Position numbers and translations under genes: made by a program
Notes under the pieces: model-generated
What the model saw: only the letters and a program-made list of their open reading frames with translations
Database searches by the model: none
Told to the model about the DNA's origin: nothing
Shown: positions 1-64,000 of the stretch, one piece after another
How positions within the stretch are numbered: position 1 is the stretch's first letter
Layout: each line of letters starts with the position of its first letter
Assembly: GCF_055900595.2 (NCBI RefSeq)
Contig: NZ_CM148325.1
Reading direction: 5' to 3' (one strand)
Length of the DNA stretch: 64,000 nucleotides

Positions 1-35
1 TTCCTTGAGAATCAAGACCGCTTTCGGGGGTAATG

Positions 36-515
36 ATGTTTTTACGTCAGGAAGACTTTGCCACGGTAGTGCGCTCCACTCCGCTTGTCTCTCTCGACTT
101 TATTGTCGAGAACAGTCGCGGCGAGTTTCTGCTTGGCAAAAGAACCAACCGCCCGGCGCAGGGTTACTGGTTTGTGCCGGGAGGGCGCGTGCAGAAAGAC
201 GAAACGCTGGAAGCCGCATTTGAGCGGCTGACGATGGCGGAACTGGGGCTGCGTCTGCCGATAACAGCAGGCCAGTTTTACGGTGTCTGGCAGCACTTTT
301 ATGACGATAACTTCTCCGGCACGGATTTCACCACTCACTATGTGGTGCTCGGTTTTCGCTTCAGAGTAGCGGAAGAAGAACTGTTACTGCCGGATGAGCA
401 GCATGACGATTACCACTGGCTGACGCCGGACGCACTGCTCGCCAGTGACAATGTTCACGCTAACAGCCGCGCCTATTTTCTCGCTGAGAAGCGTGCCGGA
501 GTACCCGGATTATGA
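36..515 (+). CDS. gmm: GDP-mannose mannosyl hydrolase (Nudix family), colanic acid cluster
   Basis: ORF 33..515 translation matches my recollection of E. coli Gmm/WcaH ([17 protein letters not shown]...); start taken at the second Met; stop overlaps the wcaI start. Confidence 0.9.
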
Positions 516-1735
516 AAATTCTGGTCTACGGCATTAACTACTCGCCGGAGTTAACCGGCATCGGCAAATACACCGGCGAGATGGTGGAATGGCTGGCGGC
601 ACAAGGTCATGAGGTGCGGGTTATTACCGCACCGCCTTACTACCCGCAGTGGCAGGTGGGCGAGAACTATTCCGCCTGGCGCTACAAACGAGAAGAGGGG
701 GCCGCCACGGTGTGGCGCTGCCCGCTGTACGTGCCAAAACAGCCGAGCACCCTGAAACGCTTGTTGCATCTCGGCAGTTTTGCCGTCAGCAGTTTCTTTC
801 CACTGATGGCGCAACGTCGCTGGAAGCCGGATCGCATTATCGGCGTAGTGCCAACGCTGTTTTGCACGCCGGGAATGCGCCTGCTGGCGAAGCTCTCTGG
901 TGCGCGTACCGTGCTGCATATTCAGGATTACGAAGTGGACGCCATGCTGGGGCTGGGCCTTGCCGGAAAAGGCAAAGGCGGCAAAGTGGCACAGCTGGCG
1001 ACGGCGTTCGAACGTAGCGGACTGCATAACGTCGATAACGTCTCCACGATTTCGCGTTCGATGATGAATAAAGCCATCGAAAAAGGCGTGGCGGCGGATA
1101 ACATCATTTTCTTCCCCAACTGGTCGGAAATCGCCCGTTTTCAGCATGTTGCAGACGCCGATGTTGATGCCCTTCGTAACCAGCTTGGCCTGCCGGATAA
1201 CAAAAAAATCATTCTTTACTCCGGCAATATTGGTGAAAAGCAGGGACTGGAAAACGTTATTGAAGCTGCCGATCGCCTGCGCGATGAACCGCTGATTTTT
1301 GCCATTGTCGGGCAGGGCGGCGGCAAAGCGCGGCTGGAAAAAATGGCGCAGCAGCGTGGACTGCGCAACATGCAATTTTTCCCGCTGCAATCGTATGACG
1401 CTTTACCCGCACTGCTGAAGATGGGCGATTGCCATCTGGTGGTGCAAAAACGCGGCGCGGCAGATGCCGTATTGCCGTCGAAACTGACCAATATTCTGGC
1501 AGTAGGCGGTAACGCGGTGATTACTGCTGAAGCCTACACAGAACTGGGGCAGCTTTGCGAAACCTTTCCGGGCATTGCGGTTTGCGTAGAACCGGAATCG
1601 GTCGAGGCGCTGGTGGCGGGGATTCGTCAGGCGCTTCTGCTACCCAAACACAACACGGTGGCACGTGAATATGCCGAACGCACGCTCGATAAAGAGAACG
1701 TGTTACGTCAATTTATAAATGATATTCGGGGATAA
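512..1735 (+). CDS. wcaI: Colanic acid biosynthesis glycosyltransferase WcaI
   Basis: 407-aa ORF, GT4-like, in the conserved position between gmm and cpsB. Confidence 0.9.
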
Positions 1736-1737
1736 TT

Positions 1738-3174
1738 ATGGCGCAGTCGAAACTCTATCCAGTTGTGATGGCAGGTGGCTCCGGTAGCCGCTTATGGCCG
1801 CTTTCCCGCGTACTTTACCCCAAGCAGTTTTTATGCCTGAAAGGCGATCTCACCATGCTGCAAACCACCATCTGCCGCCTGAACGGTGTGGAGTGCGAAA
1901 GCCCGGTGGTGATTTGCAATGAGCAGCACCGCTTTATTGTCGCGGAACAGCTGCGTCAACTGAACAAACTCACCAAGAACATTATTCTCGAACCGGCAGG
2001 GCGTAACACTGCACCTGCCATTGCGCTGGCGGCGCTGGCGGCAAAACGTCATAGCCCGGAGAGCGACCCGTTAATGCTGGTCTTGGCGGCGGATCATGTG
2101 ATTGCCGATGAAGACGCGTTCCGTGCCGCCGTGCGTAATGCCATGCCGTATGCCAAAGCGGGCAAGCTGGTGACCTTCGGCATTGTGCCGGATCTACCTG
2201 AAACCGGTTATGGCTATATTCGTCGCGGTGAAGTGTCGGAGGGTGAGCAGGATACGGTGGCCTTTGAAGTGGCGCAGTTTGTCGAAAAACCGAATCTGGA
2301 AACCGCTCAGGCCTATGTGGCAAGCGGCGAATATTACTGGAACAGCGGTATGTTCCTGTTCCGCGCCGGACGCTATCTCGAAGAACTGAAAAAATATCGC
2401 CCGGATATTCTCGATGCCTGTGAAAAAGCGATGAGCGCCGTCGATCCGGATCTCGATTTTATTCGTGTGGATGAAGAAGCGTTTCTCGCCTGCCCGGAAG
2501 AGTCGGTGGATTACGCGGTCATGGAACGTACGGCAGATGCCGTTGTGGTGCCGATGGATGCGGGCTGGAGTGATGTCGGTTCTTGGTCTTCATTATGGGA
2601 GATCAGCGCCCACACCGCCGAGGGCAACGTTTGCCACGGCGATGTGATTAATCACAAAACTGAAAACAGCTATGTGTACGCCGAATCTGGCCTGGTCACC
2701 ACCGTCGGGGTGAAAGATTTGGTGGTAGTGCAGACCAAAGATGCAGTGCTGATTGCCGACCGTAACGCGGTGCAGGATGTGAAAAAAGTGGTCGAGCAGA
2801 TCAAAGCCGATGGTCGCCATGAGCATCGGGTACATCGCGAAGTGTATCGTCCGTGGGGCAAATATGACTCTATCGACGCGGGCGACCGCTACCAGGTGAA
2901 ACGCATCACCGTGAAACCGGGCGAGGGCTTGTCGGTACAGATGCACCATCACCGCGCGGAACACTGGGTAGTGGTCGCGGGAACGGCAAAAGTCACTATT
3001 GACGGTGATATCAAACTGCTTGGTGAAAACGAGTCCATTTATATTCCGCTGGGGGCGACGCACTGCCTGGAAAACCCGGGGAAAATTCCGCTCGATTTAA
3101 TTGAAGTGCGGTCCGGCTCTTATCTCGAAGAGGATGATGTGGTGCGCTTCGCGGATCGCTACGGACGGGTGTAA
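1738..3174 (+). CDS. cpsB: Mannose-1-phosphate guanylyltransferase
   Basis: 478-aa ORF with an N-terminal nucleotidyltransferase glycine-rich motif ([15 protein letters not shown]) and a C-terminal cupin-like region; conserved wca gene order. Confidence 0.92.
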
Positions 3175-3177
3175 ACG

Positions 3178-3290
<113 letters not shown>

Positions 3291-3366
3291 CGCGGTGTAA
3301 ATAACGACAAATATAAAATTGGCCGTTTCGGTCAGGGCCAACTATTGCCTGAAAAAGGGTAACGAC

Positions 3367-4737
3367 ATGAAAAAATTAACCTGCTTTAAAGCCTATGATA
3401 TTCGTGGAAAATTAGGCGAAGAACTGAATGAAGATATTGCCTGGCGCATTGGTCGCGCTTATGGCGAATTTCTCAAACCGAAAACCATTGTGTTAGGCGG
3501 TGATGTCCGCCTCACCAGCGAAACCTTAAAACTGGCGCTGGCGAAAGGTTTACAGGATGCGGGCGTCGATGTGCTGGATATTGGCATGTCCGGCACCGAA
3601 GAGATCTATTTCGCCACGTTCCATCTCGGTGTGGATGGCGGCATTGAAGTTACCGCCAGCCATAATCCGATGGATTATAACGGCATGAAGCTGGTGCGCG
3701 AAGGGGCTCGCCCGATCAGCGGTGATACCGGACTGCGCGATGTCCAGCGTCTGGCAGAAGCCAACGACTTTCCTCCCGTTGATGAAACCAAACGCGGTCG
3801 CTATCAGCAAATCAATCTGCGTGACGCTTACGTTGATCACCTGTTCGGTTATATCAACGTCAAAAACCTCACGCCGCTCAAGCTGGTGATCAACTCCGGG
3901 AACGGCGCAGCGGGTCCGGTGGTGGACGCTATCGAAGCCCGCTTTAACGCCCTCGGCGCTCCGGTGGAATTAATCAAAGTGCACAACACGCCGGACGGCA
4001 ATTTCCCCAACGGTATTCCTAACCCGCTGCTGCCGGAATGCCGCGACGACACCCGCAATGCGGTCATCAAACACGGCGCGGATATGGGCATTGCCTTTGA
4101 TGGCGATTTTGACCGCTGCTTCCTGTTTGACGAAAAAGGGCAGTTTATCGAAGGCTACTACATTGTCGGCCTGCTGGCAGAAGCGTTCCTCGAAAAAAAT
4201 CCCGGCGCGAAGATCATCCACGATCCACGTCTCTCCTGGAACACCGTTGATGTGGTGACTGCCGCTGGCGGCACGCCGGTGATGTCGAAAACCGGACACG
4301 CCTTTATTAAAGAACGTATGCGCAAGGAAGACGCCATCTACGGTGGCGAAATGAGCGCCCACCATTACTTCCGTGATTTCGCTTACTGCGACAGCGGCAT
4401 GATCCCGTGGCTGCTGGTCGCCGAACTGGTGTGCCTGAAAGATAAAACGCTGGGCGAACTGGTACGCGACCGGATGGCGGCGTTTCCGGCAAGCGGTGAG
4501 ATCAACAGCAAACTGGCGCAACCCGTTGAGGCGATTAACCGCGTGGAACAGCATTTTAGCCGTGAGGCGCTGGCGGTGGATCGCACCGATGGCATCAGCA
4601 TGACCTTTGCCGACTGGCGCTTTAACCTGCGCTCCTCCAACACCGAACCGGTGGTGCGGTTGAATGTGGAATCGCGCGGTGATGTGCCGCTGATGGAAGC
4701 GCGAACGCGAACTCTGCTGGCGTTGCTGAACGAGTAA
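3367..4737 (+). CDS. cpsG: Phosphomannomutase
   Basis: ORF 3319..4737; start chosen at the internal [14 protein letters not shown]; phosphohexomutase active-site context (TASHNP). Confidence 0.92.
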
Positions 4738-4791
4738 TGTCGGATCTTCCCTTACCCCATTGCGGGTAAGGGGCTAATAACAGGAACAACG

Positions 4792-6186
4792 ATGACAAAT
4801 CTAAAAAAGCGCGAGCGAGCGAAAACCAATGCATCGTTAATCTCTATGGTGCAACGCTTTTCAGATATCACCATCATGTTTGCCGGACTATGGCTGGTTT
4901 GCGAAGTGAGCGGACTGTCATTCCTCTACATGCACCTGTTGGTGGCGCTGATTACGCTGGTGGTGTTCCAGATGCTGGGCGGCATCACCGATTTTTATCG
5001 CTCATGGCGCGGTGTTCGGGCAGCGACAGAATTTGCCCTGTTGCTACAAAACTGGACCTTAAGCGTGATTTTCAGCGCCGGACTGGTGGCGTTCAACAAT
5101 GATTTCGACACGCAACTGAAAATCTGGCTGGCGTGGTATGGGCTGACCAGCATCGGACTGGTGGTTTGCCGTTCATGTATTCGCATTGGGGCGGGCTGGC
5201 TGCGTAATCATGGCTATAACAAGCGCATGGTCGCGGTGGCGGGGGATTTAGCCGCCGGACAAATGCTGATGGAGAGCTTCCGTAATCAGCCGTGGTTAGG
5301 GTTTGAAGTGGTGGGTATATACCACGACCCGAAACCGGGCGGCGTTTCTAACGACTGGGCGGGCAATCTGCAACAGCTGGTCGAGGATGCGAAAGCGGGC
5401 AAGATTCATAACGTCTATATCGCGATGCAAATGTGCGACGGCGCGCGAGTGAAAAAACTGGTCCATCAACTGGCGGACACCACCTGTTCGGTGCTGCTGA
5501 TCCCCGATGTCTTTACCTTCAACATTCTCCATTCACGTCTCGAAGAGATGAACGGCGTTCCGGTGGTGCCGCTTTACGACACGCCGCTTTCCGGGGTTAA
5601 CCGCCTGCTCAAACGTGCGGAAGACATTGTGCTGGCGACGCTTATCCTGCTGCTGATCTCTCCGGTGCTGTGCTGTATTGCGCTGGCGGTGAAACTCAGT
5701 TCACCAGGACCGGTTATTTTCCGCCAGACTCGCTATGGCATGGATGGTAAACCGATCAAAGTGTGGAAGTTTCGTTCCATGAAAGTGATGGAGAACGACA
5801 AAGTCGTGACTCAGGCGACGCAGAACGATCCGCGCGTCACCAAAGTGGGGAACTTTCTGCGCCGCACCTCGCTGGATGAATTGCCGCAGTTTATCAATGT
5901 GCTGACCGGCGGGATGTCGATTGTCGGGCCACGTCCACACGCGGTGGCGCATAACGAACAGTATCGACAGCTCATTGAAGGCTACATGCTGCGCCATAAG
6001 GTGAAACCGGGCATTACCGGCTGGGCGCAGATTAACGGCTGGCGCGGCGAAACCGACACACTGGAGAAAATGGAAAAACGCGTCGAGTTCGACCTTGAGT
6101 ACATCCGCGAATGGAGCGTCTGGTTCGATATCAAAATCGTTTTCCTGACGGTGTTCAAAGGTTTCGTTAACAAAGCGGCATATTGA
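4792..6186 (+). CDS. wcaJ: Undecaprenyl-phosphate glucose phosphotransferase (colanic acid initiating transferase)
   Basis: 464-aa ORF with N-terminal TM segments and a C-terminal sugar-transferase domain (PRPHAV...GWAQING). Confidence 0.92.
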   Translation: MTNLKKRERAKTNASLISMVQRFSDITIMFAGLWLVCEVSGLSFLYMHLLVALITLVVFQMLGGITDFYRSWRGVRAATEFALLLQNWTLSVIFSAGLVAFNNDFDTQLKIWLAWYGLTSIGLVVCRSCIRIGAGWLRNHGYNKRMVAVAGDLAAGQMLMESFRNQPWLGFEVVGIYHDPKPGGVSNDWAGNLQQLVEDAKAGKIHNVYIAMQMCDGARVKKLVHQLADTTCSVLLIPDVFTFNILHSRLEEMNGVPVVPLYDTPLSGVNRLLKRAEDIVLATLILLLISPVLCCIALAVKLSSPGPVIFRQTRYGMDGKPIKVWKFRSMKVMENDKVVTQATQNDPRVTKVGNFLRRTSLDELPQFINVLTGGMSIVGPRPHAVAHNEQYRQLIEGYMLRHKVKPGITGWAQINGWRGETDTLEKMEKRVEFDLEYIREWSVWFDIKIVFLTVFKGFVNKAAY

Positions 6187-6187
6187 T

Positions 6188-7666
6188 ATGAGCTTACGTG
6201 AAAAAACCATCAGCGGCGCGAAGTGGTCGGCGATTGCCACGGTGATCATCATCGGCCTCGGGCTGGTGCAGATGACCGTGCTGGCGCGGATTATCGACAA
6301 CCACCAGTTCGGCTTGCTGACTGTGTCGCTGGTAATCATCGCGCTGGCAGATACGCTTTCTGACTTCGGTATCGCTAACTCCATTATTCAGCGAAAAGAA
6401 ATCAGTCACCTGGAACTTACCACGTTGTACTGGCTGAACGTCGGGCTGGGGCTTGTGGTGTGCGTGGCGGTGTTTTTGTTGAGTGATGCCATTGGTGACG
6501 TGCTGAATAACCCGGACCTAGCACCGTTGATTAAAACATTGTCGCTGGCGTTTGTGGTGATCCCCCACGGGCAGCAGTTCCGCGCGTTGATGCAGAAGGA
6601 GCTGGAGTTCAACAAAATCGGCATGATCGAAACCAGCGCGGTGCTGGCGGGCTTCACTTTTACGGTGGTTAGCGCCCATTTCTGGCCGCTGGCGATGACC
6701 GCGATCCTCGGTTATCTGGTCAATAGTGCGGTGAGAACGCTGCTGTTTGGCTACTTTGGTCGAAAAATTTATCGCCCCGGTCTACATTTCTCGCTGGCGT
6801 CGGTGGCACCGAACTTACGCTTTGGTGCCTGGCTGACGGCGGACAGCATCATCAACTATCTCAACACCAACCTTTCAACGCTGGTGCTGGCGCGTATTCT
6901 CGGCGCGGGCGTGGCAGGGGGCTACAACCTGGCTTACAACGTGGCCGTTGTGCCGCCGATGAAGCTGAACCCCATCATCACCCGCGTGTTATTTCCGGCA
7001 TTCGCCAAAATTCAGGACGACACCGAAAAGCTGCGCGTGAACTTCTACAAGCTGCTGTCGGTGGTGGGGATTATCAACTTTCCGGCGCTGCTCGGGCTGA
7101 TGGTGGTGTCGAATAACTTTGTACCGCTGGTCTTTGGTGAGAAGTGGAACAGCATTATTCCGGTGCTGCAATTGCTGTGTGTGGTGGGTCTGCTGCGTTC
7201 CGTAGGTAACCCGATTGGTTCGCTGCTGATGGCGAAAGCGCGGGTCGATATCAGCTTTAAATTCAACGTATTCAAAACCTTTCTGTTTGTTCCGGCGATT
7301 GTTATTGGTGGGCAGATGGCGGGCGCAATCGGCGTCACGCTCGGTTTCCTGTTGGTGCAGATTATCAACACCATTCTGAGTTACTTCGTGATGATTAAAC
7401 CGGTTCTTGGTTCCAGTTATCGCCAGTACATCCTGAGTTTGTGGCTGCCGTTTTATCTCTCGCTGCCGACGCTGGTGGTCAGTTATGTGCTGGGCATTGT
7501 GCTGAAAGGGCAACTGGCGCTGGGGATGCTGCTGGCGGTGCAAATAGCCGCGGGCGTGCTGGCGTTTGTGGTGATGATTGTGCCGTCGCGCCATCCGCTG
7601 GTGGTGGAAGTGAAGCGTCAGTTTTGTCGCAGCGAAAAAATGAAAATGCTTTTACGGGCGGGGTGA
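6188..7666 (+). CDS. wzxC: Colanic acid flippase (Wzx-type)
   Basis: 492-aa polytopic membrane ORF in the conserved position after wcaJ. Confidence 0.9.
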   Translation: MSLREKTISGAKWSAIATVIIIGLGLVQMTVLARIIDNHQFGLLTVSLVIIALADTLSDFGIANSIIQRKEISHLELTTLYWLNVGLGLVVCVAVFLLSDAIGDVLNNPDLAPLIKTLSLAFVVIPHGQQFRALMQKELEFNKIGMIETSAVLAGFTFTVVSAHFWPLAMTAILGYLVNSAVRTLLFGYFGRKIYRPGLHFSLASVAPNLRFGAWLTADSIINYLNTNLSTLVLARILGAGVAGGYNLAYNVAVVPPMKLNPIITRVLFPAFAKIQDDTEKLRVNFYKLLSVVGIINFPALLGLMVVSNNFVPLVFGEKWNSIIPVLQLLCVVGLLRSVGNPIGSLLMAKARVDISFKFNVFKTFLFVPAIVIGGQMAGAIGVTLGFLLVQIINTILSYFVMIKPVLGSSYRQYILSLWLPFYLSLPTLVVSYVLGIVLKGQLALGMLLAVQIAAGVLAFVVMIVPSRHPLVVEVKRQFCRSEKMKMLLRAG

Positions 7667-7689
7667 GTTGTTGTTTTCGGTTCCGACAA

Positions 7690-8172
7690 CGGTTGCCGGG
7701 TGCAGCGTAAAACGCCTTATCCATCCTACGGTTCTGTGCTCGGGACCTGTAGGCCTGATAAGACGCGTCAGCGTCGCATCAGGCACTGAATGCCGGATGC
7801 GGTGTGAACGCCTTATCCGGCCTACGGTTCAGGGCTTGGATCTTGTAGGCCCGATAAGACGCGCCAGCGTCGCATCAGGCACTGAATGCCGGATGCGGCG
7901 TAAAACGCCTTATCCGGCCTACGGTTCTGTGCTCGGGTCTTGTAGGCCTGATAAGACGCGCCAGCGTCGCATCAGGCACTGAATGCCGGATGCGGCGTGA
8001 ACGCCTTATCCATCCTACGGTTCTGTGCTCGGGACCTGTAGGCCTGATAAGACGCGTCAGCGTCGCATCAGGCACTGAATGCCGGATGCGGCGTGAACGC
8101 CTTATCCGGCCTACGGTTCTGTGCTTGGATCTTGTAGGCCTGATAAGAGGCGTCAGCGTCGCATCAGGCAAA
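7690..8172. repeat. Tandem REP/BIME array, about 5 copies of a unit of roughly 98 bp
   Basis: Repeated gccggatgcggcgtgaacgccttatccggcctacggttctgtgctcggg...tgtaggcctgataagacgcg.cagcgtcgcatcaggcactgaat units seen directly; six-frame ORFs here are repeat artefacts. Confidence 0.8.
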
Positions 8173-8230
8173 AAGCGGCAACGAACAAAACAAACGCAGC
8201 CTCACCTGGCATCAAATTTATGAGGAAAAA

Positions 8231-9511
8231 ATGAAATTACTTATTCTGGGCAACCACACTTGCGGCAATCGTGGCGACAGCGCCATCCTGCGCGGCTTAC
8301 TTGATGCCATCAACATCCTCAATCCACAAGCCGAAGTGGACGTGATGAGCCGCTATCCGGTCAGTTCTTCCTGGCTGCTCAACCGCCCGGTAATGGGTGA
8401 TCCGCTGTTCCTTCAAATGAAACAACACAACAGCGCGGCGGGCGTTGTCGGGCGCGTTAAAAAAGTCCTCCGTCGCCGCTATCAGCACCAGGTACTGCTC
8501 TCGCGCGTCACCGACACTGGCAAGCTGCGTAATATCGCCATCGCCCAGGGATTCACCGACTTCGTGCGCCTGCTGTCAGGTTACGACGCCATTATCCAGG
8601 TCGGCGGATCGTTTTTTGTCGATCTCTATGGCGTGCCGCAGTTTGAACATGCACTTTGCACGTTTATGGCGAAAAAGCCGCTGTTTATGATTGGTCACAG
8701 TGTTGGCCCGTTCCAGGATGAGCAATTTAACCAACTGGCGAACTATGTTTTTGGTCACTGTGACGCGCTGATCCTGCGCGAATCGGTCAGCCTTGATTTG
8801 ATGAAACGCAGCAATATCACCACTGCAAAAGTGGAACATGGCGTCGATACTGCGTGGCTGGTCGATCACCACACCGAAGATTTCACCGCCAGCTATGCCG
8901 TCCAACACTGGCTGGACGTTGCCGCACAACAGAAAACGGTGGCAATTACCCTGCGCGAACTGGCACCGTTCGACAAACGTCTCGGCACCACTCAACAAGC
9001 GTATGAAAAAGCCTTTGCCGGGGTGGTCAATCGCATTCTCGACGAAGGCTATCAGGTTATTGCGCTCTCCACCTGTACGGGTATCGACAGCTATAACAAA
9101 GACGACCGCATGGTGGCGCTCAACCTGCGCCAGCACATCAGCGATCCTGCCCGTTACCACGTAGTGATGGATGAACTCAACGATCTGGAAATGGGCAAAA
9201 TTCTCGGAGCCTGTGAACTCACCGTCGGTACGCGCCTGCACTCCGCCATTATCTCAATGAACTTTGCTACTCCGGCGATTGCCATCAATTATGAACATAA
9301 ATCCGCCGGGATTATGCAGCAGCTGGGACTACCGGAGATGGCAATTGATATCCGTCATTTATTAGACGGCAGCCTGCAAGCGATGGTTGCGGATACCTTA
9401 GGCCAGCTTCCGGCGCTGAACGCACGACTTAGCGAAGCCGTCAGTCGTGAGCGTCAGACGGGAATGCAGATGGTGCAGTCCGTACTGGAACGCATCGGGG
9501 AGGTGAAATGA
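8231..9511 (+). CDS. wcaK: Colanic acid biosynthesis pyruvyl transferase WcaK
   Basis: 426-aa ORF, conserved wca position; stop overlaps the wcaL start. Confidence 0.9.
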   Translation: MKLLILGNHTCGNRGDSAILRGLLDAINILNPQAEVDVMSRYPVSSSWLLNRPVMGDPLFLQMKQHNSAAGVVGRVKKVLRRRYQHQVLLSRVTDTGKLRNIAIAQGFTDFVRLLSGYDAIIQVGGSFFVDLYGVPQFEHALCTFMAKKPLFMIGHSVGPFQDEQFNQLANYVFGHCDALILRESVSLDLMKRSNITTAKVEHGVDTAWLVDHHTEDFTASYAVQHWLDVAAQQKTVAITLRELAPFDKRLGTTQQAYEKAFAGVVNRILDEGYQVIALSTCTGIDSYNKDDRMVALNLRQHISDPARYHVVMDELNDLEMGKILGACELTVGTRLHSAIISMNFATPAIAINYEHKSAGIMQQLGLPEMAIDIRHLLDGSLQAMVADTLGQLPALNARLSEAVSRERQTGMQMVQSVLERIGEVK

Positions 9512-10728
9512 AGGTCGGCTTCTTCTTATTGAAATTTCCGCTGTCGTCAGAAACCTTCGTTCTTAACCAAATCACTGCGTTTATTGATATGGGCTTTGAA
9601 GTGGAGATTGTCGCGCTGCAAAAAGGCGACACACAAAACACCCACGCGGCATGGACGAAATACAACCTTGCCGCCAGAACCCGCTGGTTACAGGACGAAC
9701 CTACGGGCAAAGTGGCGAAACTGCGCCACCGAGCCAGTCAGACCTTGCGCGGCATTCATCGTAAAAATACCTGGCAGGCGCTCAACCTCAAACGCTATGG
9801 TGCCGAGTCGCGGAACCTGATTTTGTCTGCCATTTGCGGTCAGGTCGCAACACCGTTTCGCGCCGATGTGTTCATCGCTCATTTTGGCCCGGCGGGGGTA
9901 ACCGCAGCAAAACTACGCGAACTGGGTGTCATTCGCGGCAAAATTGCCACTATTTTCCACGGCATTGATATTTCCAGTCGGGAAGTGCTCAACCATTACA
10001 CTCCCGAATATCAACAACTGTTTCGACGTGGCGACCTGATGTTACCGATAAGCGATCTGTGGGCCGGAAGGCTGCAAAAAATGGGCTGCCCGAGGGAAAA
10101 AATCGCCGTATCGCGCATGGGCGTAGATATGACGCGCTTTAGCCCGCGTCCGGTGAAAGCGCCCGCAACACCGCTGGAGATTATTTCCGTCGCACGCTTA
10201 ACCGAGAAAAAAGGCCTGCATGTGGCGATTGAAGCCTGCCGTCAGTTGAAAGAGCAGGGCGTGGCATTTCGCTATCGCATCCTCGGCATTGGCCCGTGGG
10301 AACGACGCCTGCGTACCCTCATCGAACAATATCAACTGGAAGATGTGGTAGAGATGCCTGGCTTTAAACCGAGCCATGAAGTGAAAGCGATGCTCGACGA
10401 CGCGGATGTCTTCCTGTTGCCATCGGTAACGGGCGCGGATGGTGATATGGAAGGCATTCCGGTAGCGCTCATGGAAGCGATGGCGGTCGGCATTCCAGTA
10501 GTTTCCACTCTGCATAGCGGAATACCGGAACTGGTGGAGGCCGATAAATCCGGCTGGCTGGTGCCTGAGAACGATGCTCGCGCACTGGCACAACGTCTGG
10601 CGGCATTTAGCCAACTGGACACTGACGAACTGGCTCCGGTTGTCAAAAGTGCGCGCGAAAAAGTCGAACACGATTTTAACCAGCAGGTGATCAATCGAGA
10701 ACTCGCCAGCTTGCTGCAGGCTTTATAG
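9508..10728 (+). CDS. wcaL: Colanic acid biosynthesis glycosyltransferase WcaL
   Basis: 406-aa GT4-type ORF (C-terminal [20 protein letters not shown]). Confidence 0.9.
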
Positions 10729-10738
10729 AGGAGAACGC

Positions 10739-12133
10739 ATGCCATTTAAAACACTCTCCCGACGCACCTTCCTGACGGCAAGCTCGGCGCTTGCCTTCCT
10801 CCATACCCCTTTCGCTCGCGCACTTCCCGCCCGACAAAGCGTTAACATTAACGACTACAACCCTCACGACTGGATCGCCTCATTTAAACAAGCCTTCAGC
10901 GAAGGGCAAACGGTCGTCGTGCCTGCTGGATTCGTTTGTGACAATATCAACACCGGCATCTTCATCCCTCCCGGCAAAACGTTACACATCCTTGGAAGCC
11001 TGCGCGGCAACGGCAGAGGGCGATTTGTCTTACAGGACGGCAGCCAGGTGACAGGGGAGGAGGGCGGCAGTATGCATAACATCACCCTGGATGTGCGTGG
11101 TTCTGACTGCACCATCAAAGGGCTGGCGATGAGCGGCTTTGGCCCGGTAACGCAGATTTATATCGGCGGCAAAAACAAACGGGTCATGCGCAACCTGACC
11201 ATCGATAACCTCACTGTCAGCCACGCTAATTACGCCATCTTACGCCAGGGATTTCATAACCAGATAATCGGTGCCAACATCACCAACTGTAAATTTAGTG
11301 ATTTACAGGGCGACGCCATTGAATGGAACGTGGCGATTAACGACCGTGATATTTTGATATCTGACCATGTCATCGAGCGCATCAACTGTACTAATGGCAA
11401 AATCAACTGGGGCATTGGCATAGGCCTTGCTGGAAGCACTTATGATAATAATTACCCGGAAGACCAGACAGTGAAAAACTTTGTCGTGGCGAATATCACG
11501 GGATCGGATTGTCGGCAGTTGATCCATGTTGAAAATGGCAAACATTTTGTTATCCGTAATATCAAAGCCCGCAATATCACGCCGGATTTCAGTAAGAAAG
11601 CAGGTATTGATAACGCGACGGTCGCTATTTACGGTTGTGACAATTTTGTGATTGATAATATTGAAATGATTAATAGCGCCGGAATGTTAATCGGCTATGG
11701 GGTAATTAAAGGCAAATATCTCTCGATACCGCAAAATTTCAGAGTGAATAATATTCAACTGGATAATACCCACCTTGCTTACAAATTGCGCGGCATCCAA
11801 ATCTCTGCCGGGAATGCCGTCTCCTTTGTGGCACTGACTAACATTGAGATGAAGCGTGCGTCGCTGGAGTTACACAACAAACCGCAACATCTTTTTATGC
11901 GTAATATCAAGGTGATGCAGGAATCCTCAATTGGACCCGCATTGAGCATGAACTTCGACATGCGCAAAGACGTTCGCGGCGTCTTTATGGCGAAAAAAGA
12001 AACACTGCTGTCACTTGCAAATGTTCATGCGGTGAATGAAAGAGGGCAAAGCTCCGTCGATATCGACAGGATTAATCACCATATTGTTAATGTGGAAAAG
12101 ATTAACTTTAGATTGCCGGAACGGAGAGAGTAG
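10739..12133 (+). CDS. wcaM: Colanic acid biosynthesis protein WcaM
   Basis: 464-aa ORF with a signal-like N-terminus (Tat-like [12 protein letters not shown]); last gene of the wca cluster. Confidence 0.88.
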
Positions 12134-12307
12134 ATTTGCGACCATTCCTGGAAAAATGGAGCCATACTTAGGAACAATGCTACTGCAATCCACAACGAAG
12201 CGGCGTAACATCACAAGTAATTCAGTAATCAATTCAGGGTAATTGATGCTGGCGAAAAAAATCGAACAAGCTATAATTCAGCAACCATTTTACAGGTGGA
12301 TGAAATA

Positions 12308-13201
12308 ATGACGAATTTAAAAGCAGTTATTCCTGTAGCGGGTCTTGGGATGCATATGTTGCCTGCCACTAAGGCGATTCCCAAAGAGATGCTACCGATC
12401 GTCGACAAGCCAATGATTCAGTACATTGTTGACGAGATTGTGGCTGCAGGGATCAAAGAAATCCTCCTGGTAACTCACGCGTCCAAGAACGCGGTCGAAA
12501 ACCACTTCGACACCTCTTATGAATTAGAATCTCTTCTTGAGCAGCGCGTGAAGCGTCAACTGCTTGCGGAAGTGCAGTCCATCTGTCCACCGGGCGTGAC
12601 CATTATGAACGTGCGTCAGGGCGAACCTTTAGGTTTAGGCCACTCCATTTTATGTGCACGACCCGCCATTGGTGACAATCCATTTGTCGTGGTGCTGCCA
12701 GACGTTGTGATCGACGACGCCAGCGCCGACCCGCTGCGCTACAACCTTGCTGCCATGATTGCACGATTCAACGAAACGGGTCGTAGCCAGGTGCTGGCAA
12801 AACGTATGCCGGGTGACCTCTCTGAATACTCGGTCATCCAGACCAAAGAACCACTGGACCGTGAAGGTAAAGTCAGCCGCATTGTTGAATTTATCGAAAA
12901 ACCGGATCAGCCGCAGACGTTGGACTCAGACATCATGGCCGTTGGTCGCTATGTGCTTTCTGCCGATATTTGGCCGGAACTTGAATGCACGCAGCCAGGT
13001 GCATGGGGGCGTATTCAGCTGACTGATGCCATCGCTGAACTGGCGAAAAAACAGTCCGTTGATGCCATGCTGATGACAGGTGACAGCTACGACTGCGGTA
13101 AAAAAATGGGTTATATGCAGGCATTTGTGAAGTATGGACTACGCAACCTGAAAGAAGGGGCGAAGTTCCGTAAAGGGATTGAGAAGCTGTTAAGCGAATA
13201 A
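12308..13201 (+). CDS. galF: UTP-glucose-1-phosphate uridylyltransferase regulatory paralogue GalF
   Basis: ORF 12296..13201; start taken at [14 protein letters not shown]; conserved left flank of O-antigen loci. Confidence 0.92.
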
Positions 13202-13485
13202 TGAAATCTGACCGGATGTAACGGTTGATAAGAAAATTATAACGGCAGTGAAGATTCGTGGCGAAAGTAATTTGTTGCGAATATTCCTGCCGTTGTTTTA
13301 TATAAACAATCAGAATAACAACGAGTTAGCAATAGGATTTTAGTCAAAGTTTTCCAGGATTTTCCTTGTTTCCAGAGCGGATTGGTAAGACAATTAGCGT
13401 TTGAATTTTTCGAGCTAAGCGCGAGTGGGTAACGCTCGTCACATCGTAGACATGCATGCAGTGCACTGGTAGCTGTAAAGCCTGG

Positions 13486-13497
13486 GGCGGTAGCGTG
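13486..13497 (+). promoter_or_regulatory. ops element (GGCGGTAGCGTG) within a JUMPstart-like region upstream of the O-antigen operon
   Basis: Exact ggcggtagcgtg seen in the galF-distal intergenic region; the known RfaH recruitment site of polysaccharide operons. Confidence 0.65.
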
Positions 13498-13649
13498 TCT
13501 AGGGGCAGGGAAAGATTATCAGAAGTACACTTTTTGTACTAAATAATTCGCATTTTATGTTCAAAAATTGAGATATCCCTCATTACCTAAAACTGTTTTT
13601 CACAGCTTATATATGATCAAATACTCCTTGCTTAAATAAGGAGAACAAA

Positions 13650-14786
13650 ATGGAACTTAAAAAATTGATGGAACATATTTCTGTTATTCCCGATTACAGA
13701 CAAGCCTGGAAAGTGGAATATAATTTGTCGGATATTCTACTGTTGACTATTTGTGCCGTCATTTCTGGTGCAGAAGGCTGGGAAGATATAGAGGATTTTG
13801 GGGAAACACATCTCGATTTTTTGAAGCAATATGGTGATTTTGAAAATGGTATTCCTGTTCACGATACCATTGCCAGAGTTGTATCCTGTATCAGTCCTGC
13901 AAAATTTCACGAGTGCTTTATTAACTGGATGCGTGACTGCCATTCTTCAGATGATAAAGACGTCATTGCAATTGATGGAAAAACGCTCCGGCACTCTTAT
14001 GACAAGAGTCGCCGCAGGGGAGCGATTCATGTCATTAGTGCGTTCTCAACAATGCACAGTCTGGTCATCGGACAGATCAGGACGGATGAGAAATCCAATG
14101 AGATTACAGCTATCCCTGAACTTATTAACATGCTGGATATTAAAGGAAAAATCATCACAACTGATGCGATGGGTTGCCAGAAAGATATTGCAGAGAAGAT
14201 ACAAAAACAGGGAGGTGATTATTTATTCGCTGTAAAAGGAAACCAGGGGCGGCTAAATAAAGCCTTTGAGGAAAAATTTCCGCTGAAAGAATTAAATAAT
14301 CCAGAGCATGACAGTTACGCAATGAGTGAAAAGAGTCACGGCAGAGAAGAAATCCGTCTTCATATTGTTTGCGATGTCCCTGATGAACTTATTGATTTCA
14401 CGTTTGAATGGAAAGGACTGAAAAAATTATGTGTGGCAGCCTCCTTTCGGTCAATAATAGCAGAACAAAAGAAAGAGCCAGAAATGACGGTCAGATATTA
14501 TATCAGTTCTGCTGATTTAACCGCAGAGAAGTTCGCCACAGCAATCCGAAACCACTGGCACGTGGAGAATAAGCTGCACTGGCGTCTGGACGTGGTAATG
14601 AATGAAGACGACTGCAAAATAAGAAGAGGAAATGCAGCAGAATTATTTTCAGGGATACGGCACATCGCTATTAATATTTTGACGAATGATAAGGTATTCA
14701 AGGCAGGGTTAAGACGTAAGATGCGAAAAGCAGCCATGGACAGAAACTATCTGGCGTCAGTCCTTGCGGGGAGCGGGCTTTCGTAA
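13650..14786 (+). CDS. ISAs1-family transposase (Rhs H-repeat-associated protein)
   Basis: 378-aa ORF with the H-repeat/ISAs1 transposase signature as I recall it (…[10 protein letters not shown]…, …AVKGNQGRL…, …[15 protein letters not shown]…); GC lower than flanking core. Confidence 0.85.
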
Positions 14787-14864
14787 TCTTGCCCTGAATA
14801 AACAACTTATTGATTCATGTGAATAAGTTACTCGAATGATATCTGTTGTATATGGGGCACTTCA

Positions 14865-16109
14865 TTGAGCAAAACTAAACTAAATGTTCTTTACCTTGCA
14901 ATAAGTCAGGGTGCCAATTACCTACTGCCATTATTAATTTTTCCTTATCTTGTTAGAGTCATTGGTGTATCGAATTTTGGTGATCTGAGTTTTTCATTGA
15001 TAACTATACAAGTGTTGTTAATGGTTGTTGAATATGGTTTTGGATATAGTGGGACAAGAGAAATAGCACTAAATAACGATAAAAAATACCATTCTGAATT
15101 TTTTTGCGGTGTGGTGCTTGCTCGTTTTATATTAATGCTAATTGCAGCTATTATACTCATAATACTCTGTTTTTTTTATGTTTTTAACGACGTTAAGTAT
15201 TTGTTATGTGTTGGTTTTCTGTCCGTAATTGCAGGTGTTTTCAATCCAAATTGGTTTTTGCAAGGTAAGGAAATGATGAGTGTGATGGCTGTGCTGTCAC
15301 TATTTTCACGAGGCATAGCAGTCGTTGCAGTTTATCTAATTATAAAACCCGCAACGCCGATGTACATCAGTGCCTTATTATTGAGCATGCCATATATTTT
15401 GTATTCATTCTGTGGCGTTGCCTACTTACTTATTATCAAGGAGATTTTTTTATGTAGGCCACCGATAAAGAAAATTCAAGTAATTTTAAAAAATGGATTT
15501 CATTTTTTTTGTTCAACACTTGCGACTAGTGCATACACAATGTTGACCCCTCTTGTATTGGGTGGCGTATCTGGAAAGTTTGATGTAGGCATCTTTAACT
15601 CAGCTAACATGATCAAACAAGGTTTGGCTGGACTTGCATCACCATTAGTCCAAGCTTTTTATCCAAGAATTAACATTTTGCAAAGAGAGAATCCATATAT
15701 TGCAAACTTAAAATCTAGAATGATTCTTAAATACTTGCTTGTTTTTTACATGGCTTTAGCAATGCCATTTTTACTTTTTGCCAACCAATTATCATTATTA
15801 ATATTCGGCATGAAAGGTGAAGTAATTGCAGGTGCAATGCAATTAATGACATTGCTTCCTATATTCATAGGTTTTAATACAGTTGTCGGGTTACTTGTAT
15901 TAGTACCTAATGGGATGCAAAAACAGTATTTCAAATCTATTTTCCTAGGAACTATTACTTGTTTAAGCATAGTTTATCCAGCATGTAAATATTATGGAGC
16001 AACGGGTGCGATTGTGAGTCTTATTGTAGCTGAAATTTTCGTTGGCATGGGAATGCTTAAACAATTCATTAAAGTAAATAAAACTGTATGTAGGCCTCAT
16101 AAATTATGA
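14865..16109 (+). CDS. wzx: O-antigen flippase Wzx
   Basis: 414-aa, about 12-TM protein with a typical Wzx N-terminus; first gene of a low-GC cluster. Confidence 0.8.
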   Translation: MSKTKLNVLYLAISQGANYLLPLLIFPYLVRVIGVSNFGDLSFSLITIQVLLMVVEYGFGYSGTREIALNNDKKYHSEFFCGVVLARFILMLIAAIILIILCFFYVFNDVKYLLCVGFLSVIAGVFNPNWFLQGKEMMSVMAVLSLFSRGIAVVAVYLIIKPATPMYISALLLSMPYILYSFCGVAYLLIIKEIFLCRPPIKKIQVILKNGFHFFCSTLATSAYTMLTPLVLGGVSGKFDVGIFNSANMIKQGLAGLASPLVQAFYPRINILQRENPYIANLKSRMILKYLLVFYMALAMPFLLFANQLSLLIFGMKGEVIAGAMQLMTLLPIFIGFNTVVGLLVLVPNGMQKQYFKSIFLGTITCLSIVYPACKYYGATGAIVSLIVAEIFVGMGMLKQFIKVNKTVCRPHKL

Positions 16110-17092
16110 ATATCTCGGTAATAATATCTGTTTGGAAACGCCCAGTTCAATTAGAATTGATTCTCTCTGAGCTCGATTCTCAGGCTAAAGACAATAGTCT
16201 ACACCTAGAAGTAATTGTTTCCGATAGTCATAGTGGTAAAGAAATTGATGATGTAGTTGCTGATAATATTCATAAAAAGAAAAATATTAATATTATCCAT
16301 CAACATACTAAAAATATACTCTCCGCTAAGCGCAATTTCGGAGCATCCCTAGCCCATGGGGATTATTTAATATTTCTTGATGATGATTGTATACCCGCAA
16401 GTGGATATATATCATCGTTGCTGAACTATTTAAAAAAAATGAATAGTAAAAGCGTATTATGTGGGGAAGTTAGATTCGAAAATGAACTCATTGAGACCAG
16501 CAATTACTATCGCTACAGGAACTCTTTACACCCTAAGTTTAGTGATAGTCATGATATCTCTATGAATGCCTGGACTTTTGTCGCAATGAATTGTGTTCTT
16601 GATAGAAAGGCATTTTCATCAGGTATAGTTTCATATAATGAAAATTTTATTGGTTATGGTTGTGAAGATCATGAGTTTGGGTGGCAACTTGAAAAAAATG
16701 ACTTCAAAATTATTTTTGCTGATTTTAAAATATTACATCACGAATACAGTGGCGATATAGAAGGATATACAAAAAAAATTCGTGCTACAGCACGTGATGG
16801 TATGAATGTATTAAGCAAAGTAAGACCTGAAATGTTTTCTACTAATAAAAAATTATTCCTGGTTGAGAAAATATTTAGTAAACACAAAACGTTTAGTAAA
16901 ATATGCCAATCAATATTTTTCAATAAATTTATTTTTAAAAAAATAATACAATTTTTAAAAAAAACAGATGCAAATAAAAAACTCTATTTCCCAATTCTTT
17001 ACAGATATGTGTTGATTTCGGCATATATACATGGTATTGGAGAGCGTGGCACCTCAAAAACAGATGAATTGCTTAAGAACTGGTATATATAG
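16106..17092 (+). CDS. Glycosyltransferase family 2 (O-antigen)
   Basis: 328-aa ORF with a GT2-type acidic motif (YLIFLDDDCIP); start overlaps the wzx stop. Confidence 0.8.
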   Translation: MNISVIISVWKRPVQLELILSELDSQAKDNSLHLEVIVSDSHSGKEIDDVVADNIHKKKNINIIHQHTKNILSAKRNFGASLAHGDYLIFLDDDCIPASGYISSLLNYLKKMNSKSVLCGEVRFENELIETSNYYRYRNSLHPKFSDSHDISMNAWTFVAMNCVLDRKAFSSGIVSYNENFIGYGCEDHEFGWQLEKNDFKIIFADFKILHHEYSGDIEGYTKKIRATARDGMNVLSKVRPEMFSTNKKLFLVEKIFSKHKTFSKICQSIFFNKFIFKKIIQFLKKTDANKKLYFPILYRYVLISAYIHGIGERGTSKTDELLKNWYI

Positions 17093-17141
17093 ATGATGCT
17101 ATCTTCATTTATTAAGACATTTGTATGGAAGGTAAAAGACA

Positions 17142-18320
17142 ATGAAGTATAATGCATTGATGGCTTTTTTATTATTTTTTGTTGTTTTTTTTAGATTGTC
17201 GCTGATAATACCTTTCTTATATTTGGCATTTATTCCTGCATTTTTTGGTATTATGTATTTAGTGCGTAATTTTATGATTACTATGGGCAATGGATTGGTA
17301 TCTATAGATCGTAAAAATTTGTTGCTGTTATCTATATTCATAATTATTTTTTTATTTTGTATGGTTTTCGATTCGTTTCAAAAAAGCCAATCTTTTCAAA
17401 GCTATTTCACCGTTAGATTATTTATGTTGTTTTTATTTTCATTTGTTCCTGCGTATTATTTAGTAAATAGATTCATAAAGGGTGACTTGAAATTAATGGA
17501 GCGAATATTAGTGTATTCTCTCTGGGTTCAAATAGTTATTTTTTTTGGTATGTATATAAGTCCAGAGTTAAAAAGATTGTTATATACTTTCTTTGGTATG
17601 TCTGACTCAGTTAATCTTTGGGAACAAAATGCTAAAGTAAGAGGATTTGGGTTGTCGGGTGAAATAAATTTCATGACACCATTTTTGATGATCTATATGT
17701 CATTTTTTATGATGAAAAGGCGTTATGCTTTAATTACTTTAATTTGTCTTACTCAAATCGTAAATTCTAACATGGCTGTGATTGCAGCCATTATTGGTAT
17801 CGGTTGCTCTAGACTTAATATTAATATAAAAATTGCAACAGTATTGGTTTTGGGAGTTTTAGTTTATAGCTTAGGAGCGGTGTTCTTCCCTCGATTTTAT
17901 GATGAGTTCGTTTCTGGAGATGGCACAAGAACTCTGGATATCTTATTACAGCAACATGTGTTTGTTGTAGGTAATTTAGATTTTTTTAATATTATATTTG
18001 GATTACAGCAAAACATATCTTCATCAATCCCCGATATTAAACAAAGTTCGGATATGGGCTGGGTTATACTGTTTAATTACGGTGGGTTAACATTTATTAC
18101 ACTCTTTTTATTTTTAATCTTTACTATTTCTATTGCGACATTTGGAATGACATATCAAGCAATTATATGGATGTTAATTGGGATAATTTTCAATACCAAA
18201 GGTTTAGTTTTAGGATCTAACGGCTATTTCTTTCTATCTTTTATATATATGTTTTTGAATAGAGTAACACTTAGTGGACAGAGTTCAATTACTAATAAGT
18301 TAGGCCAAGTAAGTAAATAG
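17142..18320 (+). CDS. wzy: O-antigen polymerase Wzy (putative)
   Basis: 392-aa very hydrophobic multi-TM protein, very AT-rich, between a GT and the sugar-pathway genes. Confidence 0.7.
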   Translation: MKYNALMAFLLFFVVFFRLSLIIPFLYLAFIPAFFGIMYLVRNFMITMGNGLVSIDRKNLLLLSIFIIIFLFCMVFDSFQKSQSFQSYFTVRLFMLFLFSFVPAYYLVNRFIKGDLKLMERILVYSLWVQIVIFFGMYISPELKRLLYTFFGMSDSVNLWEQNAKVRGFGLSGEINFMTPFLMIYMSFFMMKRRYALITLICLTQIVNSNMAVIAAIIGIGCSRLNINIKIATVLVLGVLVYSLGAVFFPRFYDEFVSGDGTRTLDILLQQHVFVVGNLDFFNIIFGLQQNISSSIPDIKQSSDMGWVILFNYGGLTFITLFLFLIFTISIATFGMTYQAIIWMLIGIIFNTKGLVLGSNGYFFLSFIYMFLNRVTLSGQSSITNKLGQVSK

Positions 18321-18361
18321 CTTCCAGAGTATATTTGTCAATAATTTGAGGTTCGGTTATT

Positions 18362-19396
18362 ATGTTTTCATCTAAAACACTGTTAATTACTGGTGGTACT
18401 GGCTCTTTCGGGAATGCTGTATTAAATAGATTTCTTGATACAGATATTGCAGAAATCCGTATATTTAGTCGTGATGAAAAAAAACAAGATGATATGCGGA
18501 AAAAATACAATAATCAAAAATTAAAGTTCTATATTGGTGATGTCAGAGATTACCGTAGTATTTTGAATGCGACTCGCGGTGTTGATTTTATATATCATGC
18601 AGCGGCACTTAAGCAAGTTCCATCATGTGAATTTCATCCTATGGAAGCCGTTAAAACTAATATCCTTGGTACGGAAAATGTTCTTGAAGCAGCTATAGCG
18701 AATGAAGTGAAGAGGGTTGTATGCCTAAGTACTGATAAAGCTGTATACCCGATTAACGCAATGGGTATTTCAAAAGCTATGATGGAAAAGGTCATGGTCG
18801 CGAAATCCCGTAATGTTGATCGCAATAAAACAGTAATATGTGGTACCCGTTATGGGAATGTTATGGCATCTCGCGGTTCAGTTATTCCATTATTTGTTGA
18901 TCTTATTAGAGCGGGCAAGCCACTCACAATAACTGATCCTAATATGACCCGCTTTATGATGACTCTTGAGGATGCGGTAGATTTAGTTCTTTATGCGTTT
19001 GAACATGGTAATAATGGTGATATCTTTGTGCAAAAAGCACCTGCAGCAACTATTGACACATTAGCTATTGCTTTAAAGGAATTACTAAATGTTCCAGACC
19101 ATCCGGTAAATGTCATTGGAACGCGTCATGGCGAGAAATTATATGAAGCTCTACTTAGTCGTGAGGAAATGATCGCTGCTATAGATATGGGTGATTATTA
19201 CCGTGTCCCGCCAGATCTTCGTGACCTTAATTATGGCAAATATGTTGAGCAAGGTGATAGCCGAATATCTGAAATAGAAGATTATAACTCTCATAATACT
19301 CAACGGTTAGATGTTGAAGGCATGAAAGAGCTCTTGCTAAAATTAGCCTTTATTCGAGCAATTCGTGCTGGTGAAAAATATAATCTGGATTCATGA
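18362..19396 (+). CDS. fnlA: UDP-GlcNAc 4,6-dehydratase/5-epimerase (FnlA/CapE/WbjB-like)
   Basis: 344-aa SDR-type ORF (LITGGTGSFG, extended SDR); first of a three-gene L-FucNAc-type pathway. Confidence 0.85.
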   Translation: MFSSKTLLITGGTGSFGNAVLNRFLDTDIAEIRIFSRDEKKQDDMRKKYNNQKLKFYIGDVRDYRSILNATRGVDFIYHAAALKQVPSCEFHPMEAVKTNILGTENVLEAAIANEVKRVVCLSTDKAVYPINAMGISKAMMEKVMVAKSRNVDRNKTVICGTRYGNVMASRGSVIPLFVDLIRAGKPLTITDPNMTRFMMTLEDAVDLVLYAFEHGNNGDIFVQKAPAATIDTLAIALKELLNVPDHPVNVIGTRHGEKLYEALLSREEMIAAIDMGDYYRVPPDLRDLNYGKYVEQGDSRISEIEDYNSHNTQRLDVEGMKELLLKLAFIRAIRAGEKYNLDS

Positions 19397-19397
19397 T

Positions 19398-20501
19398 ATG
19401 AAAATATTAGTTACTGGTGCAAATGGTTTTATTGGTCGTAATTTATGTTTGAGGCTTGAGGAACTTGGTTATAAAGATCTTATTAGAATCGATCGAGAAT
19501 CAACGAAGCAAGATCTTGAACAAGGCTTACAGGATGCCGATTTTATTTATCACTTAGCTGGTATCAATAGACCTAAGACTGATGATGAGTTTATTTCTGG
19601 AAACAGTGATTTAACAAAGCATATAGTTGAGTATCTCCTTTCTATTGGTAAGAATACACCAATTATGCTAAGTTCTTCGATACAAGCTGAACTTAATAAT
19701 GCTTATGGGGTTAGCAAAGCTGTAGCTGAAAGCTATGTCCAAAAATATGCTGCTGCTAGTGGTTCTTCGTATTATATTTTCAGATATCCAAACGTTTTTG
19801 GTAAATGGTGTAAGCCAAACTATAATTCTTTTATAGCAACTTTTTGCTACAATATTTCCAATGATATTGAGATTACTATCAATGATGCATCAGCGCCAGT
19901 CAAACTGGTCTATATTGATGATGTTTGTACTGATGCTATAGCTCTTCTCTCTGGGACGGTTGAAAGCGGATATAAAGTTGTTGCACCAATTTATTCAACA
20001 ACAGTTGGTGAAGTTGCAGAATTAATTTATAGCTTCAAAAATAGCCGTTCCACCCTGATCACAGAGGCTGTCGGGGCGGGATTTACCCGTGCATTGTATT
20101 CTACATGGCTGAGTTATTTACCAGCAGAGAAGTTTGCGTACAAGGTACCTTTTTATGGGGATGCCCGCGGAGTCTTTTGTGAGATGTTGAAAACGCCTTC
20201 AGCGGGGCAGTTTTCATTTTTTACTGCTCACCCTGGTATTACGCGTGGCGGACATTACCATCACAGTAAAAATGAGAAGTTTTTGGTCATTCGAGGTCAG
20301 GCATGCTTTAAATTTGAACATGTGATTACCGGTGAGCGATATGAACTGCAAGTTTCATCGGGTGAGTTTAAGATTGTTGAAACAGTTCCTGGTTGGACAC
20401 ATGACATTACAAATATTGGAACTGATGAATTAATAGTCATGCTCTGGGCAAATGAAATTTTCAACCGTGATGAGCCCGATACTATTGCGAGACCTCTATA
20501 A
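19398..20501 (+). CDS. fnlB: Bifunctional reductase/epimerase (FnlB/CapF-like)
   Basis: ORF 19365..20501; start taken at MKILVTGANGFIGRNL; N-terminal SDR plus C-terminal cupin-like region, as in CapF. Confidence 0.8.
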   Translation: MKILVTGANGFIGRNLCLRLEELGYKDLIRIDRESTKQDLEQGLQDADFIYHLAGINRPKTDDEFISGNSDLTKHIVEYLLSIGKNTPIMLSSSIQAELNNAYGVSKAVAESYVQKYAAASGSSYYIFRYPNVFGKWCKPNYNSFIATFCYNISNDIEITINDASAPVKLVYIDDVCTDAIALLSGTVESGYKVVAPIYSTTVGEVAELIYSFKNSRSTLITEAVGAGFTRALYSTWLSYLPAEKFAYKVPFYGDARGVFCEMLKTPSAGQFSFFTAHPGITRGGHYHHSKNEKFLVIRGQACFKFEHVITGERYELQVSSGEFKIVETVPGWTHDITNIGTDELIVMLWANEIFNRDEPDTIARPL

Positions 20502-21631
20502 TGAAAAAATTAAAAGTTATGTCTGTTGTTGGAACCCGTCCTGAGATTATCCGTTTGTCGAGGGTTCTTGCTAAGTTTGATGAATACTGCGAGCATATTA
20601 TTGTCCATACTGGTCAAAATTATGATTACGAATTAAATGAAGTGTTCTTCAATGACTTGGGTGTTCGAAAACCTGATTATTTTTTAAATGCAGCGGGTAA
20701 AAATGCGGCGGAAACCATTGGCCAGGTTATTATTAAGGTAGATGAAGTATTAGAAATCGAAAAACCTGAAGCAATACTGGTATTGGGCGATACGAATTCA
20801 TGTATTTCTGCCATTCCGGCCAAACGCCGTAAAGTGCCTATATTTCATATGGAAGCAGGTAACCGGTGTTTCGATCAACGCGTGCCTGAAGAAACCAACA
20901 GACGTATTGTTGACCATACGGCTGATATCAATATGACCTACAGTGATATTGCTCGTGAATATCTCTTGGCTGAAGGTATCCCAGCTGATCGGATCATAAA
21001 AACTGGTAGCCCTATGTTTGAGGTTCTTTCATATTATATGCCCCAAATTGATGGTTCAGATGTGCTATCGCGTTTGAATCTACAGTCTGGTGAGTTTTTT
21101 GTAGTAAGTGCGCATCGTGAAGAGAATGTTGATTCGCCAAAACAGCTCGTAAAGCTTGCGAACATTCTAAATACTGTTGCTGAAAAATATAATCTTCCAG
21201 TTATTGTCTCCACACACCCAAGGACACGTAACCGAATCCGTGAGCAAGGAATTGAATTTCATTCAAATATAAATCTACTAAAACCATTGGGTTTCCATGA
21301 TTATAACCACTTGCAGAAGAACTCACGAGCTGTGCTTTCAGATAGCGGTACTATCACTGAAGAGTCATCCATCATGAATTTCCCAGCGGTAAACATCCGG
21401 GAAGCGCATGAGCGTCCGGAAGGCTTTGAGGAAGCATCCGTCATGATGGTGGGGTTAGAGTGTGAACGCGTATTACAAGCGCTGGATATTCTGGCAACAC
21501 AACCGAGAGGTGAAGTCCGTCTTTTACGTCAGGTTAGTGATTACAGCATGCCAAATGTGTCGGATAAAGTTGTCAGAATTGTTCACTCTTACACAGATTA
21601 TGTTAAGAGAGTCGTCTGGAAAGAATATTGA
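20501..21631 (+). CDS. fnlC: UDP-N-acetylglucosamine 2-epimerase, non-hydrolysing (FnlC/CapG-like)
   Basis: 376-aa ORF with the 2-epimerase N-terminus (MSVVGTRPEIIRLS). Confidence 0.85.
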   Translation: MKKLKVMSVVGTRPEIIRLSRVLAKFDEYCEHIIVHTGQNYDYELNEVFFNDLGVRKPDYFLNAAGKNAAETIGQVIIKVDEVLEIEKPEAILVLGDTNSCISAIPAKRRKVPIFHMEAGNRCFDQRVPEETNRRIVDHTADINMTYSDIAREYLLAEGIPADRIIKTGSPMFEVLSYYMPQIDGSDVLSRLNLQSGEFFVVSAHREENVDSPKQLVKLANILNTVAEKYNLPVIVSTHPRTRNRIREQGIEFHSNINLLKPLGFHDYNHLQKNSRAVLSDSGTITEESSIMNFPAVNIREAHERPEGFEEASVMMVGLECERVLQALDILATQPRGEVRLLRQVSDYSMPNVSDKVVRIVHSYTDYVKRVVWKEY

Positions 21632-22842
21632 TGAAACTTGCTTTAATCATAGATGATTACCTGCCCAACAGTACTCGTGTTGGTGCAAAAATGTTTCATG
21701 AACTTGCTCAAGAATTTATCCAGCGTGGGCACGATGTTACGGTAATTACTCCTGGTACGGGCATGCAAGAAGAGATTTCTTTTGATACCTTTCAGGGGGT
21801 AAAAACATGGCGTTTTAAAAGCGGGCCGCTCAAGGATGTAAGTAAAATTCAGCGAGCGATCAATGAAACGCTTTTGTCCTATCGGGCGTGGAAAGCCATC
21901 AAAAAATGGGTAAAAAAAGAGACCTTTGAGGGGGTGATTTATTATTCACCTTCCATATTCTGGGGGCATTTAGTTAAAAAAATTAAAGCTCGTTGCCAAT
22001 GTCCTGCTTATCTTATTTTAAGAGATATGTTTCCACAATGGGTAATTGATGCAGGAATGCTTAATGCTGGTTCCCCAATAGAACGCTACTTTCGTCTTTT
22101 TGAAAAAATATCTTATCGTCAGGCAAATTTTATTGGACTTATGTCTGATAAGAATCTTGATGTTTTTCGGAAAGATAATAAAGGCTATCCGTGCGAAGTT
22201 TTGCGTAATTGGGCCTCCCTAACACCAACGATCATACCCAAGGATTATATACCACTACGTAAGCGACTTGGCCTAGAGGATAAAACCATTTTCTTCTATG
22301 GTGGAAACATAGGTCATGCACAGGACATGACAAACTTGATGCGACTTGTGAGAAACATGGCAGCATATCCTCAAGCTCATTTCCTATTTATTGGCCAGGG
22401 GGATGAAGTTGAATTAATTAATTCATTAGCCTCTGAGTGGGCATTGACGAATTTCACCTATTTGCCCTCGGTTAATCAGGATGAATTTAAGTTCATTTTG
22501 TCGGAAATGGATATCGGCTTGTTTTCTCTTTCCGCTAGACACTCTTCCCATAATTTTCCTGGTAAGTTATTAGGCTATATGGTTCAGTCGCTACCTATTT
22601 TAGGTAGCGTAAATGCCGGAAATGATTTGCTCGACATTGTCAATCAAAATAATGCCGGATTAATCCATGTCAATGGTGAGGATGATAAATTATGTCAATC
22701 TGCGCTATTAATGTTGCATGATATTGATGTGCGCCGGCAACTTGGTTCGGGGGCGAATATATTGTTGAAAGAACAATTCTCCGTTGAGTCTGCGGCACAG
22801 ACGATAGAAATGAGGTTGGAGGCATGCAATGCGATTAATTGA
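21628..22842 (+). CDS. wbuB: Glycosyltransferase family 4 (WbuB-like, putative L-FucNAc transferase)
   Basis: 404-aa GT4-type ORF directly after fnlC; the gene name is by positional analogy and is uncertain. Confidence 0.65.
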   Translation: MMKLALIIDDYLPNSTRVGAKMFHELAQEFIQRGHDVTVITPGTGMQEEISFDTFQGVKTWRFKSGPLKDVSKIQRAINETLLSYRAWKAIKKWVKKETFEGVIYYSPSIFWGHLVKKIKARCQCPAYLILRDMFPQWVIDAGMLNAGSPIERYFRLFEKISYRQANFIGLMSDKNLDVFRKDNKGYPCEVLRNWASLTPTIIPKDYIPLRKRLGLEDKTIFFYGGNIGHAQDMTNLMRLVRNMAAYPQAHFLFIGQGDEVELINSLASEWALTNFTYLPSVNQDEFKFILSEMDIGLFSLSARHSSHNFPGKLLGYMVQSLPILGSVNAGNDLLDIVNQNNAGLIHVNGEDDKLCQSALLMLHDIDVRRQLGSGANILLKEQFSVESAAQTIEMRLEACNAIN

Positions 22843-23227
22843 TAATGACCAACTCGACGAATTATATGATCAAGCCGGGCAATCGGAACGTTTACGTTCC
22901 CACCTTATGATGCACGGCTCGCATCAAGAAAAGGTACAGCGTTTACTTATTGCATTAGTAAAGGGCAGCTATGTTGAACCGCATTATCACGAACTTCCTC
23001 ATCAGTGGGAAATGTTCATTGTTATGGAGGGGCAACTTAAGGTTTGTTTATATGGTAGAAATGGTGAGGTTATAAAGCAATTTATAGCAGGAGATAATAC
23101 TGGAATAAGCATTGTGGAGTTTTCTCCGGGCGATATACACAGTGTCGAATGCCTATCTCCGCGTGCTCTTATGGTGGAAGTTAAGGAGGGGCCATTTGAC
23201 CCTTCTTTTGCAAAATCGTTCGTGTGA
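22829..23227 (+). CDS. Small cupin-like protein (WbuC-like), unknown function
   Basis: 132-aa ORF overlapping the GT4 stop; last low-GC gene before gnd. Confidence 0.55.
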   Translation: MRLIDNDQLDELYDQAGQSERLRSHLMMHGSHQEKVQRLLIALVKGSYVEPHYHELPHQWEMFIVMEGQLKVCLYGRNGEVIKQFIAGDNTGISIVEFSPGDIHSVECLSPRALMVEVKEGPFDPSFAKSFV

Positions 23228-23343
23228 TGCTTGTCTAAAGTACATCTTCTGCTATCTACCCAAGCTAAACCTGAGTTAACATCCATACCATATTTCAAGC
23301 TGCGCATATCTTGCGCGGTGACCACCCCTGACAGGAGTAAACA

Positions 23344-24750
23344 ATGTCAAAGCAACAGATCGGCGTCGTCGGTATGGCAGTGATGGGGCGCAATCTTGCG
23401 CTTAACATCGAAAGCCGTGGTTATACCGTCTCTATTTTCAACCGTTCCCGTGAAAAGACGGAAGAAGTGATTGCCGAAAATCCAGGCAAAAAACTGGTTC
23501 CTTACTATACGGTGAAAGAGTTCGTTGAATCTCTGGAAACGCCTCGTCGCATCCTGTTAATGGTTAAAGCAGGTGCAGGCACGGATGCTGCTATTGATTC
23601 CCTCAAACCATATCTCGATAAAGGTGACATCATCATTGATGGTGGTAACACCTTCTTCCAGGACACTATTCGTCGTAACCGTGAGCTTTCTGCAGAAGGC
23701 TTTAACTTCATCGGTACCGGTGTTTCCGGCGGTGAAGAGGGGGCGCTGAAAGGGCCTTCCATTATGCCTGGTGGGCAGAAAGAAGCCTATGAACTGGTTG
23801 CTCCGATCCTGACCAAAATCGCCGCCGTTGCTGAAGATGGCGAACCGTGCGTTACCTATATTGGTGCCGATGGCGCGGGTCACTATGTGAAGATGGTTCA
23901 CAACGGTATTGAATACGGTGATATGCAACTGATTGCTGAAGCCTATTCTCTGCTTAAAGGTGGCCTGAATCTTTCCAACGAAGAACTGGCGCAGACGTTT
24001 ACCGAGTGGAATAACGGTGAACTGAGCAGCTACCTGATCGACATCACCAAAGACATCTTCACTAAAAAAGATGAAGACGGTAACTACCTGGTTGATGTGA
24101 TCCTGGATGAAGCGGCTAACAAAGGTACCGGTAAATGGACCAGCCAGAGCGCGCTTGATCTCGGCGAACCGCTGTCGCTGATTACCGAGTCTGTGTTTGC
24201 ACGATACATCTCTTCTCTGAAAGAGCAGCGTGTTGCCGCATCTAAAGTTCTTTCTGGTCCGCAAGCGCAGCCTGCTGGCGACAAAGGTGAATTCATCGAA
24301 AAAGTTCGCCGTGCGCTGTATCTGGGTAAAATCGTTTCTTACGCTCAGGGCTTCTCTCAGCTACGCGCTGCGTCTGAAGAGTACAACTGGGATCTGAACT
24401 ACGGTGAAATCGCGAAGATTTTCCGTGCTGGCTGCATCATCCGTGCGCAGTTCCTGCAGAAAATCACCGATGCTTATGCCGAAAATCCGCAGATCGCTAA
24501 CCTGTTGCTGGCTCCTTACTTCAAGCAAATTGCCGATGACTACCAGCAGGCGCTGCGCGATGTCGTCGCTTACGCAGTACAGAACGGTATCCCGGTGCCG
24601 ACCTTCGCCGCTGCTGTTGCCTATTACGACAGCTACCGCGCCGCTGTTCTGCCTGCGAACCTGATCCAGGCACAGCGTGACTATTTCGGTGCGCATACTT
24701 ATAAGCGCATTGATAAAGAAGGTGTGTTCCATACTGAATGGCTGGATTAA
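23344..24750 (+). CDS. gnd: 6-phosphogluconate dehydrogenase, decarboxylating
   Basis: 468-aa ORF; N-terminal Rossmann motif [15 protein letters not shown]; conserved right flank of O-antigen loci. Confidence 0.96.
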
Positions 24751-24774
24751 TCTGATTTAACCAACAATAAAATT

Positions 24775-24809
24775 GAGGCCCGGCGTATATTGCACCGGGC
24801 TTTTTTTTG
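24775..24809 (+). terminator. Rho-independent terminator after gnd
   Basis: GC hairpin (gcccgg...ccgggc) followed by a T8 run. Confidence 0.6.
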
Positions 24810-24989
24810 CCAATTATCTTATAGACTAAATTTCACTGCTTAATATTAACTTAATAAATATCAGCTATTCTTATAAAGAAAATCTGAATTGTTTTTCGTT
24901 GCGTTGACCATCGAACAACGTAGCGTTAAAACTTTTAGCTCTTATCAGGATGCTAAAAACATCATGATTCACAGTTAAGTTAATTCTGA

Positions 24990-26165
<1,176 letters not shown>

Positions 26166-26310
26166 CATCTTGTTATCAGGGCTATTTACGCCCTGATTGT
26201 CTTTTGTTACCTCCGCAATAATTCATTATTTTTATCGCTTATCCTATAGCATTCACGGGGATTATCGCTAAACTATGTGGACTTGGAAATTTCCGTCAGT
26301 TAGGGTAATG

Positions 26311-27288
26311 ATGAGAGTAGAAAATAATAATGTTTCTGGGCAAAACCATGACCCGGAACAGATTGATTTGATTGATTTACTAGTGCAGTTGTGGCGTGGC
26401 AAGATGACAATCATCATTTCCGTCATTGTGGCTATTGCCCTGGCTATTGGATATTTGGCAGTAGCGAAGGAGAAATGGACGTCAACAGCAATTATCACTC
26501 AGCCCGACGTGGGGCAAATTGCTGGCTATAACAATGCCATGAATGTTATCTATGGTCAGGCTGCGCCGAAAGTATCGGATTTACAGGAAACGTTGATTGG
26601 TCGCTTCAGTTCTGCCTTCTCTGCATTAGCAGAAACGCTGGATAATCAGGAAGAGCCAGAAAAGCTTACCATCGAACCTTCTGTTAAGAACCAGCAATTA
26701 CCATTGACTGTTTCTTATGTTGGGCAAACTGCAGAGGGCGCACAAATGAAGTTGGCCCAATACATTCAGCAAGTTGACGATAAAGTGAATCAAGAGCTAG
26801 AAAAGGATCTCAAGGACAACATTGCTCTGGGACGGAAAAACTTGCAGGACTCTTTAAGAACGCAGGAAGTGGTTGCGCAGGAGCAGAAAGATCTGCGTAT
26901 CCGTCAGATTCAGGAAGCGTTGCAGTATGCGAATCAGGCGCAGGTGACAAAGCCGCAGATTCAGCAGACACAGGACGTAACCCAAGATACTATGTTCCTT
27001 TTGGGGAGCGAAGCGCTGGAGTCGATGATTAAGCACGAGGCGACTCGTCCGTTGGTGTTCTCATCAAACTACTATCAGACTCGTCAAAACCTGCTGGATA
27101 TCGAAAGCTTAAAAGTTGATGATCTTGATATTCATGCTTACCGCTATGTGATGAAACCGACGTTACCTATTCGTCGCGATAGCCCGAAAAAGGCAATTAC
27201 CTTGATTCTGGCGGTGCTGCTGGGCGGCATGGTTGGCGCGGGGATTGTGTTGGGGCGTAATGCTCTGCGTAATTACAACGCGAAGTAA
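26311..27288 (+). CDS. wzzB: O-antigen chain-length determinant Wzz
   Basis: ORF 26275..27288; start taken at MRVENNNVSG; two TM segments flanking a coiled periplasmic region. Confidence 0.9.
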   Translation: MRVENNNVSGQNHDPEQIDLIDLLVQLWRGKMTIIISVIVAIALAIGYLAVAKEKWTSTAIITQPDVGQIAGYNNAMNVIYGQAAPKVSDLQETLIGRFSSAFSALAETLDNQEEPEKLTIEPSVKNQQLPLTVSYVGQTAEGAQMKLAQYIQQVDDKVNQELEKDLKDNIALGRKNLQDSLRTQEVVAQEQKDLRIRQIQEALQYANQAQVTKPQIQQTQDVTQDTMFLLGSEALESMIKHEATRPLVFSSNYYQTRQNLLDIESLKVDDLDIHAYRYVMKPTLPIRRDSPKKAITLILAVLLGGMVGAGIVLGRNALRNYNAK

Positions 27289-27304
27289 TCTTTGCAGCTT
27301 TAAA

Positions 27305-27343
27305 GAAAACGGGCAGGGTGGTGACACCTTGCCCGTTTTTTTT
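27305..27343. terminator. Bidirectional rho-independent terminator between wzzB and hisI
   Basis: aaaacgggcaggg...ccttgcccgtttttttt hairpin flanked by A and T runs. Confidence 0.7.
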
Positions 27344-27384
27344 GCCGGATGCGACAACAACATCGCATCCGCTTACCCCGCAAC

Positions 27385-27989
27385 TCACTGATGCCGTTTA
27401 CGCAGGTTCTCAATTACTGTCGTTAAATCCAGATCCTGATCCTGCAACAGCACCAGCAGGTGATACATCAAATCAGATGCCTCGTTGGTCAGCTCAAAGC
27501 GGTCATGTACAGTCGCGGCCAGTGCGGTTTCCACGCCTTCTTCGCCCACTTTCTGCGCAATGCGTTTGGTGCCGCTGGCATACAGTTTGGCAGTGTAAGA
27601 GGTTTCCGGGTCGGCAGATTTGCGTTCGGCGAGCAGTTGTTCCAGTTGATAAAGGAACAGCCACTGGTGAGCGGTGTCGCCGAAGCAGCTGCTGGTGCCT
27701 TTGTGGCAGGTCGGGCCGATGGGATTCGCCAGCAACAGTAACGTGTCGTTGTCGCAGTCCGGCGTAATATTTACTACGTTGAGGAAATTGCCCGACGTTT
27801 CGCCTTTGGTCCACAGTCGCTGTTTAGTGCGCGAGAAGAAGGTGACTTTGCCGCTTTCGATGGTTTTATCTAAGGCTTCCGGGTTCATATAGCCCAGCAT
27901 TAACACTTCACCGGATACCGCGTGTTGCACAATCACCGGCATAAGTCCGTCGGTTTTTTCCCAGTCCAGTTCGCGGCGTTGTTGTTCTG

Positions 27990-27996
<7 letters not shown>
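27385..27996 (-). CDS. hisI: Bifunctional phosphoribosyl-AMP cyclohydrolase / phosphoribosyl-ATP pyrophosphatase
   Basis: 203-aa ORF; last gene of the his operon. Confidence 0.95.
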
Positions 27997-30074
<2,078 letters not shown>

Positions 30075-30075
<1 letters not shown>

Positions 30076-31141
30076 TACAGCACTCCTTTCGACGAGGGCA
30101 GGGTGTCGCCTTCCACGCGGATGGCCTGGCGCAGGGTGCGACCAAAGGCTTTGAACAGGCTCTCTACACGGTGATGATCGTTTTTACCTTTGGTTTTCAG
30201 GTGCAGGGTCACGCCCATGGTGTATGAGAGCGAACGGAAGAAGTGCTCGATCATCTCGGTGCTGAGATCGCCCACGCGCTGGTAGGTAAATTCAGCTTTA
30301 TATTCCAGGTGCGGGCGACCAGATATATCCAGCGCGCAGCGGGCAAGGCATTCGTCCATCGGCAGCACAAAACCAAAGCGGCAAATACCGCGTTTGTCGC
30401 CGAGGGCGATTTTTAACGCTTCGCCCAGCGCCAGGCCGGTATCTTCGACGGTGTGGTGATCGTCGATATAGAGGTCGCCTTTGACGTTGATTTCCATGCG
30501 GAAACCGCCGTGGGTGGCGATCTGATCCAGCATGTGATCAAAGAAGCCAACGCCGGTATTAATCTTGCTGCCACCTTCACGATCCAGCCACACCTGGACG
30601 TCAATTTGCGTCTCTTTGGTGTTGCGCACTACATGGGCGTAACGGTCTCGTTTAGTGAGTTGCTCGCCAATCATCGGCCAGTTCAGGGTTTCGCGGTCGT
30701 AGCGTAAACCATTAATGCCCATGTTTTCCGCCAGTTGAATGTCGGTCGCGCGATCGCCAATCACATAACTGTTAGCGCGATCCATCGCTTGCTCAGCGAG
30801 ATAACGCTCCACCAGTTTTACTTTCGGCTTACGGCAGTCGCACTCATCGGCGGGCAGGTGCGGACAAATCAGCACTTCATCAAACTGTACGCCTTGCGAG
30901 GTGAAGATCTGCATCATCAGGTTGTGCGGGCCATCGAAATCCGCCTGTGGGAAACTTTGTGTTCCCAGACCATCCTGATTAGTGATCATCACCAGCTTGT
31001 AGCCCGCTTTTTGCAGCTTCAGCAGTTCCGGGATCACGCCCGGTTCAAAGGCGAGTTTGTCAAAACGGTCCACCTGAAAATCACTCGGCGGTTCGCTAAT
31101 CAGGGTTCCATCGCGATCGATAAAAAGATACTTCTGACTCA

Positions 31142-31142
<1 letters not shown>
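30075..31142 (-). CDS. hisB: Bifunctional histidinol-phosphatase / imidazoleglycerol-phosphate dehydratase
   Basis: ORF 30075..31145; start at [15 protein letters not shown]. Confidence 0.95.
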
Positions 31143-33513
<2,371 letters not shown>

Positions 33514-33518
33514 GGCGA

Positions 33519-34418
33519 TCACTCCATCATCTTCTCAATCGGCAGGACCAGGATTGAACTGGCACCCAGCGCTTTCAGTTTTTCCATGGTTTCCCAGAAC
33601 AGGGTTTCGCTGCTGACCATGTGCATCGCTACGCGTTGTTGGTCACCCGCCAGCGGCAGAATAGTTGGGCGTTCGGCACCTGGCAGCAGGGCGATGACTT
33701 CATCCAGACGTTCGGTCGGTGCGTGCATCATGATGTATTTTGATTCGCGCGCCTGGATCACACCCTGAATACGGGTCAGCAGTGTGTCGATCAGTTGCTG
33801 TTTGGATTCTTCCATTTCGCCATCGCGTTGTATCAGGCAGGCTTTCGAGCGATAGATAACTTCGACTTCGCGCAGGCCGTTAGCTTCCAGCGTGGCACCG
33901 GTGGAAACCAGATCGCAAATCGCATCCGCCAGTCCGGCACGCGGGGCGACTTCAACAGAACCGTTCAGTAAGCAGGATTTAAAAGAGATACCTTTCTGGT
34001 CGAGATAACGCTTGAGCAGGTGAGGATAAGAGGTGGCGATACGTTTACCGTTTAAGGAGAGCGGGCCATCCCAGGCTTCATCAACCGGCGTTGCCAGTGA
34101 AAGTCGGCAGCCGCCGAAATCCAGACGACGCAGGGTAAAGTAGCGTGGATCTTCACCCTGGGCGCGGCGGTTAAGCAGCTCTTCTTCCAGCACGTTTTCG
34201 CCGATAATCCCAAGGTCTACCACGCCGTCCATTACCAGACCGGGAATGTCGTCGTCACGCACGCGCAGAATATCAATCGGCATGTTTTCTGCCATCGCGA
34301 TCAGGCGCTGGGTGTGAAGATTGATTTTAATGCCACAGCGCGCCAGCAATTCGCGTGAGTCATCACTTAAACGGCCGGATTTCTGCATAGCTATGCGTAA
34401 ACGAGTGTTGTCTGTCAT
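33519..34418 (-). CDS. hisG: ATP phosphoribosyltransferase
   Basis: ORF 33519..34457; start taken at [17 protein letters not shown] (299 aa). Confidence 0.95.
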
Positions 34419-34465
34419 TTTCTTATTCCTCTTTAAACCTGTCTGAACCGTTATCAACCGCGCAA

Positions 34466-34502
34466 TAAAAAAGCCCCCGGAAGGTGATCTTCCGGGGGCT
34501 TT
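34466..34502 (-). terminator. his attenuator terminator
   Basis: Strong GC hairpin (gcccccggaag...cttccgggggc) with a U-run on the minus strand, between hisL and hisG. Confidence 0.8.
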
Positions 34503-34563
34503 CTCATGCGTTCATGCACCACTGGAAGATCTGAATGTCTTCCAGCACACATCGCCTGAAAGA

Positions 34564-34614
34564 CTAGTCAGGATGATGGTGATGATGGTGGTGTTTAAAT
34601 TGAACGCGTGTCAT
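34564..34614 (-). CDS. hisL: his operon leader peptide
   Basis: Minus-strand mini-ORF translating to MTRVQFKHHHHHHHPD with seven consecutive His codons; below the ORF-track size cutoff, found by reading the sequence. Confidence 0.9.
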   Translation of the reverse strand: MTRVQFKHHHHHHHPD

Positions 34615-34835
34615 AAAAGTCTCTGTGAATGTTTATTCAACTGATGTCTTTTAACCTAAACCACTTTCACGTTAGAAAGCAAGGGCTTTTTTATATATTT
34701 TATGGCGATGGATTTGTTTAATGAATGAGCGGGGAAAGGAGGGGCCTGGAGTGACTATGTTAGAAAAGTAATCGTGAAAATATGTCTTTAAAATCCTCAA
34801 GAACATTGTGTTCTGTAACTAAAGTGGGCTTTGTT

Positions 34836-34932
34836 CCTGCCGGATGCGGCGTGAATGCCTTATCAGGTCTACAAATGTTGCCTAAATTCAATATATTGAT
34901 GTTTTGTAGGACTGATAAGCGGAGCGCATCAG
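34836..34932. repeat. REP/BIME palindromic elements between the his leader and yeeZ
   Basis: gccggatgcggcgtgaatgccttatcagg and cctgatgcgctccgcttatcag type motifs in inverted orientation. Confidence 0.6.
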
Positions 34933-35038
34933 GCAATGGTATATTTGCTAACAGTTTCGATTTCATTCATAGAATGAATTGTCAGTTTTGATACGCTAGC
35001 GTAGCCTTATAGATCTAAGGTGTATCAGGAGATAACGG

Positions 35039-35863
35039 ATGAAAAAGGTCGCAATTGTCGGGTTAGGGTGGTTAGGCATGCCGCTGGCGATGTCACTTTC
35101 AGCGCGAGGCTGGCAAGTCACCGGGAGTAAAACCACACAAGATGGTGTCGAAGCGGCCCGAATGAGTGGCATTGATAGCTATCTGCTTCGCATGGAGCCT
35201 GAGTTAGTTTGCGATTCTGACGATCTGGATGCCCTGATGGATGCCGACGCGCTGGTCATTACGCTTCCGGCACGTCGTAGCGGCCCCGGCGATGAGTTCT
35301 ATTTACAAGCGGTACAAGAGTTAGTGGATAGCGCGCTGGCCCATCGTATTCCCCGAATTATTTTTACCAGCTCAACGTCTGTCTATGGCGACGCGCAAGG
35401 CACGGTGAAAGAAACCACCCCGCGTAATCCGGTAACCAACAGTGGACGAGTATTAGAAGAACTCGAAGACTGGCTGCACAATTTACCCGGTACTTCGGTC
35501 GATATTCTGCGTCTTGCGGGGCTGGTCGGACCGGGACGTCATCCCGGACGCTTCTTTGCCGGAAAAACCGCGCCTGATGGTGAACATGGTGTTAATTTAG
35601 TCCATTTAGAAGATGTTATTGGCGCTATCACTCTGTTGTTACAGGCACCTAAAGGCGGACACATCTATAATATATGTGCGCCAGCTCACCCTGCGCGTAA
35701 TGTTTTCTATCCGCAGATGGCCCGTTTACTGGGGCTGGAACCTCCGCAGTTCAGAAATAGTCTGGACAGCGGCAAAGGTAAGATTATTGATGGCAGTCGG
35801 ATTTGTAATGAACTGGGGTTTGAATACCAGTATCCCGATCCGCTGGTAATGCCGCTGGAGTAA
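35039..35863 (+). CDS. yeeZ: NAD-dependent epimerase/dehydratase family protein
   Basis: 274-aa ORF; conserved neighbour of the his operon. Confidence 0.9.
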   Translation: MKKVAIVGLGWLGMPLAMSLSARGWQVTGSKTTQDGVEAARMSGIDSYLLRMEPELVCDSDDLDALMDADALVITLPARRSGPGDEFYLQAVQELVDSALAHRIPRIIFTSSTSVYGDAQGTVKETTPRNPVTNSGRVLEELEDWLHNLPGTSVDILRLAGLVGPGRHPGRFFAGKTAPDGEHGVNLVHLEDVIGAITLLLQAPKGGHIYNICAPAHPARNVFYPQMARLLGLEPPQFRNSLDSGKGKIIDGSRICNELGFEYQYPDPLVMPLE

Positions 35864-35908
35864 ACGATCACGCCAGCAGGACGCCGCATGCACTGCAAGG
35901 GGGCGTGT

Positions 35909-36838
35909 ATGAAACCACTGCTGGATGTGTTGATGATCCTCGATGCCTTAGAAAAAGAAGGCAGTTTTGCGGCGGCGTCAGCCAAACTCTACAAGACGCC
36001 GTCCGCTCTGAGTTACACCGTTCACAAGCTGGAAAGCGACCTTAATATTCAATTGCTTGATCGTAGCGGTCACCGCGCTAAATTCACCCGCACCGGAAAA
36101 ATGTTATTAGAGAAAGGGCGGGAAGTTCTGCATACCGTGCGGGAACTGGAAAAGCAGGCGATCAAACTGCATGAAGGCTGGGAAAACGAGCTGGTGATTG
36201 GCGTGGACGACACGTTTCCTTTTTCTCTGCTTGCGCCACTGATTGAAGCTTTTTATCAACATCATAGCGTGACGCGCCTGAAGTTTATCAATGGCGTACT
36301 CGGTGGTTCCTGGGATGCCCTGACTCAGGGGCGAGCGGATATTATTGTTGGCGCGATGCATGAGCCACCATCTTCCAGTGAGTTTGGTTTCTCGCGGTTG
36401 GGCGATCTGGAACAAGTCTTTGCGGTAGCGCCTCATCATCCGTTAGCCCTGGAAGAAGAACCGTTAAACCGTCGTATCATTAAGCGATATCGGGCGATTG
36501 TGGTGGGGGACACTGCGCAGGCCGGCGCTTCTACGGCCTCACAACTTCTCGACGAACAAGAAGCCATTACCGTCTTCGATTTTAAAACCAAGCTAGAGCT
36601 GCAAATTAGCGGCCTCGGCTGCGGCTATTTACCCCGTTATCTGGCGCAACGTTTTCTCGATAGTGGCGCGTTAATCGAGAAGAAAGTGGTCGCCCAAACT
36701 CTCTTTGAATCCGTCTGGATTGGCTGGAACGAACAGACCGCAGGGCTTGCCAGCGGCTGGTGGCGAGATGAAATTTTAGCAAATAGTGCGATCGCCGGTG
36801 TTTATGCAAAATCTGATGACGAAAAATCAGCCATTTAA
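35909..36838 (+). CDS. yeeY: LysR-family transcriptional regulator
   Basis: ORF 35888..36838; start taken at MKPLLDVLMILDA; N-terminal LysR HTH. Confidence 0.88.
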   Translation: MKPLLDVLMILDALEKEGSFAAASAKLYKTPSALSYTVHKLESDLNIQLLDRSGHRAKFTRTGKMLLEKGREVLHTVRELEKQAIKLHEGWENELVIGVDDTFPFSLLAPLIEAFYQHHSVTRLKFINGVLGGSWDALTQGRADIIVGAMHEPPSSSEFGFSRLGDLEQVFAVAPHHPLALEEEPLNRRIIKRYRAIVVGDTAQAGASTASQLLDEQEAITVFDFKTKLELQISGLGCGYLPRYLAQRFLDSGALIEKKVVAQTLFESVWIGWNEQTAGLASGWWRDEILANSAIAGVYAKSDDEKSAI

Positions 36839-36920
36839 AGAAAAATTATTATGACAAGCCTCTCATTCTCTTGTCATTTCCCCCCCATTTAGGCACAATG
36901 CGCCGCTGTCAAAAAATGAC

Positions 36921-36957
36921 TAAAAACCGACGTTTCATCAGCGTCGGTTATTTTTTG
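36921..36957 (+). terminator. Rho-independent terminator after yeeY
   Basis: accgacg...cgtcggt hairpin followed by a T-run. Confidence 0.6.
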
Positions 36958-37104
36958 CTTCAAACCAATCATTCATACCAAGAGGCCGGGCTTCGTACCG
37001 GATAGATATTTACTAAAAATCGACAGTTGTTGTCGCTGAGGAATCCAAAAAAATGGGGCAATTTTTTGCTTACGCGACGGTTATCACCGTAAAGGAGAAT
37101 GACC

Positions 37105-38463
37105 ATGTCGCATAACGTTACTCCAAACACCTCTCGCGTGGAATTGCGTAAAACGCTTACGTTAGTTCCGGTTGTAATGATGGGTCTTGCCTATATGCAG
37201 CCGATGACGCTGTTTGATACTTTTGGTATCGTTTCAGGCCTCACGGATGGTCATGTGCCGACAGCCTATGCGTTCGCATTGATTGCGATCCTGTTTACGG
37301 CTCTGAGCTACGGGAAGCTGGTTCGCCGCTATCCTTCTGCTGGCTCTGCATATACTTACGCCCAGAAATCCATTAGCCCGACTGTCGGCTTTATGGTGGG
37401 TTGGTCTTCTCTGCTCGACTATCTGTTCGCGCCGATGATCAACATTCTGCTGGCGAAAATCTATTTTGAAGCTCTGGTGCCTTCCATCCCATCGTGGATG
37501 TTTGTGGTGGCGCTGGTGGCCTTTATGACCGCCTTTAACCTGCGTAGTCTGAAATCCGTAGCGAACTTCAACACTGTAATCGTCGTGTTGCAGGTAGTGC
37601 TGATCGCGGTGATTCTGGGCATGGTTGTTTATGGCGTATTTGAAGGTGAAGGCGCTGGTACGCTGGCGAGCACTCGTCCGTTCTGGTCTGGCGATGCGCA
37701 TGTTATCCCGATGATTACCGGGGCGACAATCCTGTGCTTCTCCTTTACCGGCTTTGACGGCATCAGCAACCTGTCGGAAGAAACCAAAGATGCAGAGCGC
37801 GTGATCCCGCGTGCGATTTTCCTGACCGCGCTGATTGGCGGCATGATCTTCATCTTTGCAACTTACTTCCTGCAGCTGTACTTCCCGGATATCTCTCGCT
37901 TTAAAGATCCGGATGCGTCACAGCCTGAAATCATGCTGTACGTGGCAGGTAAAGCATTCCAGGTTGGTGCGCTGATCTTCTCCACCATTACCGTACTGGC
38001 GTCCGGTATGGCGGCGCACGCAGGTGTTGCGCGTCTGATGTACGTAATGGGTCGTGACGGCGTGTTCCCGAAAAGCTTCTTCGGTTATGTACACCCGAAA
38101 TGGCGTACTCCGGCGATGAACATCATCCTGGTTGGCGCGATTGCCCTGCTGGCAATCAACTTCGACCTGGTAATGGCTACGGCGCTGATTAACTTTGGTG
38201 CGTTGGTGGCGTTCACCTTCGTTAACCTGTCGGTCATCTCGCAGTTCTGGATCCGTGAGAAGCGTAACAAGACGCTGAAAGATCACTTCCAGTATCTGTT
38301 CCTGCCGATGTGTGGTGCGCTGACCGTTGGTGCGCTGTGGGTTAACCTGGAAGAAAGCTCAATGGTTCTGGGTCTGATCTGGGCGGCTATCGGTCTGATT
38401 TACCTGGCTTGCGTCACCAAGAGTTTCCGTAACCCGGTTCCGCAGTACGAAGACGTAGCGTAA
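37105..38463 (+). CDS. plaP: Putrescine importer (APC-family permease)
   Basis: ORF 37099..38463; start at [10 protein letters not shown]; polytopic amino-acid/polyamine permease. Confidence 0.9.
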
Positions 38464-38482
38464 TCATCTTTTGTAATAATAA

Positions 38483-38518
38483 ACCGGAGTCGAATGAATA
38501 TTTGGCTCCGGTTTTTTT
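38483..38518 (+). terminator. Rho-independent terminator after plaP
   Basis: ccggagtc...ggctccgg hairpin followed by a T7 run. Confidence 0.65.
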
Positions 38519-38641
38519 ATTCTTTTTTATCGACATCCTCATTAATAACCATTTGTTCTAATTTAGAGAATTTGGTTATTGGTCTGCATTCCACCAGTCA
38601 TGAATAATTTCCCTATTAACATTCATCTGGTTAATTAATTT

Positions 38642-39700
38642 ATGTTTTCAATGATATTAAGCGGGCTAATTTGTGGTGCTCTGCTGGGATTTGTCATGCA
38701 GCGTGGGCGTTTTTGCCTGACAGGTGGTTTTCGCGATATGTATCTCGCGAAAAATAATCGCATGTTTTACGCCTTGCTGATTGCAATTTCGGTACAAAGT
38801 GTGGGGGTTTTTGCGTTAATTCAGGCGGGCCTACTGACTTACGAAGCCGGGGCGTTCCCGTGGCTTGGTACTGTTATAGGTGGGTATATCTTCGGGCTGG
38901 GAATTGTTCTGGCGGGTGGATGTGCCACCGGGACCTGGTATCGCGCGGGTGAGGGATTGATCGGCAGTTGGATCGCGCTTTTCACTTATATGGTGATGAG
39001 TGCGGTGATGCGTTCTCCACATGCCAGTGGTTTAAATCAAACCTTGCAGCACTACAGTACTGAACATAACTCTATTGCTGAGACTTTTAATTTGTCTGTG
39101 TGGCCGTTGGTTGCCGTTTTGCTGGTGATAACGCTCTGGGTGGTGATGAAAGAGTTGAAGAAGCCAAAACTCAAAGTCGCGACCTTACCGCCGCGCCGAA
39201 CCGGGATCGCTCATATTCTGTTTGAAAAACGCTGGCATCCCTTTGTCACTGCTGTACTCATCGGTTTGATTGCGCTTTTAGCCTGGCCCCTGAGTGAAGC
39301 AACCGGACGCATGTTTGGGTTAGGAATCACTTCCCCAACGGCCAATATTCTGCAATTTCTGGTCGCGGGTGACGTGAAATACATTAACTGGGGCGTTTTC
39401 CTGGTGTTAGGGATCTTCGTGGGGTCATTTATTGCAGCCAAAGCGAGCCGTGAGTTCCGCGTTCGCGCAGCTGATGCACAAACAACATTACGTAGCGGGT
39501 TAGGTGGTGTACTGATGGGCTTCGGTGCCAGTATTGCAGGTGGTTGCTCTATCGGTAATGGACTGGTTATGACTGCAATGATGACCTGGCAGGGCTGGAT
39601 TGGCCTTGTATTTATGATTCTCGGAGTCTGGACTGCGTCCTGGCTTGTGTATGTTCGACCGCAGCGTAAGGCGCGACTGGCAACTGCTGCGGCAAATTAA
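38642..39700 (+). CDS. yeeE: YeeE/YedE-family inner membrane protein (putative thiosulfate transporter)
   Basis: 352-aa polytopic ORF with a conserved Cys-containing N-terminal motif. Confidence 0.9.
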   Translation: MFSMILSGLICGALLGFVMQRGRFCLTGGFRDMYLAKNNRMFYALLIAISVQSVGVFALIQAGLLTYEAGAFPWLGTVIGGYIFGLGIVLAGGCATGTWYRAGEGLIGSWIALFTYMVMSAVMRSPHASGLNQTLQHYSTEHNSIAETFNLSVWPLVAVLLVITLWVVMKELKKPKLKVATLPPRRTGIAHILFEKRWHPFVTAVLIGLIALLAWPLSEATGRMFGLGITSPTANILQFLVAGDVKYINWGVFLVLGIFVGSFIAAKASREFRVRAADAQTTLRSGLGGVLMGFGASIAGGCSIGNGLVMTAMMTWQGWIGLVFMILGVWTASWLVYVRPQRKARLATAAAN

Positions 39701-39713
39701 GTAAGGTGTAAAG

Positions 39714-39941
39714 ATGGCGATTAAAAAGCTGGATGTGGTGACGCAGGTCTGTCCGTTTCCACTCATAGAAGCAAAAGCAGCACTGGCAGAAATGGCCAGC
39801 GGCGATGAGTTGGTAATTGAGTTTGATTGCACCCAGGCAACTGAAGCAATCCCACAGTGGGCGGCAGAAGAAGGACATGCCATCACCGATTATCAGCAGA
39901 TTGGCGATGCAGCGTGGAGCATCACCGTTCAAAAAGCCTGA
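39714..39941 (+). CDS. yeeD: TusA-like sulfurtransferase
   Basis: 75-aa ORF with a CPFP motif, directly after yeeE. Confidence 0.9.
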   Translation: MAIKKLDVVTQVCPFPLIEAKAALAEMASGDELVIEFDCTQATEAIPQWAAEEGHAITDYQQIGDAAWSITVQKA

Positions 39942-39983
39942 CTCAACATTGTCCTCCGCCGTACCAGCGGCGGAGGCTTCAAA

Positions 39984-41411
39984 TTAGACGATCTCTTCCG
40001 CGTACTGCCAAAGCGCTTTTAACAGTGCCACTTTCTCTTTGTCATCGGCATATTGTTGTGCCAGCATCTGCAATTCATCTGCATAACCCTGTAAAAACTC
40101 TGGCGTGAAGACCTGGCGGCGGTGCTCCAGCCAGCGTTGCTGCTCGGCATAATCCAGCGTCCCCGGGAAGTTGCGCGCCCGATAATTGAACAACAGCTTT
40201 TCAATCCGTTTATCGACAAAAGTGATATCCAGTGCCGGTAAATTACGCGGCTCGGTTTCCAGCACAATTTTCATTGCTGCACGATCGGCGTCACTGAAAA
40301 AGCCGTTATAAAGCTGTGCATCCACGTTATCTGAAGGCGTAAACGGTTCGGCTTCCGCGAATATCGCCACCACTTTTTCGCGCACTTGCGGATTTTCACG
40401 CAGAATTTTCAGGTTATTGAGGCAATGCTGACGATTAATTCCCAGTCGGTCGGCATCTTCCGGGCGTAGCGTATTCGCCTGGGCCAGCACCGGACATTTA
40501 TTGATATGCACCAGCTTAACCGGAACGGCGGCGTTATCGCCAAGATCGGTTTTTGCGGTATATAAACGCTCGCGCAATGTGTCGCTATCCAGTTCCAGTA
40601 ATGGCGAAATGTCTCCTGCCAAATCCACCATAATTACGGCATTGCGATTTTCAGGATGCCACGCCAGCGGTGCCACCCAGCTGGTATTGCCGCGCCATGC
40701 CCCAAACATTCCGGAAACGTGCACCAGGGGTTTCATCTGCGGAACATCAATCAACGCCATCAGTTTGTGTTTATTACGATGGGTAAAGAGATATTCAAAC
40801 AGGCGTGGCTGACGCGTTTTTACCAGTTTCGCCATCGCAATAGTGGCGTACACATCAGCCATCGCATCGTGGGCGTTGCTATGTTCAATTCCATTCGCTT
40901 TGGTTAAATGCTCAAGGCGAAAGCTCGGTAGACCGTCATCATTTTCAGGCCAGTTTATTCCTTCCGGGCGCAGGGCATAACAGGCACGCATAACATCCAG
41001 TAAATCCCAGCGCGAGTTATCATGCTGCCAGCTCCAGGCGTAAGGATCGTAGAAATTACGATAAAAAACGTTGCGTGTGACTTCGTCGTCGAAACGCACA
41101 TTGTTGTAGCCCAGAATACAGGTCTTCGGTACGTTAAAAAGCGAGTGAATACGGGCGGCAAACGCGGCTTCGTTTTCTCCTTTCGCCCGTGCTTCCTGCG
41201 GGGTAATACCGGTAATTAATACTGCTCCAGGCTGGGGCAAATAGTCATCCGCGGGCTTGCAGTAAAAGACTTCGGGTTCGCCGATGACATTGAATTCGCT
41301 ATCGGTGCGAATGGCTGCGAACTGTGCAGGGCGATCTAACGCGGGGTGCGTGCCAAAGGTTTCGTAATCGTGAAACAAAAAGGTAGATTGTTGCTTACCG
41401 TCATTCATCAT
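39984..41411 (-). CDS. sbcB: Exodeoxyribonuclease I
   Basis: ORF 39984..41483; start taken at MMNDGKQQSTFLFHDYETFG (DnaQ-like exonuclease motif). Confidence 0.92.
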   Translation of the reverse strand: MMNDGKQQSTFLFHDYETFGTHPALDRPAQFAAIRTDSEFNVIGEPEVFYCKPADDYLPQPGAVLITGITPQEARAKGENEAAFAARIHSLFNVPKTCILGYNNVRFDDEVTRNVFYRNFYDPYAWSWQHDNSRWDLLDVMRACYALRPEGINWPENDDGLPSFRLEHLTKANGIEHSNAHDAMADVYATIAMAKLVKTRQPRLFEYLFTHRNKHKLMALIDVPQMKPLVHVSGMFGAWRGNTSWVAPLAWHPENRNAVIMVDLAGDISPLLELDSDTLRERLYTAKTDLGDNAAVPVKLVHINKCPVLAQANTLRPEDADRLGINRQHCLNNLKILRENPQVREKVVAIFAEAEPFTPSDNVDAQLYNGFFSDADRAAMKIVLETEPRNLPALDITFVDKRIEKLLFNYRARNFPGTLDYAEQQRWLEHRRQVFTPEFLQGYADELQMLAQQYADDKEKVALLKALWQYAEEIV

Positions 41412-41619
41412 TAGGTTAAATCCGTTATTTCTGCTGTCTGCCAGAGTATCAAATATCACCGTGCTAATCAGCTTTAGCGCCACAATTTGGCAGCTAGTGG
41501 CAACAGATCATGTCAGATAAAAATGAGAGGGTAGTCACATTTTCTTGCACTTTATTCCAGCCAGTTCATAAGTATTTCCGTAAAAAGAACAGCTATTTGA
41601 AACTCCTGAGGGTTTGCTG

Positions 41620-42786
41620 TTGAAACGCCGTCTTATTATTGCTGCTTCTTTGTTCGTTTTTAACTTATCGTCTGGTTTTGCGGCGGAAAACATTCCTTTT
41701 TCACCTCAGCCTCCAGAGATTCATGCCGGGTCCTGGGTACTGATGGATTACACCACCGGACAGATCCTCACCGCGGGTAATGAGCATCAACAGCGCAATC
41801 CCGCCAGCCTGACAAAGCTGATGACGGGCTATGTCGTGGATCGCGCTATCGATAGTCATCGCATTACGCCAGACGATATTGTCACCGTAGGGCGCGATGC
41901 GTGGGCGAAAGATAATCCGGTGTTTGTCGGTTCTTCACTGATGTTTTTGAAAGAGGGCGATCGCGTATCGGTACGTGATTTAAGCCGTGGTTTAATTGTG
42001 GATTCCGGAAATGACGCTTGTGTTGCTCTGGCTGACTATATTGCCGGTGGGCAACGGCAGTTTGTTGAAATGATGAACAACTATGCCGAGAAGCTGCATC
42101 TCAAGGATACGCATTTTGAAACAGTGCATGGTCTGGATGCACCTGGCCAGCATAGCTCGGCTTATGATTTAGCTGTGCTTTCTCGCGCTATCATCCACGG
42201 CGAGCCCGAGTTTTATCATATGTACAGTGAGAAAAGTCTCACCTGGAACGGTATCACCCAGCAAAACCGTAACGGATTATTGTGGGATAAAACCATGAAT
42301 GTTGACGGCCTGAAAACGGGTCATACTTCTGGTGCCGGGTTTAATCTCATTGCTTCGGCTGTAGATGGGCAGCATCGTCTCATTGCAGTGATAATGGGGG
42401 CTGACAGTGCAAAAGGTCGTGAGGAAGAGGCAAGAAAATTACTGCGTTGGGGGCAACAAAACTTTACTACGGTGCAAATTTTGCACCGTGGGAAAAAGGT
42501 CGGAACGGAACGCATCTGGTATGGCGATAAAGAAAATATCGACCTGGGAACGGAACAAGAGTTCTGGATGGTGCTACCGAAAGCCGAAATTCCACATATC
42601 AAAGCCAAATATACCCTTGATGGTAAAGAACTCACCGCGCCAATTAGCGCCCATCAGCGGGTAGGGGAAATTGAACTTTACGACCGTGATAAACAGGTGG
42701 CGCACTGGCCGCTGGTTACCCTGGAATCTGTCGGGGAAGGCAGCATGTTTTCTCGCCTGAGTGATTATTTCCACCATAAGGCCTGA
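41620..42786 (+). CDS. dacD: D-alanyl-D-alanine carboxypeptidase (PBP6b)
   Basis: ORF 41614..42786; likely TTG start at MKRRLIIAAS; SxxK motif (SLTKLMT) and SGN motif present. Confidence 0.9.
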   Translation: MKRRLIIAASLFVFNLSSGFAAENIPFSPQPPEIHAGSWVLMDYTTGQILTAGNEHQQRNPASLTKLMTGYVVDRAIDSHRITPDDIVTVGRDAWAKDNPVFVGSSLMFLKEGDRVSVRDLSRGLIVDSGNDACVALADYIAGGQRQFVEMMNNYAEKLHLKDTHFETVHGLDAPGQHSSAYDLAVLSRAIIHGEPEFYHMYSEKSLTWNGITQQNRNGLLWDKTMNVDGLKTGHTSGAGFNLIASAVDGQHRLIAVIMGADSAKGREEEARKLLRWGQQNFTTVQILHRGKKVGTERIWYGDKENIDLGTEQEFWMVLPKAEIPHIKAKYTLDGKELTAPISAHQRVGEIELYDRDKQVAHWPLVTLESVGEGSMFSRLSDYFHHKA

Positions 42787-42904
42787 CCTTTCTTTTGCAG
42801 CAGACTGGCAGGAGTGCGAGTCTGCTCGCATAATCAACACTCATTCCTTGTGGTTTTAATATTGCAACTATACTGTATATAAAAACAGTAATAATGGAGG
42901 CGTC

Positions 42905-43378
42905 ATGAACTACGAGATTAAGCAGGAAGATAAACGTACCGTTGCAGGTTTCCATCTCGTTGGCCCGTGGGAACAGACGGTAAAGAAAGGTTTTGAGCAG
43001 TTGATGATGTGGGTAGATAGCAAAAATATTGTGCCGAAGGAGTGGGTTGCTGTCTATTACGACAATCCGGATGAAACACCCGCCGAAAAATTACGCTGCG
43101 ACACCGTCGTGACGGTACCGAATAACTTTACGCTCCCCGAAAACAGTGAGGGCGTCATTCTGACAGAAATTTCAGGTGGTCAATATGCGGTGGCGGTGGC
43201 TCGTGTAGTCGGTGATGATTTTGCTAAACCCTGGTATCAGTTCTTTAATAGCCTCTTGCAGGACAGTGCTTATGAAATGTTACCAAAGCCCTGCTTCGAG
43301 GTTTACTTGAACAATGGCGCGGAAGATGGGTACTGGGATATCGAAATGTATGTTGCGGTGCAGCCAAAACATCACTAA
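42905..43378 (+). CDS. sbmC: DNA gyrase inhibitor
   Basis: 157-aa [28 protein letters not shown]; GyrI-like. Confidence 0.92.
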
Positions 43379-43575
43379 TTCATCTCAGGGCGGTGTGTTG
43401 ACGCGAAGACCACTCTTTTTTTGAAAGCGAAAAGAGTAAGATGCGCCTTTCAATTTTTTCGCTCCTGCCGGGAAATTACACTGTTCCCGGTTTGTCCGTC
43501 GGATAATTCAGAGGCGCGCCTTCTGGCCGACAGATGAGTTATGAGCGCTTTTAATCTTCATTACGGAGTTTCTGC

Positions 43576-44634
43576 GTGCGTGCCGATAAGTCATTAAGCC
43601 CGTTTGAAATCCGGGTATACCGCCATTACCGCATTGTGCATGGTACTCGGGTCGCGCTGGCATTCCTGCTCACTTTTCTCATTATCCGCCTGTTTACTAT
43701 CCCGGAAAGCACCTGGCCGCTGGTCACCATGGTGGTGATTATGGGGCCAATCTCGTTCTGGGGGAACGTTGTCCCTCGCGCATTCGAACGTATTGGCGGT
43801 ACGGTGTTGGGGTCGATTTTAGGTCTTATCGCTCTGCAACTGGAGTTAATCTCGTTACCGCTGATGTTAGTCTGGTGCGCGGCGGCTATGTTTCTTTGCG
43901 GTTGGCTGGCGCTGGGCAAGAAACCGTATCAAGGTTTATTGATTGGGGTGACGCTGGCAATTGTTGTTGGTTCCCCGACAGGTGAAATTAATACGGCGTT
44001 ATGGCGAAGCGGCGATGTGATCCTCGGCTCTTTACTGGCAATGTTGTTTACCGGTATCTGGCCACAACGGGCGTTCATCCACTGGCGCATTCAACTGGCA
44101 AAAAGTCTGACCGAGTATAATCGGGTCTATCAATCTGCATTCTCACCGAACTTACTCGAACGCCCGCGTCTGGAAAGCCATCTACAAAAACTCCTGACCG
44201 ATGCCGTGAAAATGCGTGGGCTGATTGCGCCCGCCAGCAAAGAAACCCGTATTCCAAAATCGATATATGAAGGTATCCAGACCATTAATCGCAATCTGGT
44301 TTGTATGCTGGAGTTGCAAATCAATGCGTACTGGGCCACGCGCCCCAGCCATTTCGTGTTATTGAACGCGCAAAAACTTCGTGATACCCAGCATATGATG
44401 CAGCAAATACTGCTGAGCCTTGTTCATGCGCTGTACGAAGGTAATCCGCAGCCGGTTTTTGCCAATACGGAAAAATTGAACGATGCTGTGGAAGAGCTGC
44501 GTCAGTTGCTGAATAACCACCATGACCTGAAGGTTGTGGAAACACCAATCTATGGTTATGTGTGGCTGAACATGGAAACGGCACATCAGCTTGAGTTGCT
44601 ATCGAATCTGATTTGCCGGGCCTTGCGCAAATAA
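43576..44634 (+). CDS. yeeA: FUSC-family inner membrane protein
   Basis: 352-aa ORF in the conserved core position. Confidence 0.88.
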   Translation: MRADKSLSPFEIRVYRHYRIVHGTRVALAFLLTFLIIRLFTIPESTWPLVTMVVIMGPISFWGNVVPRAFERIGGTVLGSILGLIALQLELISLPLMLVWCAAAMFLCGWLALGKKPYQGLLIGVTLAIVVGSPTGEINTALWRSGDVILGSLLAMLFTGIWPQRAFIHWRIQLAKSLTEYNRVYQSAFSPNLLERPRLESHLQKLLTDAVKMRGLIAPASKETRIPKSIYEGIQTINRNLVCMLELQINAYWATRPSHFVLLNAQKLRDTQHMMQQILLSLVHALYEGNPQPVFANTEKLNDAVEELRQLLNNHHDLKVVETPIYGYVWLNMETAHQLELLSNLICRALRK

Positions 44635-44805
44635 TTCCTGAACTTCAGAATCATCTTGCTGCTGCTTCGATTCAGCAAGGATAAAGGGTATGATAGTGAA
44701 AAGGGATAAAAGCATTGTCATCTGCGGCAGCTATGAGTAATGTTGGCCCTAACGAATAGCGGTTGCTTAAACGAATCCGACTCTCACATTATCAGGGGTA
44801 TAAAA

Positions 44806-45135
44806 ATGGAAACTACCAAGCCTTCATTCCAGGACGTACTGGAATTTGTTCGTCTGTTCCGTCGTAAGAACAAACTGCAACGTGAAATTCAGGACGTTGA
44901 GAAAAAGATCCGTGACAACCAGAAGCGCGTCCTGTTGCTGGACAACCTGAGCGATTACATCAAGCCAGGGATGAGCGTTGAAGCAATCCAGGGCATCATC
45001 GCCAGCATGAAAGGTGACTATGAAGATCGCGTTGACGATTACATCATCAAAAATGCCGAGCTCTCCAAAGAACGCCGCGATATCTCCAAAAAGCTGAAAG
45101 CTATGGGCGAAATGAAAAACGGCGAAGCGAAGTAA
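44806..45135 (+). CDS. yeeX: UPF0265 family protein YeeX
   Basis: ORF 44740..45135; start taken at [14 protein letters not shown] (109 aa). Confidence 0.88.
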
Positions 45136-45235
45136 TTCCCGTTTTATTCAATGAGGGTTGCTCGGCAACCCTCATTGCTCATTGATTCTTATCTGTGTAT
45201 CACCGTCATCATTCTCATCTGAGAACCAATCGAAA

Positions 45236-45418
45236 TTAACAACAGCCTTCTTCTGTATGCAGCAAGGCAAAAAGTTCTGTAACTCCATTGTTATTAACTG
45301 CACTGGTTACTAACACGTTGTGCGCTCCAGCTTCCCGTAACCAACTTTTCACCAAAGATATTTGTTCCATGCTGGCTAAATCTGCTTTGGTTACTACTCC
45401 AATGACCGGGTGATTCAT
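45236..45418 (-). pseudogene. Putative EutP/PduV-like GTPase C-terminal fragment
   Basis: The C-terminal 60 aa of ORF 45236..45592 (MNHPVIGVVTKADLA...GVTELFALL) resemble a EutP/PduV C-terminus; the N-terminal part of that ORF is antisense to an IS remnant and is likely spurious. Confidence 0.35.
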
Positions 45419-45474
45419 GGCCCGGTAGGGCGTTTTTACCTCTAATTCCTGCTTCAGCGCTGAGATTCCTGCTT

Positions 45475-45648
45475 GTTGCCGGAAAAGCAGGCACCTGCCG
45501 TCTGAACGGTATCGATCCGGAAGCGTATCTGCGCCATATTCTGAGCATACTGCCGGAATGGCCCTCCAACCGTGTTGACGAACTCCTGCCATGGAACGTA
45601 GTTCTCACCAATAAATAAGCGTCAATACGGTGCTCCGTTGACGCTTAC
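45475..45648 (+). mobile_element. IS66-family element remnant (3-prime end: transposase C-terminal fragment plus terminal inverted repeat)
   Basis: Plus-strand translation ...CRLNGIDPEAYLRHILSILPEWPSNRVDELLPWNVVLTNK* parallels the C-terminus of the intact IS66 transposase at 56160..57731 (…[30 protein letters not shown]…); terminus ...accgtattgac...cgcttac matches the IS66 end at 56130. Confidence 0.6.
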
Positions 45649-46032
45649 TTTAATCCGTTTTCTGAGCTTAGATTTTTCTGTTCCTACCCAGACCGTGGAT
45701 TTGGAATTCATTTTTTGTCAGGTCAATGCTAATCGTTAAAACGGCCATAACGCACCTCCACTGGAAGGTTTATCAGTAATATCCTACCGTTGCTTCATGG
45801 TCGGGGCGTCCATTCCATTATTATCGGTTTTCCTTTCTGTTTATAAATGAAAACGCCAGCTGTATTCAGGCTGGCGTCAGGGGAAATGAAGCCTGTTGAG
45901 TGAGATTCACCGCTTCTGGTGCAGAAGCTGCAGATGGCGCAGGGTAAGGACATCTTCTCTTGCCTGCTTAATACAGGACAACAGTGCTGTTTCTGTGGTT
46001 AATGGCACTATACCCTGCATCACTGCATTGTC

Positions 46033-46227
46033 TTACAGCAACTGGTGAGGGCTGGCATAAGTTGCCGGTGTTTCGGTAGAGTCACGGTCATCCACCACGC
46101 GGAGTGAATAACCTTTTTCAGCGGCCTTATTAATCAGTTCAGTGATATTAACACCATCAATGTCAACGACAATGTGCCCCATATCCAGCGCCTGTACGTT
46201 AACGCTGTCGGCTTCCAGTGTCATCAT
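46033..46227 (-). CDS. yeeW: CP4-44-type island protein YeeW
   Basis: 64-aa ORF MMTLEADSVNVQALDMGH...; start overlaps the cbtA stop (ATGA). Confidence 0.75.
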   Translation of the reverse strand: MMTLEADSVNVQALDMGHIVVDIDGVNITELINKAAEKGYSLRVVDDRDSTETPATYASPHQLL

Positions 46228-46597
46228 TTCGCCTCCGGATACTTACCCAGGGTAATGTTATTTACCGTTCTGTAATTGTCGCGGGTCATCAGGCCGGTCG
46301 CCCTGCGAGCCCGGAGGATATCGATGCTGTTTATTAACTGAGAGCGGGTACAGGCGCTGAATCCCGGCTGGTCGGTAGCACCAGCGCGTATTTTTCCACG
46401 AGAAAGTTCACCGCATCACACAGTGAAATGCCTGCCTCAATATGCTGCTCAATCACACGTTCATCGGCAAAAGGTGTGTCATTCAGTGTGAGGCCATAGT
46501 GCTGGTCCAGCAGTCGGGACAGCAGTATCTGCCAGATTTCAACAGGAGACGGGCGAGAACTGGTCGCCTGCCCGGGTAATACAGGTAATGTTTTCAT
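46224..46597 (-). pseudogene. cbtA: CbtA (YeeV) type IV toxin, frameshifted
   Basis: N-terminal 73 aa in ORF 46334..46597 ([10 protein letters not shown]...VEKYALV); the C-terminal part (…LMTRDNYRTVNNITLGKYPEAK*) is readable in another frame; total span is 374 nt, not a multiple of 3; apparent 1-bp deletion near 46377. Confidence 0.7.
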
Positions 46598-46685
46598 ACT
46601 GAAGATTTTCCTGATATGCAGATATAAAAATGGAAAAGTGGCGTGGTGAAAACACCAGGCCGTAGCAGAAGGCTATTCTGGAGAG

Positions 46686-47054
46686 TTAATTTTTCATTTC
46701 GGGCGTCGGATAAACAGCCAGATAAACGTAACCACAACTGCTGAGGGTATCGGCTTTGCAGGTCAGCCCTTTTGCATACAGCGTGACGGTATGCTGATGG
46801 CGGGGATTCAGTTCACCGCTGGTGAGCATGAGTTCCAGTTGTTTCATCAGCAGCGGAAAGGCCTGGTCCAGGTGGTACGCATCTGCATCGCTGAACAGGC
46901 CTCTGATACCGGCGCGGTCGGCAAGGTAATGCAACCGGTTACCCTCCTGCACCAGACGTGCCCCGAAACAGGGCGTCACGGTGCAGGGCAGCCCCCACCA
47001 GGGGCGGTCGTGATTGTCGTCGGGAAGTGTTGTCCCGGGGAGTGTGTCTGACAC
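46686..47054 (-). CDS. cbeA: CbeA (YeeU) antitoxin of the CbtA/CbeA system
   Basis: 122-aa ORF MSDTLPGTTLPDDNHDRPWWGLPCTVTPCFGARLVQEG...; apparently intact. Confidence 0.88.
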   Translation of the reverse strand: MSDTLPGTTLPDDNHDRPWWGLPCTVTPCFGARLVQEGNRLHYLADRAGIRGLFSDADAYHLDQAFPLLMKQLELMLTSGELNPRHQHTVTLYAKGLTCKADTLSSCGYVYLAVYPTPEMKN

Positions 47055-47127
47055 GATAAAATCCTTACAGAAAATCGGCTAAGAATGGTCCGGTAGTGGC
47101 GATAATTCTGCTCATCAGAATTCCCAC

Positions 47128-47349
47128 TCAGTTCAGGGTGACGCTCATCAGCCGGACATACGGACCAAAACTGTCCTTACGGCGTTCAGCAAACACGGCC
47201 AGCACACCGGGAATATCCTGCACTTCACGACCGGTATACGCTTCAGCACTGCCGTGCCAGCGGTATTTACCGGTACAGAACGGAAAAAGACGGGATGTCG
47301 GATGTTGTTGGTGAATACGCATGGCTTCACCACGGGTGATAATTTTCAT
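47128..47349 (-). CDS. yeeT: DUF987-family island protein YeeT
   Basis: 73-aa ORF in conserved order upstream of cbeA. Confidence 0.8.
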   Translation of the reverse strand: MKIITRGEAMRIHQQHPTSRLFPFCTGKYRWHGSAEAYTGREVQDIPGVLAVFAERRKDSFGPYVRLMSVTLN

Positions 47350-47411
47350 AATGGGATACCTCTGAAGACAGAAGATAAAAGTGAAAACAGGTGTGATGTG
47401 GTTGTGAAGGG

Positions 47412-47888
47412 TTAAAGCAGACCATGTTCGGCAAAGGAGAAAACCTGGTTGCCACCGACTATCAGATGGTCCGGCACCCGGATATCCACCAGGCCCAGTG
47501 CCTGTACCAGACGTTCCGTGATAAGGCGGTCTGCCTTACTGGGTGTGACTTCACCGGAGGGGTGATTGTGTGCCAGCACCACGGCAGCGGCATTGTGGTA
47601 CAGGGCGCGTTTAATCACTTCCCGGGGATGGACTTCCGTGCGGTTGATGGTGCCGGTAAAGAGGGTTTCACCGGCAATCAGTTGATTCTGGTTATTCAGA
47701 TACAGCACCCGGAATTCTTCACGCTCCAGTCCCGCCATGTTCAGAATCAGCCATTCCCGTGCTGCACGGGTGGAGGTGAAGGCCACGCCGGGTTCATGAA
47801 GATGGCGGTCCAGGGTTTTCAGGGCCCGTTGAATGAGGCTGCGCTCGCCGGGCGTCATCTCTCCGGGCAGAAAGGAAAGTTGTTGCAT
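47412..47888 (-). CDS. yeeS: RadC-like JAB-domain protein YeeS
   Basis: ORF 47412..47903; JAMM-like motif HNHPSG; start position uncertain. Confidence 0.82.
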   Translation of the reverse strand: MQQLSFLPGEMTPGERSLIQRALKTLDRHLHEPGVAFTSTRAAREWLILNMAGLEREEFRVLYLNNQNQLIAGETLFTGTINRTEVHPREVIKRALYHNAAAVVLAHNHPSGEVTPSKADRLITERLVQALGLVDIRVPDHLIVGGNQVFSFAEHGLL

Positions 47889-47903
47889 TGTGCTTCTCTC
47901 CAT

Positions 47904-48383
47904 TCAGTCGATGATGCGCATAATGGCGCTGCATTCCGGATGCTGCAGGGCGTAATCCCGCAACCGGTAATAATGGACCGTCATGGCATAATTCTCCGTA
48001 CGACAGGCATGATGACTGTACGTCATCAGACAGGCGGCAATACCGGCGGCTTCCGGGCTCATTTCTGCGCGGTTACCGTTCATGGCATTGAACAGTACCC
48101 ATGTTTCGTCATCATCGTCATCCGGTTCGGGTGCCATAAATGCCCCGCCGTTGTTCAGGGTGTACAGATTCCAGATACCACCGCAGTAGTCTTCGCACAG
48201 ACGGTCCATCCAGCCGAAGACACGGGGCTCCAGGGTCACCCACTGTGGAATGAGGCCAAAATGCTGCGGCCAGAAGCTGATGCGCTGTTCATCAGGGACG
48301 AGGCTGGCAACCAACTGAGGCGGATTATTCTCTGGTGTTGTAGCTGAATAAATTGTGGGGGTATTCTGAGAAACGGTTTTCAT
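47904..48383 (-). CDS. Antirestriction protein (ArdB/KlcA-like; YfjX/YafX family)
   Basis: 159-aa ORF with an acidic stretch (EPDDDDDETW), in the position typical for antirestriction genes of CP4-like islands. Confidence 0.75.
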   Translation of the reverse strand: MKTVSQNTPTIYSATTPENNPPQLVASLVPDEQRISFWPQHFGLIPQWVTLEPRVFGWMDRLCEDYCGGIWNLYTLNNGGAFMAPEPDDDDDETWVLFNAMNGNRAEMSPEAAGIAACLMTYSHHACRTENYAMTVHYYRLRDYALQHPECSAIMRIID

Positions 48384-48464
48384 GAGATAACTCTTTAAAT
48401 AACAAATAAATGTGTGTTTTTCAGGAACGAAAGCTGAATGATTCCCTCACTCAGGGAAACGGCA

Positions 48465-49286
48465 TCAGCGCAGGCTCTCCAGCATCGTTTCTGCCATCAC
48501 CCACAATGCGCGATTGAGCTTAATGTCGGTATCAATGCTGTGAATGGCCCGGGTATGGATACGTTTTCCTTTTGCACTGCGACCGGAAATCCCGCCTTTC
48601 AGCATATTCTCCTGGATGGTCTGATATGCGCTCCACAGGTCCTTACCGTAATCCTCCCGGCGTCGCGGCGTCAGAATGTCGGCGGTGGTGACGGGCTGAT
48701 GTTCGTCACCATAACGGTAAGTCAGTGCCGCCTGTGCCAGCGCCTGGCGTGCCGGTGGCGGCAGGACCAGAGACTGCATGGCATCACGCTTCTCCTCTAT
48801 CCGGTCAAACACGCCCACCACCTCGTAAGCCCCTTCGATAACTTTCTCCACTACATTTCCCCGGTGTGGAACACGCACTTCCCCCAGAGACTGGCCACAG
48901 ACGCACCCGTTCTGGCAGACGAACCTGAAGTAACCCGGCAGCATCTGGTAGCTGGAGGTACCGTCATGAGAGTTGAGCAGAATAATTTCAGGGACATGTT
49001 CTCCGTTTATCTCTCCGGCCCGCCGCAGACGCAGCATGTGTTTTGTGTATCCCCGGCGGCCCGGGTCGCGCACACGGGTCTGGCAGGCGAAGAACGGCTG
49101 AAAGCCTTCCCGCTGCAGATTTTCCAGGACGGTAATGGTGGGAATGTACGCATACCGTTCACTGCGGGAGGTGTGCCGGTCTTCCCCAAAAATACTGGGT
49201 ACATGGCGTATCAGTTCTTCATGTGTCAGCGGACGGTCACGGCGTATCTGGTTTGCAGCATAACCAAAACGACTTGCTAATCGCAT
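48465..49286 (-). CDS. DUF932-family protein (YafZ/YfjQ-like)
   Basis: 273-aa ORF typical of CP4-type islands. Confidence 0.7.
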   Translation of the reverse strand: MRLASRFGYAANQIRRDRPLTHEELIRHVPSIFGEDRHTSRSERYAYIPTITVLENLQREGFQPFFACQTRVRDPGRRGYTKHMLRLRRAGEINGEHVPEIILLNSHDGTSSYQMLPGYFRFVCQNGCVCGQSLGEVRVPHRGNVVEKVIEGAYEVVGVFDRIEEKRDAMQSLVLPPPARQALAQAALTYRYGDEHQPVTTADILTPRRREDYGKDLWSAYQTIQENMLKGGISGRSAKGKRIHTRAIHSIDTDIKLNRALWVMAETMLESLR

Positions 49287-49331
49287 ACTTTGCTCCTTAT
49301 CGGTGGTTAAGATTTACTGGTGCAATAAATG

Positions 49332-49368
49332 AAAAAAGCCGCGTCTCCCGGAGAAGACGCGGCCTGAC
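49332..49368 (-). terminator. Rho-independent terminator downstream of the minus-strand secreted-protein genes
   Basis: gccgcgtct...agacgcggc hairpin with a U-run on the minus strand. Confidence 0.55.
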
Positions 49369-49506
49369 GGGTGAAATGAATAAGGTTTATTGTCTGAGAG
49401 GCCTTTCACTGGCGAGCCACGCATTAAGCGGCTTTCCGGTAACAATGGCTGGGGCTGTATTTACCTTTGATATTAATAATGTGCAGAGAAACGCATGGTT
49501 TACTCC

Positions 49507-49917
49507 TTAGATTTTAAGTTTGTCCTGGGCTACAACGACAGGTTTTCCGGATGTGTCGATGACTCCTACCGTCGGTACGCCATTTTTGATTTCGAAGAAC
49601 GGTTTGTTGCTACCTGAGCACAGTTGATTGTCCCCGTATTCAATCATTTGTGCTTTCCCGGTTTTCAGGTTAACTACCGAGACAGTGTAGTCGTAGCACC
49701 AGGCACCACCACGTTCAAGCACGAAAACATAGCTGTTATCTTTATAGTTGAACTGATTCTTTGTCTGGCAATTCATACCGTCAATTTCGGTACAGGAAAA
49801 CGCTTCTGTAGTATTAACGTATTTGATGTTATTTGGCAGTTTTACTTGTTTCGCAGTAGCGAAGACAGAGAACAGAATAGTTACAGCAACGAGTAAAGTT
49901 TTGATAAAAGTTTTCAT
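49507..49917 (-). CDS. Small secreted Cys-containing protein, unknown function
   Basis: 136-aa ORF with a clear signal peptide (MKTFIKTLLVAVTILFSVFATA); low-GC gene. Confidence 0.6.
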   Translation of the reverse strand: MKTFIKTLLVAVTILFSVFATAKQVKLPNNIKYVNTTEAFSCTEIDGMNCQTKNQFNYKDNSYVFVLERGGAWCYDYTVSVVNLKTGKAQMIEYGDNQLCSGSNKPFFEIKNGVPTVGVIDTSGKPVVVAQDKLKI

Positions 49918-49932
49918 GATAGACTCCTTAAA

Positions 49933-50421
49933 TTAGTTAACCGCAGCTACGTAGTTTTTCACCAGATACGCGAATTCATGCACGCCAATTTCACCGAACC
50001 AAACCAGGTAGGCCGGGTCATCTAAACCAAAGTAACGGTAGCCAACAACTTCATGGGTTTTTGGGTTATAGAGTGTTACGATAAAGTCCCAGCCGCAGGT
50101 ATTGGCTTTGCAACCGTCGCCCTGGAACCAGACTGTACCGTTAATGTTTACTGGCGTGATACCTCCACCAGGGCCATCCATATAGCCGCCTTTACCGAAC
50201 ATGCCGCTCAGTCCGACCGGTTTTAATGCTTTGTCGATAGCGGCTTTGTAGGTAGCGTCACCTTCGTACAACTCGTACGTTGATGGACACGCTCCAGGTT
50301 GTTCAGCCCAGGCTTCCGGGTTACAACTAAGAGCTTGTTTTACGGTAGCCGCTTCTGCGTTAAAGTTAAAGCCCGTGAACAGAACCGCCAGAAATAACAT
50401 AAGGGTATGTAAACGTTTCAT
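49933..50421 (-). CDS. Secreted Cys-rich protein, unknown function (C-terminal part of ORF 49933..50724)
   Basis: Internal Met followed by a signal peptide (MKRLHTLMLFLAVLFTGFNFNAEA) with an SD-like ggaag upstream; the upstream in-frame 101 codons encode another signal-like segment. Confidence 0.5.
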   Translation of the reverse strand: MKRLHTLMLFLAVLFTGFNFNAEAATVKQALSCNPEAWAEQPGACPSTYELYEGDATYKAAIDKALKPVGLSGMFGKGGYMDGPGGGITPVNINGTVWFQGDGCKANTCGWDFIVTLYNPKTHEVVGYRYFGLDDPAYLVWFGEIGVHEFAYLVKNYVAAVN

Positions 50422-50751
50422 TGTAAATATTCTTCCGTTGTAAATGGCGCTGGAAAATTTCTCATCAGTGAAACCTTCCGGAAGTTTCCCCCCCTTGTAT
50501 GATGTATATCGCCAGTATTTTATTTCATCCCGGCTGTAATTTTTATATTCCCCGGCACGTGCAATAACGCTGACCAGAGATATAAGGCTCATTAATAACT
50601 TTACAGGTAATTTCATAATTAAATTTCCAGTGAGTGAATTGACAGGTGAGGGGTAAAACTTTCTCTCAGGTAATATATATCTGAAAATATTTTCAATAAC
50701 ACCAGACAGGAAAAACACCACCACAGGCGGTGGCGTTTCTTTGGGGCGTCT

Positions 50752-51822
50752 TTATTTAATCCGGGCCATCGCGTTTCTCAGTGCCAAATCTGCCTCTTCC
50801 GTTATATCCAGGCTTTTCTGCAATACCGCCTCTGACCGGGTCAGTGCCTGACGTGCTGCCAGCGGTTTCCGGATATGCTCCATCGCCAGCATCGTGTCTT
50901 CATAGCCCTGCTGACGCCAGGCGTCGGTATGTGCCGATGTAAAACTGAGCAGACCGCCGCTGTTGCCACCATCACCTGCATATTTCAGCCTTTTCCGGGG
51001 ACGGATCTCAAGGATTGTGGTGTCCGGAAAAGCCTGGCGATCCCATAAAGAACCGTCACTCAGATGCGTCACAATCACCATATTGCATCCGGCATCGACC
51101 AGAGGTGTCACAGGGGTATTTCCCTGCATATTTCGCCATCCTCCCATACCACCATCACCGAACATTGTCCCCTGAACCTCACGGGGACGGAACAGCAGGG
51201 GCAGCGCGGCTGACGCAAGCAGAGCCTCTTTCTGCTGTCCGCGGGGCAGGCTCTGGATATGCTGAAAAACGGCGTTTTTCGTGGTTCCGACACCCAGTTC
51301 AGCACGAATGCAGTCAATAATATCCTGCATGCCCCCTTCTGTGGGGTACAGCGACACATACAGCGGTAGCCCGTCTGCCAGAGCATCAGTATCAAGATAA
51401 TGATCCATCAGCGCTGTCAGGGGTTCATCTGACAACAACGGCTGAGCCATCAGATTGTCAAACCCGTTGATTGTCGATATATGGCGAAGAAGCGTCGTAA
51501 GCAGTGCTCCTGCACGTCCGGGGATCTGGCAGAGGTTCATTGCCTGGAACAATTTTTTCAGCAATGAAAAGTAAACCAATCTGTTTACCGACAGCACCTG
51601 ATTATTCCCCAGATGATCCCAGAGCGCCTCCAGGCGTACGGCAGCTTCTGACAGATCGGGAGAGGCCACGATAATGGCACCATTGAATGCGCCAATGCTG
51701 GCCCCTGAAACCATGCTGATCTGTGTACCACACTCTGCCAGTGCCTTAACCACTCCCGCCTGATAAGCGCCCACCGCCCCGCCACCGGACAGCACCAGCC
51801 CCGTTTTCATTTCTGTACTCAT
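50752..51822 (-). CDS. Patatin-like phospholipase
   Basis: 356-aa ORF with a Gly-rich oxyanion motif (SGGGAVGAYQAG), GxSxG nucleophile (GASIG) and DGG catalytic Asp motif (FGDGGMGG); start overlaps the upstream gene stop. Confidence 0.85.
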   Translation of the reverse strand: MSTEMKTGLVLSGGGAVGAYQAGVVKALAECGTQISMVSGASIGAFNGAIIVASPDLSEAAVRLEALWDHLGNNQVLSVNRLVYFSLLKKLFQAMNLCQIPGRAGALLTTLLRHISTINGFDNLMAQPLLSDEPLTALMDHYLDTDALADGLPLYVSLYPTEGGMQDIIDCIRAELGVGTTKNAVFQHIQSLPRGQQKEALLASAALPLLFRPREVQGTMFGDGGMGGWRNMQGNTPVTPLVDAGCNMVIVTHLSDGSLWDRQAFPDTTILEIRPRKRLKYAGDGGNSGGLLSFTSAHTDAWRQQGYEDTMLAMEHIRKPLAARQALTRSEAVLQKSLDITEEADLALRNAMARIK

Positions 51823-52724
51823 GCAGCCCCCTTCTGAAATATTTCATCGACCATACTTTCAGAGAGGCGTTCTGCAGAGCAGAGGCGAGGCATGCGAACC
51901 GGTAAGTGTTCTGCAGCCTGCGTGGTTGACCAGATCACCGGATGCTGCTCTTCACTGCACCAGTCTCCCAGCCAGTTAATCGCGTCATGCCACTCGTTAT
52001 CTGCCTGCTCCCGGCCCTGACCACCAAGCCAGTCCAGAGTGTTCAGACGCACGGTTGCACTACCGCCACTCTCCTGTGCCATCTGCGTTAATGCTTTATG
52101 TCTGAGAATATCCAGTAGCTGGTTAACCTGGCCTGTTTCGCTCTGACGTATCACATCACCAAACGCGCCCCAGCGAAGCTCTTCAAGTGCCACATAACAA
52201 CGTCCGGCAGGGGAAAATGACGCATATCGCCCGGCGCTCCACCATGAGAATATCTGCTCAAGATGTAACTGCGCCCGCTGAACCTGGTCAACACGGTGGA
52301 GTTTTTCTTCAAGATGATTCAGTTTATGGTGAACCTGATCGGCCAGGGTGAGTAACTGCTCCCGCGTATCTGCGGAATAATGCGCCAGCCTGGCTGTATC
52401 ACTGACCAGTGAACTGACCCTGTCGTTTACCCGGGTAATCGCGTAGTTTGTGGTGGCAAGTGACGTTGTCATCTCCGTCAGCCAGCGCAGGGACGCCTCA
52501 ACGCCCTGTGCAAGCGACGCATTGATGGCATTCTGCCGTGCAGCGCCTTCGCCGGTCAGCCCCTCTTTTAAACGCCGGAAGAACGTGCGCTCTCCGGCCG
52601 TGCGGATATGCTCCTGTGCAACATCGATTCCGTTTGCGAAATCAACCACAAATTTTTCAGGAAGACAGGTGAGTACCTGACATACCCGGTTATCAGCAAT
52701 TTGTTGAATAAATGGTGAAGTCAC
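51819..52724 (-). CDS. Hypothetical protein, predicted helical, no recognisable domain
   Basis: 301-aa ORF whose start and stop overlap the dynamin-like and patatin-like genes by 4 bp each. Confidence 0.7.
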   Translation of the reverse strand: MTSPFIQQIADNRVCQVLTCLPEKFVVDFANGIDVAQEHIRTAGERTFFRRLKEGLTGEGAARQNAINASLAQGVEASLRWLTEMTTSLATTNYAITRVNDRVSSLVSDTARLAHYSADTREQLLTLADQVHHKLNHLEEKLHRVDQVQRAQLHLEQIFSWWSAGRYASFSPAGRCYVALEELRWGAFGDVIRQSETGQVNQLLDILRHKALTQMAQESGGSATVRLNTLDWLGGQGREQADNEWHDAINWLGDWCSEEQHPVIWSTTQAAEHLPVRMPRLCSAERLSESMVDEIFQKGAA

Positions 52725-55117
52725 AGCATTGTCTCCAGCTCTTCCCTCAGCGCCTTACTGTCAGTAATGAGCTCAGGAACCCTTTCATTTAATGCCTGAA
52801 GTCGCCCGGTAAGTCGTTCCTGCGCCTGCTGATCGCGTTTATGATCTTCAGAGCTCTGAATCAGCGTGTTACGCAGTTGTTCAACTTTCTCCCTGAATGC
52901 GCAGAAAAAGGCATCGATTTCCTGGCGGACGGGCTGGTTAATATCCTGCTCAATGGATGCCTGCAGCTCCCCGAAATATGCCCGGGTCAGTGACATAACT
53001 TCCTCTCTGACCTTGTTGATATTGATCACGCTGCGACTCACATCCTCGTCATAGTTTTCCCAGCCCAGGTCACTGGTGCCAAACCATCGACAAACGGTTC
53101 CCCATACGCCACTCTGCCGACGGCGACGGGTGACGGTCTCCGTTCTTTCCTCCATAAGCGCACTCAGATTTATTTTTACCGCGAGCCGGGTCTGTAACTG
53201 GCTGACTGCCGGAAAACTGATTTTTACGGTAAAGCCCTCATCCTCCAGGCGGGCATTGATGCGACCGGCAATGTTTTCTGTGGCGTACAGGGCCGTGCCA
53301 CGAAAACCTGTTTCAATCCCGCTGACGATTTTCTCCAGCTCAGGCCGGAACTGTGCTTCAGCCTCACGGTGCAGGCTGGTCACGGTCGATTCGATTTGCG
53401 TCATCAGTTCAAGGGCTTCCCTGCGATCACTGAATTTTATTTCGGGGCTGTCCGGGGCAAAATCTCGTTTCCTGTAATCCTCCCGGCCCTGGTTGTTGAT
53501 ACCGGACCATTGAGAAATTTTCCCCCATAATCCGGACTGAGACCTTCGTTGTTCTGCGTCTTCTTCCTCCAGCATTTGCTGTTCTTTGCGTTTACCGCTT
53601 CTGAAATAGTCATTCAGCTCCTCTTCCAGTGAGGTGCAGACCCCCGTCAGTAATTCCCGGGTTTTAGTATCGATCTCCTCCATGGCCATTCTGACATCAG
53701 TGGTCATCTGCTCCTGACAGTCCGCGATTTCCCGGATATCCGCAAGCAGGCTGGTGATATGCGACTGCAGTGACTGAATGCTTTGCTGTAGCCCCTGATG
53801 GCGTAACAACAGGTATTCACTGATATTTTCTGCATTCTGCATCAGTTTTGCGGCGGCAGAGTCAACCGCCAGTGCCGCAGCTCTGGAATGTGAGCTCTGT
53901 ATGACTTCCGTTATCAGTTGATCGATAAGTGAGCCTTCCCACAGGTCTGTCGCCCCTTCAGTTGCCAGTTCACTGTCTTTACAGACGTATTCTTTTTTCA
54001 TGCAACCGAAGGCACCTCTGATAAAATCATCGACCCAGGCTTCATCAACAGGAAGGGTTCCGTTTTTCCGTAACTCATGAAGCGCACGGTTAGCCAGGTA
54101 TGCCTGGCGTGAGGATCCGGGATAAACGCGGGAGGCGGGCAGCACATTGCTGTTCAGCATTGCCGGAACTTTCTGGCGTACGGCATCTGCCCCATCGCCA
54201 TTGCGGTCTTTCTCATCAAATTTATTGACCAGTACAAACAGGCGGCCGGCTGATACGTCAGCAATGGCATTAAGCTCTTTACGGACGTCTTCATCCGCTT
54301 TTGAGTTCATCTGTGTGTAATCCATCACAGCCAGAACCGCAGAGGCTTTCTGCAGTTGATCCCGCATCATCACTTCCATCTGCGGTTGTCCGGCCTCATT
54401 AGGGCCGGGGGTATCCAGCAGTGTGAGTGTTCCCTGGCATGCATCCATCCCCACCAGATGGCTGAATTCCACGTCGATCACCGGCAGTTTCTGCACTTCT
54501 GCGTATTCATCAAAAGGAAATTCAGTCCCCATTGCCGCAGCAAGACGAACCAGATCGTTTAACGATGCCAGTCCGGTAAAGATTTCCTCCTCCCCGTGGT
54601 ATTCATTTTTGAGCCAGCCATCATCCGTCAGAATATCCAGCAGTTCGCGGGTATCCCCGGTTTGCTGCAGGGTCTGTGCGACCTGCTGTCCTGCCGGGGT
54701 GGCGAGTTTTTCCTGCAGTGTGATTAATAAATTGCGGACAGGCTGAATATGTTCCAGATGGAGAACCGGCTCAGTTTTTCCGGGAACGTGGCGGATGAGC
54801 GTCGGTACAGAGGTCATGGGGCGGTTACGGTTAGGCAGAATTTCCTGCCCCACAATGGCGTTGATGGTGGTTGATTTGCCTGCTTTCATCGTGCCGACAA
54901 CAGCCAGCACCATCTCCCTGCGGGCGGTTTTGATTTGTTCGCCCTCCAGCTCCTCAATTCTTTTCAGTGCTTTCTGTTTATCAAAAAGCAGTCTGTTTTC
55001 GTTCTTACTGTCAGATAACACATCTGGCTCCTCAACCATTTGCCGGAGCAGATTAATGTTCAGTTGCAAAAGTCGGTCGGCTTCATCACAAAGCAGGGCG
55101 ATGTTCTTTTCGTGCAT
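52721..55117 (-). CDS. Bacterial dynamin-like large GTPase
   Basis: 798-aa ORF with G1 P-loop GTMKAGKST (aa 75-83), G3 DTPG (aa 235-238), G4 NKFD (aa 298-301), and a long helical C-terminal half with two repeated RxQSG.WG...W motifs. Confidence 0.85.
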   Translation of the reverse strand: MHEKNIALLCDEADRLLQLNINLLRQMVEEPDVLSDSKNENRLLFDKQKALKRIEELEGEQIKTARREMVLAVVGTMKAGKSTTINAIVGQEILPNRNRPMTSVPTLIRHVPGKTEPVLHLEHIQPVRNLLITLQEKLATPAGQQVAQTLQQTGDTRELLDILTDDGWLKNEYHGEEEIFTGLASLNDLVRLAAAMGTEFPFDEYAEVQKLPVIDVEFSHLVGMDACQGTLTLLDTPGPNEAGQPQMEVMMRDQLQKASAVLAVMDYTQMNSKADEDVRKELNAIADVSAGRLFVLVNKFDEKDRNGDGADAVRQKVPAMLNSNVLPASRVYPGSSRQAYLANRALHELRKNGTLPVDEAWVDDFIRGAFGCMKKEYVCKDSELATEGATDLWEGSLIDQLITEVIQSSHSRAAALAVDSAAAKLMQNAENISEYLLLRHQGLQQSIQSLQSHITSLLADIREIADCQEQMTTDVRMAMEEIDTKTRELLTGVCTSLEEELNDYFRSGKRKEQQMLEEEDAEQRRSQSGLWGKISQWSGINNQGREDYRKRDFAPDSPEIKFSDRREALELMTQIESTVTSLHREAEAQFRPELEKIVSGIETGFRGTALYATENIAGRINARLEDEGFTVKISFPAVSQLQTRLAVKINLSALMEERTETVTRRRRQSGVWGTVCRWFGTSDLGWENYDEDVSRSVININKVREEVMSLTRAYFGELQASIEQDINQPVRQEIDAFFCAFREKVEQLRNTLIQSSEDHKRDQQAQERLTGRLQALNERVPELITDSKALREELETML

Positions 55118-55379
55118 TATTTAACCTTCCTAAGACGCATTTTCATGACAACCACGGAGGAGGTCATTTACTACAAACGATCGTTTATAACGATCGATAT
55201 GATAGTAACGATCGATGTATTCTATTAACTTGAGAAACACAACGCAAGGGGACAACCCGGGTATGGCTGCGTTTGCATAGTGTTTTCATGGAGTTAAAAA
55301 TCTGTAACAACAGCCTGGTACATCACCACCGGGTTCAGAAGAAAATCCAGTTCCATACCGCGCGGGCAACAGAGACCAC

Positions 55380-56129
55380 CTAGTCACGGACGGCGCGCAG
55401 AACCGTGCGTGCAACAGAGGCAATGCAGACGCTCTCCGCCGTGTCAAATATCCGGTCCACCGCACCGGTAAACTGTTCACGGGCCTGAGACCGGACAGAC
55501 TCCGTGCGCAGCTCGTCCTGCAGGCGGGTCATCAGGGGACTGGCGGCATGGTCGGGAAGTGCTGTCATGAGCGCACTGACCAGCGTATCCAGTTCCCAGC
55601 CGGTGCGGGCCGATACGGCAACAACCCGATGTACGGGCCGGAACAGACGGAATACCGCCTCCGTTTTTTCGCGAATGTTCTGTGCCTGTGCGGGAGAAGG
55701 CTGAATACCGGCCATATCCCATTCATGGCAGGGCTCCGTTTTATCGGCCTGCATCACCACAAACAGTACCCGCTGATGTCCCCGGTGCAGGATGTGTCGC
55801 CAGAAATACTCATCCACAGACAGGGCACGGTCATCGGCTTTAATCAGCCACAGTACCAGGTCCAGTTCGAGCAGAATGTCACGGTACAGGGCTTCATACT
55901 CTGCATCCCTGTCCCGGCTCTCGCCCACCCCGGGCAGGTCAGTGATAACCATGCTGTGACCATGGCCATTCAGACGGAAGCGCTGCACTTCCCGGGGGCC
56001 GGCGTGAACATCACTGACCGGGGTGACCTCCCCCTGAAACAGCGCATTACAGAGTGAGGATTTACCGGCCCCGCTTTTACCCATAATGCCAGGCACGGGT
56101 TCGTGACTGGTGAGTTTGCGCAGATGTTC
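55380..56129 (-). pseudogene. YeeP/YfjP/YkfA-type small GTPase, 3-prime portion, disrupted by IS66 insertion
   Basis: ORF 55380..56096 (P-loop GIMGKSGAGKSSL, DLPG); the reading frame continues upstream to the IS boundary; the 5-prime portion lies beyond the IS. Confidence 0.75.
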
Positions 56130-56159
56130 GTAAGCGACTCGTCAGAACCGTATTGATAT

Positions 56160-57731
56160 TTACTGAGAGCTCAGATCAACTTTCCAGGGCAACAGATCGC
56201 GTACCCGGTTTGCCGGCCAGTCCTGGATATGTTCAATGACGTAACGCAGCCACTTTTCTGGCTCCACATTGTTCAGACGGCATGTGCCGATCAGCGAGTA
56301 CAACACCGCCGCATGTTCACCACCGCTGTCGGAACCCGCGAACATCCAGTTTTTCCGGCCTACGGCCACTCCCCGTAAGGCGTTCTCTGCGATGTTGTTG
56401 TCGATTTCCACCCAGCCATTACTGCAGTACACGTTCAGTGCATCCCACTGTTTCAGCAGGTATGCGAACGCTTTTGCCGTATCTGAGTGACGCGACAGTG
56501 TTTTCATCTGTTGCTGTATCCAGTCATACAGTGACTGCATCAGTGGCGCGGCTCTGGCTTTTCTTGCCGCCAGACGCTGTTCTGCTGAACAGCCCCGGAC
56601 CTCTGCCTCGATGGCATACAGTTCACCGATACGCTGCAGGGCTTCCGTGGTGATGTAGGTGGGCGCTCTTGCATGCACATCGTGGATTTTTCTCCGGGCA
56701 TGAGCCATACACGCGGCTTCCGTTATTCTGCCGGATTCGTATAACGCCCGGTAACCACCGTAAGCATCGGCCTGAAGCACACCGCTGTAACCGGCCAGGT
56801 GATTTTGTGGATGGATACCTTTCCGGTCCGGACTGTACGCGAACCAGACCGCCGGGGGCATCTGTGAACCGGCGTTACGGTCATCACGGACGTAGACCCA
56901 CAGCCGGGCTGTCCGGGTTTTACCGCTGCCCGGCTCCTGGACCGGGACGGGGATATCATCAGCATGGACTTTACCGGGCATCAGCACATACTGGCGCAGG
57001 ACGTCATACAGCGGCTCCAGCAGTTCAGCAACAGCACCTGTCCAGCGCCCCAGTGTGGCACGGCTCAGCTCCACTCCCTGACGACGGTATATTTCTGACT
57101 GGCGGTATAACGGCAGATGGTCTGCATATTTCCCGGTGACAACATGGGCCAGAAGCCCCGCTCCGGCATAACTGCGTGCAATGGGTTTTGAAGGTACTGG
57201 TGCCTGCACGATATGGTCGCACCGGCAACAGGCCTGTTTCGGACGTTGTGTTTCGATAACCTTAAAGGCGCTGCTGATAAGCTCCAGTTGCTCTGACACA
57301 TCACATCCCAGAGAACTGAGTTCACCACCACAGGCAGGACAGCATTCCTCTTCCGGCCGGATAACCCGGGTTTCACGGGGAAGTGAGGCCGGTAACGGTT
57401 TACGGGCTGAAGACTGGCGCAGGGCGGATGGCAGTACCGGGTCATATTGCTCACCCAGCGTTTCCGCCATTTCTTCCTGAAGTGCGCTGATTCGCTCCTG
57501 TGCTTCCTGTATCTGCCGTTCGGTTTTTGCACGAAGTTTTTCTGAGCTTTTACCGAACTGCATACGTTGCAGTTTCGCAACCAGCGCCTTCAGCCGGTTG
57601 ATTTCGGAAGCATAAGCCGCCACCCGCTGTGAGAGCAGGCGGTTGTATTCAGCCATCTGGCGGATGGTGTCCTGTTGCGTCTGCAACAGTGCCCGCAGGC
57701 GGGCGTTCTCATGAGCAAGTGAGGTGTCCAT
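56160..57731 (-). CDS. IS66-family transposase (orfC)
   Basis: 523-aa ORF with N-terminal coiled coil, zinc-finger-like CxxC pair and the typical C-terminus. Confidence 0.88.
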
Positions 57732-57750
57732 ATCCTCACTTTACAACGGG

Positions 57751-58098
57751 TTATATGCGGATTCCAGCGCGTTCCGTTCGTTTCGGGTGCTTCCAGTTGA
57801 TACCTTCAAGAAGCATGGATAACTGAGCCGGAGTAAGGTGCACCTTGCCGTCACGGGTGACTGGCCAGACGAAGCGGCCCCGCTCCAGGCGTTTGGTGAA
57901 GAGGCACAGTCCGTCACTGTCAGCCCACAACACTTTTATCTGGTCACCCCGGCGTCCGCGGAAGATGAACAGGTGTCCGGAGAACGGGTCATCCTTCAGG
58001 ACGTTCTGAACTTTTGATGCCAGGCCGTTAAAGCCATTTCGCATATCGGTGATACCTGCAACCAGCCAGATACGCGAACCTGCAGGGAGAGATATCAT
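57751..58098 (-). CDS. IS66-family accessory protein TnpB (orfB)
   Basis: 115-aa ORF directly upstream of orfC. Confidence 0.85.
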   Translation of the reverse strand: MISLPAGSRIWLVAGITDMRNGFNGLASKVQNVLKDDPFSGHLFIFRGRRGDQIKVLWADSDGLCLFTKRLERGRFVWPVTRDGKVHLTPAQLSMLLEGINWKHPKRTERAGIRI

Positions 58099-58775
58099 CA
58101 GTGGCTGCTCCCTTTTATTTCGCGGATAAGTGTCTGTAATAACGCCGGCGTCAGTTTACCTTTAAGCCTGAGAGTTCCGGCCGGCAGAACCAGCTCACAA
58201 CACAGACTGTCGGACGGTGTATTTATCCGCTCTGGTTCCTGTGCGGGGGCCGGGATTTTATTATCCGGCTCCGGCGTTAACGTCACGGGAAGCAGTGCCG
58301 GCATATTTTTTCCGGAAGGCAGCAGGCCACCTTTCCGGTATTGATGGCGCCAGTTGAAGAGCAGGTTATCGTTGATTCCGTTTTCCCGGGCGATCTGCGC
58401 CACACAGGCTCCGGGCTGCAGTGACTGCTCCACTAAGGCGATTTTAAACTCATAAGGGAAGTTGGGCCGCCGGGGACGTTTTTTTACCACGGGGGCTTCG
58501 GATATAACGGTGCTTTCAGGACGTACGACTGGTACCGTGGAAAATTGTCCGTAAAGGCAGGCATCAAGTTCCTGCTCCGACATGCCTGCGGGCAAAGGCC
58601 ACGAAAGGCCAGCTCTCCGAAAGCGCACGAACATACTACAAACTGTTGATTTTGGTACACCCAGGCGACGCCCGGCCACAACCCGGGGTAAATGTTCTTC
58701 AAAGTGAAGACGTAAAGCTTCAGTGATCCAGGTCCGGTGTTTCATACGATAGTGTCCATTAAAAATGATGGACAT
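58098..58775 (-). CDS. IS66-family orfA (HTH protein), possibly with an N-terminal extension
   Basis: 225-aa ORF; the C-terminal two thirds resemble IS66 orfA; true start may be internal. Confidence 0.7.
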   Translation of the reverse strand: MSIIFNGHYRMKHRTWITEALRLHFEEHLPRVVAGRRLGVPKSTVCSMFVRFRRAGLSWPLPAGMSEQELDACLYGQFSTVPVVRPESTVISEAPVVKKRPRRPNFPYEFKIALVEQSLQPGACVAQIARENGINDNLLFNWRHQYRKGGLLPSGKNMPALLPVTLTPEPDNKIPAPAQEPERINTPSDSLCCELVLPAGTLRLKGKLTPALLQTLIREIKGSSH

Positions 58776-58826
58776 TATTTTTGTAGAGCCGGAGGAAACA
58801 GACCAGACGGTTTAAATGAGCCGGTT

Positions 58827-58914
58827 ACAGATGTTCCAGGATGTGACGGGAAAGTGAGTAAGGCAGGGAGGAGAGCGGTTTTTCAATTGCCTCAATGGCA
58901 TCAGACGGATTCAT
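58827..58914 (-). pseudogene. YeeP/YfjP-type small GTPase, 5-prime portion (N-terminal about 29 codons)
   Basis: Minus-strand reading MNPSDAIEAIEKPLSSLPYSLSRHILEHL runs into the IS66 target duplication and continues in frame after the IS (RKLTSHEPVPGIMGKSGAGKS...). Confidence 0.5.
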
Positions 58915-58997
58915 ACATGTATTCCCGGTGAAAAAAGACAAAACCCCGCGCACCGGAAAGGTGGCGGGGGATTCACGGAAATAATATCTGTCTGAAA

Positions 58998-60161
58998 TTA
59001 TCTGGAATCGATTTGGCTGTTCTGCCTGGTTGCCACCAAATCATGGTACGCCTGCTCAATCATTTCATTCAGCAGTTTTTTTGGGAGGACACCACGACTT
59101 CGGGCAATACTTTCAAGCTGTTTGTGGATTTTTCCGGACAGTTTCAGAGGGACGGAACCATCAGCACGTTCATCACGCCTTTTTTGTTGCTCCCGGGCAC
59201 TTTTCAGCTCATCAAGAAGAATCGCTTTATGCTGAATCCTGGGGGCCTGGAAGGAGACCTGCGTAAACTTCGCTCTGTTCCGTCTGGGATTACTTTCCAG
59301 TAAAAACTGTACCTGTTGCTCATTCCAGCCCTCCCAGTTATCAAACGTGGCGCAGGCAAACCAGTATTTCTGCTCCGGGGTAAGGGGATTCAGCGGGGTT
59401 CCCACACACCGGACCTGCATGGCGTTCCATAACCAGTCACACTGTTCACTGTCCCTGCTGTCCACCCACGAAAAGGGGGAGGGGTAATCATTGTTTATGC
59501 TGGCCCATTCAGAGAATACTGAGTTGATAATCGTCCTCGTAGCCTCTGGTCCGGATTTCAGCAGGTAACTGGAGCAGAACCATATAATTTCACGGTAGAT
59601 TTTATCCGGATGCACGGTGCGCATCGGCTTTTCTCTGGGACCGGCAATCTTCGGTTGCGATGGAAACCCCGTGGCAAACCGCAGATGTTCCGGGGGCATT
59701 CCTGAACGTTTTTCAGGAATGGGTGTGAGTCCTGCGTTTCTGGTCTTTTCCGCTTGTCCGGTATTGCCTCCGGCCGGAGTGTTGTCGGGAGTATCTTCCG
59801 GAGGCGAGGTGTTTTCATTAGTTGGGGGAACAACAGCAGAACTGTCCATCTCCGGAATGGGTTGAGGGGCATAATCACTGTGGTAGCCAGGGGAAAGCGT
59901 TAAGTCCCGAAGGGTGACATCAGGTTCCGGGCAGTGAGTGCCACCGGGAGTGAACGGGAGTTGTTGCTTTTGGGAGAAAAATGTATTGTGAATGCGGGTA
60001 TACAGCTGGAACAGAAAAAAATAAGATGCCCGTGGTTCTTTTTTTAACCACTGTGTATATTCCTCTATGGCACCGAGCTGTTGTTTGTGCCGTTTTACAG
60101 CATCGATATACGGACAGCTGGTGCAGATATCATCCAGTTCCTTTCCCACAATACACCTCAC
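58998..60161 (-). CDS. Hypothetical island protein
   Basis: 387-aa ORF with a Pro/Thr-rich low-complexity centre and a basic C-terminus; start uncertain. Confidence 0.45.
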   Translation of the reverse strand: MRCIVGKELDDICTSCPYIDAVKRHKQQLGAIEEYTQWLKKEPRASYFFLFQLYTRIHNTFFSQKQQLPFTPGGTHCPEPDVTLRDLTLSPGYHSDYAPQPIPEMDSSAVVPPTNENTSPPEDTPDNTPAGGNTGQAEKTRNAGLTPIPEKRSGMPPEHLRFATGFPSQPKIAGPREKPMRTVHPDKIYREIIWFCSSYLLKSGPEATRTIINSVFSEWASINNDYPSPFSWVDSRDSEQCDWLWNAMQVRCVGTPLNPLTPEQKYWFACATFDNWEGWNEQQVQFLLESNPRRNRAKFTQVSFQAPRIQHKAILLDELKSAREQQKRRDERADGSVPLKLSGKIHKQLESIARSRGVLPKKLLNEMIEQAYHDLVATRQNSQIDSR

Positions 60162-61680
60162 CTGCTTTTCTCACATTTGCAGATTTTAAAAAAGCAAACA
60201 AAAACCTCCGTACATGATGTACAGAACAATCTACCAGGTAGTGGCGTCAGAAAACCCCCGGGCCGCCTGCACTTTCCGGAATGCGCCGGTTATGAAAAAC
60301 CGGAAATTCAGTCTCTGTTGTAAGATGTACCCTCTGATACTACGTTTTCTCTGTGTATTTAACTCACTGTATTTATTGTCTTTTTAAGCTTGACTGATAT
60401 TCTCCGGTCATAGTGTGCCGGATATACATCCCGTAAACTTCTCATTTTTATATAAAAATACCTGCACTCTCTTCAGCGCATCTGTCTCCTTTAAGTAAAA
60501 AATGTTTTCACGTATTGCTGTAAATTCATTTTAAATCAGTATATTACCTTGATATTGCTGTCTCCTGGTTTGATGCGTAATCGTTCTGCCTTTCTGGATG
60601 ATTCTGGTGCTTCCGGGTGCATTCTCCTCTGCACATGCAACAGTTCGTCATCGCCACGCTCCCAAAAAGCATATAAAAACGAATCGAATTTGATATTTTT
60701 TTCAATCGTTTTTCATAGGAATTTCGTAGGGTATTCTCCGCTATAACCTCCATATTTGCTGCCTTTTTCTCCATAAATCGTATGCAATATAGCCTGTCTG
60801 TCAAGACCTCTTCTCTGCTGTTGAGGAGACGATCTCATTTTTGGTCTTTTCCGGGAGAGAGGCTGTCAGATGAGCGAGCCGGATATACTGTCAGAGGTAC
60901 ACCCCGTAGCAGACCTGTGCTCCCATTTCCGCGATCCGGAACCAACAACACCCTACGGTTAATACCATTTGAAGCGTCAGGTACTGCAGGAAGTTCCCCC
61001 CTGCGCGGACATCGGTTCCTGCCGACATCTCACAATACGGCCAGACTGTCATGCAGTAACACCCGCATGCGGTCTGCGGTTTTAAGCGCACTCTCCCGTT
61101 TTCAGTGCACCGATAATGCGTCATAGTAAGTCTGGGGGAAGTTACGGAATGCCTGTTAAGTGGTGCCGTGGGTGGAGACAGCTTACTTTTCTACAGCAAC
61201 TGCAGTCATTCAGGATGATCAGGAGATATTCTGTCAATGTCACGATCCTGCCATTTTCGTACCCGCTAAGATACTTCCGTTACTGATGCTGTCCGCTTTT
61301 CACCATTTCATCCTCACTGACAGGCGTTGCGTTTTGGGTCATCACCACAGCTTTACGTTTCTCTTTTAACCGGTAACGCTCTCCTTTGATATTCAGCGTG
61401 GTTGAGTGATGCAGCAGTCAATCCAGGAGCGCTGTTGTCCGGCAACCACCATATCAACTTCTTCCCGGGTGTGGCGGAGAGGTGGTATCCTGGCTGAGTT
61501 TCGAAGCGAACCGTTCTTTTTGACGGGCGCATTTTACGTCCGGGCTGAATGTAGTAACGCGGCATGGAACGTCGGCCCGTATACCATTGCCTTAATCTCC
61601 GCAAAGATAACCTCGTCATTCCGGACATTCTCTGCCAGGCATATGTCGATGTAATCCATAAACGATTTCAGCTTACCCCT

Positions 61681-63638
<1,958 letters not shown>

Positions 63639-64000
63639 TTTGTGGCCAGTCTTTCTGGCTGGCGGTTCAGGGGATGTTTTCTGGTTATCGTGTACCACAA
63701 AGCAGGGATATTGCCCCGATAGTCACATTTCAGATTGATCGCGGTCTGAAGATGTGGCACTGAGGTAACGTGCTGGTGTCACTGGTATTGCTGAAGTTAT
63801 GGTTTTTCGGGGTCAGGTGAGCCTGTTGTGTGTATGCTTTTTGTTCAGGTCAGAGGGGGACTGTGTGGACAGCGGCTTTTGTCTCCGGGCATTCACGCCT
63901 GAACGATGAATGCGATTTTCAGCAATATTTGTCTTTGTGACACTCTCTGGTTGAGAAGCTAATGCGCGCCCCTGTTTCCACAGAGAATGAGGCTTGCCAT

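Follow-up and report, generated by a model that had tools for sequence, protein, structure and literature searches.

A strain-variable BIME-2 array of ten REPs in the wzxC-wcaK gap of the Escherichia coli colanic-acid operon

Among REP-built elements, BIME-1 pairs one z1 with one y REP across a long, conserved L linker, in which an IHF site is often found, whereas BIME-2 is a tandem element with several copies of z2 and y REPs, joined by a short S linker and s/l/r flanking motifs, and its copy number at each locus varies among strains (PMC3333891). The closest analogue of the array described here is REP325, a 12-REP BIME-2 within the yjdM-yjdN operon of E. coli K-12 (PMC4550694; bioRxiv 10.64898/2026.03.23.713779). 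When REP325 is deleted, the mRNA ratio of yjdM to yjdN drops from roughly 35 to roughly 1, as expression of the downstream gene rises 8-10-fold and the upstream mRNA falls; the intact array yields a ladder of hairpin-ended transcripts, read-through increases from 23% to 39% with bicyclomycin, and Rho dependence is found only with the full set of 12 hairpins, not with 2-4 (Harris et al., bioRxiv 10.64898/2026.03.23.713779). According to the same study, REP effects are context-dependent and variable genome-wide, tandem gene pairs have a higher upstream/downstream expression ratio when a REP lies between the genes, and in 2026 nucleoid compaction was not seen for REP325, contrary to the compaction model. 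At the junction of wzxC and wcaK, O157 strains differ by two or four REPs, and a recombination junction has been placed in the same spacer (Iguchi et al. 2011, PMC3158064). The kind of element, the variability of its copy number, and REP polymorphism at this junction are already in the literature (BIME-2s since the 1990s, the insertions and deletions since 2011).

The array lies within a stretch of 64,000 nucleotides (the window), in which the spacer between wzxC and wcaK (7667-8230) measures 564 bp. Both genes are among the listed open reading frames, and their names are taken from the RefSeq annotation of matching genomes, including strain PK8276, which is 100% identical to the 1301 bases around the array and 99.6% identical to the window over its first 34.7 kb. 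With that 1301-bp query, 32 RefSeq records are matched at 99% identity or more, and the exact allele is thus present in RefSeq genomes. The array is a BIME-2, non-coding and built of ten REP palindromes. It lies in the distal part of the colanic-acid operon, where no other untranslated gap is long. Its features are as follows.

6188-7666, plus strand: wzxC, colanic acid flippase, the upstream gene (TGA stop at 7664-7666)
7667-7693, plus strand: left flank of the array, from comparison with a 71-bp empty allele
7667-7679, plus strand: left arm of a flanking inverted repeat, GTTGTTGTTTTCG, from the same comparison
7684-7692, plus strand: left copy of a short direct repeat, CGACAACGG, a 9-mer present only once in the 71-bp empty allele
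7694-8170, plus strand: BIME-2 array, five units of 96-97 nt (Tandem Repeats Finder, unit dissection, and the BIME-2 definition of PMC3333891)
7695-7729, plus strand: Y1, a degenerate Y-type REP (GCCGGGTGCAGCG...CCATCCTAC) with a weak hairpin (-8.6 kcal/mol, z = -1.1)
7749-7784, minus strand: Z2-type REP 1, 0 mismatches to the REP consensus
7792-7825, plus strand: Y-type REP 2, 97% identical to the Y consensus
7845-7880, minus strand: Z2-type REP 2, 1 mismatch to the REP consensus
7888-7922, plus strand: Y-type REP 3, 35 nt, the loop being one A longer, which makes a 97-nt unit
7942-7977, minus strand: Z2-type REP 3, 0 mismatches to the REP consensus
7985-8018, plus strand: Y-type REP 4, with the CCATCC variant of Y1
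8038-8073, minus strand: Z2-type REP 4, RNA hairpin of -20.5 kcal/mol
8081-8114, plus strand: Y-type REP 5, equal to the consensus, hairpin of -21.3 kcal/mol
8134-8169, minus strand: Z2-type REP 5, the final REP of the array, 1 mismatch to the REP consensus
8171-8230, plus strand: right flank of the array
8176-8184, plus strand: right copy of the direct repeat, CGGCAACGA
8182-8195, plus strand: degenerate right arm of the flanking inverted repeat
7 nt before the wcaK ATG, plus strand: GAGG, the wcaK ribosome-binding site
8231-9511, plus strand: wcaK, pyruvyl transferase, the downstream gene; wcaL and wcaM come next, also on the plus strand

Tandem Repeats Finder reports a single array with a period of 96 (alternatively 193), 4.9 copies, 90% matches, 0 indels, and a score of 775, which takes up 85% of the spacer. 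Each unit reads, on the plus strand, a Y-type REP (consensus GCCGGATGCGGCGTGAACGCCTTATCCGGCCTAC), a 19-nt head-to-head linker (GGTTCTGTGCTCGGGTCTT and variants), an inverted Z2-type REP (GTAGGCCTGATAAGACGCGYCAGCGTCGCATCAGGC), and a 7-nt tail-to-tail linker (ACTGAAT), so that the whole is (Y-S-Z2-s) x 5, with five Y REPs on the plus strand strictly alternating with five inverted Z2 REPs on the minus strand; all ten were found by blastn-short against the Y and Z2 consensus sequences, which was used alongside Hamming scans. The Stern-type REP consensus is matched six times in the window, where 0.00 matches are expected by chance, and five of the six fall inside the array. A search for inverted repeats at 7600-8260 returned 0 pairs, the tool being one that misses short imperfect stems, and the REPs were found by consensus matching and folding instead. 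Self-comparison gives 94.7% identity at an offset of about 290 bp, 91.6% at 193 bp, and 90.3% at 97 bp; the best match at about 290 bp suggests that units 4-5 are a recent copy of units 1-2, arising from a duplication of about three units. An earlier note on this DNA had described a tandem REP/BIME array in the wzxC-wcaK gap of the colanic-acid operon, and the consensus matches, the linkers, and the periodicity all bear this out. The same note had about five units of roughly 98 bp at 7668-8223: the number of units stands, but the unit is 96-97 nt, and 7668-8223 are the outer ends of open reading frames, the array itself occupying 7694-8170. The RefSeq record of MG1655 has no REP features in the wzxC-wcaK stretch, and therefore no official REP number can be assigned.

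REP is the non-coding palindromic repeat that is commonest in E. coli. The REPs here are imperfect palindromes of 34-36 nt with a GTAG/CTAC foot, extragenic, and of a family with many copies, a REP-containing query having matched a median of at least 30 places per E. coli genome. In the Gilson/Bachellier classification (Ton-Hoang et al. 2012, PMC3333891), the array shares with the BIME-2 family its REPs, the alternation of Y with inverted Z2, short linkers (19 nt and 7 nt, judged by length), conserved tandem units of strain-variable number, and an extragenic position; nothing of substance sets it apart, the tail-to-tail linker being the short one of 7 nt, and ten REPs place it near the upper end of the K-12 BIME-2 size range. 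Elements of the BIME-1, RIP, or RIB type are also built of REPs, but have one Y REP per element in a single Y-L-Z1 copy, whereas here the partner is Z2, and neither Z1, a long L linker, nor an IHF consensus occurs in the array. The suggestion that the array binds IHF is thus wrong for the class, because the IHF site is a trait of the BIME-1 L linker (PMC3333891), and a motif search for the IHF consensus WATCAANNNNTTR found none in 7667-8230. A CRISPR-like array was considered and rejected, as the units abut without unique spacers.

Other REP-built elements occur in the window. One that resembles BIME-1 lies between hisL and yeeZ (34745-34962), at 34839-34934, with a Y REP at 34839-34872, a 33-nt AT-rich linker, and Z1 at 34906-34934; PK8276 has about 440 bp extra between hisL and yeeZ, including a yefM-yoeB toxin-antitoxin pair. 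A further small REP cluster (3176-3276; partial Z2, Y, Z2) is found in the cpsB-cpsG spacer, followed, just upstream of cpsG, by a match to the Rfam algC RNA motif (3313-3362, 77.5 bits).

The claim that copy number is likely to vary among strains was followed up across genomes with a query made of the two flanking gene ends only (800 bp of the wzxC 3' end and the wcaK 5' end), by which the repeat was avoided, the spacer length being taken from the span of each match. Matches were obtained in 4653 of 5426 complete E. coli genomes. The spacer classes were counted in an evenly spaced sample with 59 informative rows, and the content of each class was confirmed on fetched loci.

70-72 bp: no REP, 6 rows
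145 bp: one fused REP remnant, 2 rows
161 bp: a different repeat, 3 rows
179 bp: 2 REPs, for example O157:H7, 8 rows
275-284 bp: 4 REPs, for example K-12 (275 bp), 22 rows
359 bp: array partly deleted, 1 row
371-372 bp: 6 REPs, 4 rows
468 bp: 8 REPs, 4 rows
563-565 bp: 10 REPs, the allele of the window, 5 rows
660-663 bp: 12 REPs, for example LF82, 4 rows

The prediction holds, with alleles of 0, 2, 4, 6, 8, 10, and 12 REPs, about 10% of the sampled genomes being without a REP at the junction and 5% having an unrelated repeat. The comparison of Iguchi et al. 2011 (PMC3158064) covered six strains, whereas the series now runs from 0 to 12 REPs, with an unrelated-repeat allele besides, across approximately 4,650 complete genomes. 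All E. coli arrays share the same boundaries, starting after ...CAACGGT and ending before AAAAA, and spacer lengths step by whole units of 96-97 nt (179 + n x 96 bp), both of which point to a single insertion followed by expansion and contraction in place. Linker variants are shuffled among positions in different strains, as would be expected from unequal exchange or conversion between units. No megablast match to the flank query was obtained in 773 of the 5426 genomes, and in about 15% of the records sampled from a first search, the top REP match was at another place in the genome; such strains may lack part of the colanic-acid cluster or have replaced it.

The long spacer is itself derived. 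A pattern scan with one genome per species covered at least 120 loci, with wzxC directly upstream of wcaK in 73 of those listed; among these 73 species of Enterobacteriaceae the spacer has a median of 30 bp and is usually 13-30 bp. In 39 of the 73 listed species it is at most 30 bp and holds little beyond a AAGAGGTCAT-like ribosome-binding sequence, and in 20 of the 73 it exceeds 70 bp and is filled by other small palindromic repeats: REP pairs in Citrobacter, G/C-rich CCCTCTCCC...GGGAGAGGG elements in Enterobacter, Lelliottia, Kosakonia, Pluralibacter, and Buttiauxella, and, in one listed species, an element that looks like ERIC. We take boxC and ERIC to be the names of such junction repeats. 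E. coli BL21 has the G/C-rich type instead of REPs, together with an ancestral-looking ribosome-binding site. The short spacers that are usual, and the different repeat families that fill the long ones, indicate from comparison of the loci that the junction has been colonised independently several times.

In the 71-bp REP-free allele of E. coli, a perfect hairpin with a 13-bp stem (GTTGTTGTTTTCG-GTTCCGGCAA-CGAAAACAACAAC) directly follows the wzxC stop codon. Filled alleles have the array inside that hairpin, flanked by a direct repeat of 8-9 bp, CGRCAACGR (exact over 8 bp in LF82), which could either have arisen as a target duplication when the array was inserted, or be the microhomology at which a precise deletion gave rise to the empty allele. 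The gain and loss of units may be due to unequal recombination (RecA-dependent exchange), slippage, or TnpA-REP/RAYT, whose substrate is a REP with a 5' GTAG and a cleavable TGCC|TGAT (z2 iREP) as well as CT linker sites (PMC3333891); a putative TnpA-REP site, TGCCTGAT, is present on the minus strand at each of the five Z2 copies. In Escherichia sp. MOD1-EC7003, a chimeric REP array precedes wcaK (at about 4600-5060 of the fetched locus) and is fused to the 3' end of wzc (...YEYEYKSDAK, stop); the genes from wcaA to wzxC are missing and wzc looks frameshifted, and the gap is apparently a deletion by recombination between REPs after wzc and the wzxC-wcaK array.

The RNA of this region is strongly structured, the fold of 7660-8235 having a free energy of -296 kcal/mol against -214 +/- 7.7 for shuffled sequences (z = -10.7). 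Single REP hairpins have -20 to -21 kcal/mol (z about -5), except the degenerate Y1, which folds no better than its shuffles, and the 77 nt of a Z2-linker(s)-Y segment form one long hairpin of -50 kcal/mol. Y1 and Y4 share the stem-breaking CCATCC variant, and their changes are not compensatory, a pattern that suggests decay more than selection for structure. Consensus scans of the spacer found 0 promoter-like sites, so that an internal wcaK promoter is rejected, and nothing that resembles an intrinsic terminator (a GC-rich hairpin followed by a U tract), including after wzxC. The spacer RNA is not C-rich (GC skew about +0.04), and no rut-like signature is therefore visible. The closest genome has an ops element, GGCGGTAGCGTG, at which RfaH loads, in the operon leader 179 nt upstream of wza; RfaH loaded at ops should suppress Rho-dependent termination. 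Liang, Rudd and Deutscher reportedly found in 2015 that a REP acts as a translational down-regulator when its hairpin starts no more than about 15 nt past a stop codon; here 28 nt separate the wzxC stop codon, ending at 7666, from the first REP at 7695, and the array falls outside that class.

Taken together, the locus is probably best explained as a BIME-2 that expands and contracts in place within the wzxC-wcaK gap and has a regulatory part, assigned by analogy with REP325. Since there is no promoter-like or terminator-like site and the neighbouring genes are on the same strand, the array would be co-transcribed, as a 564-nt untranslated RNA forming ten or more stable hairpins. By analogy with REP325, 3'-to-5' exonucleases are most likely halted at these hairpins, so that the mRNA as far as wzxC is protected; the hairpins also most likely cause a partial and partly Rho-dependent loss of transcripts before wcaKLM, which would be greater in longer arrays; RfaH loaded at the leader ops should dampen this loss and may abolish the attenuation. 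As DNA, the array is a candidate gyrase site and not an IHF site, and the gyrase binding proposed in the earlier note is plausible. The earlier suggestion that the array separates expression of wcaKLM from that of the upstream genes is thus plausible by analogy. Like REP325, the array is a BIME-2 between same-strand genes of one operon, about 81% identical to it over 440-505 bp and matching the same Rfam model with its Z2-linker-Y units. It differs in its period (96-97 nt with a 7-nt linker, against 100 with a 13-14-nt 'l' linker in REP325), in having the opposite orientation relative to transcription, and in its setting, the REP325 operon comprising two genes with no ops or RfaH and the colanic-acid operon about 20 genes with ops. 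A functional parallel is offered by the K30 group 1 capsule cluster, in which Rahn and Whitfield are said to have described in 2003 an intercistronic stem-loop attenuator that is read through with RfaH: it reportedly is likewise a hairpin inside a JUMPStart/ops-led operon for a Wzy-dependent polysaccharide, and sets upstream against downstream expression, but it is a single hairpin after wzc and not a REP array, so the analogy is functional only. The array is dispensable, because alleles with no REP and the allele with a different repeat are common, and it is at most a modulator, given its opposite orientation, the RNA that is not C-rich, the leader ops, and the frequency of REP-free alleles.

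The serious rival to this account, possible although somewhat unlikely, is that the array is a neutral passenger, selfish or junk DNA that a permissive gap tolerates and that leaves colanic-acid expression measurably unchanged, RfaH-modified RNA polymerase reading through it and the decay of the polycistronic mRNA being set elsewhere. Such a passenger fits the common alleles with no REP or an unrelated repeat, the differing repeat families at the junction in other genera (as expected of a permissive site), the decay of some REPs such as Y1, the ops in the operon leader, and the genome-wide variability of REP effects (bioRxiv 10.64898/2026.03.23.713779), but has against it the 8-10-fold effect of a 12-REP BIME-2 in a comparable position within an operon, and the higher upstream/downstream expression ratio of REP-separated tandem gene pairs (bioRxiv 10.64898/2026.03.23.713779). 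An unlikely reading is that the array acts mainly as DNA, independently of transcription, as a strong gyrase site or topological barrier in a long and strongly inducible operon. BIME-2s are enriched in sites of gyrase cleavage, chiefly within Y REPs, of which this array has five, and the signal of these sites rises when transcription is blocked (PMC6379681); yet empty alleles are common, quinolone-induced gyrase cleavage in vivo affects only a subset of BIME-2s, 13 of which had at least three sites, and the part of the supplement text available names neither wcaK nor wzxC (PMC6379681). It is highly improbable that the array gives rise to small RNAs like naRNA4 that, together with HU, organise the nucleoid, as proposed for REP325 (PMC4550694). 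The Rfam naRNA4 family (RF02564, a model of the BIME-2 unit) has four matches above the gathering score of 59.5 bits (79.7, 75.1, 74.0, and 71.6), but all are on the minus strand, antisense to the operon, in agreement with the orientation opposite to that of REP325; on the plus (sense) strand the scores are 42-55 bits, below the gathering score, so that membership is lacking on the transcribed strand, and the compaction model itself was not reproduced in 2026 (bioRxiv 10.64898/2026.03.23.713779).

There is next to no likelihood that the three long open reading frames of the spacer (7668-7982, plus strand, 104 aa; 7875-8171, minus strand, 98 aa; 7990-8223, plus strand, 77 aa) encode genuine repeat proteins, for which their existence and a 96-nt period divisible by 3 might speak. 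They overlap one another on both strands, and the 97-nt units shift the frame; a Pfam search of the three found no family, its one sub-threshold match (E = 0.03) being noise; neither the 12 E. coli records that were inspected nor the longer stretch of PK8276 has an annotated coding sequence in the spacer; and their number and length vary with the length of the array, with none in the 0-REP and BL21 alleles. They are spurious by-products of the repeat, as the earlier note had proposed, and the Pfam search and the inspected annotations brought up no conserved coding homologues. Annotators should mask the region as a repeat and call none of the three open reading frames a gene. In strain CUPF12, a match to the REP array elsewhere in the genome underlies the annotated gene yahH, and REP-derived open reading frames are therefore sometimes annotated as proteins.

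An extension of the proposed regulatory part of this BIME-2, namely that the series of 0-12 REPs is a strain-variable rheostat, in which longer arrays terminate more transcripts before wcaK-wcaL-wcaM, and that the colonisations of the junction reflect selection for a hairpin barrier, is decidedly doubtful. If it were true, early and late colanic-acid enzymes would be made in an altered ratio when the Rcs system fires, which would change how fully repeat units are completed or pyruvylated, or how many dead-end intermediates linked to undecaprenyl build up; that unrelated palindromic repeats settled at the junction several times independently in other genera would then mean selection for a hairpin barrier and not mere permissiveness. 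Biologically, this ordinary and documented element is minor, but it is mildly useful, because strains naturally carry from 0 to 12 hairpins at one and the same site of a well-understood operon and so offer a test bed for the recent claim that attenuation and stabilisation by long REP arrays depend on array length.

Two further features of the window may be noted. An ISAs1-family transposase gene (13650-14786, from a matching genome) is located between JUMPStart/ops (13459-13497) and the first gene of an O15-type O-antigen cluster, where the insertion might affect O-antigen expression. A match to the Rfam model of the enterobacterial small RNA STnc240 (36884-36958, plus strand, 68.2 bits) falls within the coordinates of yeeY in PK8276, which are offset from those of the window after 34.7 kb.

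Follow-up and report, generated by a model that had tools for sequence, protein, structure and literature searches.

How did a mobile element come to lie between the ops element and the first specific gene of an O-antigen operon, where does it begin and end, and how are the genes behind it transcribed? These questions are raised by a stretch of 64,000 nucleotides (in the following: the window), which on sequence grounds is the O-antigen locus of Escherichia coli O15, a type found in important extraintestinal and Shiga-toxin-producing lineages. The window shares 99.99% identity over 28.9 kb with strain M160133, in whose annotation both wzx and wzy belong to the O15 family; wzx and wzy of this type, flanked by galF and gnd, are the defining arrangement of an O15 O-antigen cluster, and the window has it. 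On the near-identical RefSeq record wzx is labelled 'O15 family O-antigen flippase'. The features from galF to wzx are as follows.

12308..13201, plus strand: galF, conserved gene bounding the O-antigen locus on the left (ORF; RefSeq annotation of the near-identical M160133 record)
13202..13458, plus strand: ordinary galF-JUMPstart intergenic region, expected site of the operon promoter (position predicted)
13459..13497, plus strand: JUMPstart element, 39 nt (Rfam RF01707: 49.6 bits, E 8e-10; gathering score 35)
13486..13497, plus strand: ops 12-mer GGCGGTAGCGTG, exact, last 12 nt of JUMPstart
13498..13505, plus strand: 8-bp linker TCTAGGGG from ops to the IS, no variation in six aligned O15 loci
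13506..14796, plus strand: full-length ISEc1 of 1291 bp, an H-repeat of the ISAs1 family, reading in the direction of the operon
13506..13518, plus strand: left terminal inverted repeat CAGGGAAAGATTA (repeat search, 92% complementary to 14784-14796)
13624..13644, plus strand: predicted 7-bp hairpin, its 3' arm formed by the Shine-Dalgarno sequence AAGGAG of the transposase gene (minimum-free-energy fold)
13650..14786, plus strand: intact transposase gene, 378 aa, DDE (ORF; NCBIfam, Pfam, YhhI)
14784..14796, plus strand: right terminal inverted repeat TAATCTTGCCCTG
14797..14864, plus strand: 68-bp O15-specific spacer from the IS to wzx, no variation in six aligned O15 loci
14865..16109, plus strand: wzx, coding for the O15 flippase, with which the low-GC block specific to O15 opens (ORF; RefSeq)

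An intact 378-aa H-repeat transposase gene, past ops, ahead of wzx and reading with the operon, was originally predicted, and the matches of its product bear this out. The transposase matches the NCBIfam profile NF033564 'ISAs1 family transposase' over profile positions 1-314 of 314 with 415.9 bits (cut-off 70), contains the Pfam domains DDE_Tnp_1_assoc (PF13808) and DDE_Tnp_1 (PF01609), and is identical to YhhI of K-12 in 368 of 378 residues (97%) without gaps. At the nucleotide level the element shares 96.7% identity with the yhhI H-repeat of K-12 over 1291 bp, likewise without gaps, 96.7-97.5% over 1291 bp with yhhI and other copies taken together, and 96-97.5% with multi-copy H-repeats elsewhere in E. 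coli. Several copies at the identical position are named 'ISAs1-like element ISEc1 family transposase' in RefSeq.

Alignment to family members, which had been suggested for defining the element, places its ends at 13506 and 14796, 8 bp past ops and 68 bp before wzx. These are also the ends of three independent copies whose flanks are unrelated, and they agree with the duplication-delimited ends of a nested ISAs1 copy described below. The BLAST match to yhhI of K-12 ran on past these ends, for 12 bp at the left and 4 bp at the right, an extension that was rejected as chance because the three independent copies have unrelated flanks. The terminal inverted repeats are 13 bp long and complementary at 12 of 13 positions; together with the identity to multi-copy H-repeats they speak for mobility and against a non-mobile gene lacking terminal repeats. 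Positions 13506-14796 are a full-length copy of ISEc1, apparently still functional as far as its sequence can tell. The span first proposed, 13201-14865, contains the element, but only 13506-14796 is mobile DNA. The expected non-coding leader of roughly 450 bp before the transposase gene is likewise present (448 bp) but composite, consisting of 304 bp of the usual intergenic DNA between galF and JUMPstart with the 8 bp of the linker, followed by 144 bp that belong to the IS as its untranslated 5' part.

No target-site duplication was found around ISEc1, the left flank GTGTCTAGGGG and the right flank AATAAACAAC having nothing in common. This bears on the route to the present flanks and not on the status of the element as an IS; the H-repeats of K-12 likewise lack a target-site duplication. 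The O15 copy shares with the ISEc1/H-rpt of RhsB in K-12 (yhhI) the same 1291 bp, the termini, the single 378-aa DDE transposase and the lack of a flanking duplication. It differs from the K-12 copy by a few diagnostic substitutions, e.g. T at IS position 12, and by its location, the K-12 copy sitting at an Rhs element and the O15 copy in the leader of the O-antigen operon, 8 bp past ops. In its 5' region the predicted hairpin over the Shine-Dalgarno sequence may damp translation of the transposase, with a z-score for the fold of the IS 5' end of only -0.37, no better than shuffles. On the minus strand, 13624-13644 reads as a weak terminator-like site.

Upstream of the element, the galF-JUMPstart intergenic DNA finds a match of about 96% in nearly all E. 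coli genomes (BLAST, query positions 1-297). The ops element lies exactly where it was predicted, at 13486-13497, inside the RF01707 match at 13459-13497. RfaH is loaded at ops, and in comparison with known systems of JUMPstart/ops and RfaH polarity suppression the O15 locus shows the same canonical JUMPstart with the exact ops 12-mer, here directly upstream of ISEc1; the signal in itself is nothing unusual. A T at 13483 in the window breaks one stem pair of JUMPstart, and some O15 loci have A instead of G as the first base of ops.

Among 5426 complete E. coli genomes surveyed, 98 carry O15 wzx. The right junction of the IS was found in 98/98 genomes having the O15 spacer and wzx (weakest listed match 99.7%, full query) and the left junction, comprising ops, the 8 bp and the IS, in 99 genomes. 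The sole metagenome contig with the O15 spacer has the same arrangement with the IS present, and a collection of one genome per species gave no hit. The suggestion that the element might be absent from closely related loci is answered by its presence in all 98 O15 loci; an IS-free O15 locus was found neither among these genomes nor in the metagenome contig. O15 genomes with the IS come from many hosts, countries and galF backgrounds and include strains named O15:H12 and O15:H18, serotype names in the records that possibly derive from in-silico typing. In the E. coli O15 cluster ISEc1 is ancestral and fixed, and it travels with the cluster between lineages. It is also already known, as an ordinary IS that roughly a hundred public genomes of O15 carry in their annotation at this position; the original paper on the O15 cluster, by Beutin et al. 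in 2005 (GenBank AY647261), reportedly lists an H-repeat ORF. Literature searches on H-repeat or ISEc1 together with O15 returned nothing specific.

In at least 60 O15 genomes a second ISAs1 element is nested in the first at IS position 204, with a 10-bp target duplication ACAAGCCTGG, which indicates that the ISAs1 family is able to transpose. In these genomes, at least 60 in number, the second IS interrupts the outer transposase gene, which is left with a frameshift or a truncation. Between O15 loci the IS positions 205-940 differ by 0.5-5.4%, the linker and spacer by 0%, and wzx by 0-0.3%, with 1.2% in one locus; galF differs by 2.4-3.1% among loci of different chromosomal backgrounds, and the IS termini do not differ. 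The interior of the IS in the O15 loci is mosaic. The resident ISEc1 would keep swapping interior sequence with other genomic H-repeats through gene conversion; a recent donor was not identified, the best copies outside the O15 junction being only 98.4% identical.

Taken as a whole, we hold with good confidence that the O15 locus carries a fixed, full-length ISEc1 whose flanks probably do not stem from a simple insertion, whose interior undergoes gene conversion, and through which the operon is most likely read with the help of RfaH. What the sequences show directly is the identity of the element, its boundaries, orientation and fixation, the lack of a duplication and the mosaic interior, whereas read-through, the part of RfaH and the way the junction arose are inferred. 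Since a target-site duplication is lacking, the flanks probably arose by IS-associated recombination or adjacent deletion, and not by one clean insertion.

A reading compatible with this explanation goes further and regards the IS as the scar of the assembly or import of the O15 cluster, by which the galF-JUMPstart flank was joined to the low-GC genes, either through recombination between two H-repeats or through transposition with a cointegrate event; the IS would still lend itself to the exchange of O antigens as a portable patch of homology. A role of H-repeats in the rearrangement of O-antigen loci has been an idea since the 1990s. The missing target-site duplication suits this reading, whereas the sibling ISAs1 insertion made a clean 10-bp one, and so does the pattern of variation, with galF differing by 2.4-3.1%, linker, IS termini and spacer invariant and the IS interior patchy. 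The shared O15 block begins between 13465 and the IS. A crossover within an equivalent IS can be traced in two other clusters: the unrelated clusters L002 and L008/L009 have a common left junction of ops, GGGGAATTCT and the IS, share 92-100% identity per 50-bp window (one 76%) over the first ~850 bp of the IS, drop to 82-90% for most of the final 450 bp, and are unrelated past its end, a break in similarity that points to a crossover inside the IS. A precedent is the rfb cluster of Salmonella enterica group D2, in which an H-repeat remnant lies at the D1/E recombination junction (Xiang, Hobbs and Reeves 1994; reviewed in PMC3715488). There too an H-repeat within an O-antigen cluster lies at a boundary of segments of differing origin and was proposed as mediator of the join; the group D2 case is a mid-cluster remnant with both parental clusters known, whereas O15 has a complete element at the 5' edge. 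Against the reading, O-antigen clusters diverge right after ops even without an IS (L007/L010), so that the boundary needs no IS to explain it, and the K-12 H-repeats equally lack duplications, which makes the missing duplication weak evidence on the origin of the junction. Neither an IS-free O15 locus nor a donor locus was found, and the assembly event therefore cannot be reconstructed. We give this reading somewhat less than an even chance. That ISEc1 may mark the junction at which recombination introduced the low-GC cluster, as had been proposed, is plausible, with the missing duplication and the crossover within an IS elsewhere in its favour and the divergence after ops without an IS and the K-12 copies weighing against it.

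As to expression, the transcript of the O15 genes most likely begins at the promoter upstream of JUMPstart and runs on across the element, presumably with the assistance of RfaH. Transcription would start at this usual promoter, and the polymerase would pick up RfaH at ops and read on through the 1.3-kb element (2.6 kb when nested) into wzx, the RfaH-modified RNA polymerase being expected to resist Rho-dependent polarity. A crude consensus scan of 13100-15000 gave no terminator-like site on the plus strand and two on the minus strand, a total within the shuffled expectation of 1.3 +/- 1.2. The lack of a terminator-like site on the sense strand, combined with the resistance conferred by RfaH, would explain why the insertion is tolerated. 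The nested second copy in at least 60 O15 genomes shows that still more IS DNA can be accommodated at this place.

Alternatively, the O15 genes could be transcribed from within the IS, by the transposase promoter or by an outward-facing promoter at the right end, so that the IS itself supplies expression. Outward promoters are commonly borne by IS of other families, and the two weak promoter-like sites found on the plus strand (13697-13724 and 14125-14152) lie within the transposase gene. However, the six promoter-like sites in total equal the chance level (5.4 +/- 2.7 in shuffled sequence), and the consensus scan found none at the left end of the element and none at or near the right one. The intact JUMPstart and ops are kept immediately upstream of the IS in all O15 loci, as expected if upstream transcription still matters, and in at least 60 O15 genomes the second IS interrupts the outer transposase gene together with its 5' region. 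We consider transcription from within the IS improbable.

Two last readings deserve hardly any credence: a recent transposition peculiar to this one isolate, with its leader as the target, to which the intact transposase ORF and the nested copy with its 10-bp duplication as a sign of a transposing family might point, is contradicted by the same junctions in 98/98 O15 genomes and by the lack of a target-site duplication around ISEc1; and a domesticated, non-mobile gene required for O15 synthesis, as its conserved position in all O15 loci might suggest, is contradicted by the insertion of a second IS, with a frameshift or truncation of the ORF, in at least 60 O15 genomes, by an ORF interior far more variable than wzx, by the 97% identity to multi-copy H-repeat transposases and by the retention of both inverted repeats.

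Insertions without disruption are known from other E. coli O-antigen clusters, namely IS629 in O18ab, ISEc11 in O164 and IS1 in O62, described by Iguchi et al. (2015, PMC4379981), who proposed that IS elements drive the diversification of the clusters. As in O15, these IS lie within the cluster and break no biosynthesis gene; they distinguish members of cluster groups, whereas the O15 ISEc1 is fixed in every O15 locus examined. ISAs1 elements follow ops in at least four O-antigen cluster types, and the ISAs1 copies or fragments in six kinds of O-antigen cluster are all co-oriented with the operon. It is conceivable, though on our estimate rather doubtful, that ISAs1 elements and H-repeats past ops are, instead of passive passengers, recurrent, orientation-selected 'handles' at the 5' edge of E. 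coli O-antigen clusters that provide 1.3 kb of portable homology by which strains swap entire clusters, and are tolerated only by virtue of RfaH read-through. The occurrence in at least four cluster types, the uniform orientation, the crossover in the IS between two unrelated clusters and the fixation in O15 are consistent with such a role, in which case the transposase would also be under the control of the O-antigen operon.

The element itself is of little importance and of some practical relevance. Between promoter/ops and wzx the IS contributes 1.3 to 2.6 kb of repeated DNA, which matters for the design of galF-wzx PCR, for the assembly of O15 loci from short reads and for engineered O15 expression. 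For the biology of the O-antigen operons, the O15 locus is a handy natural test case for the extent to which RfaH protects against the polarity of an IS.

The region around the transposase ORF is where an E. coli O-antigen locus begins on its 5' side; GC content is about 0.53 in galF and drops to 0.28-0.34 for genes past position 15000. The chromosome of the urinary isolate M160133 shares 99.99% identity with the window over 28.9 kb, with one gap and two mismatches, and is annotated in RefSeq in the order galF, 'ISAs1 family transposase', 'O15 family O-antigen flippase', a glycosyltransferase, 'O15 family O-antigen polymerase', fnlA and further genes to gnd. In the window fnlA (18362-19396) is intact and encodes 344 aa; in M160133 the gene is annotated as frameshifted (1034 bp). 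Between wzxC and wcaK of the colanic acid cluster lies a tandem repeat array (7694-8170; unit about 97 bp, copies 90-95% alike), and this intergenic gap measures 565 bp in the window versus 180-373 bp in other strains. The features at the galF-wzx junction are:

to 13201, plus strand: galF (end; ORF call)
13459-13497, plus strand: JUMPstart (Rfam RF01707, 49.6 bits, gathering score 35)
13486-13497, plus strand: ops 12-mer, 3' end of JUMPstart
13506-14796, plus strand: ISEc1 element, exactly 1291 bp (multi-copy part of the query in megablast against 5426 complete E. coli genomes)
13650-14786, plus strand: transposase ORF, 378 aa (ORF call)
from 14865, plus strand: wzx (start; ORF call)

The original prediction of an H-repeat-type (ISAs1) transposase on the operon strand is confirmed by a match to profile NF033564 (415.9 bits), the Pfam domains DDE_Tnp_1_assoc and DDE_Tnp_1, and ungapped identity at 368 of 378 residues with K-12 YhhI, the transposase of ISEc1, the H-repeat of RhsB. 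Three independent copies, by rhsB/yhhI, nfrB and ydcC/pptA, share both end points, with CAGGGAAAGAT on the left and ATCTTGCCCTG on the right, within unrelated flanks, which defines the element boundaries; the window copy is 96.7-97.5% identical to them over the full length. Terminal repeats are present as 13-bp inverted repeats, complementary at 12 of 13 positions. No target-site duplication is present at this primary copy (left flank GTGTCTAGGGG, right flank AATAAACAAC); all other sequence-based hallmarks of ISEc1/ISAs1 membership were present. The transposase is read in the direction of the operon, and 68 bp separate the right end from the wzx start codon.

The ops position had been read correctly, and the predicted leader of some 450 bp holds as a span; it is not a single leader but a composite of 304 bp of ordinary galF-JUMPstart DNA, the 8-bp linker (TCTAGGGG) by which ops is separated from the element, and 144 bp of untranslated IS sequence ahead of the transposase gene. 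The 304-bp part has a match of about 96% in nearly every E. coli genome (megablast). At JUMPstart position 13483 the window has T and five other O15 loci have A, so that one stem pair of the Rfam alignment is lost in the window, and the first G of ops is replaced by A (AGCGGTAGCGTG) in three O15 loci (L014, L016, L017). A 7-bp hairpin predicted at 13624-13644, statistically not distinctive, includes the Shine-Dalgarno sequence of the transposase and could limit its translation.

The IS is fixed in the O15 cluster and is not an insertion private to this isolate. A query joining the final 20 bp of the IS to the O15-specific spacer and the wzx start matched 98 genomes, every listed match spanning the query from base 1 and the weakest at 99.7%; a 64-bp query of ops, linker and IS left end located the left junction in 99 genomes. 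The strains bearing the junction come from humans, cattle, chickens, pigs, yak, dogs and water, and include NCTC86, ATCC 8739 and some named O15:H12 or O15:H18, names that may stem from in-silico typing. The one metagenome contig containing the spacer is arranged likewise, and the collection of species-representative genomes gave no match. The IS is present in 98 of 98 O15 loci, and no IS-free O15 locus was found among these genomes, the metagenome contig and the species-representative collection.

At least 36 O15 genomes carry the simple form with one copy, as in the window. At least 60 of the 98 have a nested form: a further ISAs1-family element sits within the first at its position 204, in the transposase N-terminus (between window positions 13709 and 13710), and 2.6 kb of IS DNA lie between ops and wzx:

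L003 (O15 locus) 1907-3197: nested ISAs1 (aligned loci)
L011 (O15 locus) 4011-5300: nested ISAs1 (aligned loci)

A perfect 10-bp duplication (ACAAGCCTGG) borders the nested copy, which shows that ISAs1-family elements do transpose in E. coli; according to the genome paper on E. coli W, transposition of these elements had not been observed (PMC3032704). As the nested copy splits the outer transposase, the latter is dispensable.

Six O15 loci from different backgrounds were aligned with the nested copy removed. Linker, both IS termini and spacer are invariant, and wzx differs at 0-3 of 1136 sites, except for one locus with 14. Within the IS, differences lie mainly at interior positions 205-940 (window 13710-14445), where the window departs in a patchy manner from L003, L011, L014, L015 and L016 at 4-40 of 736 sites (0.5-5.4%); in one O15 locus a separate group of 12 changes falls within positions 1-204. 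The pattern suggests repeated ectopic gene conversion, with H-repeats elsewhere in the genome as donors. A near-identical donor was not found; outside the O15 junction the best copy reaches 98.4% identity. Left of the IS, galF diverges by 2.4-3.1% from one background to another, and the rightmost differences specific to a background fall at 13451-13486, so the shared O15 block begins within JUMPstart or at the IS.

An ISAs1 element adjoins galF in 173 genomes, about 75 of them non-O15. In the O173-type cluster (SE11 and others) it lies about 340 bp after ops, beside an older IS fragment. Two unrelated non-O15 clusters, L002 and L008/L009, have an identical junction of ops, GGGGAATTCT and IS:

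L002 14287-15600: shared-junction ISAs1 (sequence comparison)
L008 7286-8586: shared-junction ISAs1 (sequence comparison)
L009 7287-8587: shared-junction ISAs1 (sequence comparison)

Compared in 50-bp windows from galF on, the two clusters share 92-100% identity (76% in one window) up to about position 850 of the IS; over the final 450 bp of the IS most windows lie at 82-90%, and past its right end the clusters are unrelated. This is direct sequence evidence for a crossover inside an IS at this position. In L002 (strain Z1323CEC0011) the right terminal repeat continues, at about 15595-15645, into a (CTCTG)n run roughly ten units long; other copies end in CCCTG. More ISAs1 copies or remnants occur inside these clusters and in an rfbBDAC-type cluster, and every copy or fragment in six kinds of O-antigen cluster (L002, L007-L010, L012-L013) is co-oriented with the operon.

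That the IS marks a recombination junction, as originally proposed, is plausible but not proven. In its favor are the missing duplication, more meaningful in a family that makes 10-bp duplications, the point at which the shared O15 block begins on its left, the crossover between L002 and L008/L009, and the H-repeat at the junction in Salmonella D2 (PMC3715488). Against this, K-12 H-repeats likewise lack duplications, and the proposed comparison across serogroups, while revealing the shared left junction, also found clusters with no IS there (L007/L010) that diverge immediately after ops. No donor or IS-free locus for comparison was found among those searched.

RfaH is loaded at ops, after which RNA polymerase resists pausing and Rho-dependent termination along long operons, including O-antigen operons. 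JUMPstart/ops is intact directly upstream of the IS and kept in all O15 loci. A consensus scan, a weak test for terminators, gave no terminator-like site on the sense strand and two such hairpins on the antisense strand only (14171-14153 and 13643-13624); likewise no convincing promoter was found at the IS right end. Together with the uniform co-orientation, the retained JUMPstart/ops and the lack of a sense terminator-like site fit the most likely reading, in which transcription of the O15 operon would start at its normal promoter and run straight through the IS into wzx.

The 2005 description of the O15 reference cluster AY647261 reportedly lists an H-repeat ORF. The cluster sequence, public since 2005, is cited in PMC4309606; insertion sequences within O-antigen clusters have been described and proposed to contribute to diversification (PMC4379981, PMC3715488), and the galF-wzx ISAs1 transposase is already annotated in about 100 RefSeq genomes. 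A short note might cover the fixation across all 98 loci, the nested insertion and its clean duplication, the mosaic attributed to gene conversion, the junction shared by two clusters together with the crossover inside its IS, and the uniform co-orientation.

Follow-up and report, generated by a model that had tools for sequence, protein, structure and literature searches.

Between galF and gnd, the window analysed here (the whole stretch of 64,000 nucleotides) carries an AT-rich cluster of polysaccharide genes, which raises the question of which O-antigen the cluster specifies and from where its genes were acquired. Comparison with sequenced genomes indicates, at a probability of about 95%, that this region is the Wzx/Wzy-dependent O-antigen biosynthesis locus of Escherichia coli serogroup O15. 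A preliminary description had held that the serogroup could not be assigned from the sequence; the assignment was nevertheless obtained, through the 'O15 family' wzx and wzy genes of RefSeq genomes.

The cluster consists of eight co-oriented open reading frames (ORFs) running from galF to gnd (Table 1), none of which has an internal stop, and it is intact in the window. The same eight ORFs had been listed in the preliminary description, and their positions and families were confirmed, but an insertion sequence (IS) with a ninth ORF just outside the start of the cluster had gone unnoticed. The earlier view that the genes are more AT-rich than their flanks was borne out: the overall GC content is 0.361, as compared with a mean of 0.517 (sd 0.037) for 53 one-kb windows outside the cluster (Mann-Whitney p = 3e-6), no outside one-kb window is as low in GC as the highest inside one, and GC3 is 0.25-0.37 in the cluster genes versus 0.53-0.55 for galF and gnd. 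Two modules make up this mosaic cluster: an O15-specific wzx-GT2-wzy module (GC 0.31; 0.313 as calculated) and an fnlABC-wbuB-wbuC module (GC 0.40; 0.396 as calculated). As described previously, genes for dTDP-rhamnose are missing, since ORF inspection, Pfam and NCBIfam profiles and the PGAP annotation of a colinear genome all revealed no rmlBDAC genes between galF and gnd. The proposed Wzx/Wzy type was likewise supported by the PF01943 match of Wzx, the polytopic Wzy, the absence of ABC-transporter genes from the cluster and the presence of wzzB downstream.

Table 1. Features of the O-antigen region in window coordinates, with genome PK8276 (PGAP) as the colinear annotated reference
Feature	Position	Strand	Description	Evidence
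galF	12308..13201	+	conserved upstream flank; GC 0.509	TIGR01105 equivalog, 685.7 bits vs cut-off 659.2; PK8276 PGAP coordinates
ops element of JUMPstart	13486..13496	+	GGCGGTAGCGT, RfaH loading site	sole match in window, position, conservation
ISEc1-like IS	13506..14796	+	ISAs1 family ('H-repeat'), 1291 bp	between ops and wzx, co-oriented with operon
wzx	14865..16109	+	O15 O-unit flippase, 414 aa, TTG start	PF01943 Polysacc_synt, E = 6.9e-33
GT2	16106..17092	+	GT2-family glycosyltransferase, 328 aa	PF00535, 2.5e-19; weak Glyco_transf_7C match, 3e-4
wzy	17142..18320	+	O15 O-antigen polymerase, 392 aa	labelled 'O15 family O-antigen polymerase' by PGAP
fnlA	18362..19396	+	UDP-GlcNAc 4,6-dehydratase/5-epimerase, first step to UDP-L-FucNAc	TIGR04130 equivalog, 757.6 bits vs cut-off 730, full length
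fnlB (wbjC)	19398..20501	+	UDP-2-acetamido-2,6-dideoxy-beta-L-arabino-hexul-4-ose reductase	NF047837 (FnlB/WbjC) equivalog, 551.7 bits vs cut-off 500
fnlC	20501..21631	+	non-hydrolysing UDP-HexNAc 2-epimerase, last step to UDP-L-FucNAc	PF02350, 1.7e-93; TIGR00236 wecB equivalog, 220.8 bits vs cut-off 210.15
wbuB-type GT4	21631..22842	+	403 aa; predicted alpha-1,3 L-FucNAc transferase onto GlcNAc-PP-undecaprenol	PF00534 and PF13439
wbuC	22829..23227	+	small cupin-fold protein	TIGR04366 cupin_WbuC, 143 bits vs cut-off 42; DUF6016
gnd	23344..24750	+	conserved downstream flank; GC 0.505	PGAP of colinear genomes
ugd	24999-26165		3' of gnd	PGAP of colinear genomes
wzzB	26311-27288		chain-length regulator, 3' of ugd	PGAP of colinear genomes

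The assignment to O15 rests on the distribution of the locus among 5426 complete E. coli genomes (RefSeq), 99 of which carry it, with 98.7-100% identity over the 10.1-kb galF-gnd interval in the best 40 of these 99. In the carrier genomes, wzx and wzy bear the PGAP/RefSeq labels 'O15 family' flippase and polymerase, the region of the window being 99.4-100% identical to the locus so labelled, and the carriers include strains named O15:H12, O15:H18 and 'O15_8X'; we take the names O15:H12 and O15:H18 to reflect serotyping. The wzx-GT2-wzy segment is present in exactly those 99 genomes, at 99% identity or more and in a single copy per genome. Compared with the O15 cluster of the reference genomes, the window has the same gene order, an IS upstream of wzx in both, and no difference of substance. 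Its allele belongs to an O15 lineage of ~100% identity with a single complete IS, while the allele of the ST69/O15:H18 type is 99.4% identical to the window and, in strain MLI114, is accompanied by an extra 5'-truncated ISAs1 copy. The O15 O-antigen gene cluster was reportedly published by Beutin et al. in 2005, in J Clin Microbiol 43:703. It is included in all-serogroup surveys (PMC4379981, PMC4732683), and its identification here is correct but ordinary, without novelty.

Upstream of wzx, the ops element is the sole match within the window, which by itself carries no statistical significance, as 0.38 matches would be expected by chance; its sequence is also conserved upstream of the O118/O151 genes and in the Citrobacter-like locus described below, and homology to other serogroups stops at ~13497, directly past ops. 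The IS that follows is bounded by terminal inverted repeats (13506-13518 on the left, 14784-14796 on the right), and alignments with other genomic ISEc1 copies end exactly at 13506 and 14796. Its intact transposase ORF (13650-14786, 378 aa) matches the ISAs1 model NF033564 (415.9 bits) and the Pfam domains DDE_Tnp_1 and DDE_Tnp_1_assoc.

The first gene of the O15-specific module is named 'O15 family O-antigen flippase' by PGAP at identical coordinates, and its product has at least nine hydrophobic segments. The GT2 shows no transmembrane segment, and its homologues co-occur with those of Wzy in the Citrobacter-like locus (80% identity) and in S. enterica IIIb O59 (54%). Wzy matched no profile in Pfam or NCBIfam, even at E <= 10; profile matches are usually absent for this class of proteins. 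The wzy gene has the lowest GC content in the cluster (0.293), and its product has at least nine hydrophobic segments with two long loops (141-199 and 250-315). Homologues of Wzy share 82% identity in the Citrobacter-like locus and 52-53% in a S. enterica strain of serovar 59:z10:-, and a Buttiauxella izardii UniRef entry named Wzy reaches 48%. Annotation, topology and elimination together point to a probable polymerase role.

The L-FucNAc-type pathway proposed previously found support, as the three fnl enzymes pass curated NCBIfam equivalog cut-offs and have solved relatives. FnlA matches FnlA of A. baumannii (PDB 4j2o, E = 1.7e-190) and CapE of the S. aureus L-FucNAc pathway (1.9e-150), and FnlB matches Cap5F of the same S. 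aureus pathway over its full length (PDB 2zkl, E = 4.1e-101). The mechanical ORF of fnlB starts with GTG at 19365 and the PGAP gene with ATG at 19398; for the GT4 gene, the mechanical ORF begins with TTG at 21628, and 21631 was adopted. At the amino-acid level, the GT4 is 99% identical to O118/O151 WbuB and 72% to O26 WbuB, and FnlC is 99.7% and 90% identical to the respective copies. A review assigns HG5, the homology group of WbuB, to the linkage L-FucpNAc-(alpha1->3)-D-GlcpNAc (PMC7685785). For WbuC, the structure search returned no solved relative and the literature no function, and its gene, which always comes after wbuB, adjoins it also in the O26, O118/O151, Citrobacter-like and Salmonella O59 loci.

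Judged by sequence, the closest relatives of the fnlABC-wbuB-wbuC module are those of O118/O151, followed by O145, with O26 much further away. Beside gnd, O118/O151 carries this module at 98.5% DNA and 96-99.7% protein identity, and O145 carries it at 94.6% DNA identity. By contrast, the wzx and wzy of O118/O151 are unrelated to those of O15 (Wzx 27% identical), and its amidotransferase and hisH/hisF-like genes, located directly upstream of the fnl module, as well as its LicD-family protein and cytidylyltransferase, are all missing from O15. The O-antigens of O118/O151 and O145 contain L-FucNAm, and the lack of amidotransferase genes in O15 fits L-FucNAc rather than L-FucNAm. The resemblance to O26 suggested earlier is real in architecture: the O26 order, rfbBDAC-wzx-wzy-GT2-fnlABC-GT4-wbuC, includes the five-gene 3' module in the same order, preceded by wzx, wzy and one GT2, although O15 lacks rfbBDAC. 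In sequence, however, the resemblance is distant, with 22% identity for Wzx, no detectable similarity for Wzy and GT2, and 69-78% DNA and 71-90% protein identity in the fnl module. The O26 unit has the same design, X-L-FucNAc-alpha1,3-GlcNAc, and the O26 GT2 is presumably a rhamnosyltransferase.

In the proposed pathway, FnlA, FnlB and FnlC would convert UDP-GlcNAc to UDP-L-FucNAc; their families are clear, and their chemistry is taken from characterised homologues. WecA, encoded elsewhere in the genome, would start the unit as GlcNAc-PP-undecaprenol, such initiation being established for E. coli clusters without their own initiating transferase. The WbuB-type GT4 would then add alpha-1,3-L-FucNAc, as its published homology-group assignment suggests, and the GT2 would add the third sugar, which, from the reported O15 structure, would be D-Gal, linked beta-1,3 to L-FucNAc and drawn from housekeeping UDP-Gal. 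The presence of two glycosyltransferases in the cluster, together with WecA, fits a three-sugar unit. The trisaccharide-lipid would be flipped across the inner membrane by Wzx and polymerised by Wzy, presumably through the beta-GlcNAc-(1->2)-Gal bond of the reported structure; WzzB would set the chain length, and WaaL would ligate the chain to lipid A-core. The preliminary description had anticipated GlcNAc, L-FucNAc or a related L-QuiNAc/L-RhaNAc, and one GT2-added sugar, in agreement with the O15 polysaccharide, a trisaccharide of GlcNAc, L-FucNAc and beta-1,3-D-Gal, whose structure was reportedly described by Perepelov in 2011.

An O-unit with L-QuiNAc would arise if the fnl-like genes encoded a Qnl-type reductase and epimerase making UDP-L-QuiNAc or UDP-L-RhaNAc, and several features leave room for this: FnlA is common to the L-FucNAc and L-QuiNAc/L-RhaNAc pathways, the name of the NCBIfam model for the reductase refers to the substrate and not to the product stereochemistry, and the C4 stereochemistry of FnlB, which decides between L-FucNAc and L-QuiNAc, is not fixed by sequence alone. 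We regard such a unit as very unlikely, because the reported O15 structure contains L-FucNAc, FnlB exceeds the WbjC/Cap5F cut-off and aligns with Cap5F throughout, and those E. coli clusters in which the second gene carries the annotation 'dTDP-4-dehydrorhamnose reductase family', and which we guess to be of the Qnl type, share only about 70% identity across about 57% of the query. Within the WbuB homology group, some members do transfer L-QuiNAc, but the WbuB of O118, whose fnl module is nearly identical to that of O15, is listed as an L-FucNAm transferase, a fucosamine configuration (PMC7685785).

Another alternative concerns the 1.3-kb IS that parts JUMPstart/ops from the first biosynthetic gene. 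If this element were polar, the locus would be silent and the strains rough or O-non-typeable; inactivating lesions do occur in other O15 genomes, including an fnlA frameshift (M160133), IS1 or IS5 in fnlA, and a truncated wzx (PKF4). Silence nonetheless seems very improbable. The IS-wzx junction is found in 98 of the 99 O15 genomes and in both allele lineages, and since these genomes include the strains named O15:H12 and O15:H18, the IS most likely does not abolish O-antigen expression. Furthermore, the IS points in the same direction as the operon, no terminator-like site was found on its plus strand, and eight intact genes are not expected after prolonged silence. Transcription probably begins upstream of JUMPstart/ops and reads through the IS to wzx, probably aided by RfaH antitermination. 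Display mainly as a group 4 capsule, instead of an LPS-linked O-antigen, is the least probable alternative: HexNAc-initiated O-units can, as is generally known, leave by this route if gfc/etp are active, and the window offers no evidence on this point, but wzzB lies just downstream, the serological definition of O15 is that of an LPS O-antigen, and a capsule would be a further destination for this polymer, not another identity of the locus.

The horizontal acquisition proposed earlier was upheld by the low GC content and by related clusters in other genera. A Citrobacter-like genome (Logan SRR18178367) has these eight genes, in unchanged order, in its own galF-gnd interval, at 83-94% DNA and 80-96% protein identity to O15, whereas its flanking genes are only 73-80% identical to those of the window, so its host is another genus. 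This locus lacks the IS and has, after JUMPstart, an 82-aa remnant, which from its Pfam hits looks like rmlB, and ~0.8 kb of non-coding DNA. A protein sharing a 90%-identity cluster with its GT2 is named C. portucalensis, and the locus is probably of the Citrobacter O35 type. All eight homologues are also present, at an equally low GC content, in Salmonella enterica subsp. diarizonae serovar 59:z10:- (CP030026), but with the modules swapped (fnlABC-wbuB-wbuC, then wzx-GT2-wzy) and far more diverged: 88% identity for FnlA, 76% for FnlC, 64% for WbuB, 63% for WbuC, about 58% for FnlB, 54% for GT2, 52% for Wzy and about 46% for Wzx. Frameshifts split wzx, fnlB and gnd in this assembly, possibly as assembly errors.

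The presence of the eight homologues in both genomes is in keeping with a single O-polysaccharide being reportedly common to E. coli O15, S. arizonae O59 and Citrobacter O35, a relationship on which Kocharova 1996 (by its title) and Perepelov 2011 are said to bear. The whole eight-gene set has moved between Escherichia, Citrobacter and Salmonella, its colinear or rearranged occurrence in the Citrobacter-like genome and Salmonella IIIb 59 being direct evidence of intergeneric transfer; in E. coli it specifies a serotype, O15, that is included in the ExPEC9V/10V vaccines.

Comparison with complete genomes assigns the eight-gene cluster between galF and gnd to E. coli serogroup O15. When the region 13200-23340 was used as a megablast query against 5426 complete E. 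coli genomes, 99 aligned over at least 80% of its length, the best 40 of the 99 at 98.7-100% identity. The matching genomes are annotated with an "O15 family O-antigen flippase" and an "O15 family O-antigen polymerase", and strains named O15:H12, O15:H18, and O15_8X are among them. The wzx-GT2-wzy segment is present in the same 99 genomes, in one copy each and at 99.3-100% identity, and is absent from the other 5327; the window thus carries the O15-specific wzx and wzy alleles on which molecular O-typing is based. Two O15 alleles are visible, a ~100% type represented by the window and a 99.4% type found in ST69/O15:H18, ATCC 8739, and other strains. The preliminary description had held that the serogroup could not be assigned from the sequence alone, and database comparison supplies the assignment; neither of the findings that it named as grounds for abandoning its own reading, a wzx/wzy match to a serogroup whose O unit lacks a 2-acetamido-6-deoxy-L-hexose or a different pathway for the fnl-like genes, was encountered. 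The O15 cluster was reportedly published by Beutin in 2005, and is already known, with its genes published and, reportedly, its polysaccharide structure as well. It is also included in both all-serogroup surveys (PMC4379981, PMC4732683).

The cluster consists of eight co-oriented plus-strand ORFs spanning 14865-23227. They adjoin closely or share a few bases at their ends, and no internal stop interrupts them. It lies between galF and gnd with the JUMPstart/ops sequence upstream; ugd, wzzB, and the his operon are found beyond gnd, and the colanic-acid cluster on the upstream side. The RefSeq (PGAP) coordinates in colinear genomes are the same for the cluster genes, except for the starts of fnlB and the GT4 gene, which PGAP places at ATG 19398 and ATG 21631 and the mechanical ORF list at upstream GTG and TTG codons. 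The GC content of the cluster is 0.361 (0.313 in wzx-GT2-wzy and 0.396 in the fnl-wbu module), compared with a mean of 0.517 (sd 0.037) in 53 one-kb windows outside it, with no overlap with the range inside (p = 3e-6, Mann-Whitney test); GC3 is 0.25-0.37 inside the cluster versus 0.53-0.55 in galF and gnd. The AT-richness of the cluster is far beyond chance. Neither ORF analysis nor profile searches revealed rml genes in the window's galF-gnd cluster, and both the AT-rich cluster of eight genes and the lack of dTDP-rhamnose genes noted in the preliminary description are confirmed.

Features of the O15 O-antigen locus and its flanks, with window positions and profile matches
Feature	Position	Strand	Profile match or remark
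ops element GGCGGTAGCGT	13486-13496		
galF (flank)	12308-13201		
wzx	14865-16109	+	PF01943, E = 6.9e-33
GT2	16106-17092	+	PF00535
wzy	17142-18320	+	Membrane protein without profile match; putative polymerase
fnlA	18362-19396	+	TIGR04130, 757.6 bits vs cut-off 730
fnlB/wbjC reductase	19398-20501	+	NF047837, 551.7 vs 500
fnlC 2-epimerase	20501-21631	+	TIGR00236, 220.8 vs 210.15; PF02350 at 1.7e-93
GT4	21631-22842	+	PF00534, PF13439
wbuC cupin	22829-23227	+	TIGR04366, 143 vs 42
gnd (flank)	23344-24750		
wzzB	26311-27288		

Individual O15 genomes carry inactivating lesions, the copy in the window being intact. Strain M160133 (L001:8163-9196, NZ_CP022164), otherwise 100% identical, has a 1-nt frameshift in fnlA; an IS1 or IS5 lies within fnlA in single O15 genomes, with related hits H92 (THO-008) and H136 (ECO_2_R); and wzx of PKF4 (H70) is without its first 774 nt. 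Such lesions suggest that the O antigen may have been lost recurrently.

The gene content corresponds to the Wzx/Wzy pathway. Wzx belongs to the MOP/PST family by its PF01943 match and has at least nine hydrophobic segments; every ORF of the galF-gnd interval could be assigned a place and none is wzm or wzt, and wzzB is located nearby. The presumed polymerase gave no match to Pfam or NCBIfam profiles even at E <= 10, and absence of a profile match is normal for the hyper-variable Wzy family. In a crude hydropathy scan the protein has at least nine hydrophobic segments, and two of its loops are long (59 and 66 residues); homologues exist elsewhere, one of which carries the name Wzy in UniRef. 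The reading of this ORF as wzy is suggested by the PGAP naming, the UniRef homologue, the topology, and the fact that every other membrane protein of the cluster has an assignment. Pfam and NCBIfam profiles detect no initiating transferase in the cluster, a lack that in E. coli implies initiation by WecA, with GlcNAc as the reducing-end sugar; wecA is found in the ECA locus, outside the window.

Judged from alignments, the O15 cluster has a mosaic make-up. Its fnlABC-wbuB-wbuC module matches that of O118/O151 at 98.5% identity in DNA and 96-99.7% in proteins, and the fnl module of O145 at 94.6% in DNA, whereas that of O26 shares only 69-78% DNA and 71-90% protein identity. Between 18362-23227 of the window and the O118/O151 locus (L002:8990-13855) the identity per gene is 97.0-99.4%, and only 95% in the adjoining gnd, which suggests that the fnl-wbu module may have been exchanged between serogroups relatively recently, with a breakpoint near wbuC/gnd. 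The resemblance to O26-type clusters proposed earlier holds for the architecture and for the 3' module, since both serogroups have the five genes fnlABC-wbuB-wbuC in equal order adjoining gnd, but O26 is not the closest relative. The O26 strain 11368 has the order rfbBDAC-wzx-wzy-GT2-fnlABC-GT4-wbuC, with rml genes at the 5' end that O15 lacks; its Wzx is 22% identical to that of O15, its Wzy and GT2 have no match, and these proteins are essentially unrelated. An O26-type identity of the cluster was rejected on these grounds.

The L-FucNAc-type pathway of the preliminary description is upheld by three enzymes that score above curated equivalog thresholds and by their solved relatives. FnlA (4,6-dehydratase/5-epimerase) passes TIGR04130 and matches A. 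baumannii FnlA (4j2o, E = 1.7e-190), the C4 reductase of the FnlB/WbjC/Cap5F type passes NF047837 and matches Cap5F over its full length (2zkl, E = 4.1e-101), and FnlC, a non-hydrolysing C2 epimerase, matches PF02350 (1.7e-93) and exceeds the TIGR00236 cut-off. CapE/Cap8E is also among the best solved relatives of the nucleotide-sugar enzymes, and FnlA, CapE/Cap8E, and Cap5F are enzymes of the UDP-L-FucNAc route. An L-galacto product (FucNAc) rather than an L-gluco one (QuiNAc) is indicated indirectly, by the near-identity of the O118/O151 module and by the reported O15 chemistry. Two observations make a pathway to L-QuiNAc or L-RhaNAc, which the preliminary description had left as a choice, unlikely: the reductase matches the Cap5F/WbjC equivalog, and the module is nearly identical to a fucosamine-type one. 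In O118/O151, fnlA is immediately preceded by a gene for an N-acetyl-sugar amidotransferase and by hisH/hisF-like genes, and their absence from O15 fits L-FucNAc and not L-FucNAm, which was rejected as the product. The GT4 is 99% identical to WbuB of O118/O151 and 72% to WbuB of O26, and the WbuB homology group is associated with the L-FucpNAc-(alpha1->3)-D-GlcpNAc linkage (PMC7685785). GT2 is then the sole remaining glycosyltransferase, available for one more sugar, and the unit would be a trisaccharide, in agreement with the three sugars predicted earlier. The open-text literature searched contained no statement on the O15 repeat-unit structure; Perepelov et al. are said to have reported in 2011 the repeat ->2)-beta-D-Galp-(1->3)-alpha-L-FucpNAc-(1->3)-beta-D-GlcpNAc-(1->. 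If this repeat is right, GT2 would be a beta-1,3-galactosyltransferase, which suits an inverting GT2 using UDP-alpha-D-Gal, and Wzy would form the beta-GlcNAc-(1->2)-Gal bond.

The earlier account of the locus listed its eight genes correctly but missed an insertion sequence upstream of wzx. An ISEc1-type element (ISAs1-family, "H-repeat") of 1291 bp occupies 13506-14796, between ops and wzx. Inverted repeats form its two termini (13506-13518 and 14784-14796), and its transposase gene, intact and coding for 378 aa, has the orientation of the cluster; other genomic ISEc1 copies align exactly to the ends 13506/14796. The element starts 9 nt past ops, at the point beyond which the upstream regions of other serogroups are no longer similar. 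Of the 99 O15 genomes, 98 have the IS-wzx junction and the remaining one has a truncated wzx. MLI114 (L009:3055-5288), which has the 99.4% allele of the ST69 O15:H18 type, carries a 5'-truncated ISEc1 copy with a second, complete one upstream of it. The flanks of the IS show no target-site duplication (…GTCTAGGGG-IS-AATAAACAAC…), so that a plain recent insertion is not demonstrated, and no terminator-like site was detected on the plus strand inside it. Because of the near-universal junction, the lack of a visible duplication, and the lack of such a site, the IS is, on this genomic evidence, an ancestral and tolerated part of the O15 locus, and transcription from the JUMPstart region would presumably pass through it into wzx. 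Silencing of the locus through polarity of the IS is unlikely, since strains that bear the O15 name have the junction as a fixed feature and every cluster gene in the window is intact.

Counterparts of the cluster occur in two other genera. A Citrobacter-like genome (locus L005) has the eight O15-type genes in equal order at 83-94% DNA identity, whereas identity to the window drops to 73-80% in wcaM, galF, ugd, and wzz; the 90%-identity cluster of its GT2 contains a protein named C. portucalensis. L005 lacks the IS and has in its place, after JUMPstart, an 82-aa rmlB-like remnant (a Pfam-based reading; L005:6302-7725), followed by ~0.8 kb of non-coding DNA before wzx; the fragment hints at a possible ancestor with rml genes. 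The locus of S. enterica subsp. diarizonae 59:z10:- (L008) encodes a homologue of each of the eight genes; its two modules have exchanged places relative to O15, and the identities are 52% for Wzy, 54% for GT2, ~46% for Wzx, and 88% for FnlA. In L008:1801-11674 (CP030026), wzx, fnlB, and gnd are each in two pieces, which could be true pseudogenes or assembly indel errors. The O15-type genes in these two genomes are direct evidence of horizontal transfer, strengthening the acquisition proposed earlier from base composition. They also fit the O-polysaccharides, which are reported to be identical in E. coli O15, in "S. arizonae" O59, and in Citrobacter O35. Kocharova et al. (1996), by their title, treat Citrobacter O35 as antigenically related to Salmonella.

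WbuC, a cupin of 132 aa encoded invariably behind wbuB in clusters for L-FucNAc and L-FucNAm, is the sole part of the cluster with no assigned function. Structure searches returned no solved relative, the best matches being insignificant cupin hits to oxalate decarboxylase, and the literature searched yielded no function, the name mainly marking the gene beside mcr-9 and blaCTX-M. That ISEc1, lying just past the ops site at which RfaH loads, is a working part of the operon rather than a passive scar and WbuC has a real enzymatic role in L-FucNAc glycans is a long shot; a working ISEc1 could supply or modulate wzx transcription, or act as a recombination handle for assembly or movement of the cluster.

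Several other features of the window were observed. In the colanic-acid cluster, the stretch 7694-8170 between wzxC and wcaK gave blastn hits to a colinear genome that are offset by ~97 bp, indicating a candidate short tandem-repeat array that is probably REP/BIME-like. Between hisL and yeeZ, 34746-34961 comprises 216 bp, compared with 658 bp containing yefM-yoeB in PK8276, so that the window appears to lack this toxin-antitoxin pair. A stretch with a CbeA antitoxin (46686-47054), RadC (47412-47903), and a DUF932 protein (48465-49286) is judged to be a CP4-44-like island remnant. Within it, four co-oriented genes at 49933-55117 (minus strand) encode a dynamin-like GTPase of 798 aa (CrfC/YjdA-like; its 556 bits fall short of the 1146 cut-off), a YjcZ-like protein, a patatin-like phospholipase, and a 263-aa protein of no named family; PADLOC gave weak hits only, and the block could be an uncharacterised defence-like module. 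Towards the far end lie an IS66-family and an IS21-family transposase, at 56160-57731 (minus) and within 61771-63572 (plus), the second range also taking in ORF 62790-63572 beside the IS21-family gene.

Clinically, O15 is relevant as an ExPEC serogroup: it includes the ST69 O15:H18 lineage, and two bioconjugate vaccines, ExPEC9V and ExPEC10V, contain it as one of their serotypes (PMC11813929), so that identifying the locus helps in typing the strain. Biologically the locus brings no novelty, since the cluster and its genes are already published, as reportedly is its polysaccharide structure. Added to the preliminary description are the assignment to serogroup O15, the insertion sequence upstream of wzx, the relatives to which the fnl module is in fact closest, and the equivalents of the cluster outside Escherichia. 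The near-identical fnl module common to O15 and O118/O151, the gene set found in three genera, and the fixed IS illustrate known principles of O-antigen evolution and overturn none.

Follow-up and report, generated by a model that had tools for sequence, protein, structure and literature searches.

Why does the genomic island beside tmaR (yeeX) carry a gene set that departs from CP4-44, its counterpart in Escherichia coli K-12? The initial annotation of the window (the whole stretch of 64,000 nucleotides analysed here) attributed the difference to modular shuffling among related integrative elements. We conclude that the layout in the window is very probably (roughly 85%) the usual complete form of the island and that K-12 carries a shortened derivative of it. 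The right-hand part of the locus contains the following features.

44806–45135, plus strand: tmaR (yeeX), core gene bordering the island (annotated by RefSeq in strain M160133, which is 100% identical; 98.9% collinear with K-12)
45236–45418, minus strand: 3′ remnant of pduV (K-12 'yoeF'), core DNA (Pfam PduV-EutP, E = 6e-13)
45419–46032, no strand given: degraded right end of the island, with a transposase fragment (45481–45618) and a DUF957 fragment (45907–45999) (RefSeq pseudogene annotations in loci L001 and L003)
46033–46227, minus strand: yeeW, N-terminal DUF5983 domain only, 64 amino acids (Pfam DUF5983_N, E = 8e-29)
46224–46597, minus strand: cbtA toxin pseudogene (Pfam CbtA_toxin, E = 3e-37, profile positions 1–73 of 112 only)
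46686–47054, minus strand: cbeA antitoxin, intact (Pfam CbeA_antitoxin, E = 4e-53)
47128–47349, minus strand: yeeT (DUF987) (Pfam DUF987, E = 2e-39)
47412–47888, minus strand: yeeS, RadC-like JAB protein, full length (Pfam RadC, E = 8e-45, 152 bits)
47904–48383, minus strand: antirestriction protein (Pfam PF03230 (Antirestrict), E = 4e-37)
48465–49286, minus strand: DUF932 gene (Pfam DUF932, E = 5e-52)
49336–49365, minus strand: GC-rich hairpin and T-run, terminator-like, between cargo and DUF932 (consensus scan; 13-pair stem, 8 GC pairs)

The junction with tmaR and a truncated pduV places the window's island in the CP4-44 family. In strain XH988 the genes tmaR, pduV, pduU and pduT are intact at this locus and homology with the window stops at 45418; defined against this pdu-carrying strain, the island/pduV junction is therefore 45418/45419. 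The pdu-less genomes listed have their breakpoint in pduV no more than a few bases away from this position (~45418). The interval first assigned to the island, 45200–49290, accordingly holds from 45419 onwards, and its first ~220 bp (45200–45418) are the core pduV remnant. About 370 nucleotides are absent from the right end of the window's island relative to the complete DUF5983–DUF957–DUF4942 tail of the O157:H7 tRNA-Ser island, which we take to be SpLE1/OI-43,48. The island would have taken the place of most of the cbi–pdu region, abutting the truncated pduV, in what appears to have been a single replacement. The annotated parts of the island variants show neither an integrase nor an attachment repeat. 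Very probably, an old, integrase-less island fills the cobU–yeeX gap in most E. coli, and its conserved right-hand module is what the interval contains. The backbone order of this island is yeeP-like GTPase, cargo, DUF932, antirestriction, RadC-like YeeS, DUF987 YeeT, CbeA, CbtA and YeeW.

Pfam profiles confirm that yeeW, cbtA, cbeA, yeeT and yeeS, then the antirestriction gene and then DUF932, are all present in the order first described and on the minus strand. The antirestriction assignment is secure (126.8 bits against a curated cut-off of 25 for PF03230), and YeeS has a JAMM H-x-H...D motif, HNHPSGEVTPSKAD, at residues 107–120. Two of the genes are reduced. The homologue of yeeW in the O157:H7 tRNA-Ser island encodes 163 amino acids, and cbtA, intact in K-12, has a 1-bp deletion in alignment with the K-12 gene that causes a frameshift after about codon 74 and a premature stop (RefSeq labels it 'frameshifted' in loci L001, L003 and L008). 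The type IV toxin–antitoxin pair CbtA/CbeA is thus not whole in the window, having an intact antitoxin and a frameshifted toxin. Promoter-like sites in 45100–49600 are no commoner than in shuffled sequence (3 found, 4.1 expected), and the hairpin at 49336–49365, which lies within the conserved backbone, is the only feature of that promoter and terminator scan worth noting. NCBIfam and PHROGs scans of the DUF932 protein and a 387-amino-acid ORF returned families of unknown function or nothing, and PADLOC-DB 2.0 gave zero matches for the backbone proteins.

The window and K-12 CP4-44 (yeeP-isrC-flu-yeeR-yeeS-yeeT-cbeA-cbtA-yeeW-yoeF) share the tmaR junction, the truncated pduV and a yeeP-like GTPase gene beyond the cargo. 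A single contiguous blastn match (40167–47864, 98.9%) runs from yeeA through yeeS. Homology then stops at 47864, in the 5′ end of yeeS, and resumes only in yeeP; positions 9216–14302 of the K-12 locus (L002) have no homology in the window. The K-12 cargo, flu with a truncated yeeR, is absent from the window; K-12 has neither DUF932 nor the antirestriction gene and is short of the first ~24–30 nucleotides of yeeS. The flu/yeeR cargo defines the K-12 variant, not the CP4-44 island family.

Strain elppa10 provides the intermediate between the two. At the same locus it has agn43, a full-length yeeR (2,517 nucleotides), irmA, DUF905, DUF932, the antirestriction gene and yeeS through to tmaR, as in the agn43-yeeR-irmA(aec69)-aec70-aec71 islands (PMC6480617). 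The window matches elppa10 at 98.4% identity up to 49439, the limit of the conserved backbone, through both the antirestriction and the DUF932 genes. From DUF932 to yeeW the backbones are 98–100% identical except in the 5′ half of DUF932, and the antirestriction gene is 99–100% identical. K-12 and elppa10 are in turn 99.1–99.3% identical on either side of a single gap of 3,357 bp (elppa10 locus L006, 17522–20878). We infer that K-12 CP4-44 derives from a variant carrying the agn43-yeeR-irmA-DUF905 cargo, whose descendant would then have lost a segment running from the yeeR 3′ end through irmA, DUF905, DUF932 and the antirestriction gene into the start of yeeS. K-12 lacks the antirestriction and DUF932 genes because of this deletion, which fuses a truncated yeeR to yeeS and is why the K-12 layout looks different. 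That yeeR is truncated in K-12, with irmA, aec70 and aec71 missing, has been described, as has the grouping of the antirestriction and 'DNA repair' genes into one multi-copy linkage group in one predicted transcription unit (PMC6480617). The junction of the deletion holds 2–3 filler bases and no microhomology was seen at its endpoints, so we name no mechanism for it.

The DUF932 and antirestriction genes could instead have been shuffled in from a CP4-6- or CP4-57-like element to give a hybrid island. The initial annotation had likened the arrangement to those two elements, and the families and their order do agree: CP4-6 (yafZ ... yafX-ykfG-ykfH-yafW-ykfI) and CP4-57 (yfjQ ... yfjX/lfgA-yfjY/lfgB-ypjJ-yfjZ-ypjF) share the order DUF932, antirestriction, RadC-like JAB, DUF987, YeeU-type antitoxin and CbtA-type toxin, and recombination among such islands does happen. 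The spacing differs, however. The DUF932 and antirestriction genes are adjacent in the window, 81 bp apart, whereas other genes separate them by ~2 kb in CP4-6 and ~6.4 kb in CP4-57, and the two elements occupy other K-12 loci (thrW for CP4-6, about 2.76–2.78 Mb for CP4-57). DNA identity to their copies is only 72–75% for yeeS and the antirestriction genes (yafX, yfjX) and 70–72% for DUF932 (yafZ, yfjQ), against the 98–100% found with the flu-type copies at this locus, and one deletion accounts for the absence of both genes from K-12. We therefore regard a hybrid origin as extremely unlikely. On these identities the CP4-6 and CP4-57 genes are paralogues only, and the antirestriction and DUF932 genes are native to this island rather than imported. 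Given the elppa10 intermediate, shuffling was rejected for these two genes as an account of the whole difference from K-12.

How common each layout is was assessed in 5,426 complete E. coli genomes from RefSeq, a clonally biased set with many K-12 laboratory strains and many O157:H7 and ST131 strains. The series DUF932–antirestriction–yeeS...yeeX, contiguous from yeeA to DUF932, occurs in 3,136 of them. The layout of the window is the commonest counted at the yeeX junction (2,184 genomes) and is annotated in O157:H7 and ATCC 25922. The flu/agn43 type with DUF932 accounts for 522 genomes, the K-12 deletion junction for 383 and an intact pdu region for 644, and about 1,260 fall outside all counted classes. 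Some 430 genomes carry DUF932 beside yeeX together with neither of the two counted cargos. The exact arrangement thus largely proves to be what the initial annotation had named as the outcome that would count against its own reading, the common ancestral CP4-44 layout. That it is common is counted; that it is ancestral is suggested by the breadth of its distribution together with the direction of the deletion.

The part of the shuffling proposal that does stand concerns the cargo, which lies to the left of the hairpin with the following features.

49440–55331, minus strand: variable cargo cassette (Pfam; homology to K-12 and elppa10 absent across the span)
49507–49917 and 49933–50616, minus strand: two signal-peptide (secreted) proteins, part of the cargo
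50752–51822, minus strand: patatin-like phospholipase (Pfam)
51819–52724, minus strand: RdcB/YjcZ-like protein (Pfam YjcZ, E = 4e-70)
52721–55117, minus strand: dynamin-like GTPase (Pfam)
55380–56129, minus strand: 3′ part of the yeeP-like GTPase gene (Pfam MMR_HSR1, E = 4e-13)
56130–58827, minus strand: ISCro1 (IS66 family; tnpA, tnpB, tnpC) inside the GTPase gene (ORFs of 225, 115 and 523 amino acids; names from RefSeq, locus L003)

As first reported, a dynamin/patatin cargo replaces flu, with 50752–55117 occupying the site of K-12 isrC-flu-yeeR. Between the GTPase gene and DUF932, elppa10 has agn43, yeeR, irmA and DUF905, and the window has the dynamin, RdcB-like, patatin and two secreted-protein genes; the two alternative cargos lie between the same breakpoints, 49439/49440 and 55331/55332. 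Beyond the cargo, the GTPase gene is broken near codon 27 by the IS element, whose insertion is bordered by the duplication CAGATGTT(C), and the 5′ end of the gene lies at ~58828–58905. Its 3′ part shares 96% identity with the K-12 yeeP fragment and 94.9% with elppa10.

Identity to elppa10 changes in a mosaic fashion around the cassette. DUF932 is 99–100% identical in its 3′ part and 89–95% in its 5′ part, with a recombination breakpoint at ~48800–49000, and in the GTPase gene identity falls to 93–96%. Divergence is 5–10% in the GTPase gene and the 5′ half of DUF932. The O157:H7 tRNA-Ser island (GTPase-cah-dynamin-RdcB-patatin-DUF932-...-DUF4942) belongs to the same backbone family and carries the same patatin–RdcB–dynamin cargo, although it sits at another locus, has cah, is without the two secreted-protein genes and retains an intact cbtA-family toxin. 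A 2.8-kb tract of this cargo is 99.5% identical between the two islands, against only ~91% for the backbone there. These profiles indicate that cargo shuffling between islands is real. We hypothesize that paralogous islands swap cargos through homologous recombination, the crossovers falling in the conserved DUF932 and GTPase genes on either side.

A different history would involve no change of cargo within one island; the dynamin-type and flu-type islands would be separate elements that had each entered a hot spot at yeeX. The cargo is indeed wholly different over ~6 kb, and a second variable segment lies to the left of the GTPase gene, where elppa10 homology is lost beyond 59012. Separate integration is nevertheless very unlikely: all examined variants join truncated pduV at ~45418 or only a few bases away, identity stays at 99–100% from there across the 3′ half of DUF932, and both variants have in common the left-hand genes (an HTH protein, a 603-nucleotide ORF, an inovirus Gp2-family gene, zinc-ribbon genes, ISL3 and a phosphotriesterase-related gene), besides the absence of an integrase or attachment repeat noted above. 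One island with exchanged cargo is the reading that we retain, and the proposed shuffling among related elements thus holds for the cargo and fails for the antirestriction and DUF932 genes.

The cassette occurs in 2,710 of the 5,426 complete genomes. Catalytic motifs (GASIG, DGG and a P-loop) are present in its proteins. As in the core E. coli pair RdcA (YjdA) and RdcB (YjcZ), a dynamin-like GTPase gene is followed by a YjcZ-family gene with overlapping stop and start. The window's pair differs in being island-borne and in its added patatin phospholipase gene, and amino-acid identity to the core proteins is only 33% and 30%. With NCBIfam PRK09866 scoring 556 bits, under the equivalog cut-off of 1146, the cargo proteins are best classed as paralogues, not orthologues, of RdcA and RdcB. 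The core GTPase system activates DgcE (PMC6510439). For the cargo, a 2026 transcriptome paper goes no further than to propose defence (PMC12922286). Across the five cargo and five backbone or neighbouring proteins scanned, PADLOC-DB 2.0 gave weak partial matches only and no significant defence-system model (LeoBC, E = 9e-5 and E = 2e-5, on GTPase domains; a phospholipase effector, E = 5e-4), and because of this we place the cargo in no known defence system. The two hypothetical cargo proteins matched only families of unknown function, or none, in NCBIfam and PHROGs.

The genes of the backbone module are closely spaced and all point the same way, and in our interpretation they probably benefit the element and not the host. 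From its family assignment, the antirestriction protein would shield incoming island DNA from restriction; YeeS would act as a JAB metalloprotease, its active-site motif being intact; and CbeA/CbtA would stabilise the island, a role lost in the window because the toxin is dead. Among the papers found on CP4-44 with antirestriction and DUF932 genes and on DUF932, RadC, KlcA and the leading region, of which only PMC6480617 was directly relevant, none treats the module as an anti-defence operon. A tentative and rather doubtful proposal is that the cargo operon and the two signal-peptide proteins form a self-contained unit, carried by recombination from one paralogous island to another, whose product would be a putative, uncharacterised membrane-acting phage-defence or membrane-repair system, with the DUF932–antirestriction–RadC–DUF987 block as the island's putative anti-defence establishment operon.

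The difference from K-12 is ordinary, the truncation in K-12 having already been published (PMC6480617), and a specialist would find nothing surprising here. Since CP4-44 of K-12 is a deleted, atypical reference, differing from K-12 at this locus is no sign of anything unusual. The putative dynamin–RdcB–patatin operon is very widespread, with about every second complete E. coli genome carrying it, and together the census and the mosaic profiles make the locus a clear, small example of paralogous E. coli islands swapping cargo via conserved flanking genes.

The stretch is E. coli DNA; over 44000-52000 it matches strain M160133 at 100% identity and many other strains at 99.9%. An ORF listing, Pfam and RefSeq annotations of strains that are identical or nearly so were concordant, giving a map that bears out the gene list and gene order of the initial annotation.

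Gene map of the cobU-yeeX locus in the window (coordinates, strand, feature)
43576-44634, +, yeeA, core
44806-45135, +, tmaR/yeeX, core
45236-45418, -, EutP/PduV fragment, core remnant
45481-45618, +, transposase fragment, degraded island DNA
45907-45999, -, DUF957 fragment, degraded island DNA
46033-46227, -, yeeW
46224-46597, -, cbtA, frameshifted
46686-47054, -, cbeA
47128-47349, -, yeeT
47412-47888, -, yeeS
47904-48383, -, antirestriction gene (PF03230)
48465-49286, -, DUF932 gene
49507-49917 and 49933-50616, -, two unassigned ORFs with N-terminal signal peptides
50752-51822, -, patatin
51819-52724, -, YjcZ/RdcB-like
52721-55117, -, dynamin-like
55380-56129, -, yeeP-like GTPase, interrupted
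56130-58827, -, ISCro1 (IS66 family), duplication CAGATGTT(C) on both flanks

ISCro1 lies at about codon 27 of the GTPase gene, with CAGATGTT(C) as its target duplication; M160133, otherwise identical across 44000-52000, lacks the insertion. On the left side of the GTPase gene, at 58998-60161 (- strand) and past 59013, is a second variable segment. Here the window has a 387-amino-acid ORF without a family, and close relatives carry, after this ORF, an AAA-ATPase fragment followed by IS100; in strain elppa10 the position is taken by a YfjI-family gene.

The island had been taken to start at 45200. In strain XH988 an intact tmaR-pduV-pduU-pduT operon occupies the junction and homology with the window stops at 45418, so the right end of the island is instead 45419, and the preceding 45236-45418 fragment (‘yoeF’ in K-12) is the 3′ stump of pduV. 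Among the matches listed, genomes without pdu lose homology no more than a few bases from this pduV position, and this near-identical breakpoint points to replacement of the cbi-pdu region by the island in a single ancient event.

Using blastn, the window matches K-12 CP4-44 in one block (40167-47864, 98.9% identity) that ends at the 5′ end of yeeS, and in a second block across yeeP (55332-55887, 96%). The antirestriction and DUF932 genes had been likened to an arrangement in CP4-6 and CP4-57. Against those elements the same genes reach only 70-75% identity (blastn), which marks them as paralogues of yafX/yafZ and yfjX/yfjQ rather than genes recently imported from CP4-6 or CP4-57. The spacing differs as well: 81 bp separate the two genes in the window, whereas about 2 kb in CP4-6 and 6.4 kb in CP4-57, with genes between, lie in the corresponding interval.

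A search with K-12 yeeR to yeeA recovered elppa10, whose cobU-yeeX island comprises GTPase, agn43, a 2,517-nt yeeR, irmA, DUF905, DUF932, antirestriction, yeeS, yeeT, cbeA, cbtA, yeeW, pduV′ and tmaR. The K-12 CP4-44 region (L002) matches it at 99.3% (8660-14300) and 99.05% (14303-22001). Because a single 3,357-bp gap, at 17522-20878 of the elppa10 island (L006), splits these two blocks, K-12 CP4-44 is evidently a deletion derivative, having lost the 3′ end of yeeR, irmA, DUF905, DUF932 and the antirestriction gene, together with ~24-30 nt at the start of yeeS. Alignment of the junction revealed no microhomology and 2-3 filler bases. From hisL through DUF932, as far as 49439, the window shares 98.4% identity with elppa10. 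Truncation of yeeR and absence of irmA, aec70 and aec71 in K-12 have been published (PMC6480617). Antirestriction and ‘DNA repair’ genes have been described there as one multi-copy linkage group in one predicted transcription unit (PMC6480617).

Layouts were counted across 5,426 complete genomes of E. coli, with the requirement that one place cover at least 80% of a query built so that just the named layout could reach 80%. A contiguous yeeA-to-DUF932 segment was found in 3,136 genomes (58%), the window layout through patatin in 2,184 (40%), the agn43-type layout (yeeR-3′/irmA/DUF905/DUF932...yeeA) in 522, the K-12 yeeR::yeeS deletion junction in 383 and an intact tmaR-pduV-pduU-pduT in 644, in a set that is clonally biased and in which ~1,260 genomes fall outside the counted classes. 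Of the matches listed for the K-12 junction, the two full-length ones come from laboratory strains. Annotations of O157:H7 and ATCC 25922 show the window layout; these belong to phylogroups E and B2, with K-12 in A, and this distribution suggests that the layout is old. As a candidate for the common ancestral CP4-44 layout, it is common, and plausibly ancestral.

Dynamin-type and agn43-type islands differ only at 49440-55331; two alternative cargos therefore occupy one slot. Sliding-window identity to elppa10 is 99-100% from tmaR to ~48800, is 95%, 89.5% and 90.5% in the 5′ half of DUF932 and the region upstream, and is 93-96% in the GTPase gene. These drops carry the signature of homologous-recombination crossovers within conserved flanking genes. 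The cargo also occurs in O157:H7, where a paralogous island (L007) adjacent to a tRNA-Ser gene contains GTPase, cah, dynamin, RdcB, patatin, DUF932, antirestriction, JAB, DUF987, YeeU, CbtA, DUF5983, DUF957 and DUF4942. Over 2.8 kb (window 50667-53467, L007 9001-11815), patatin, rdcB and the 3′ part of the dynamin gene are 99.5-100% identical between the window and this island, whereas the backbone is ~91% and the dynamin 5′ part 70-94% identical. Between the two O157:H7 loci, identity is 99.47% across 2,815 bp and 91% in the backbone. These values suggest that gene conversion between islands has occurred recently, and that the dynamin N-terminal region may be fast-evolving or recombinant. In strain MP1, PAI-aspV and ‘island 8’ have been reported to carry homologous dynamin/RdcB/phospholipase operons (PMC12922286). 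Given the alternative cargos, the identity drops, the near-identical cargo in a ~91% backbone and the MP1 operons, cassette exchange among related islands is real. It affects the cargo and not the antirestriction/DUF932 pair, so the modular shuffling initially proposed holds in part, and the observation behind it stands with corrections.

The dynamin-like and YjcZ-like cargo proteins (operon 50752-55117) are 33% and 30% identical to core RdcA and RdcB, respectively, and are their paralogues; the NCBIfam score is under the equivalog cut-off. The operon differs from the core rdcA-rdcB pair in being island-borne and in its added patatin phospholipase. Motif scans identified GASIG and DGG in patatin and a P-loop in dynamin. 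The cargo is present in 2,710 of the 5,426 genomes, about half (coverage of at least 80% in 1,841). A PADLOC 2.0 scan of the cargo gave no convincing defence-system assignment; strong induction of the operon in a lysogen has been reported, and a defence role suggested (PMC12922286, 2026). Pfam and NCBIfam give no family for the 49507-49917 and 49933-50616 ORFs, the first of which matches PHROG 8968, a function-unknown family. Both accompany dynamin cargo at the yeeX locus and are absent from the O157 tRNA-Ser copy, and thus represent a separate 1.2-kb insertion/deletion at the exact module boundary.

The seven genes from DUF932 to yeeW are co-directional and tightly packed: intergenic gaps are 15-88 bp, and one pair overlaps by 4 bp. 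A strong 13-pair GC-rich hairpin with a T-run (49336-49365, - strand), which precedes the DUF932 start by 50-80 nt, parts the block from the cargo; it lies within conserved backbone just before the 49439/49440 boundary, and is possibly a terminator that shields the backbone from cargo transcription. YeeS keeps its JAMM motif (motif scan), and its CP4-57 paralogue YfjY/LfgB is a reported protease (PMC10846083). The 47904-48383 product falls in PF03230, a family named for antirestriction proteins. Members of this family (ArdB/KlcA) block type I restriction. CbtA inhibits FtsZ and MreB, and CbeA counters it via filament bundling. In the window, cbtA is a pseudogene: compared with K-12 it lacks 1 bp (‘gtgcgtacc’ to ‘gtgc-tacc’), which creates a premature stop; the antitoxin gene cbeA is intact. 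M160133, WCHEC040047 and one O157:H7 strain carry the same frameshift in their RefSeq annotation; K-12, elppa10 and ATCC 25922 have an intact cbtA. In the simplest reading, the block would be an establishment and maintenance operon serving the element, and toxin loss in the window would have removed its addiction function. As a feature, the island is ordinary and already described.

Follow-up and report, generated by a model that had tools for sequence, protein, structure and literature searches.

Beside yeeX, at one edge of a genomic island, lies a fragment of an IS66-type transposase, and an intact element of the same family is found 10.5 kb away. This raises the question whether the two sequences form a pair that can rearrange the DNA between them, or whether the fragment is the relic of older events. 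The question was investigated in the window, which here means the whole analysed stretch of 64,000 nucleotides (contig NZ_CM148325.1 of assembly GCF_055900595.2), and by comparison with complete E. coli genomes. We read the locus, with a probability of about 90%, as a multi-layered, non-functional scar at the yeeX/tmaR edge of a cobU/CP4-44-type island, marked by the loss of the pdu operon, an IS110 relic, an ISEc23 insertion and a deletion. The IS names used (ISEc23, given as 'IS66-like element ISEc23 family', and ISCro1) are PGAP labels in RefSeq. The following features of the window are concerned:

44807-45135: yeeX/tmaR, preceding the hairpin
45149-45177, plus strand: perfect stem-loop with a 13-bp stem behind yeeX/tmaR, where tmaR and pduV' converge
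45236-45418, minus strand: pduV', the last 60 codons and stop of the propanediol-utilisation GTPase gene pduV (Pfam PduV-EutP)
45236-45592, minus strand: chimeric 118-aa ORF, yoeF of K-12, running antisense through the ISEc23 stump, then through the 71-nt piece and then through pduV'
45419-45489: 71-nt piece, the end on the yeeX side of a 1.4-kb segment with a degenerate IS110-family pseudogene; the segment continues in 533 genomes
45490-45648, plus strand: ISEc23 stump, the last 159 bp of an IS66-family element
45490-45618, plus strand: tnpC' within the stump, 42 codons and stop, the pseudogene yoeD of K-12
45619-45648, plus strand: 30-bp non-coding terminus of the stump with the right inverted repeat ending CGCTTAC
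45649-45748, minus strand: 5' end of the degenerate IS110-family pseudogene (MAVLTISIDLTKNEFQIHGLGRNRKI, then a stop), cut by the ISEc23 insertion
56130-58828, minus strand: intact ISCro1-type IS66-family element of 2699 bp (PGAP label ISCro1 family)
58775-58098, minus strand: tnpA of ISCro1, ORF of 225 aa
58098-57751, minus strand: tnpB of ISCro1, ORF of 115 aa
57731-56160, minus strand: tnpC of ISCro1, ORF of 523 aa with all four IS66 Pfam domains

The ISEc23 remnant and its locus

Translation of 45490-45618 on the plus strand gives the 42 aa GTCRLNGIDPEAYLRHILSILPEWPSNRVDELLPWNVVLTNK, followed by a stop. The Pfam family DDE_Tnp_IS66_C (PF13817) was matched by this peptide with E=5.8e-16 and 58.8 bits, compared with a cutoff of 30. 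The preliminary description had reported the last 45 aa or so of an IS66 transposase; the fragment is present, but its length is 42 aa. The terminus behind it ends ...GTTGACGCTTAC exactly at 45648. Its reverse complement (45619-45648) reads GTAAGCGTCAACGGAGCACCGTATTGACGC, and the terminal inverted repeat starts with GTAAGCG at the tip of the element. For comparison, an intact ISEc23 of 2541 bp was taken from plasmid NZ_AP022162, where it is flanked by the 8-bp duplication GTTAATTT. It ends on the same base as the stump, so that the terminal repeat ending in cgcttac had been read correctly. The stump is identical to it at 158 of 159 positions, including the last 42 tnpC codons and the terminal repeat. 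The matches to the stump on plasmids are elements labelled ISEc23 by PGAP, and the homology begins abruptly at 45490. Together, the Pfam match and the identity to ISEc23 bear out an IS66-end remnant at the yeeX-proximal island edge.

Of the 2541 bp of an intact copy, the stump has kept only the 159 bp at the right end. The left end, tnpA, tnpB, the catalytic domain and the target duplication are missing. Hence, the stump is a fragment of an IS66-family member and not a functional member. As the stump has a single end, only 42 codons of tnpC and neither tnpA nor tnpB, it is unable to transpose.

The locus is already known. Over 45100-45700 (601 nt) the window is 99.5% identical to K-12 MG1655, in which 45490-45618 (plus strand) is annotated as yoeD (b4642) and 45592-45236 (minus strand) as yoeF (b4538). 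The annotated right end of the cryptic prophage CP4-44 of K-12 maps to position 45419 of the window. In thousands of genomes PGAP annotates here a 'transposase domain-containing protein, incomplete' and an 'EutP/PduV family microcompartment system protein'. The stump was found in the same context in at least 3171 of 5426 complete E. coli genomes, among them K-12, SE15, O157:H7 and IAI39. In CFT073, pduV' and the 71 nt are matched at 100% over 290 nt, and the transposase fragment is annotated there by PGAP as well. From 45649 onwards, TTTAATCC... leads into a DUF957 fragment, yeeW, cbtA, cbeA and the remainder of the CP4-44-type island. The stump is ancient and widespread, and the locus, annotated as yoeD/yoeF, is an inert, ordinary scar. 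In the literature on yoeD and yoeF, the only relevant entry found was the listing of yoeF in a survey of the y-ome (PMC11551758).

Two related islands can be compared. The CP4-44 edge of K-12 is the same locus; the interior of the K-12 island has flu/Ag43 and yeeR, whereas the window has a module of dynamin-family, RdcB-family and patatin-like genes and the ISCro1 insertion. PAI-cobU (GI-cobU) of ExPEC strains, e.g. PAI-CFT073-cobU, occupies the same chromosomal site and is catalogued as an island between cobU and yeeX (PMC7545054). It differs in its cargo, which consists of Hma and the Fbp system in ExPEC and of the dynamin/RdcB/patatin-like module in the window.

Layers of the scar

The island edge was examined regarding the DNA that surrounds the stump. 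The fragment had been described as following directly after the yeeX hairpin. The hairpin exists at 45149-45177, and the 71-nt stretch 45130-45200 containing it folds with -23 kcal/mol (z = -4.9); a simple terminator scan did not flag it because no T-run follows. However, what comes directly after it is the pduV fragment. This fragment encodes MNHPVIGVVTKADLAS...HTEEGCC and matches Pfam PduV-EutP with E=5.9e-13 over profile positions 86-142 of 143. The N-terminal P-loop half, with GPSQCGKTS in the full-length orthologue, is missing, so that no complete PduV/EutP domain is left. The EutP/PduV-like sequence suspected on the strand opposite to the transposase fragment is therefore real, but its homology (45236-45418) adjoins the stump and does not lie opposite to it. 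Only the ORF of yoeF runs antisense through the stump, and PGAP calls only the 60-aa PduV part of this ORF.

In the pdu-positive strain E50, a full pduV of 147 aa lies between pduU and tmaR, in the same place and orientation as pduV'. It is followed by pduU...pduA, pduF, pocR, a cobalamin riboswitch and cobUST. The homology of the window to pduV of E50 stops at 45418. At the cobU side, the K-12 sequence in front of this gene agrees with the pdu-positive arrangement only up to position 28604 of the E50 locus. From the homology breaks on both sides it follows that the island replaced about 17.5 kb of pdu/pocR DNA and left pduV' behind. Accordingly, pduV' is the orthologous 3' end of pduV, cut off at about codon 88 of 147 and left over from the lost pdu operon; it differs from pduV of the pdu operon, a member of the PduV/EutP small GTPase family, by the lack of the nucleotide-binding half, and the remaining operon is gone. 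The boundary between ancestral and island DNA is 45418/45419, a break within pduV. The placement of the remnant at the island edge by yeeX thus holds, but the boundary itself lies 71 nt before the stump. This places the true edge of the cobU/CP4-44 island and documents the island as a replacement of the pdu operon.

In pdu-positive E. coli (E50, locus positions 28433-29263) the cbi genes are absent, and a cobalamin riboswitch and a 145-aa 'hypothetical protein' are found between pocR and cobU. In ETEC1730 and EC01440, the DNA just before cobU encodes a partial 'cobalamin biosynthesis protein'. These remains may be cbi remnants.

E. coli KCTC 2571 has no island at this site (its locus 6037-6395); pduV' is joined directly to the DNA upstream of cobU, with an overlap of 4 nt at the junction, and pduV' is homologous only up to window position 45409. 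The breakpoints lie just inside the ancestral flanks kept by island-bearing strains, 9 nt deep at one end and about 108 nt deep at the other. This strain was rejected as an 'empty site', since both of its flanks have lost ancestral bases that are still present where the island is. The missing bases point to a later or separate deletion, and KCTC 2571 looks like a secondary deletion of the whole island.

For the 71 nt between pduV' and the stump, partial matches among the genomes were listed, and two classes were informative, those ending exactly at 45489 and those starting exactly at 45649. In EC01440, YZMc17-1 and MLI106K4 the 71 nt are followed by a further 1311 nt, up to ...GGGAACG, and then directly by TTTAATCC (45649 of the window). 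Altogether 533 genomes show tmaR, pduV', the 71 nt, the 1311 nt and then TTTAATCC... without interruption. The 71 nt are all that is left of the distal side of this 1.4-kb segment, and they occur in a single copy per genome.

The 1311-nt segment contains a minus-strand gene annotated by PGAP as 'IS110 family transposase, frameshifted; internal stop' (EC01440, YZMc17-1). The conceptual translation of the full pseudogene matched DEDD_Tnp_IS110 with E=5e-6 and 26.8 bits at a cutoff of 29, and the 26-aa piece in the window gave no Pfam match on its own. The putative assignment of the relic to the IS110 family is thus based on the PGAP label and on a Pfam match slightly below the cutoff. The first codons of the pseudogene, MAVLTISIDLTKNEFQIHGLG..., are retained in the window at 45748-45649, where 98.7% identity to the start of the IS110-labelled CDS in EC01440 and YZMc17-1 was measured. 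The target of ISEc23, TTTAATCC, corresponds to 45649-45656.

The 71 nt may be part of the IS110-type relic or of its flank. On neither strand was similarity to ISEc23 or ISCro1 beyond shuffle level detected, and the 47-kb pdu-positive locus gave no match. The 71 nt show no obvious coding, and they fold with z = 0.13. For the region before the IS110-like start the folding value was z = -2.3, put down by eye to one terminator-like hairpin. In neither case did folding point to a structured RNA, for instance a bridge RNA. An Rfam scan of 44700-46300 yielded no match.

An exact 24-mer scan with the 71 nt, using one genome per species, found one contig only, JADFIX010000334.1 of a 'Planctomycetota' MAG. 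Positions 1-405 of this 5.5-kb contig are 99.5% identical to E. coli yeeX-pduV' (window 45056-45460), and its remainder looks unrelated and richer in G+C. The assembly is chimeric or contaminated, and because of this stretch of E. coli DNA the contig was rejected as uninformative about the source of the 71 nt.

These identities, breakpoints, orientations, target duplications and population counts were observed directly, and the following history would account for them. The ancestral order was probably tmaR, the pdu operon (pduV...pduA), pocR and cobUST. Island DNA would then have replaced about 17.5 kb, from about codon 88 of pduV to just upstream of cobU, leaving the last 60 pduV codons (45236-45418). 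The yeeX-side end of the island presumably bore an IS110-family transposase gene that was already decayed. Near the start of this pseudogene an ISEc23 of the IS66 family would have inserted at TTTAATCC. A single blunt deletion of about 3.7 kb, comprising 2382 bp of ISEc23, the 8-bp left target copy and the 1311 bp of the IS110-like segment, may finally have joined the 71 nt (45419-45489) to the last 159 bp of ISEc23 (45490-45648). No microhomology was found at the junction 45489/45490.

The direction of change, from the uninterrupted IS110 form to the stump form, is not in doubt. A chimeric query for the intermediate, with a full ISEc23 at TTTAATCC and the IS110-like segment, found it in none of the 5426 genomes. 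Hence, we infer the order of events, and the last step as one deletion, as the most economical path. Seven near-matches to this query were rejected, as they are independent ISEc23 insertions at other sites.

Independent insertions of IS66-family elements were found in the same small region in other strains: ISEc23 in C288 (duplication GACATTAT) and in H10407, and ISEc22 in MLI106K4 (duplication TACAAATC). In NR1441 a full ISEc23 is freshly inserted in pduV' with the duplication TTATTAAC (its locus 2928-5817).

The layers of the scar also bear on yoeF. It is annotated as a CDS in K-12, where it counts among the uncharacterised genes in the y-ome survey (PMC11551758), and its ORF is open both in K-12 and in the window. 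It could therefore be regarded as a real gene, encoding a new protein in which the C-terminus of PduV is fused to a new N-terminal sequence. We regard this as very unlikely. Only residues 57-112 match a family (Pfam PduV-EutP), and this part is without the P-loop half of PduV. The N-terminal 56 residues consist of antisense ISEc23 and relic DNA and match no family, and PGAP passes over them and calls only the 60-aa part. Furthermore, in the 533 genomes of the ancestral type another chimeric ORF, 121 aa long, takes its place in the annotation; thus, the N-terminus of yoeF changes with the scar and is not conserved. Judged from its sequence, yoeF is a chance ORF with no support beyond being open, which is a reason to treat it as a non-gene, stitched together by chance from the tail of pduV, the 71 nt and antisense ISEc23. 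The biological weight of such a dead scar is small. Its value is one of bookkeeping and of a cleaner account of how the scar was formed.

The stump and the intact ISCro1-type element

The element at 56130-58828 has the features of the IS66 family, namely tnpA-tnpB-tnpC, imperfect terminal repeats and an 8-bp target duplication. The perfect duplication AGATGTTC flanks it at 56122-56129 and 58829-58836. A yeeP-like GTPase gene is interrupted by the insertion in its 5' part.

Over its whole length, the stump can be aligned with the corresponding terminus of ISCro1 (positions 2540-2699 of 2699). The alignment score of 58 compares with 17.3 +/- 2.2 for 500 dinucleotide shuffles (z = 18.5), which supports the proposed homology between the remnant and the intact element 10.5 kb away. 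The core ACCGTATTGA, earlier noticed at the stump end and at the end of the element starting at 56130, does occur at both ends. Together with GTAAGCG it is common to the two terminal repeats, which agree at 20 of the first 30 positions. The nucleotide sequences are 68% identical over 167 nt, the longest run without a mismatch being 12 nt, and the full-length transposases (TnpC) of ISEc23 and ISCro1 are 51% identical. A repeat search detected the two sequences solely in inverted orientation, with 75% complementarity over 44 nt. Stump and ISCro1 are thus homologous but belong, in the PGAP naming, to different IS species. They have in common the family, the gene order, the start of the repeat, the core and the homologous C-terminal domain of TnpC. 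They differ in that ISCro1 is a separate IS species from the ISEc23 of the stump, lies in opposite orientation and occupies this spot in only a handful of genomes. The insertion of ISCro1 is a recent, strain-specific event, unrelated to the stump.

As true homologues with aligned cognate ends that flank a toxin-antitoxin/antirestriction block, the two sequences might act as dispersed repeats, and homologous recombination between them might delete or invert this block, as the preliminary description proposed. This is extremely improbable. The stump lies on the plus strand and ISCro1 on the minus strand, and in this inverted orientation the DNA between them could not be deleted by homologous exchange. 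In E. coli, exchange by RecA reportedly needs a minimal processing segment of about 23-27 bp of perfect match (Shen and Huang, 1986). Measured against an uninterrupted stretch of at least about 25 bp, the longest run of 12 nt at 68% identity is far below the minimum. The target duplication AGATGTTC is undamaged, which indicates that ISCro1 has not recombined with another copy since its insertion.

Rearranged relatives were looked for with a synthetic inversion junction, composed of 45300-45648 and the reverse complement of 55880-56129. In none of the 5426 complete E. coli genomes was this query covered at 80% or more. The junction of the GTPase gene with ISCro1 was covered at 80% or more in 17 of the 5426 genomes; a match in a single piece was given by DSM 103246 only (98.9% identity), where ISCro1 is found at apparently the same site. 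Of the genomes that carry an IS66-family element at the GTPase gene, three were inspected (DSM 103246, ETEC1730 and EC21Z-151), and all three are colinear with the window. Direct orientation, a sufficient run of identity and rearranged relatives, as expected for dispersed repeats that recombine by RecA, are therefore all lacking for this pair. From the colinear genomes and the absence of inversion junctions it follows that the position of the stump beside an intact IS66-type element is a coincidence. Stump and ISCro1 are not a recombination pair, and the suggestion that they could promote deletion or inversion is not supported. More generally, an intact IS does not necessarily turn a nearby remnant from its own family into a recombination hazard; identity at the species level and orientation should be checked first.

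A rearrangement could also be brought about by the transposase. The window holds a complete ISCro1 with tnpA, tnpB and tnpC, and its TnpABC might cross-recognise the lone terminal repeat of the stump, of which the start and the core are shared, and pair it with one of its own ends, resulting in an adjacent inversion or deletion, similar to inside-end events in composite transposons. We give this hardly any credit. The transposases are only 51% identical, the repeats differ at one third of the first 30 positions, and the facing ends at 45648 and 56130 point at each other, which is not the geometry of a mobile unit. The junction search in the 5426 genomes, too, found no rearranged genome. Cross-recognition between IS66 species is not known to occur.

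In EC21Z-151 an ISEc23 copy is inserted at the GTPase gene, and this copy and the stump form inverted repeats of about 98% identity at a distance of about 10.6 kb. It is conceivable, although unlikely, that in strains with ISEc23 beside the yeeP-like GTPase gene the stump and this copy serve as a low-frequency inversion switch of the whole block. If so, the toxin-antitoxin, antirestriction and dynamin/patatin block would be inverted, and the idea of an inversion would hold for a subset of E. coli, but not for this window, to which only the improbable cross-recognition of the stump repeat by the ISCro1 transposase would apply as an unusual reading.

In NR1441 the right end of the new ISEc23 lies 199 bp upstream of the old stump, and the two right ends are 358 bp apart. 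New element and stump are in direct orientation and about 97% identical over 159-161 bp. Unlike the pair in the window, they would constitute a real substrate for a small deletion.

Further observations on the island

The 5' zone of the yeeP-like GTPase gene (56000-56260 and 58829-58900) carries IS66-family insertions in several strains, all in the same orientation. Besides ISCro1 in the window and in DSM 103246 at apparently the same site, ISCro1 was found about 130 nt away in ETEC1730, ISEc23 in EC21Z-151, and other IS66-family tnpC genes at about 92% identity in several strains. The IS66 family may have a target-site preference for this zone.

At 45850-45880 on the minus strand, a GC-rich hairpin with a U-rich tract behind it (GACGCCAGCC...GCUGGCGUUUUCAUUU) was noticed downstream of yeeW and the DUF957 fragment. 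It is likely the intrinsic terminator of the minus-strand operon of the island; the simple terminator scan missed it.

The toxin gene cbtA at 46334-46700 (minus strand) has an ORF of only 87 aa, compared with a cbtA of 375 bp in other strains. In M160133, which is identical to the window over 45136-46032, PGAP marks cbtA as 'frameshifted', and cbtA of the window looks frameshifted as well. The antitoxin gene cbeA at 46686-47054 is intact.

Three genes at 50752-55117 (minus strand) encode a dynamin-family protein of 798 aa, an RdcB-family protein of 301 aa and a patatin-like phospholipase of 356 aa. PADLOC gave only weak matches for this module (LeoBC with 8.8e-5, phospholipase effector with 5e-4). 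By their predicted families, these genes could form a module of defence type or for membrane remodelling.

Follow-up and report, generated by a model that had tools for sequence, protein, structure and literature searches.

In Escherichia coli K-12, the cryptic prophage CP4-44 encodes the toxin CbtA (YeeV) and the antitoxin CbeA (YeeU), whose genes lie in the order yeeS-yeeT-cbeA-cbtA-yeeW beside tmaR (yeeX) and yeeA. The hallmarks of the CbtA toxin are inhibited growth and a lemon-like cell shape upon induction, along with binding to FtsZ and MreB. K-12 CbeA is a type IV antitoxin: it counteracts the toxin at the targets, by bundling FtsZ and MreB, rather than by binding the toxin (reviewed in PMC3827094). 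In the toxin, an R15C substitution abolishes the interaction with MreB and an F65S substitution abolishes the interaction with FtsZ; toxicity persists in each single mutant and is lost only when both substitutions are combined (Heller et al., PMC5624674). Two further K-12 pairs, YkfI/YafW of CP4-6 and YpjF/YfjZ of CP4-57, belong to the same Pfam families (PF06755 and PF06154) as the module analyzed here but occupy other loci, and their toxins are intact in K-12. F65 is conserved in both YkfI and YpjF (PMC5624674), and the antitoxins cross-neutralize, with CbeA, YafW, and YfjZ each neutralizing all three K-12 toxins (PMC5371832). Moreover, a 2026 paper reported that DUF5983 (yeeW-type) proteins and an adjacent AntiFam-flagged segment are consistently found beside cbtA/cbeA and suggested a programmed frameshift at the DUF5983/AntiFam-flagged segment (PMC13294457).

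We examined the corresponding locus in a stretch of 64,000 nt, referred to below as the window. The region is a CP4-44-type cbeA-cbtA type IV toxin-antitoxin module of E. coli, located on the minus strand at the toxin-antitoxin end of a CP4-44-type island in an otherwise typical E. coli chromosomal segment. The toxin gene is assigned to the cbtA locus by nucleotide orthology and by its position, flanked by cbeA and yeeW and next to tmaR and yeeA, and the region differs from its K-12 counterpart at 5 positions in 1,051 nt. The features are listed in Table 1.

Table 1. Positions, in the window, of the cbeA-cbtA module, its parts, and its neighbors
Feature	Position	Strand	Remarks
yeeA (FUSC family)	43576-44634		Intact
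tmaR (yeeX)	44806-45135		
yeeW	46033-46227	minus	64 aa; DUF5983 N-terminal domain; intact (open reading frame list and Pfam)
cbtA (yeeV) pseudogene	46224-46597	minus	374 nt; orthologue of K-12 CP4-44 cbtA
Out-of-frame remnant of cbtA	46224-46376	minus	CbtA residues 75-124 and original TGA; 100% identical to K-12 in protein and DNA
Residual open frame of cbtA	46334-46597	minus	87 aa (73 native and 14 out-of-frame residues); TAA at 46336-46334
6-bp inverted repeat GCTGGT/ACCAGC	46367-46385		Deletion site in loop; stem-loop from terminator scan
cbeA-cbtA spacer	46598-46685	minus	88 nt; AGGAAAA 5' of cbtA ATG; same as K-12
cbeA (yeeU) antitoxin gene	46686-47054	minus	122 aa; intact open reading frame
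yeeT (DUF987)	47128-47349	minus	Upstream neighbor in conserved module
yeeS (RadC-like JAB domain)	47412-47903	minus	Upstream neighbor in conserved module

The surroundings of the module showed several further features. The interval between tmaR and yeeW (45236-46000) contains an EutP/PduV-like remnant, a C-terminal fragment of an IS66-type transposase, and a C-terminal fragment of a DUF957 gene, all three of which recur in K-12 and in every inspected genome that carries the allele described below. The gene yeeA, intact in the window, is frameshifted by annotation in one such carrier, E2863 (L001 7964-9023). Upstream of yeeS, the island (47904-56100) departs from the K-12 CP4-44 layout: flu and yeeR are missing, and in their stead, starting beyond yeeS with antirestriction and DUF932 genes, are two hypothetical genes, a patatin-like phospholipase gene, RdcB-family and dynamin-family genes, and a GTPase gene, all identified by homology to the annotation of the closest genome. 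Farther along, an ISCro1 (IS66-family) copy at about 56130-58915 is displaced by about 80 bp from its place in the closest genome, with an 88-bp piece found on the opposite side of the element. As a consequence of this shift, about 26 codons have apparently been cut from the 5' end of a yeeP-like GTPase gene that is complete in the closest genome. An IS100-type istA/istB pair (IS21 family) also lies within the island, at 61771-63572, and is present in the closest genome as well.

The toxin gene itself does not form a single reading frame. It begins with the ATG at 46597, ends with a TGA that shares the ATGA at 46227-46224 with the yeeW start codon, and measures 374 nt, or 3 × 124 + 2. Both six-frame translation and tblastn with K-12 CbtA placed residues 1 to 73 in frame -1 (46597-46379) and residues 75 to 124 with the stop codon (TDQPGF...GKYPEAK) in frame -3 (46376-46224). 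Nucleotide alignment with a K-12-lineage genome revealed exactly one gap in cbtA (column 694): codon 74, encoding Arg, lacks a G, such that GTG CGT ACC of K-12 reads GTG C-T ACC here, between 46378 and 46377. The absence of this one G accounts for the two parts of the protein being encoded in different frames. The only other difference from K-12 cbtA is one single-nucleotide polymorphism (SNP), A12T; the two genes are thus 99.5% identical, and the 152 nt that follow the deletion are the same in both. The site lies outside any homopolymer run, in the loop of the 6-bp inverted repeat; this loop has 7 nt in the window and 8 nt in K-12. Since the frame break is a deterministic difference from the reference allele, chance is irrelevant to it. 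The first-pass annotation of this DNA had called the gene cbtA, proposed a single-base deletion near 46377 within a 374-nt region whose N- and C-terminal parts are in separate frames, and described the cognate cbeA as intact. Orthology with K-12 cbtA, the sole alignment gap, the six-frame translation, and the 122-aa cbeA frame with its Pfam match, respectively, bear out these four points. Altogether, the locus is best explained by an inherited 1-bp deletion, present as a common allele, that would have inactivated or strongly attenuated the toxin while cbeA was kept, a reading that we consider highly probable as a whole.

Translation from the normal start would yield an 87-aa product without residues 74 to 124, including the family-invariant SIDILRAR/GL/Y/G block. 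In agreement with this, the Pfam profile CbtA_toxin (PF06755) matched the 87-aa product over positions 1 to 73 of 112, compared with 1 to 112 for K-12 CbtA; hence, no single frame of the window gene encodes the full-length domain. We then compared the product with the CbtA family, which comprised 2,346 clusters in a search of a large protein collection. All full-length members, from E. coli, E. albertii, Klebsiella, Citrobacter, Enterobacter, Serratia, and Raoultella, are 124 to 126 aa long. An alignment of 28 full-length relatives contained 43 invariant columns, 17 of which fall within residues 74 to 124 (R74, D76, G79, S86, L88, S91-R98, G102, L103, Y109, and G118), and in the window this conserved C-terminal block is encoded only out of frame. 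The uniform length of the relatives and their strongly conserved C terminus indicate that the 87-aa product is no natural short variant; a naturally shorter but intact form of the family, which the first-pass annotation had named as one finding that would overturn its claim, is thereby ruled out. With 17 of the 43 invariant columns lost, sequence conservation makes it very probable that the native toxin is disabled, its dual action on FtsZ and MreB having been abolished or, at the least, greatly weakened.

The alternative that retains most weight is that the 87-aa product is functional in its own right, folding as an N-terminal helical unit that binds FtsZ and/or MreB and acts as an attenuated or single-target toxin, with cbeA consequently under selection. 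The binding determinants for MreB (R15) and FtsZ (F65) both lie in the 73 retained residues, and either interaction alone suffices for toxicity on overproduction (PMC5624674). An AlphaFold2 (AF2) model of intact CbtA, calculated from a 28-sequence alignment, gave pLDDT values of 73 to 88 for a three-helix unit comprising residues 12 to 72 and below 50 for residues 77 to 124, and the frameshift falls at the end of the confident unit. In the 2011 work of Tan and colleagues, YeeV lacking its C-terminal 52 residues is reported to have still caused cell elongation and filamentation. Together, the two retained residues, the predicted structural boundary, and this reported truncation keep the idea of an attenuated toxin alive. 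Furthermore, no second disruption was found in six carrier alleles. On the other hand, the lost C-terminal third belongs to the best-conserved parts of the family, an argument for its being required, and the out-of-frame tail of 14 residues may destabilize the product. The AF2 model is weak overall (mean pLDDT, 63; pTM, 0.49), and the carriers are too alike for purifying selection on the 87-aa frame to become visible. No solved CbtA structure was found by sequence search, and a Foldseek search of the moderately confident AF2 model against the PDB returned nothing better than an E value of 2.5. Thus, while an active N-terminal unit might exist, we regard this explanation as unlikely. Still more doubtful is its extension, in which the 87-aa allele would be a maintained, milder modulator of the cytoskeleton that reached high frequency in B1/E-type lineages through selection and kept cbeA useful. 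In a genome-wide association study of resistance to microcin J25 (MccJ25), a "specific sequence of cbtA" was confined to resistant E. coli (PMC10926693). The sequence appears in a figure of that report, and its supplement gives only a cluster name; the sequence could conceivably be the 87-aa allele.

We next consider how common the deletion is. The 61-nt sequence spanning the deletion junction was matched exactly in 1,503 of 5,426 complete E. coli genomes (about 28%), including O157:H7, O111:H8, O103:H2, and enterotoxigenic E. coli (ETEC) strains. In all but three of the junction-matching records the query coverage was at least 80%, which means that the matches span the junction. By comparison, the intact 62-nt junction was found exactly in 1,935 records of the same collection. 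In a sample of 60 entries spaced evenly over the ranking, about 18, in line with the share from the junction search, carried the 374-nt allele with 0 to 2 SNPs, among them O111:H8, O103:H2 12009, O157:H7, ETEC, O141:H4, and O2:K2:H1 strains, whereas the K-12, J53, and MG1655 entries had 375 nt. Many complete E. coli genomes match the allele at 100% identity over all 374 nt, and the genome closest to the window has the same deletion. Moreover, the five carrier genomes that we inspected all have the allele at the same chromosomal site, where RefSeq/PGAP annotates "cbtA, frameshifted" and both cbeA and yeeW as intact. The annotated genes of E2863, O103:H2 12009, O157:H7 PV15-279, and WCHEC040047 share the deletion and the locus with the window at 99.5 to 100% nucleotide identity and differ from it by 0 to 2 SNPs (e.g., at the A12T site), without any substantive difference. 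The exact 87-aa product occurs on at least 1,000 public contigs, and its public names include "toxin of the YeeV-YeeU toxin-antitoxin system." Our literature searches retrieved no published description of a cbtA frameshift or pseudogene. These data identify the broken cbtA as a widespread pseudogene allele that is already recorded in databases thousands of times; with its presence in about one-fourth of complete E. coli genomes and its existing pseudogene annotation, it is an ordinary allele.

The carriers also offer clues to how the allele arose. Any two of six carrier sequences, from the window and the five inspected genomes, are separated by no more than 2 SNPs within cbtA, and all six have the deletion in common. 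On the basis of these six sequences, a single ancestral deletion event is most likely, and the inverted repeat around the site may have favored it. Nonetheless, the module has not been inherited as one block. Carriers vary at the A12T SNP, and in the O2:K2:H1 strain C 237-04 (L006 744-1112) the same deletion is combined with a different allele of the 5' half of cbeA (the first ~200 nt), with about 30 differences. The hybrid cbeA places recombination breakpoints inside the module and, together with the A12T polymorphism, indicates that recombination shuffled the module after the deletion arose. We therefore propose a one-time deletion in the loop of the short inverted repeat, after which the allele would have spread both vertically and by recombination at yeeS-yeeT-cbeA-cbtA-yeeW-tmaR.

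In contrast to the toxin gene, the antitoxin gene is intact. CbeA matched the Pfam profile CbeA_antitoxin (PF06154) over positions 1 to 100 of 101 (E = 4e-53), an essentially full-length domain, and differs from K-12 CbeA by one amino acid; the exact protein occurs on at least 1,000 contigs. The downstream gene may likewise be unaffected. A GGAGG Shine-Dalgarno sequence precedes the yeeW ATG, and with a ribosome-binding site of its own yeeW does not depend on coupling to cbtA, so that the displacement of the cbtA stop codon by 106 nt upstream need not silence it. Compared with the arrangement described in PMC13294457, yeeW has only the DUF5983 N-terminal domain here and is followed by the DUF957 fragment. 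That cbeA is still intact could reflect either too little time and mutation to break it or a continuing use. The latter is possible because CbeA-family antitoxins cross-neutralize paralogous CbtA-family toxins encoded elsewhere in a genome, and by analogy with the K-12 pairs it is plausible that cbeA persists in this way. In the 64-kb window, tblastn detected no CbtA paralogue elsewhere.

A continuing use of cbeA also underlies the notion of adaptive domestication, raised in the first-pass annotation, in which positive selection would have favored loss of the toxin and selection would have retained the antitoxin, for example against paralogous toxins or for its bundling of the cytoskeleton. 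The share of the allele among complete genomes and its occurrence in distant serotypes, an intact cbeA in every inspected carrier, and the published cross-neutralization of paralogues (PMC5371832) are consistent with this notion. However, neutral inheritance in large clades, together with the oversampling of Shiga toxin-producing E. coli (STEC) and ETEC, would lead to a high frequency just as readily, and the SNPs are too few for a dN/dS analysis. More generally, the 87-aa variants and the six carrier alleles contain too few substitutions to judge constraint on either cbeA or the residual frame. Selected domestication overlaps with an inherited, common loss-of-function allele and differs from it solely in invoking selection, and on the available sequences we consider that added element improbable.

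The frame break could in principle be bypassed during translation, with programmed -1 ribosomal frameshifting on the deleted allele restoring a toxin of nearly full length. The frame of the C-terminal part opens 13 codons before the deletion, and a GAA AAA T run, on which the lysine tRNA could slip by -1, lies 15 nt upstream of it. Yet no canonical X XXY YYZ heptamer is present in frame, and the upstream sequence is the same in the intact allele, which implies that nothing there has evolved for recoding. Rfam searches of the module detected neither a frameshift element nor any other RNA family, and the promoter and terminator scans yielded only the small inverted repeat at the deletion. Recoding is thus a very improbable explanation. 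Finally, a sequencing or assembly error in a genome that in truth has an intact 375-nt cbtA, was an alternative raised by the first-pass annotation, and single-base indels are the commonest type of assembly error; it nevertheless has a negligible probability and is refuted by the identical junction in 1,503 independently assembled genomes from many laboratories and platforms, by the fully identical allele in many genomes at a nonhomopolymeric site, and by the deletion in the genome closest to the window.

For annotation, these results mean that the CP4-44-type cbtA in the window is a pseudogene and that cbeA is an antitoxin gene whose cognate toxin gene is broken; beyond correct annotation, the finding is of little importance. 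The natural allele nevertheless provides a ready-made C-terminal truncation for probing the role of residues 74 to 124. Moreover, since the broken toxin gene is carried by about 28% of complete E. coli genomes, those of major STEC and ETEC lineages among them, conclusions drawn from K-12 CbtA/CbeA should not be transferred to such strains without testing.
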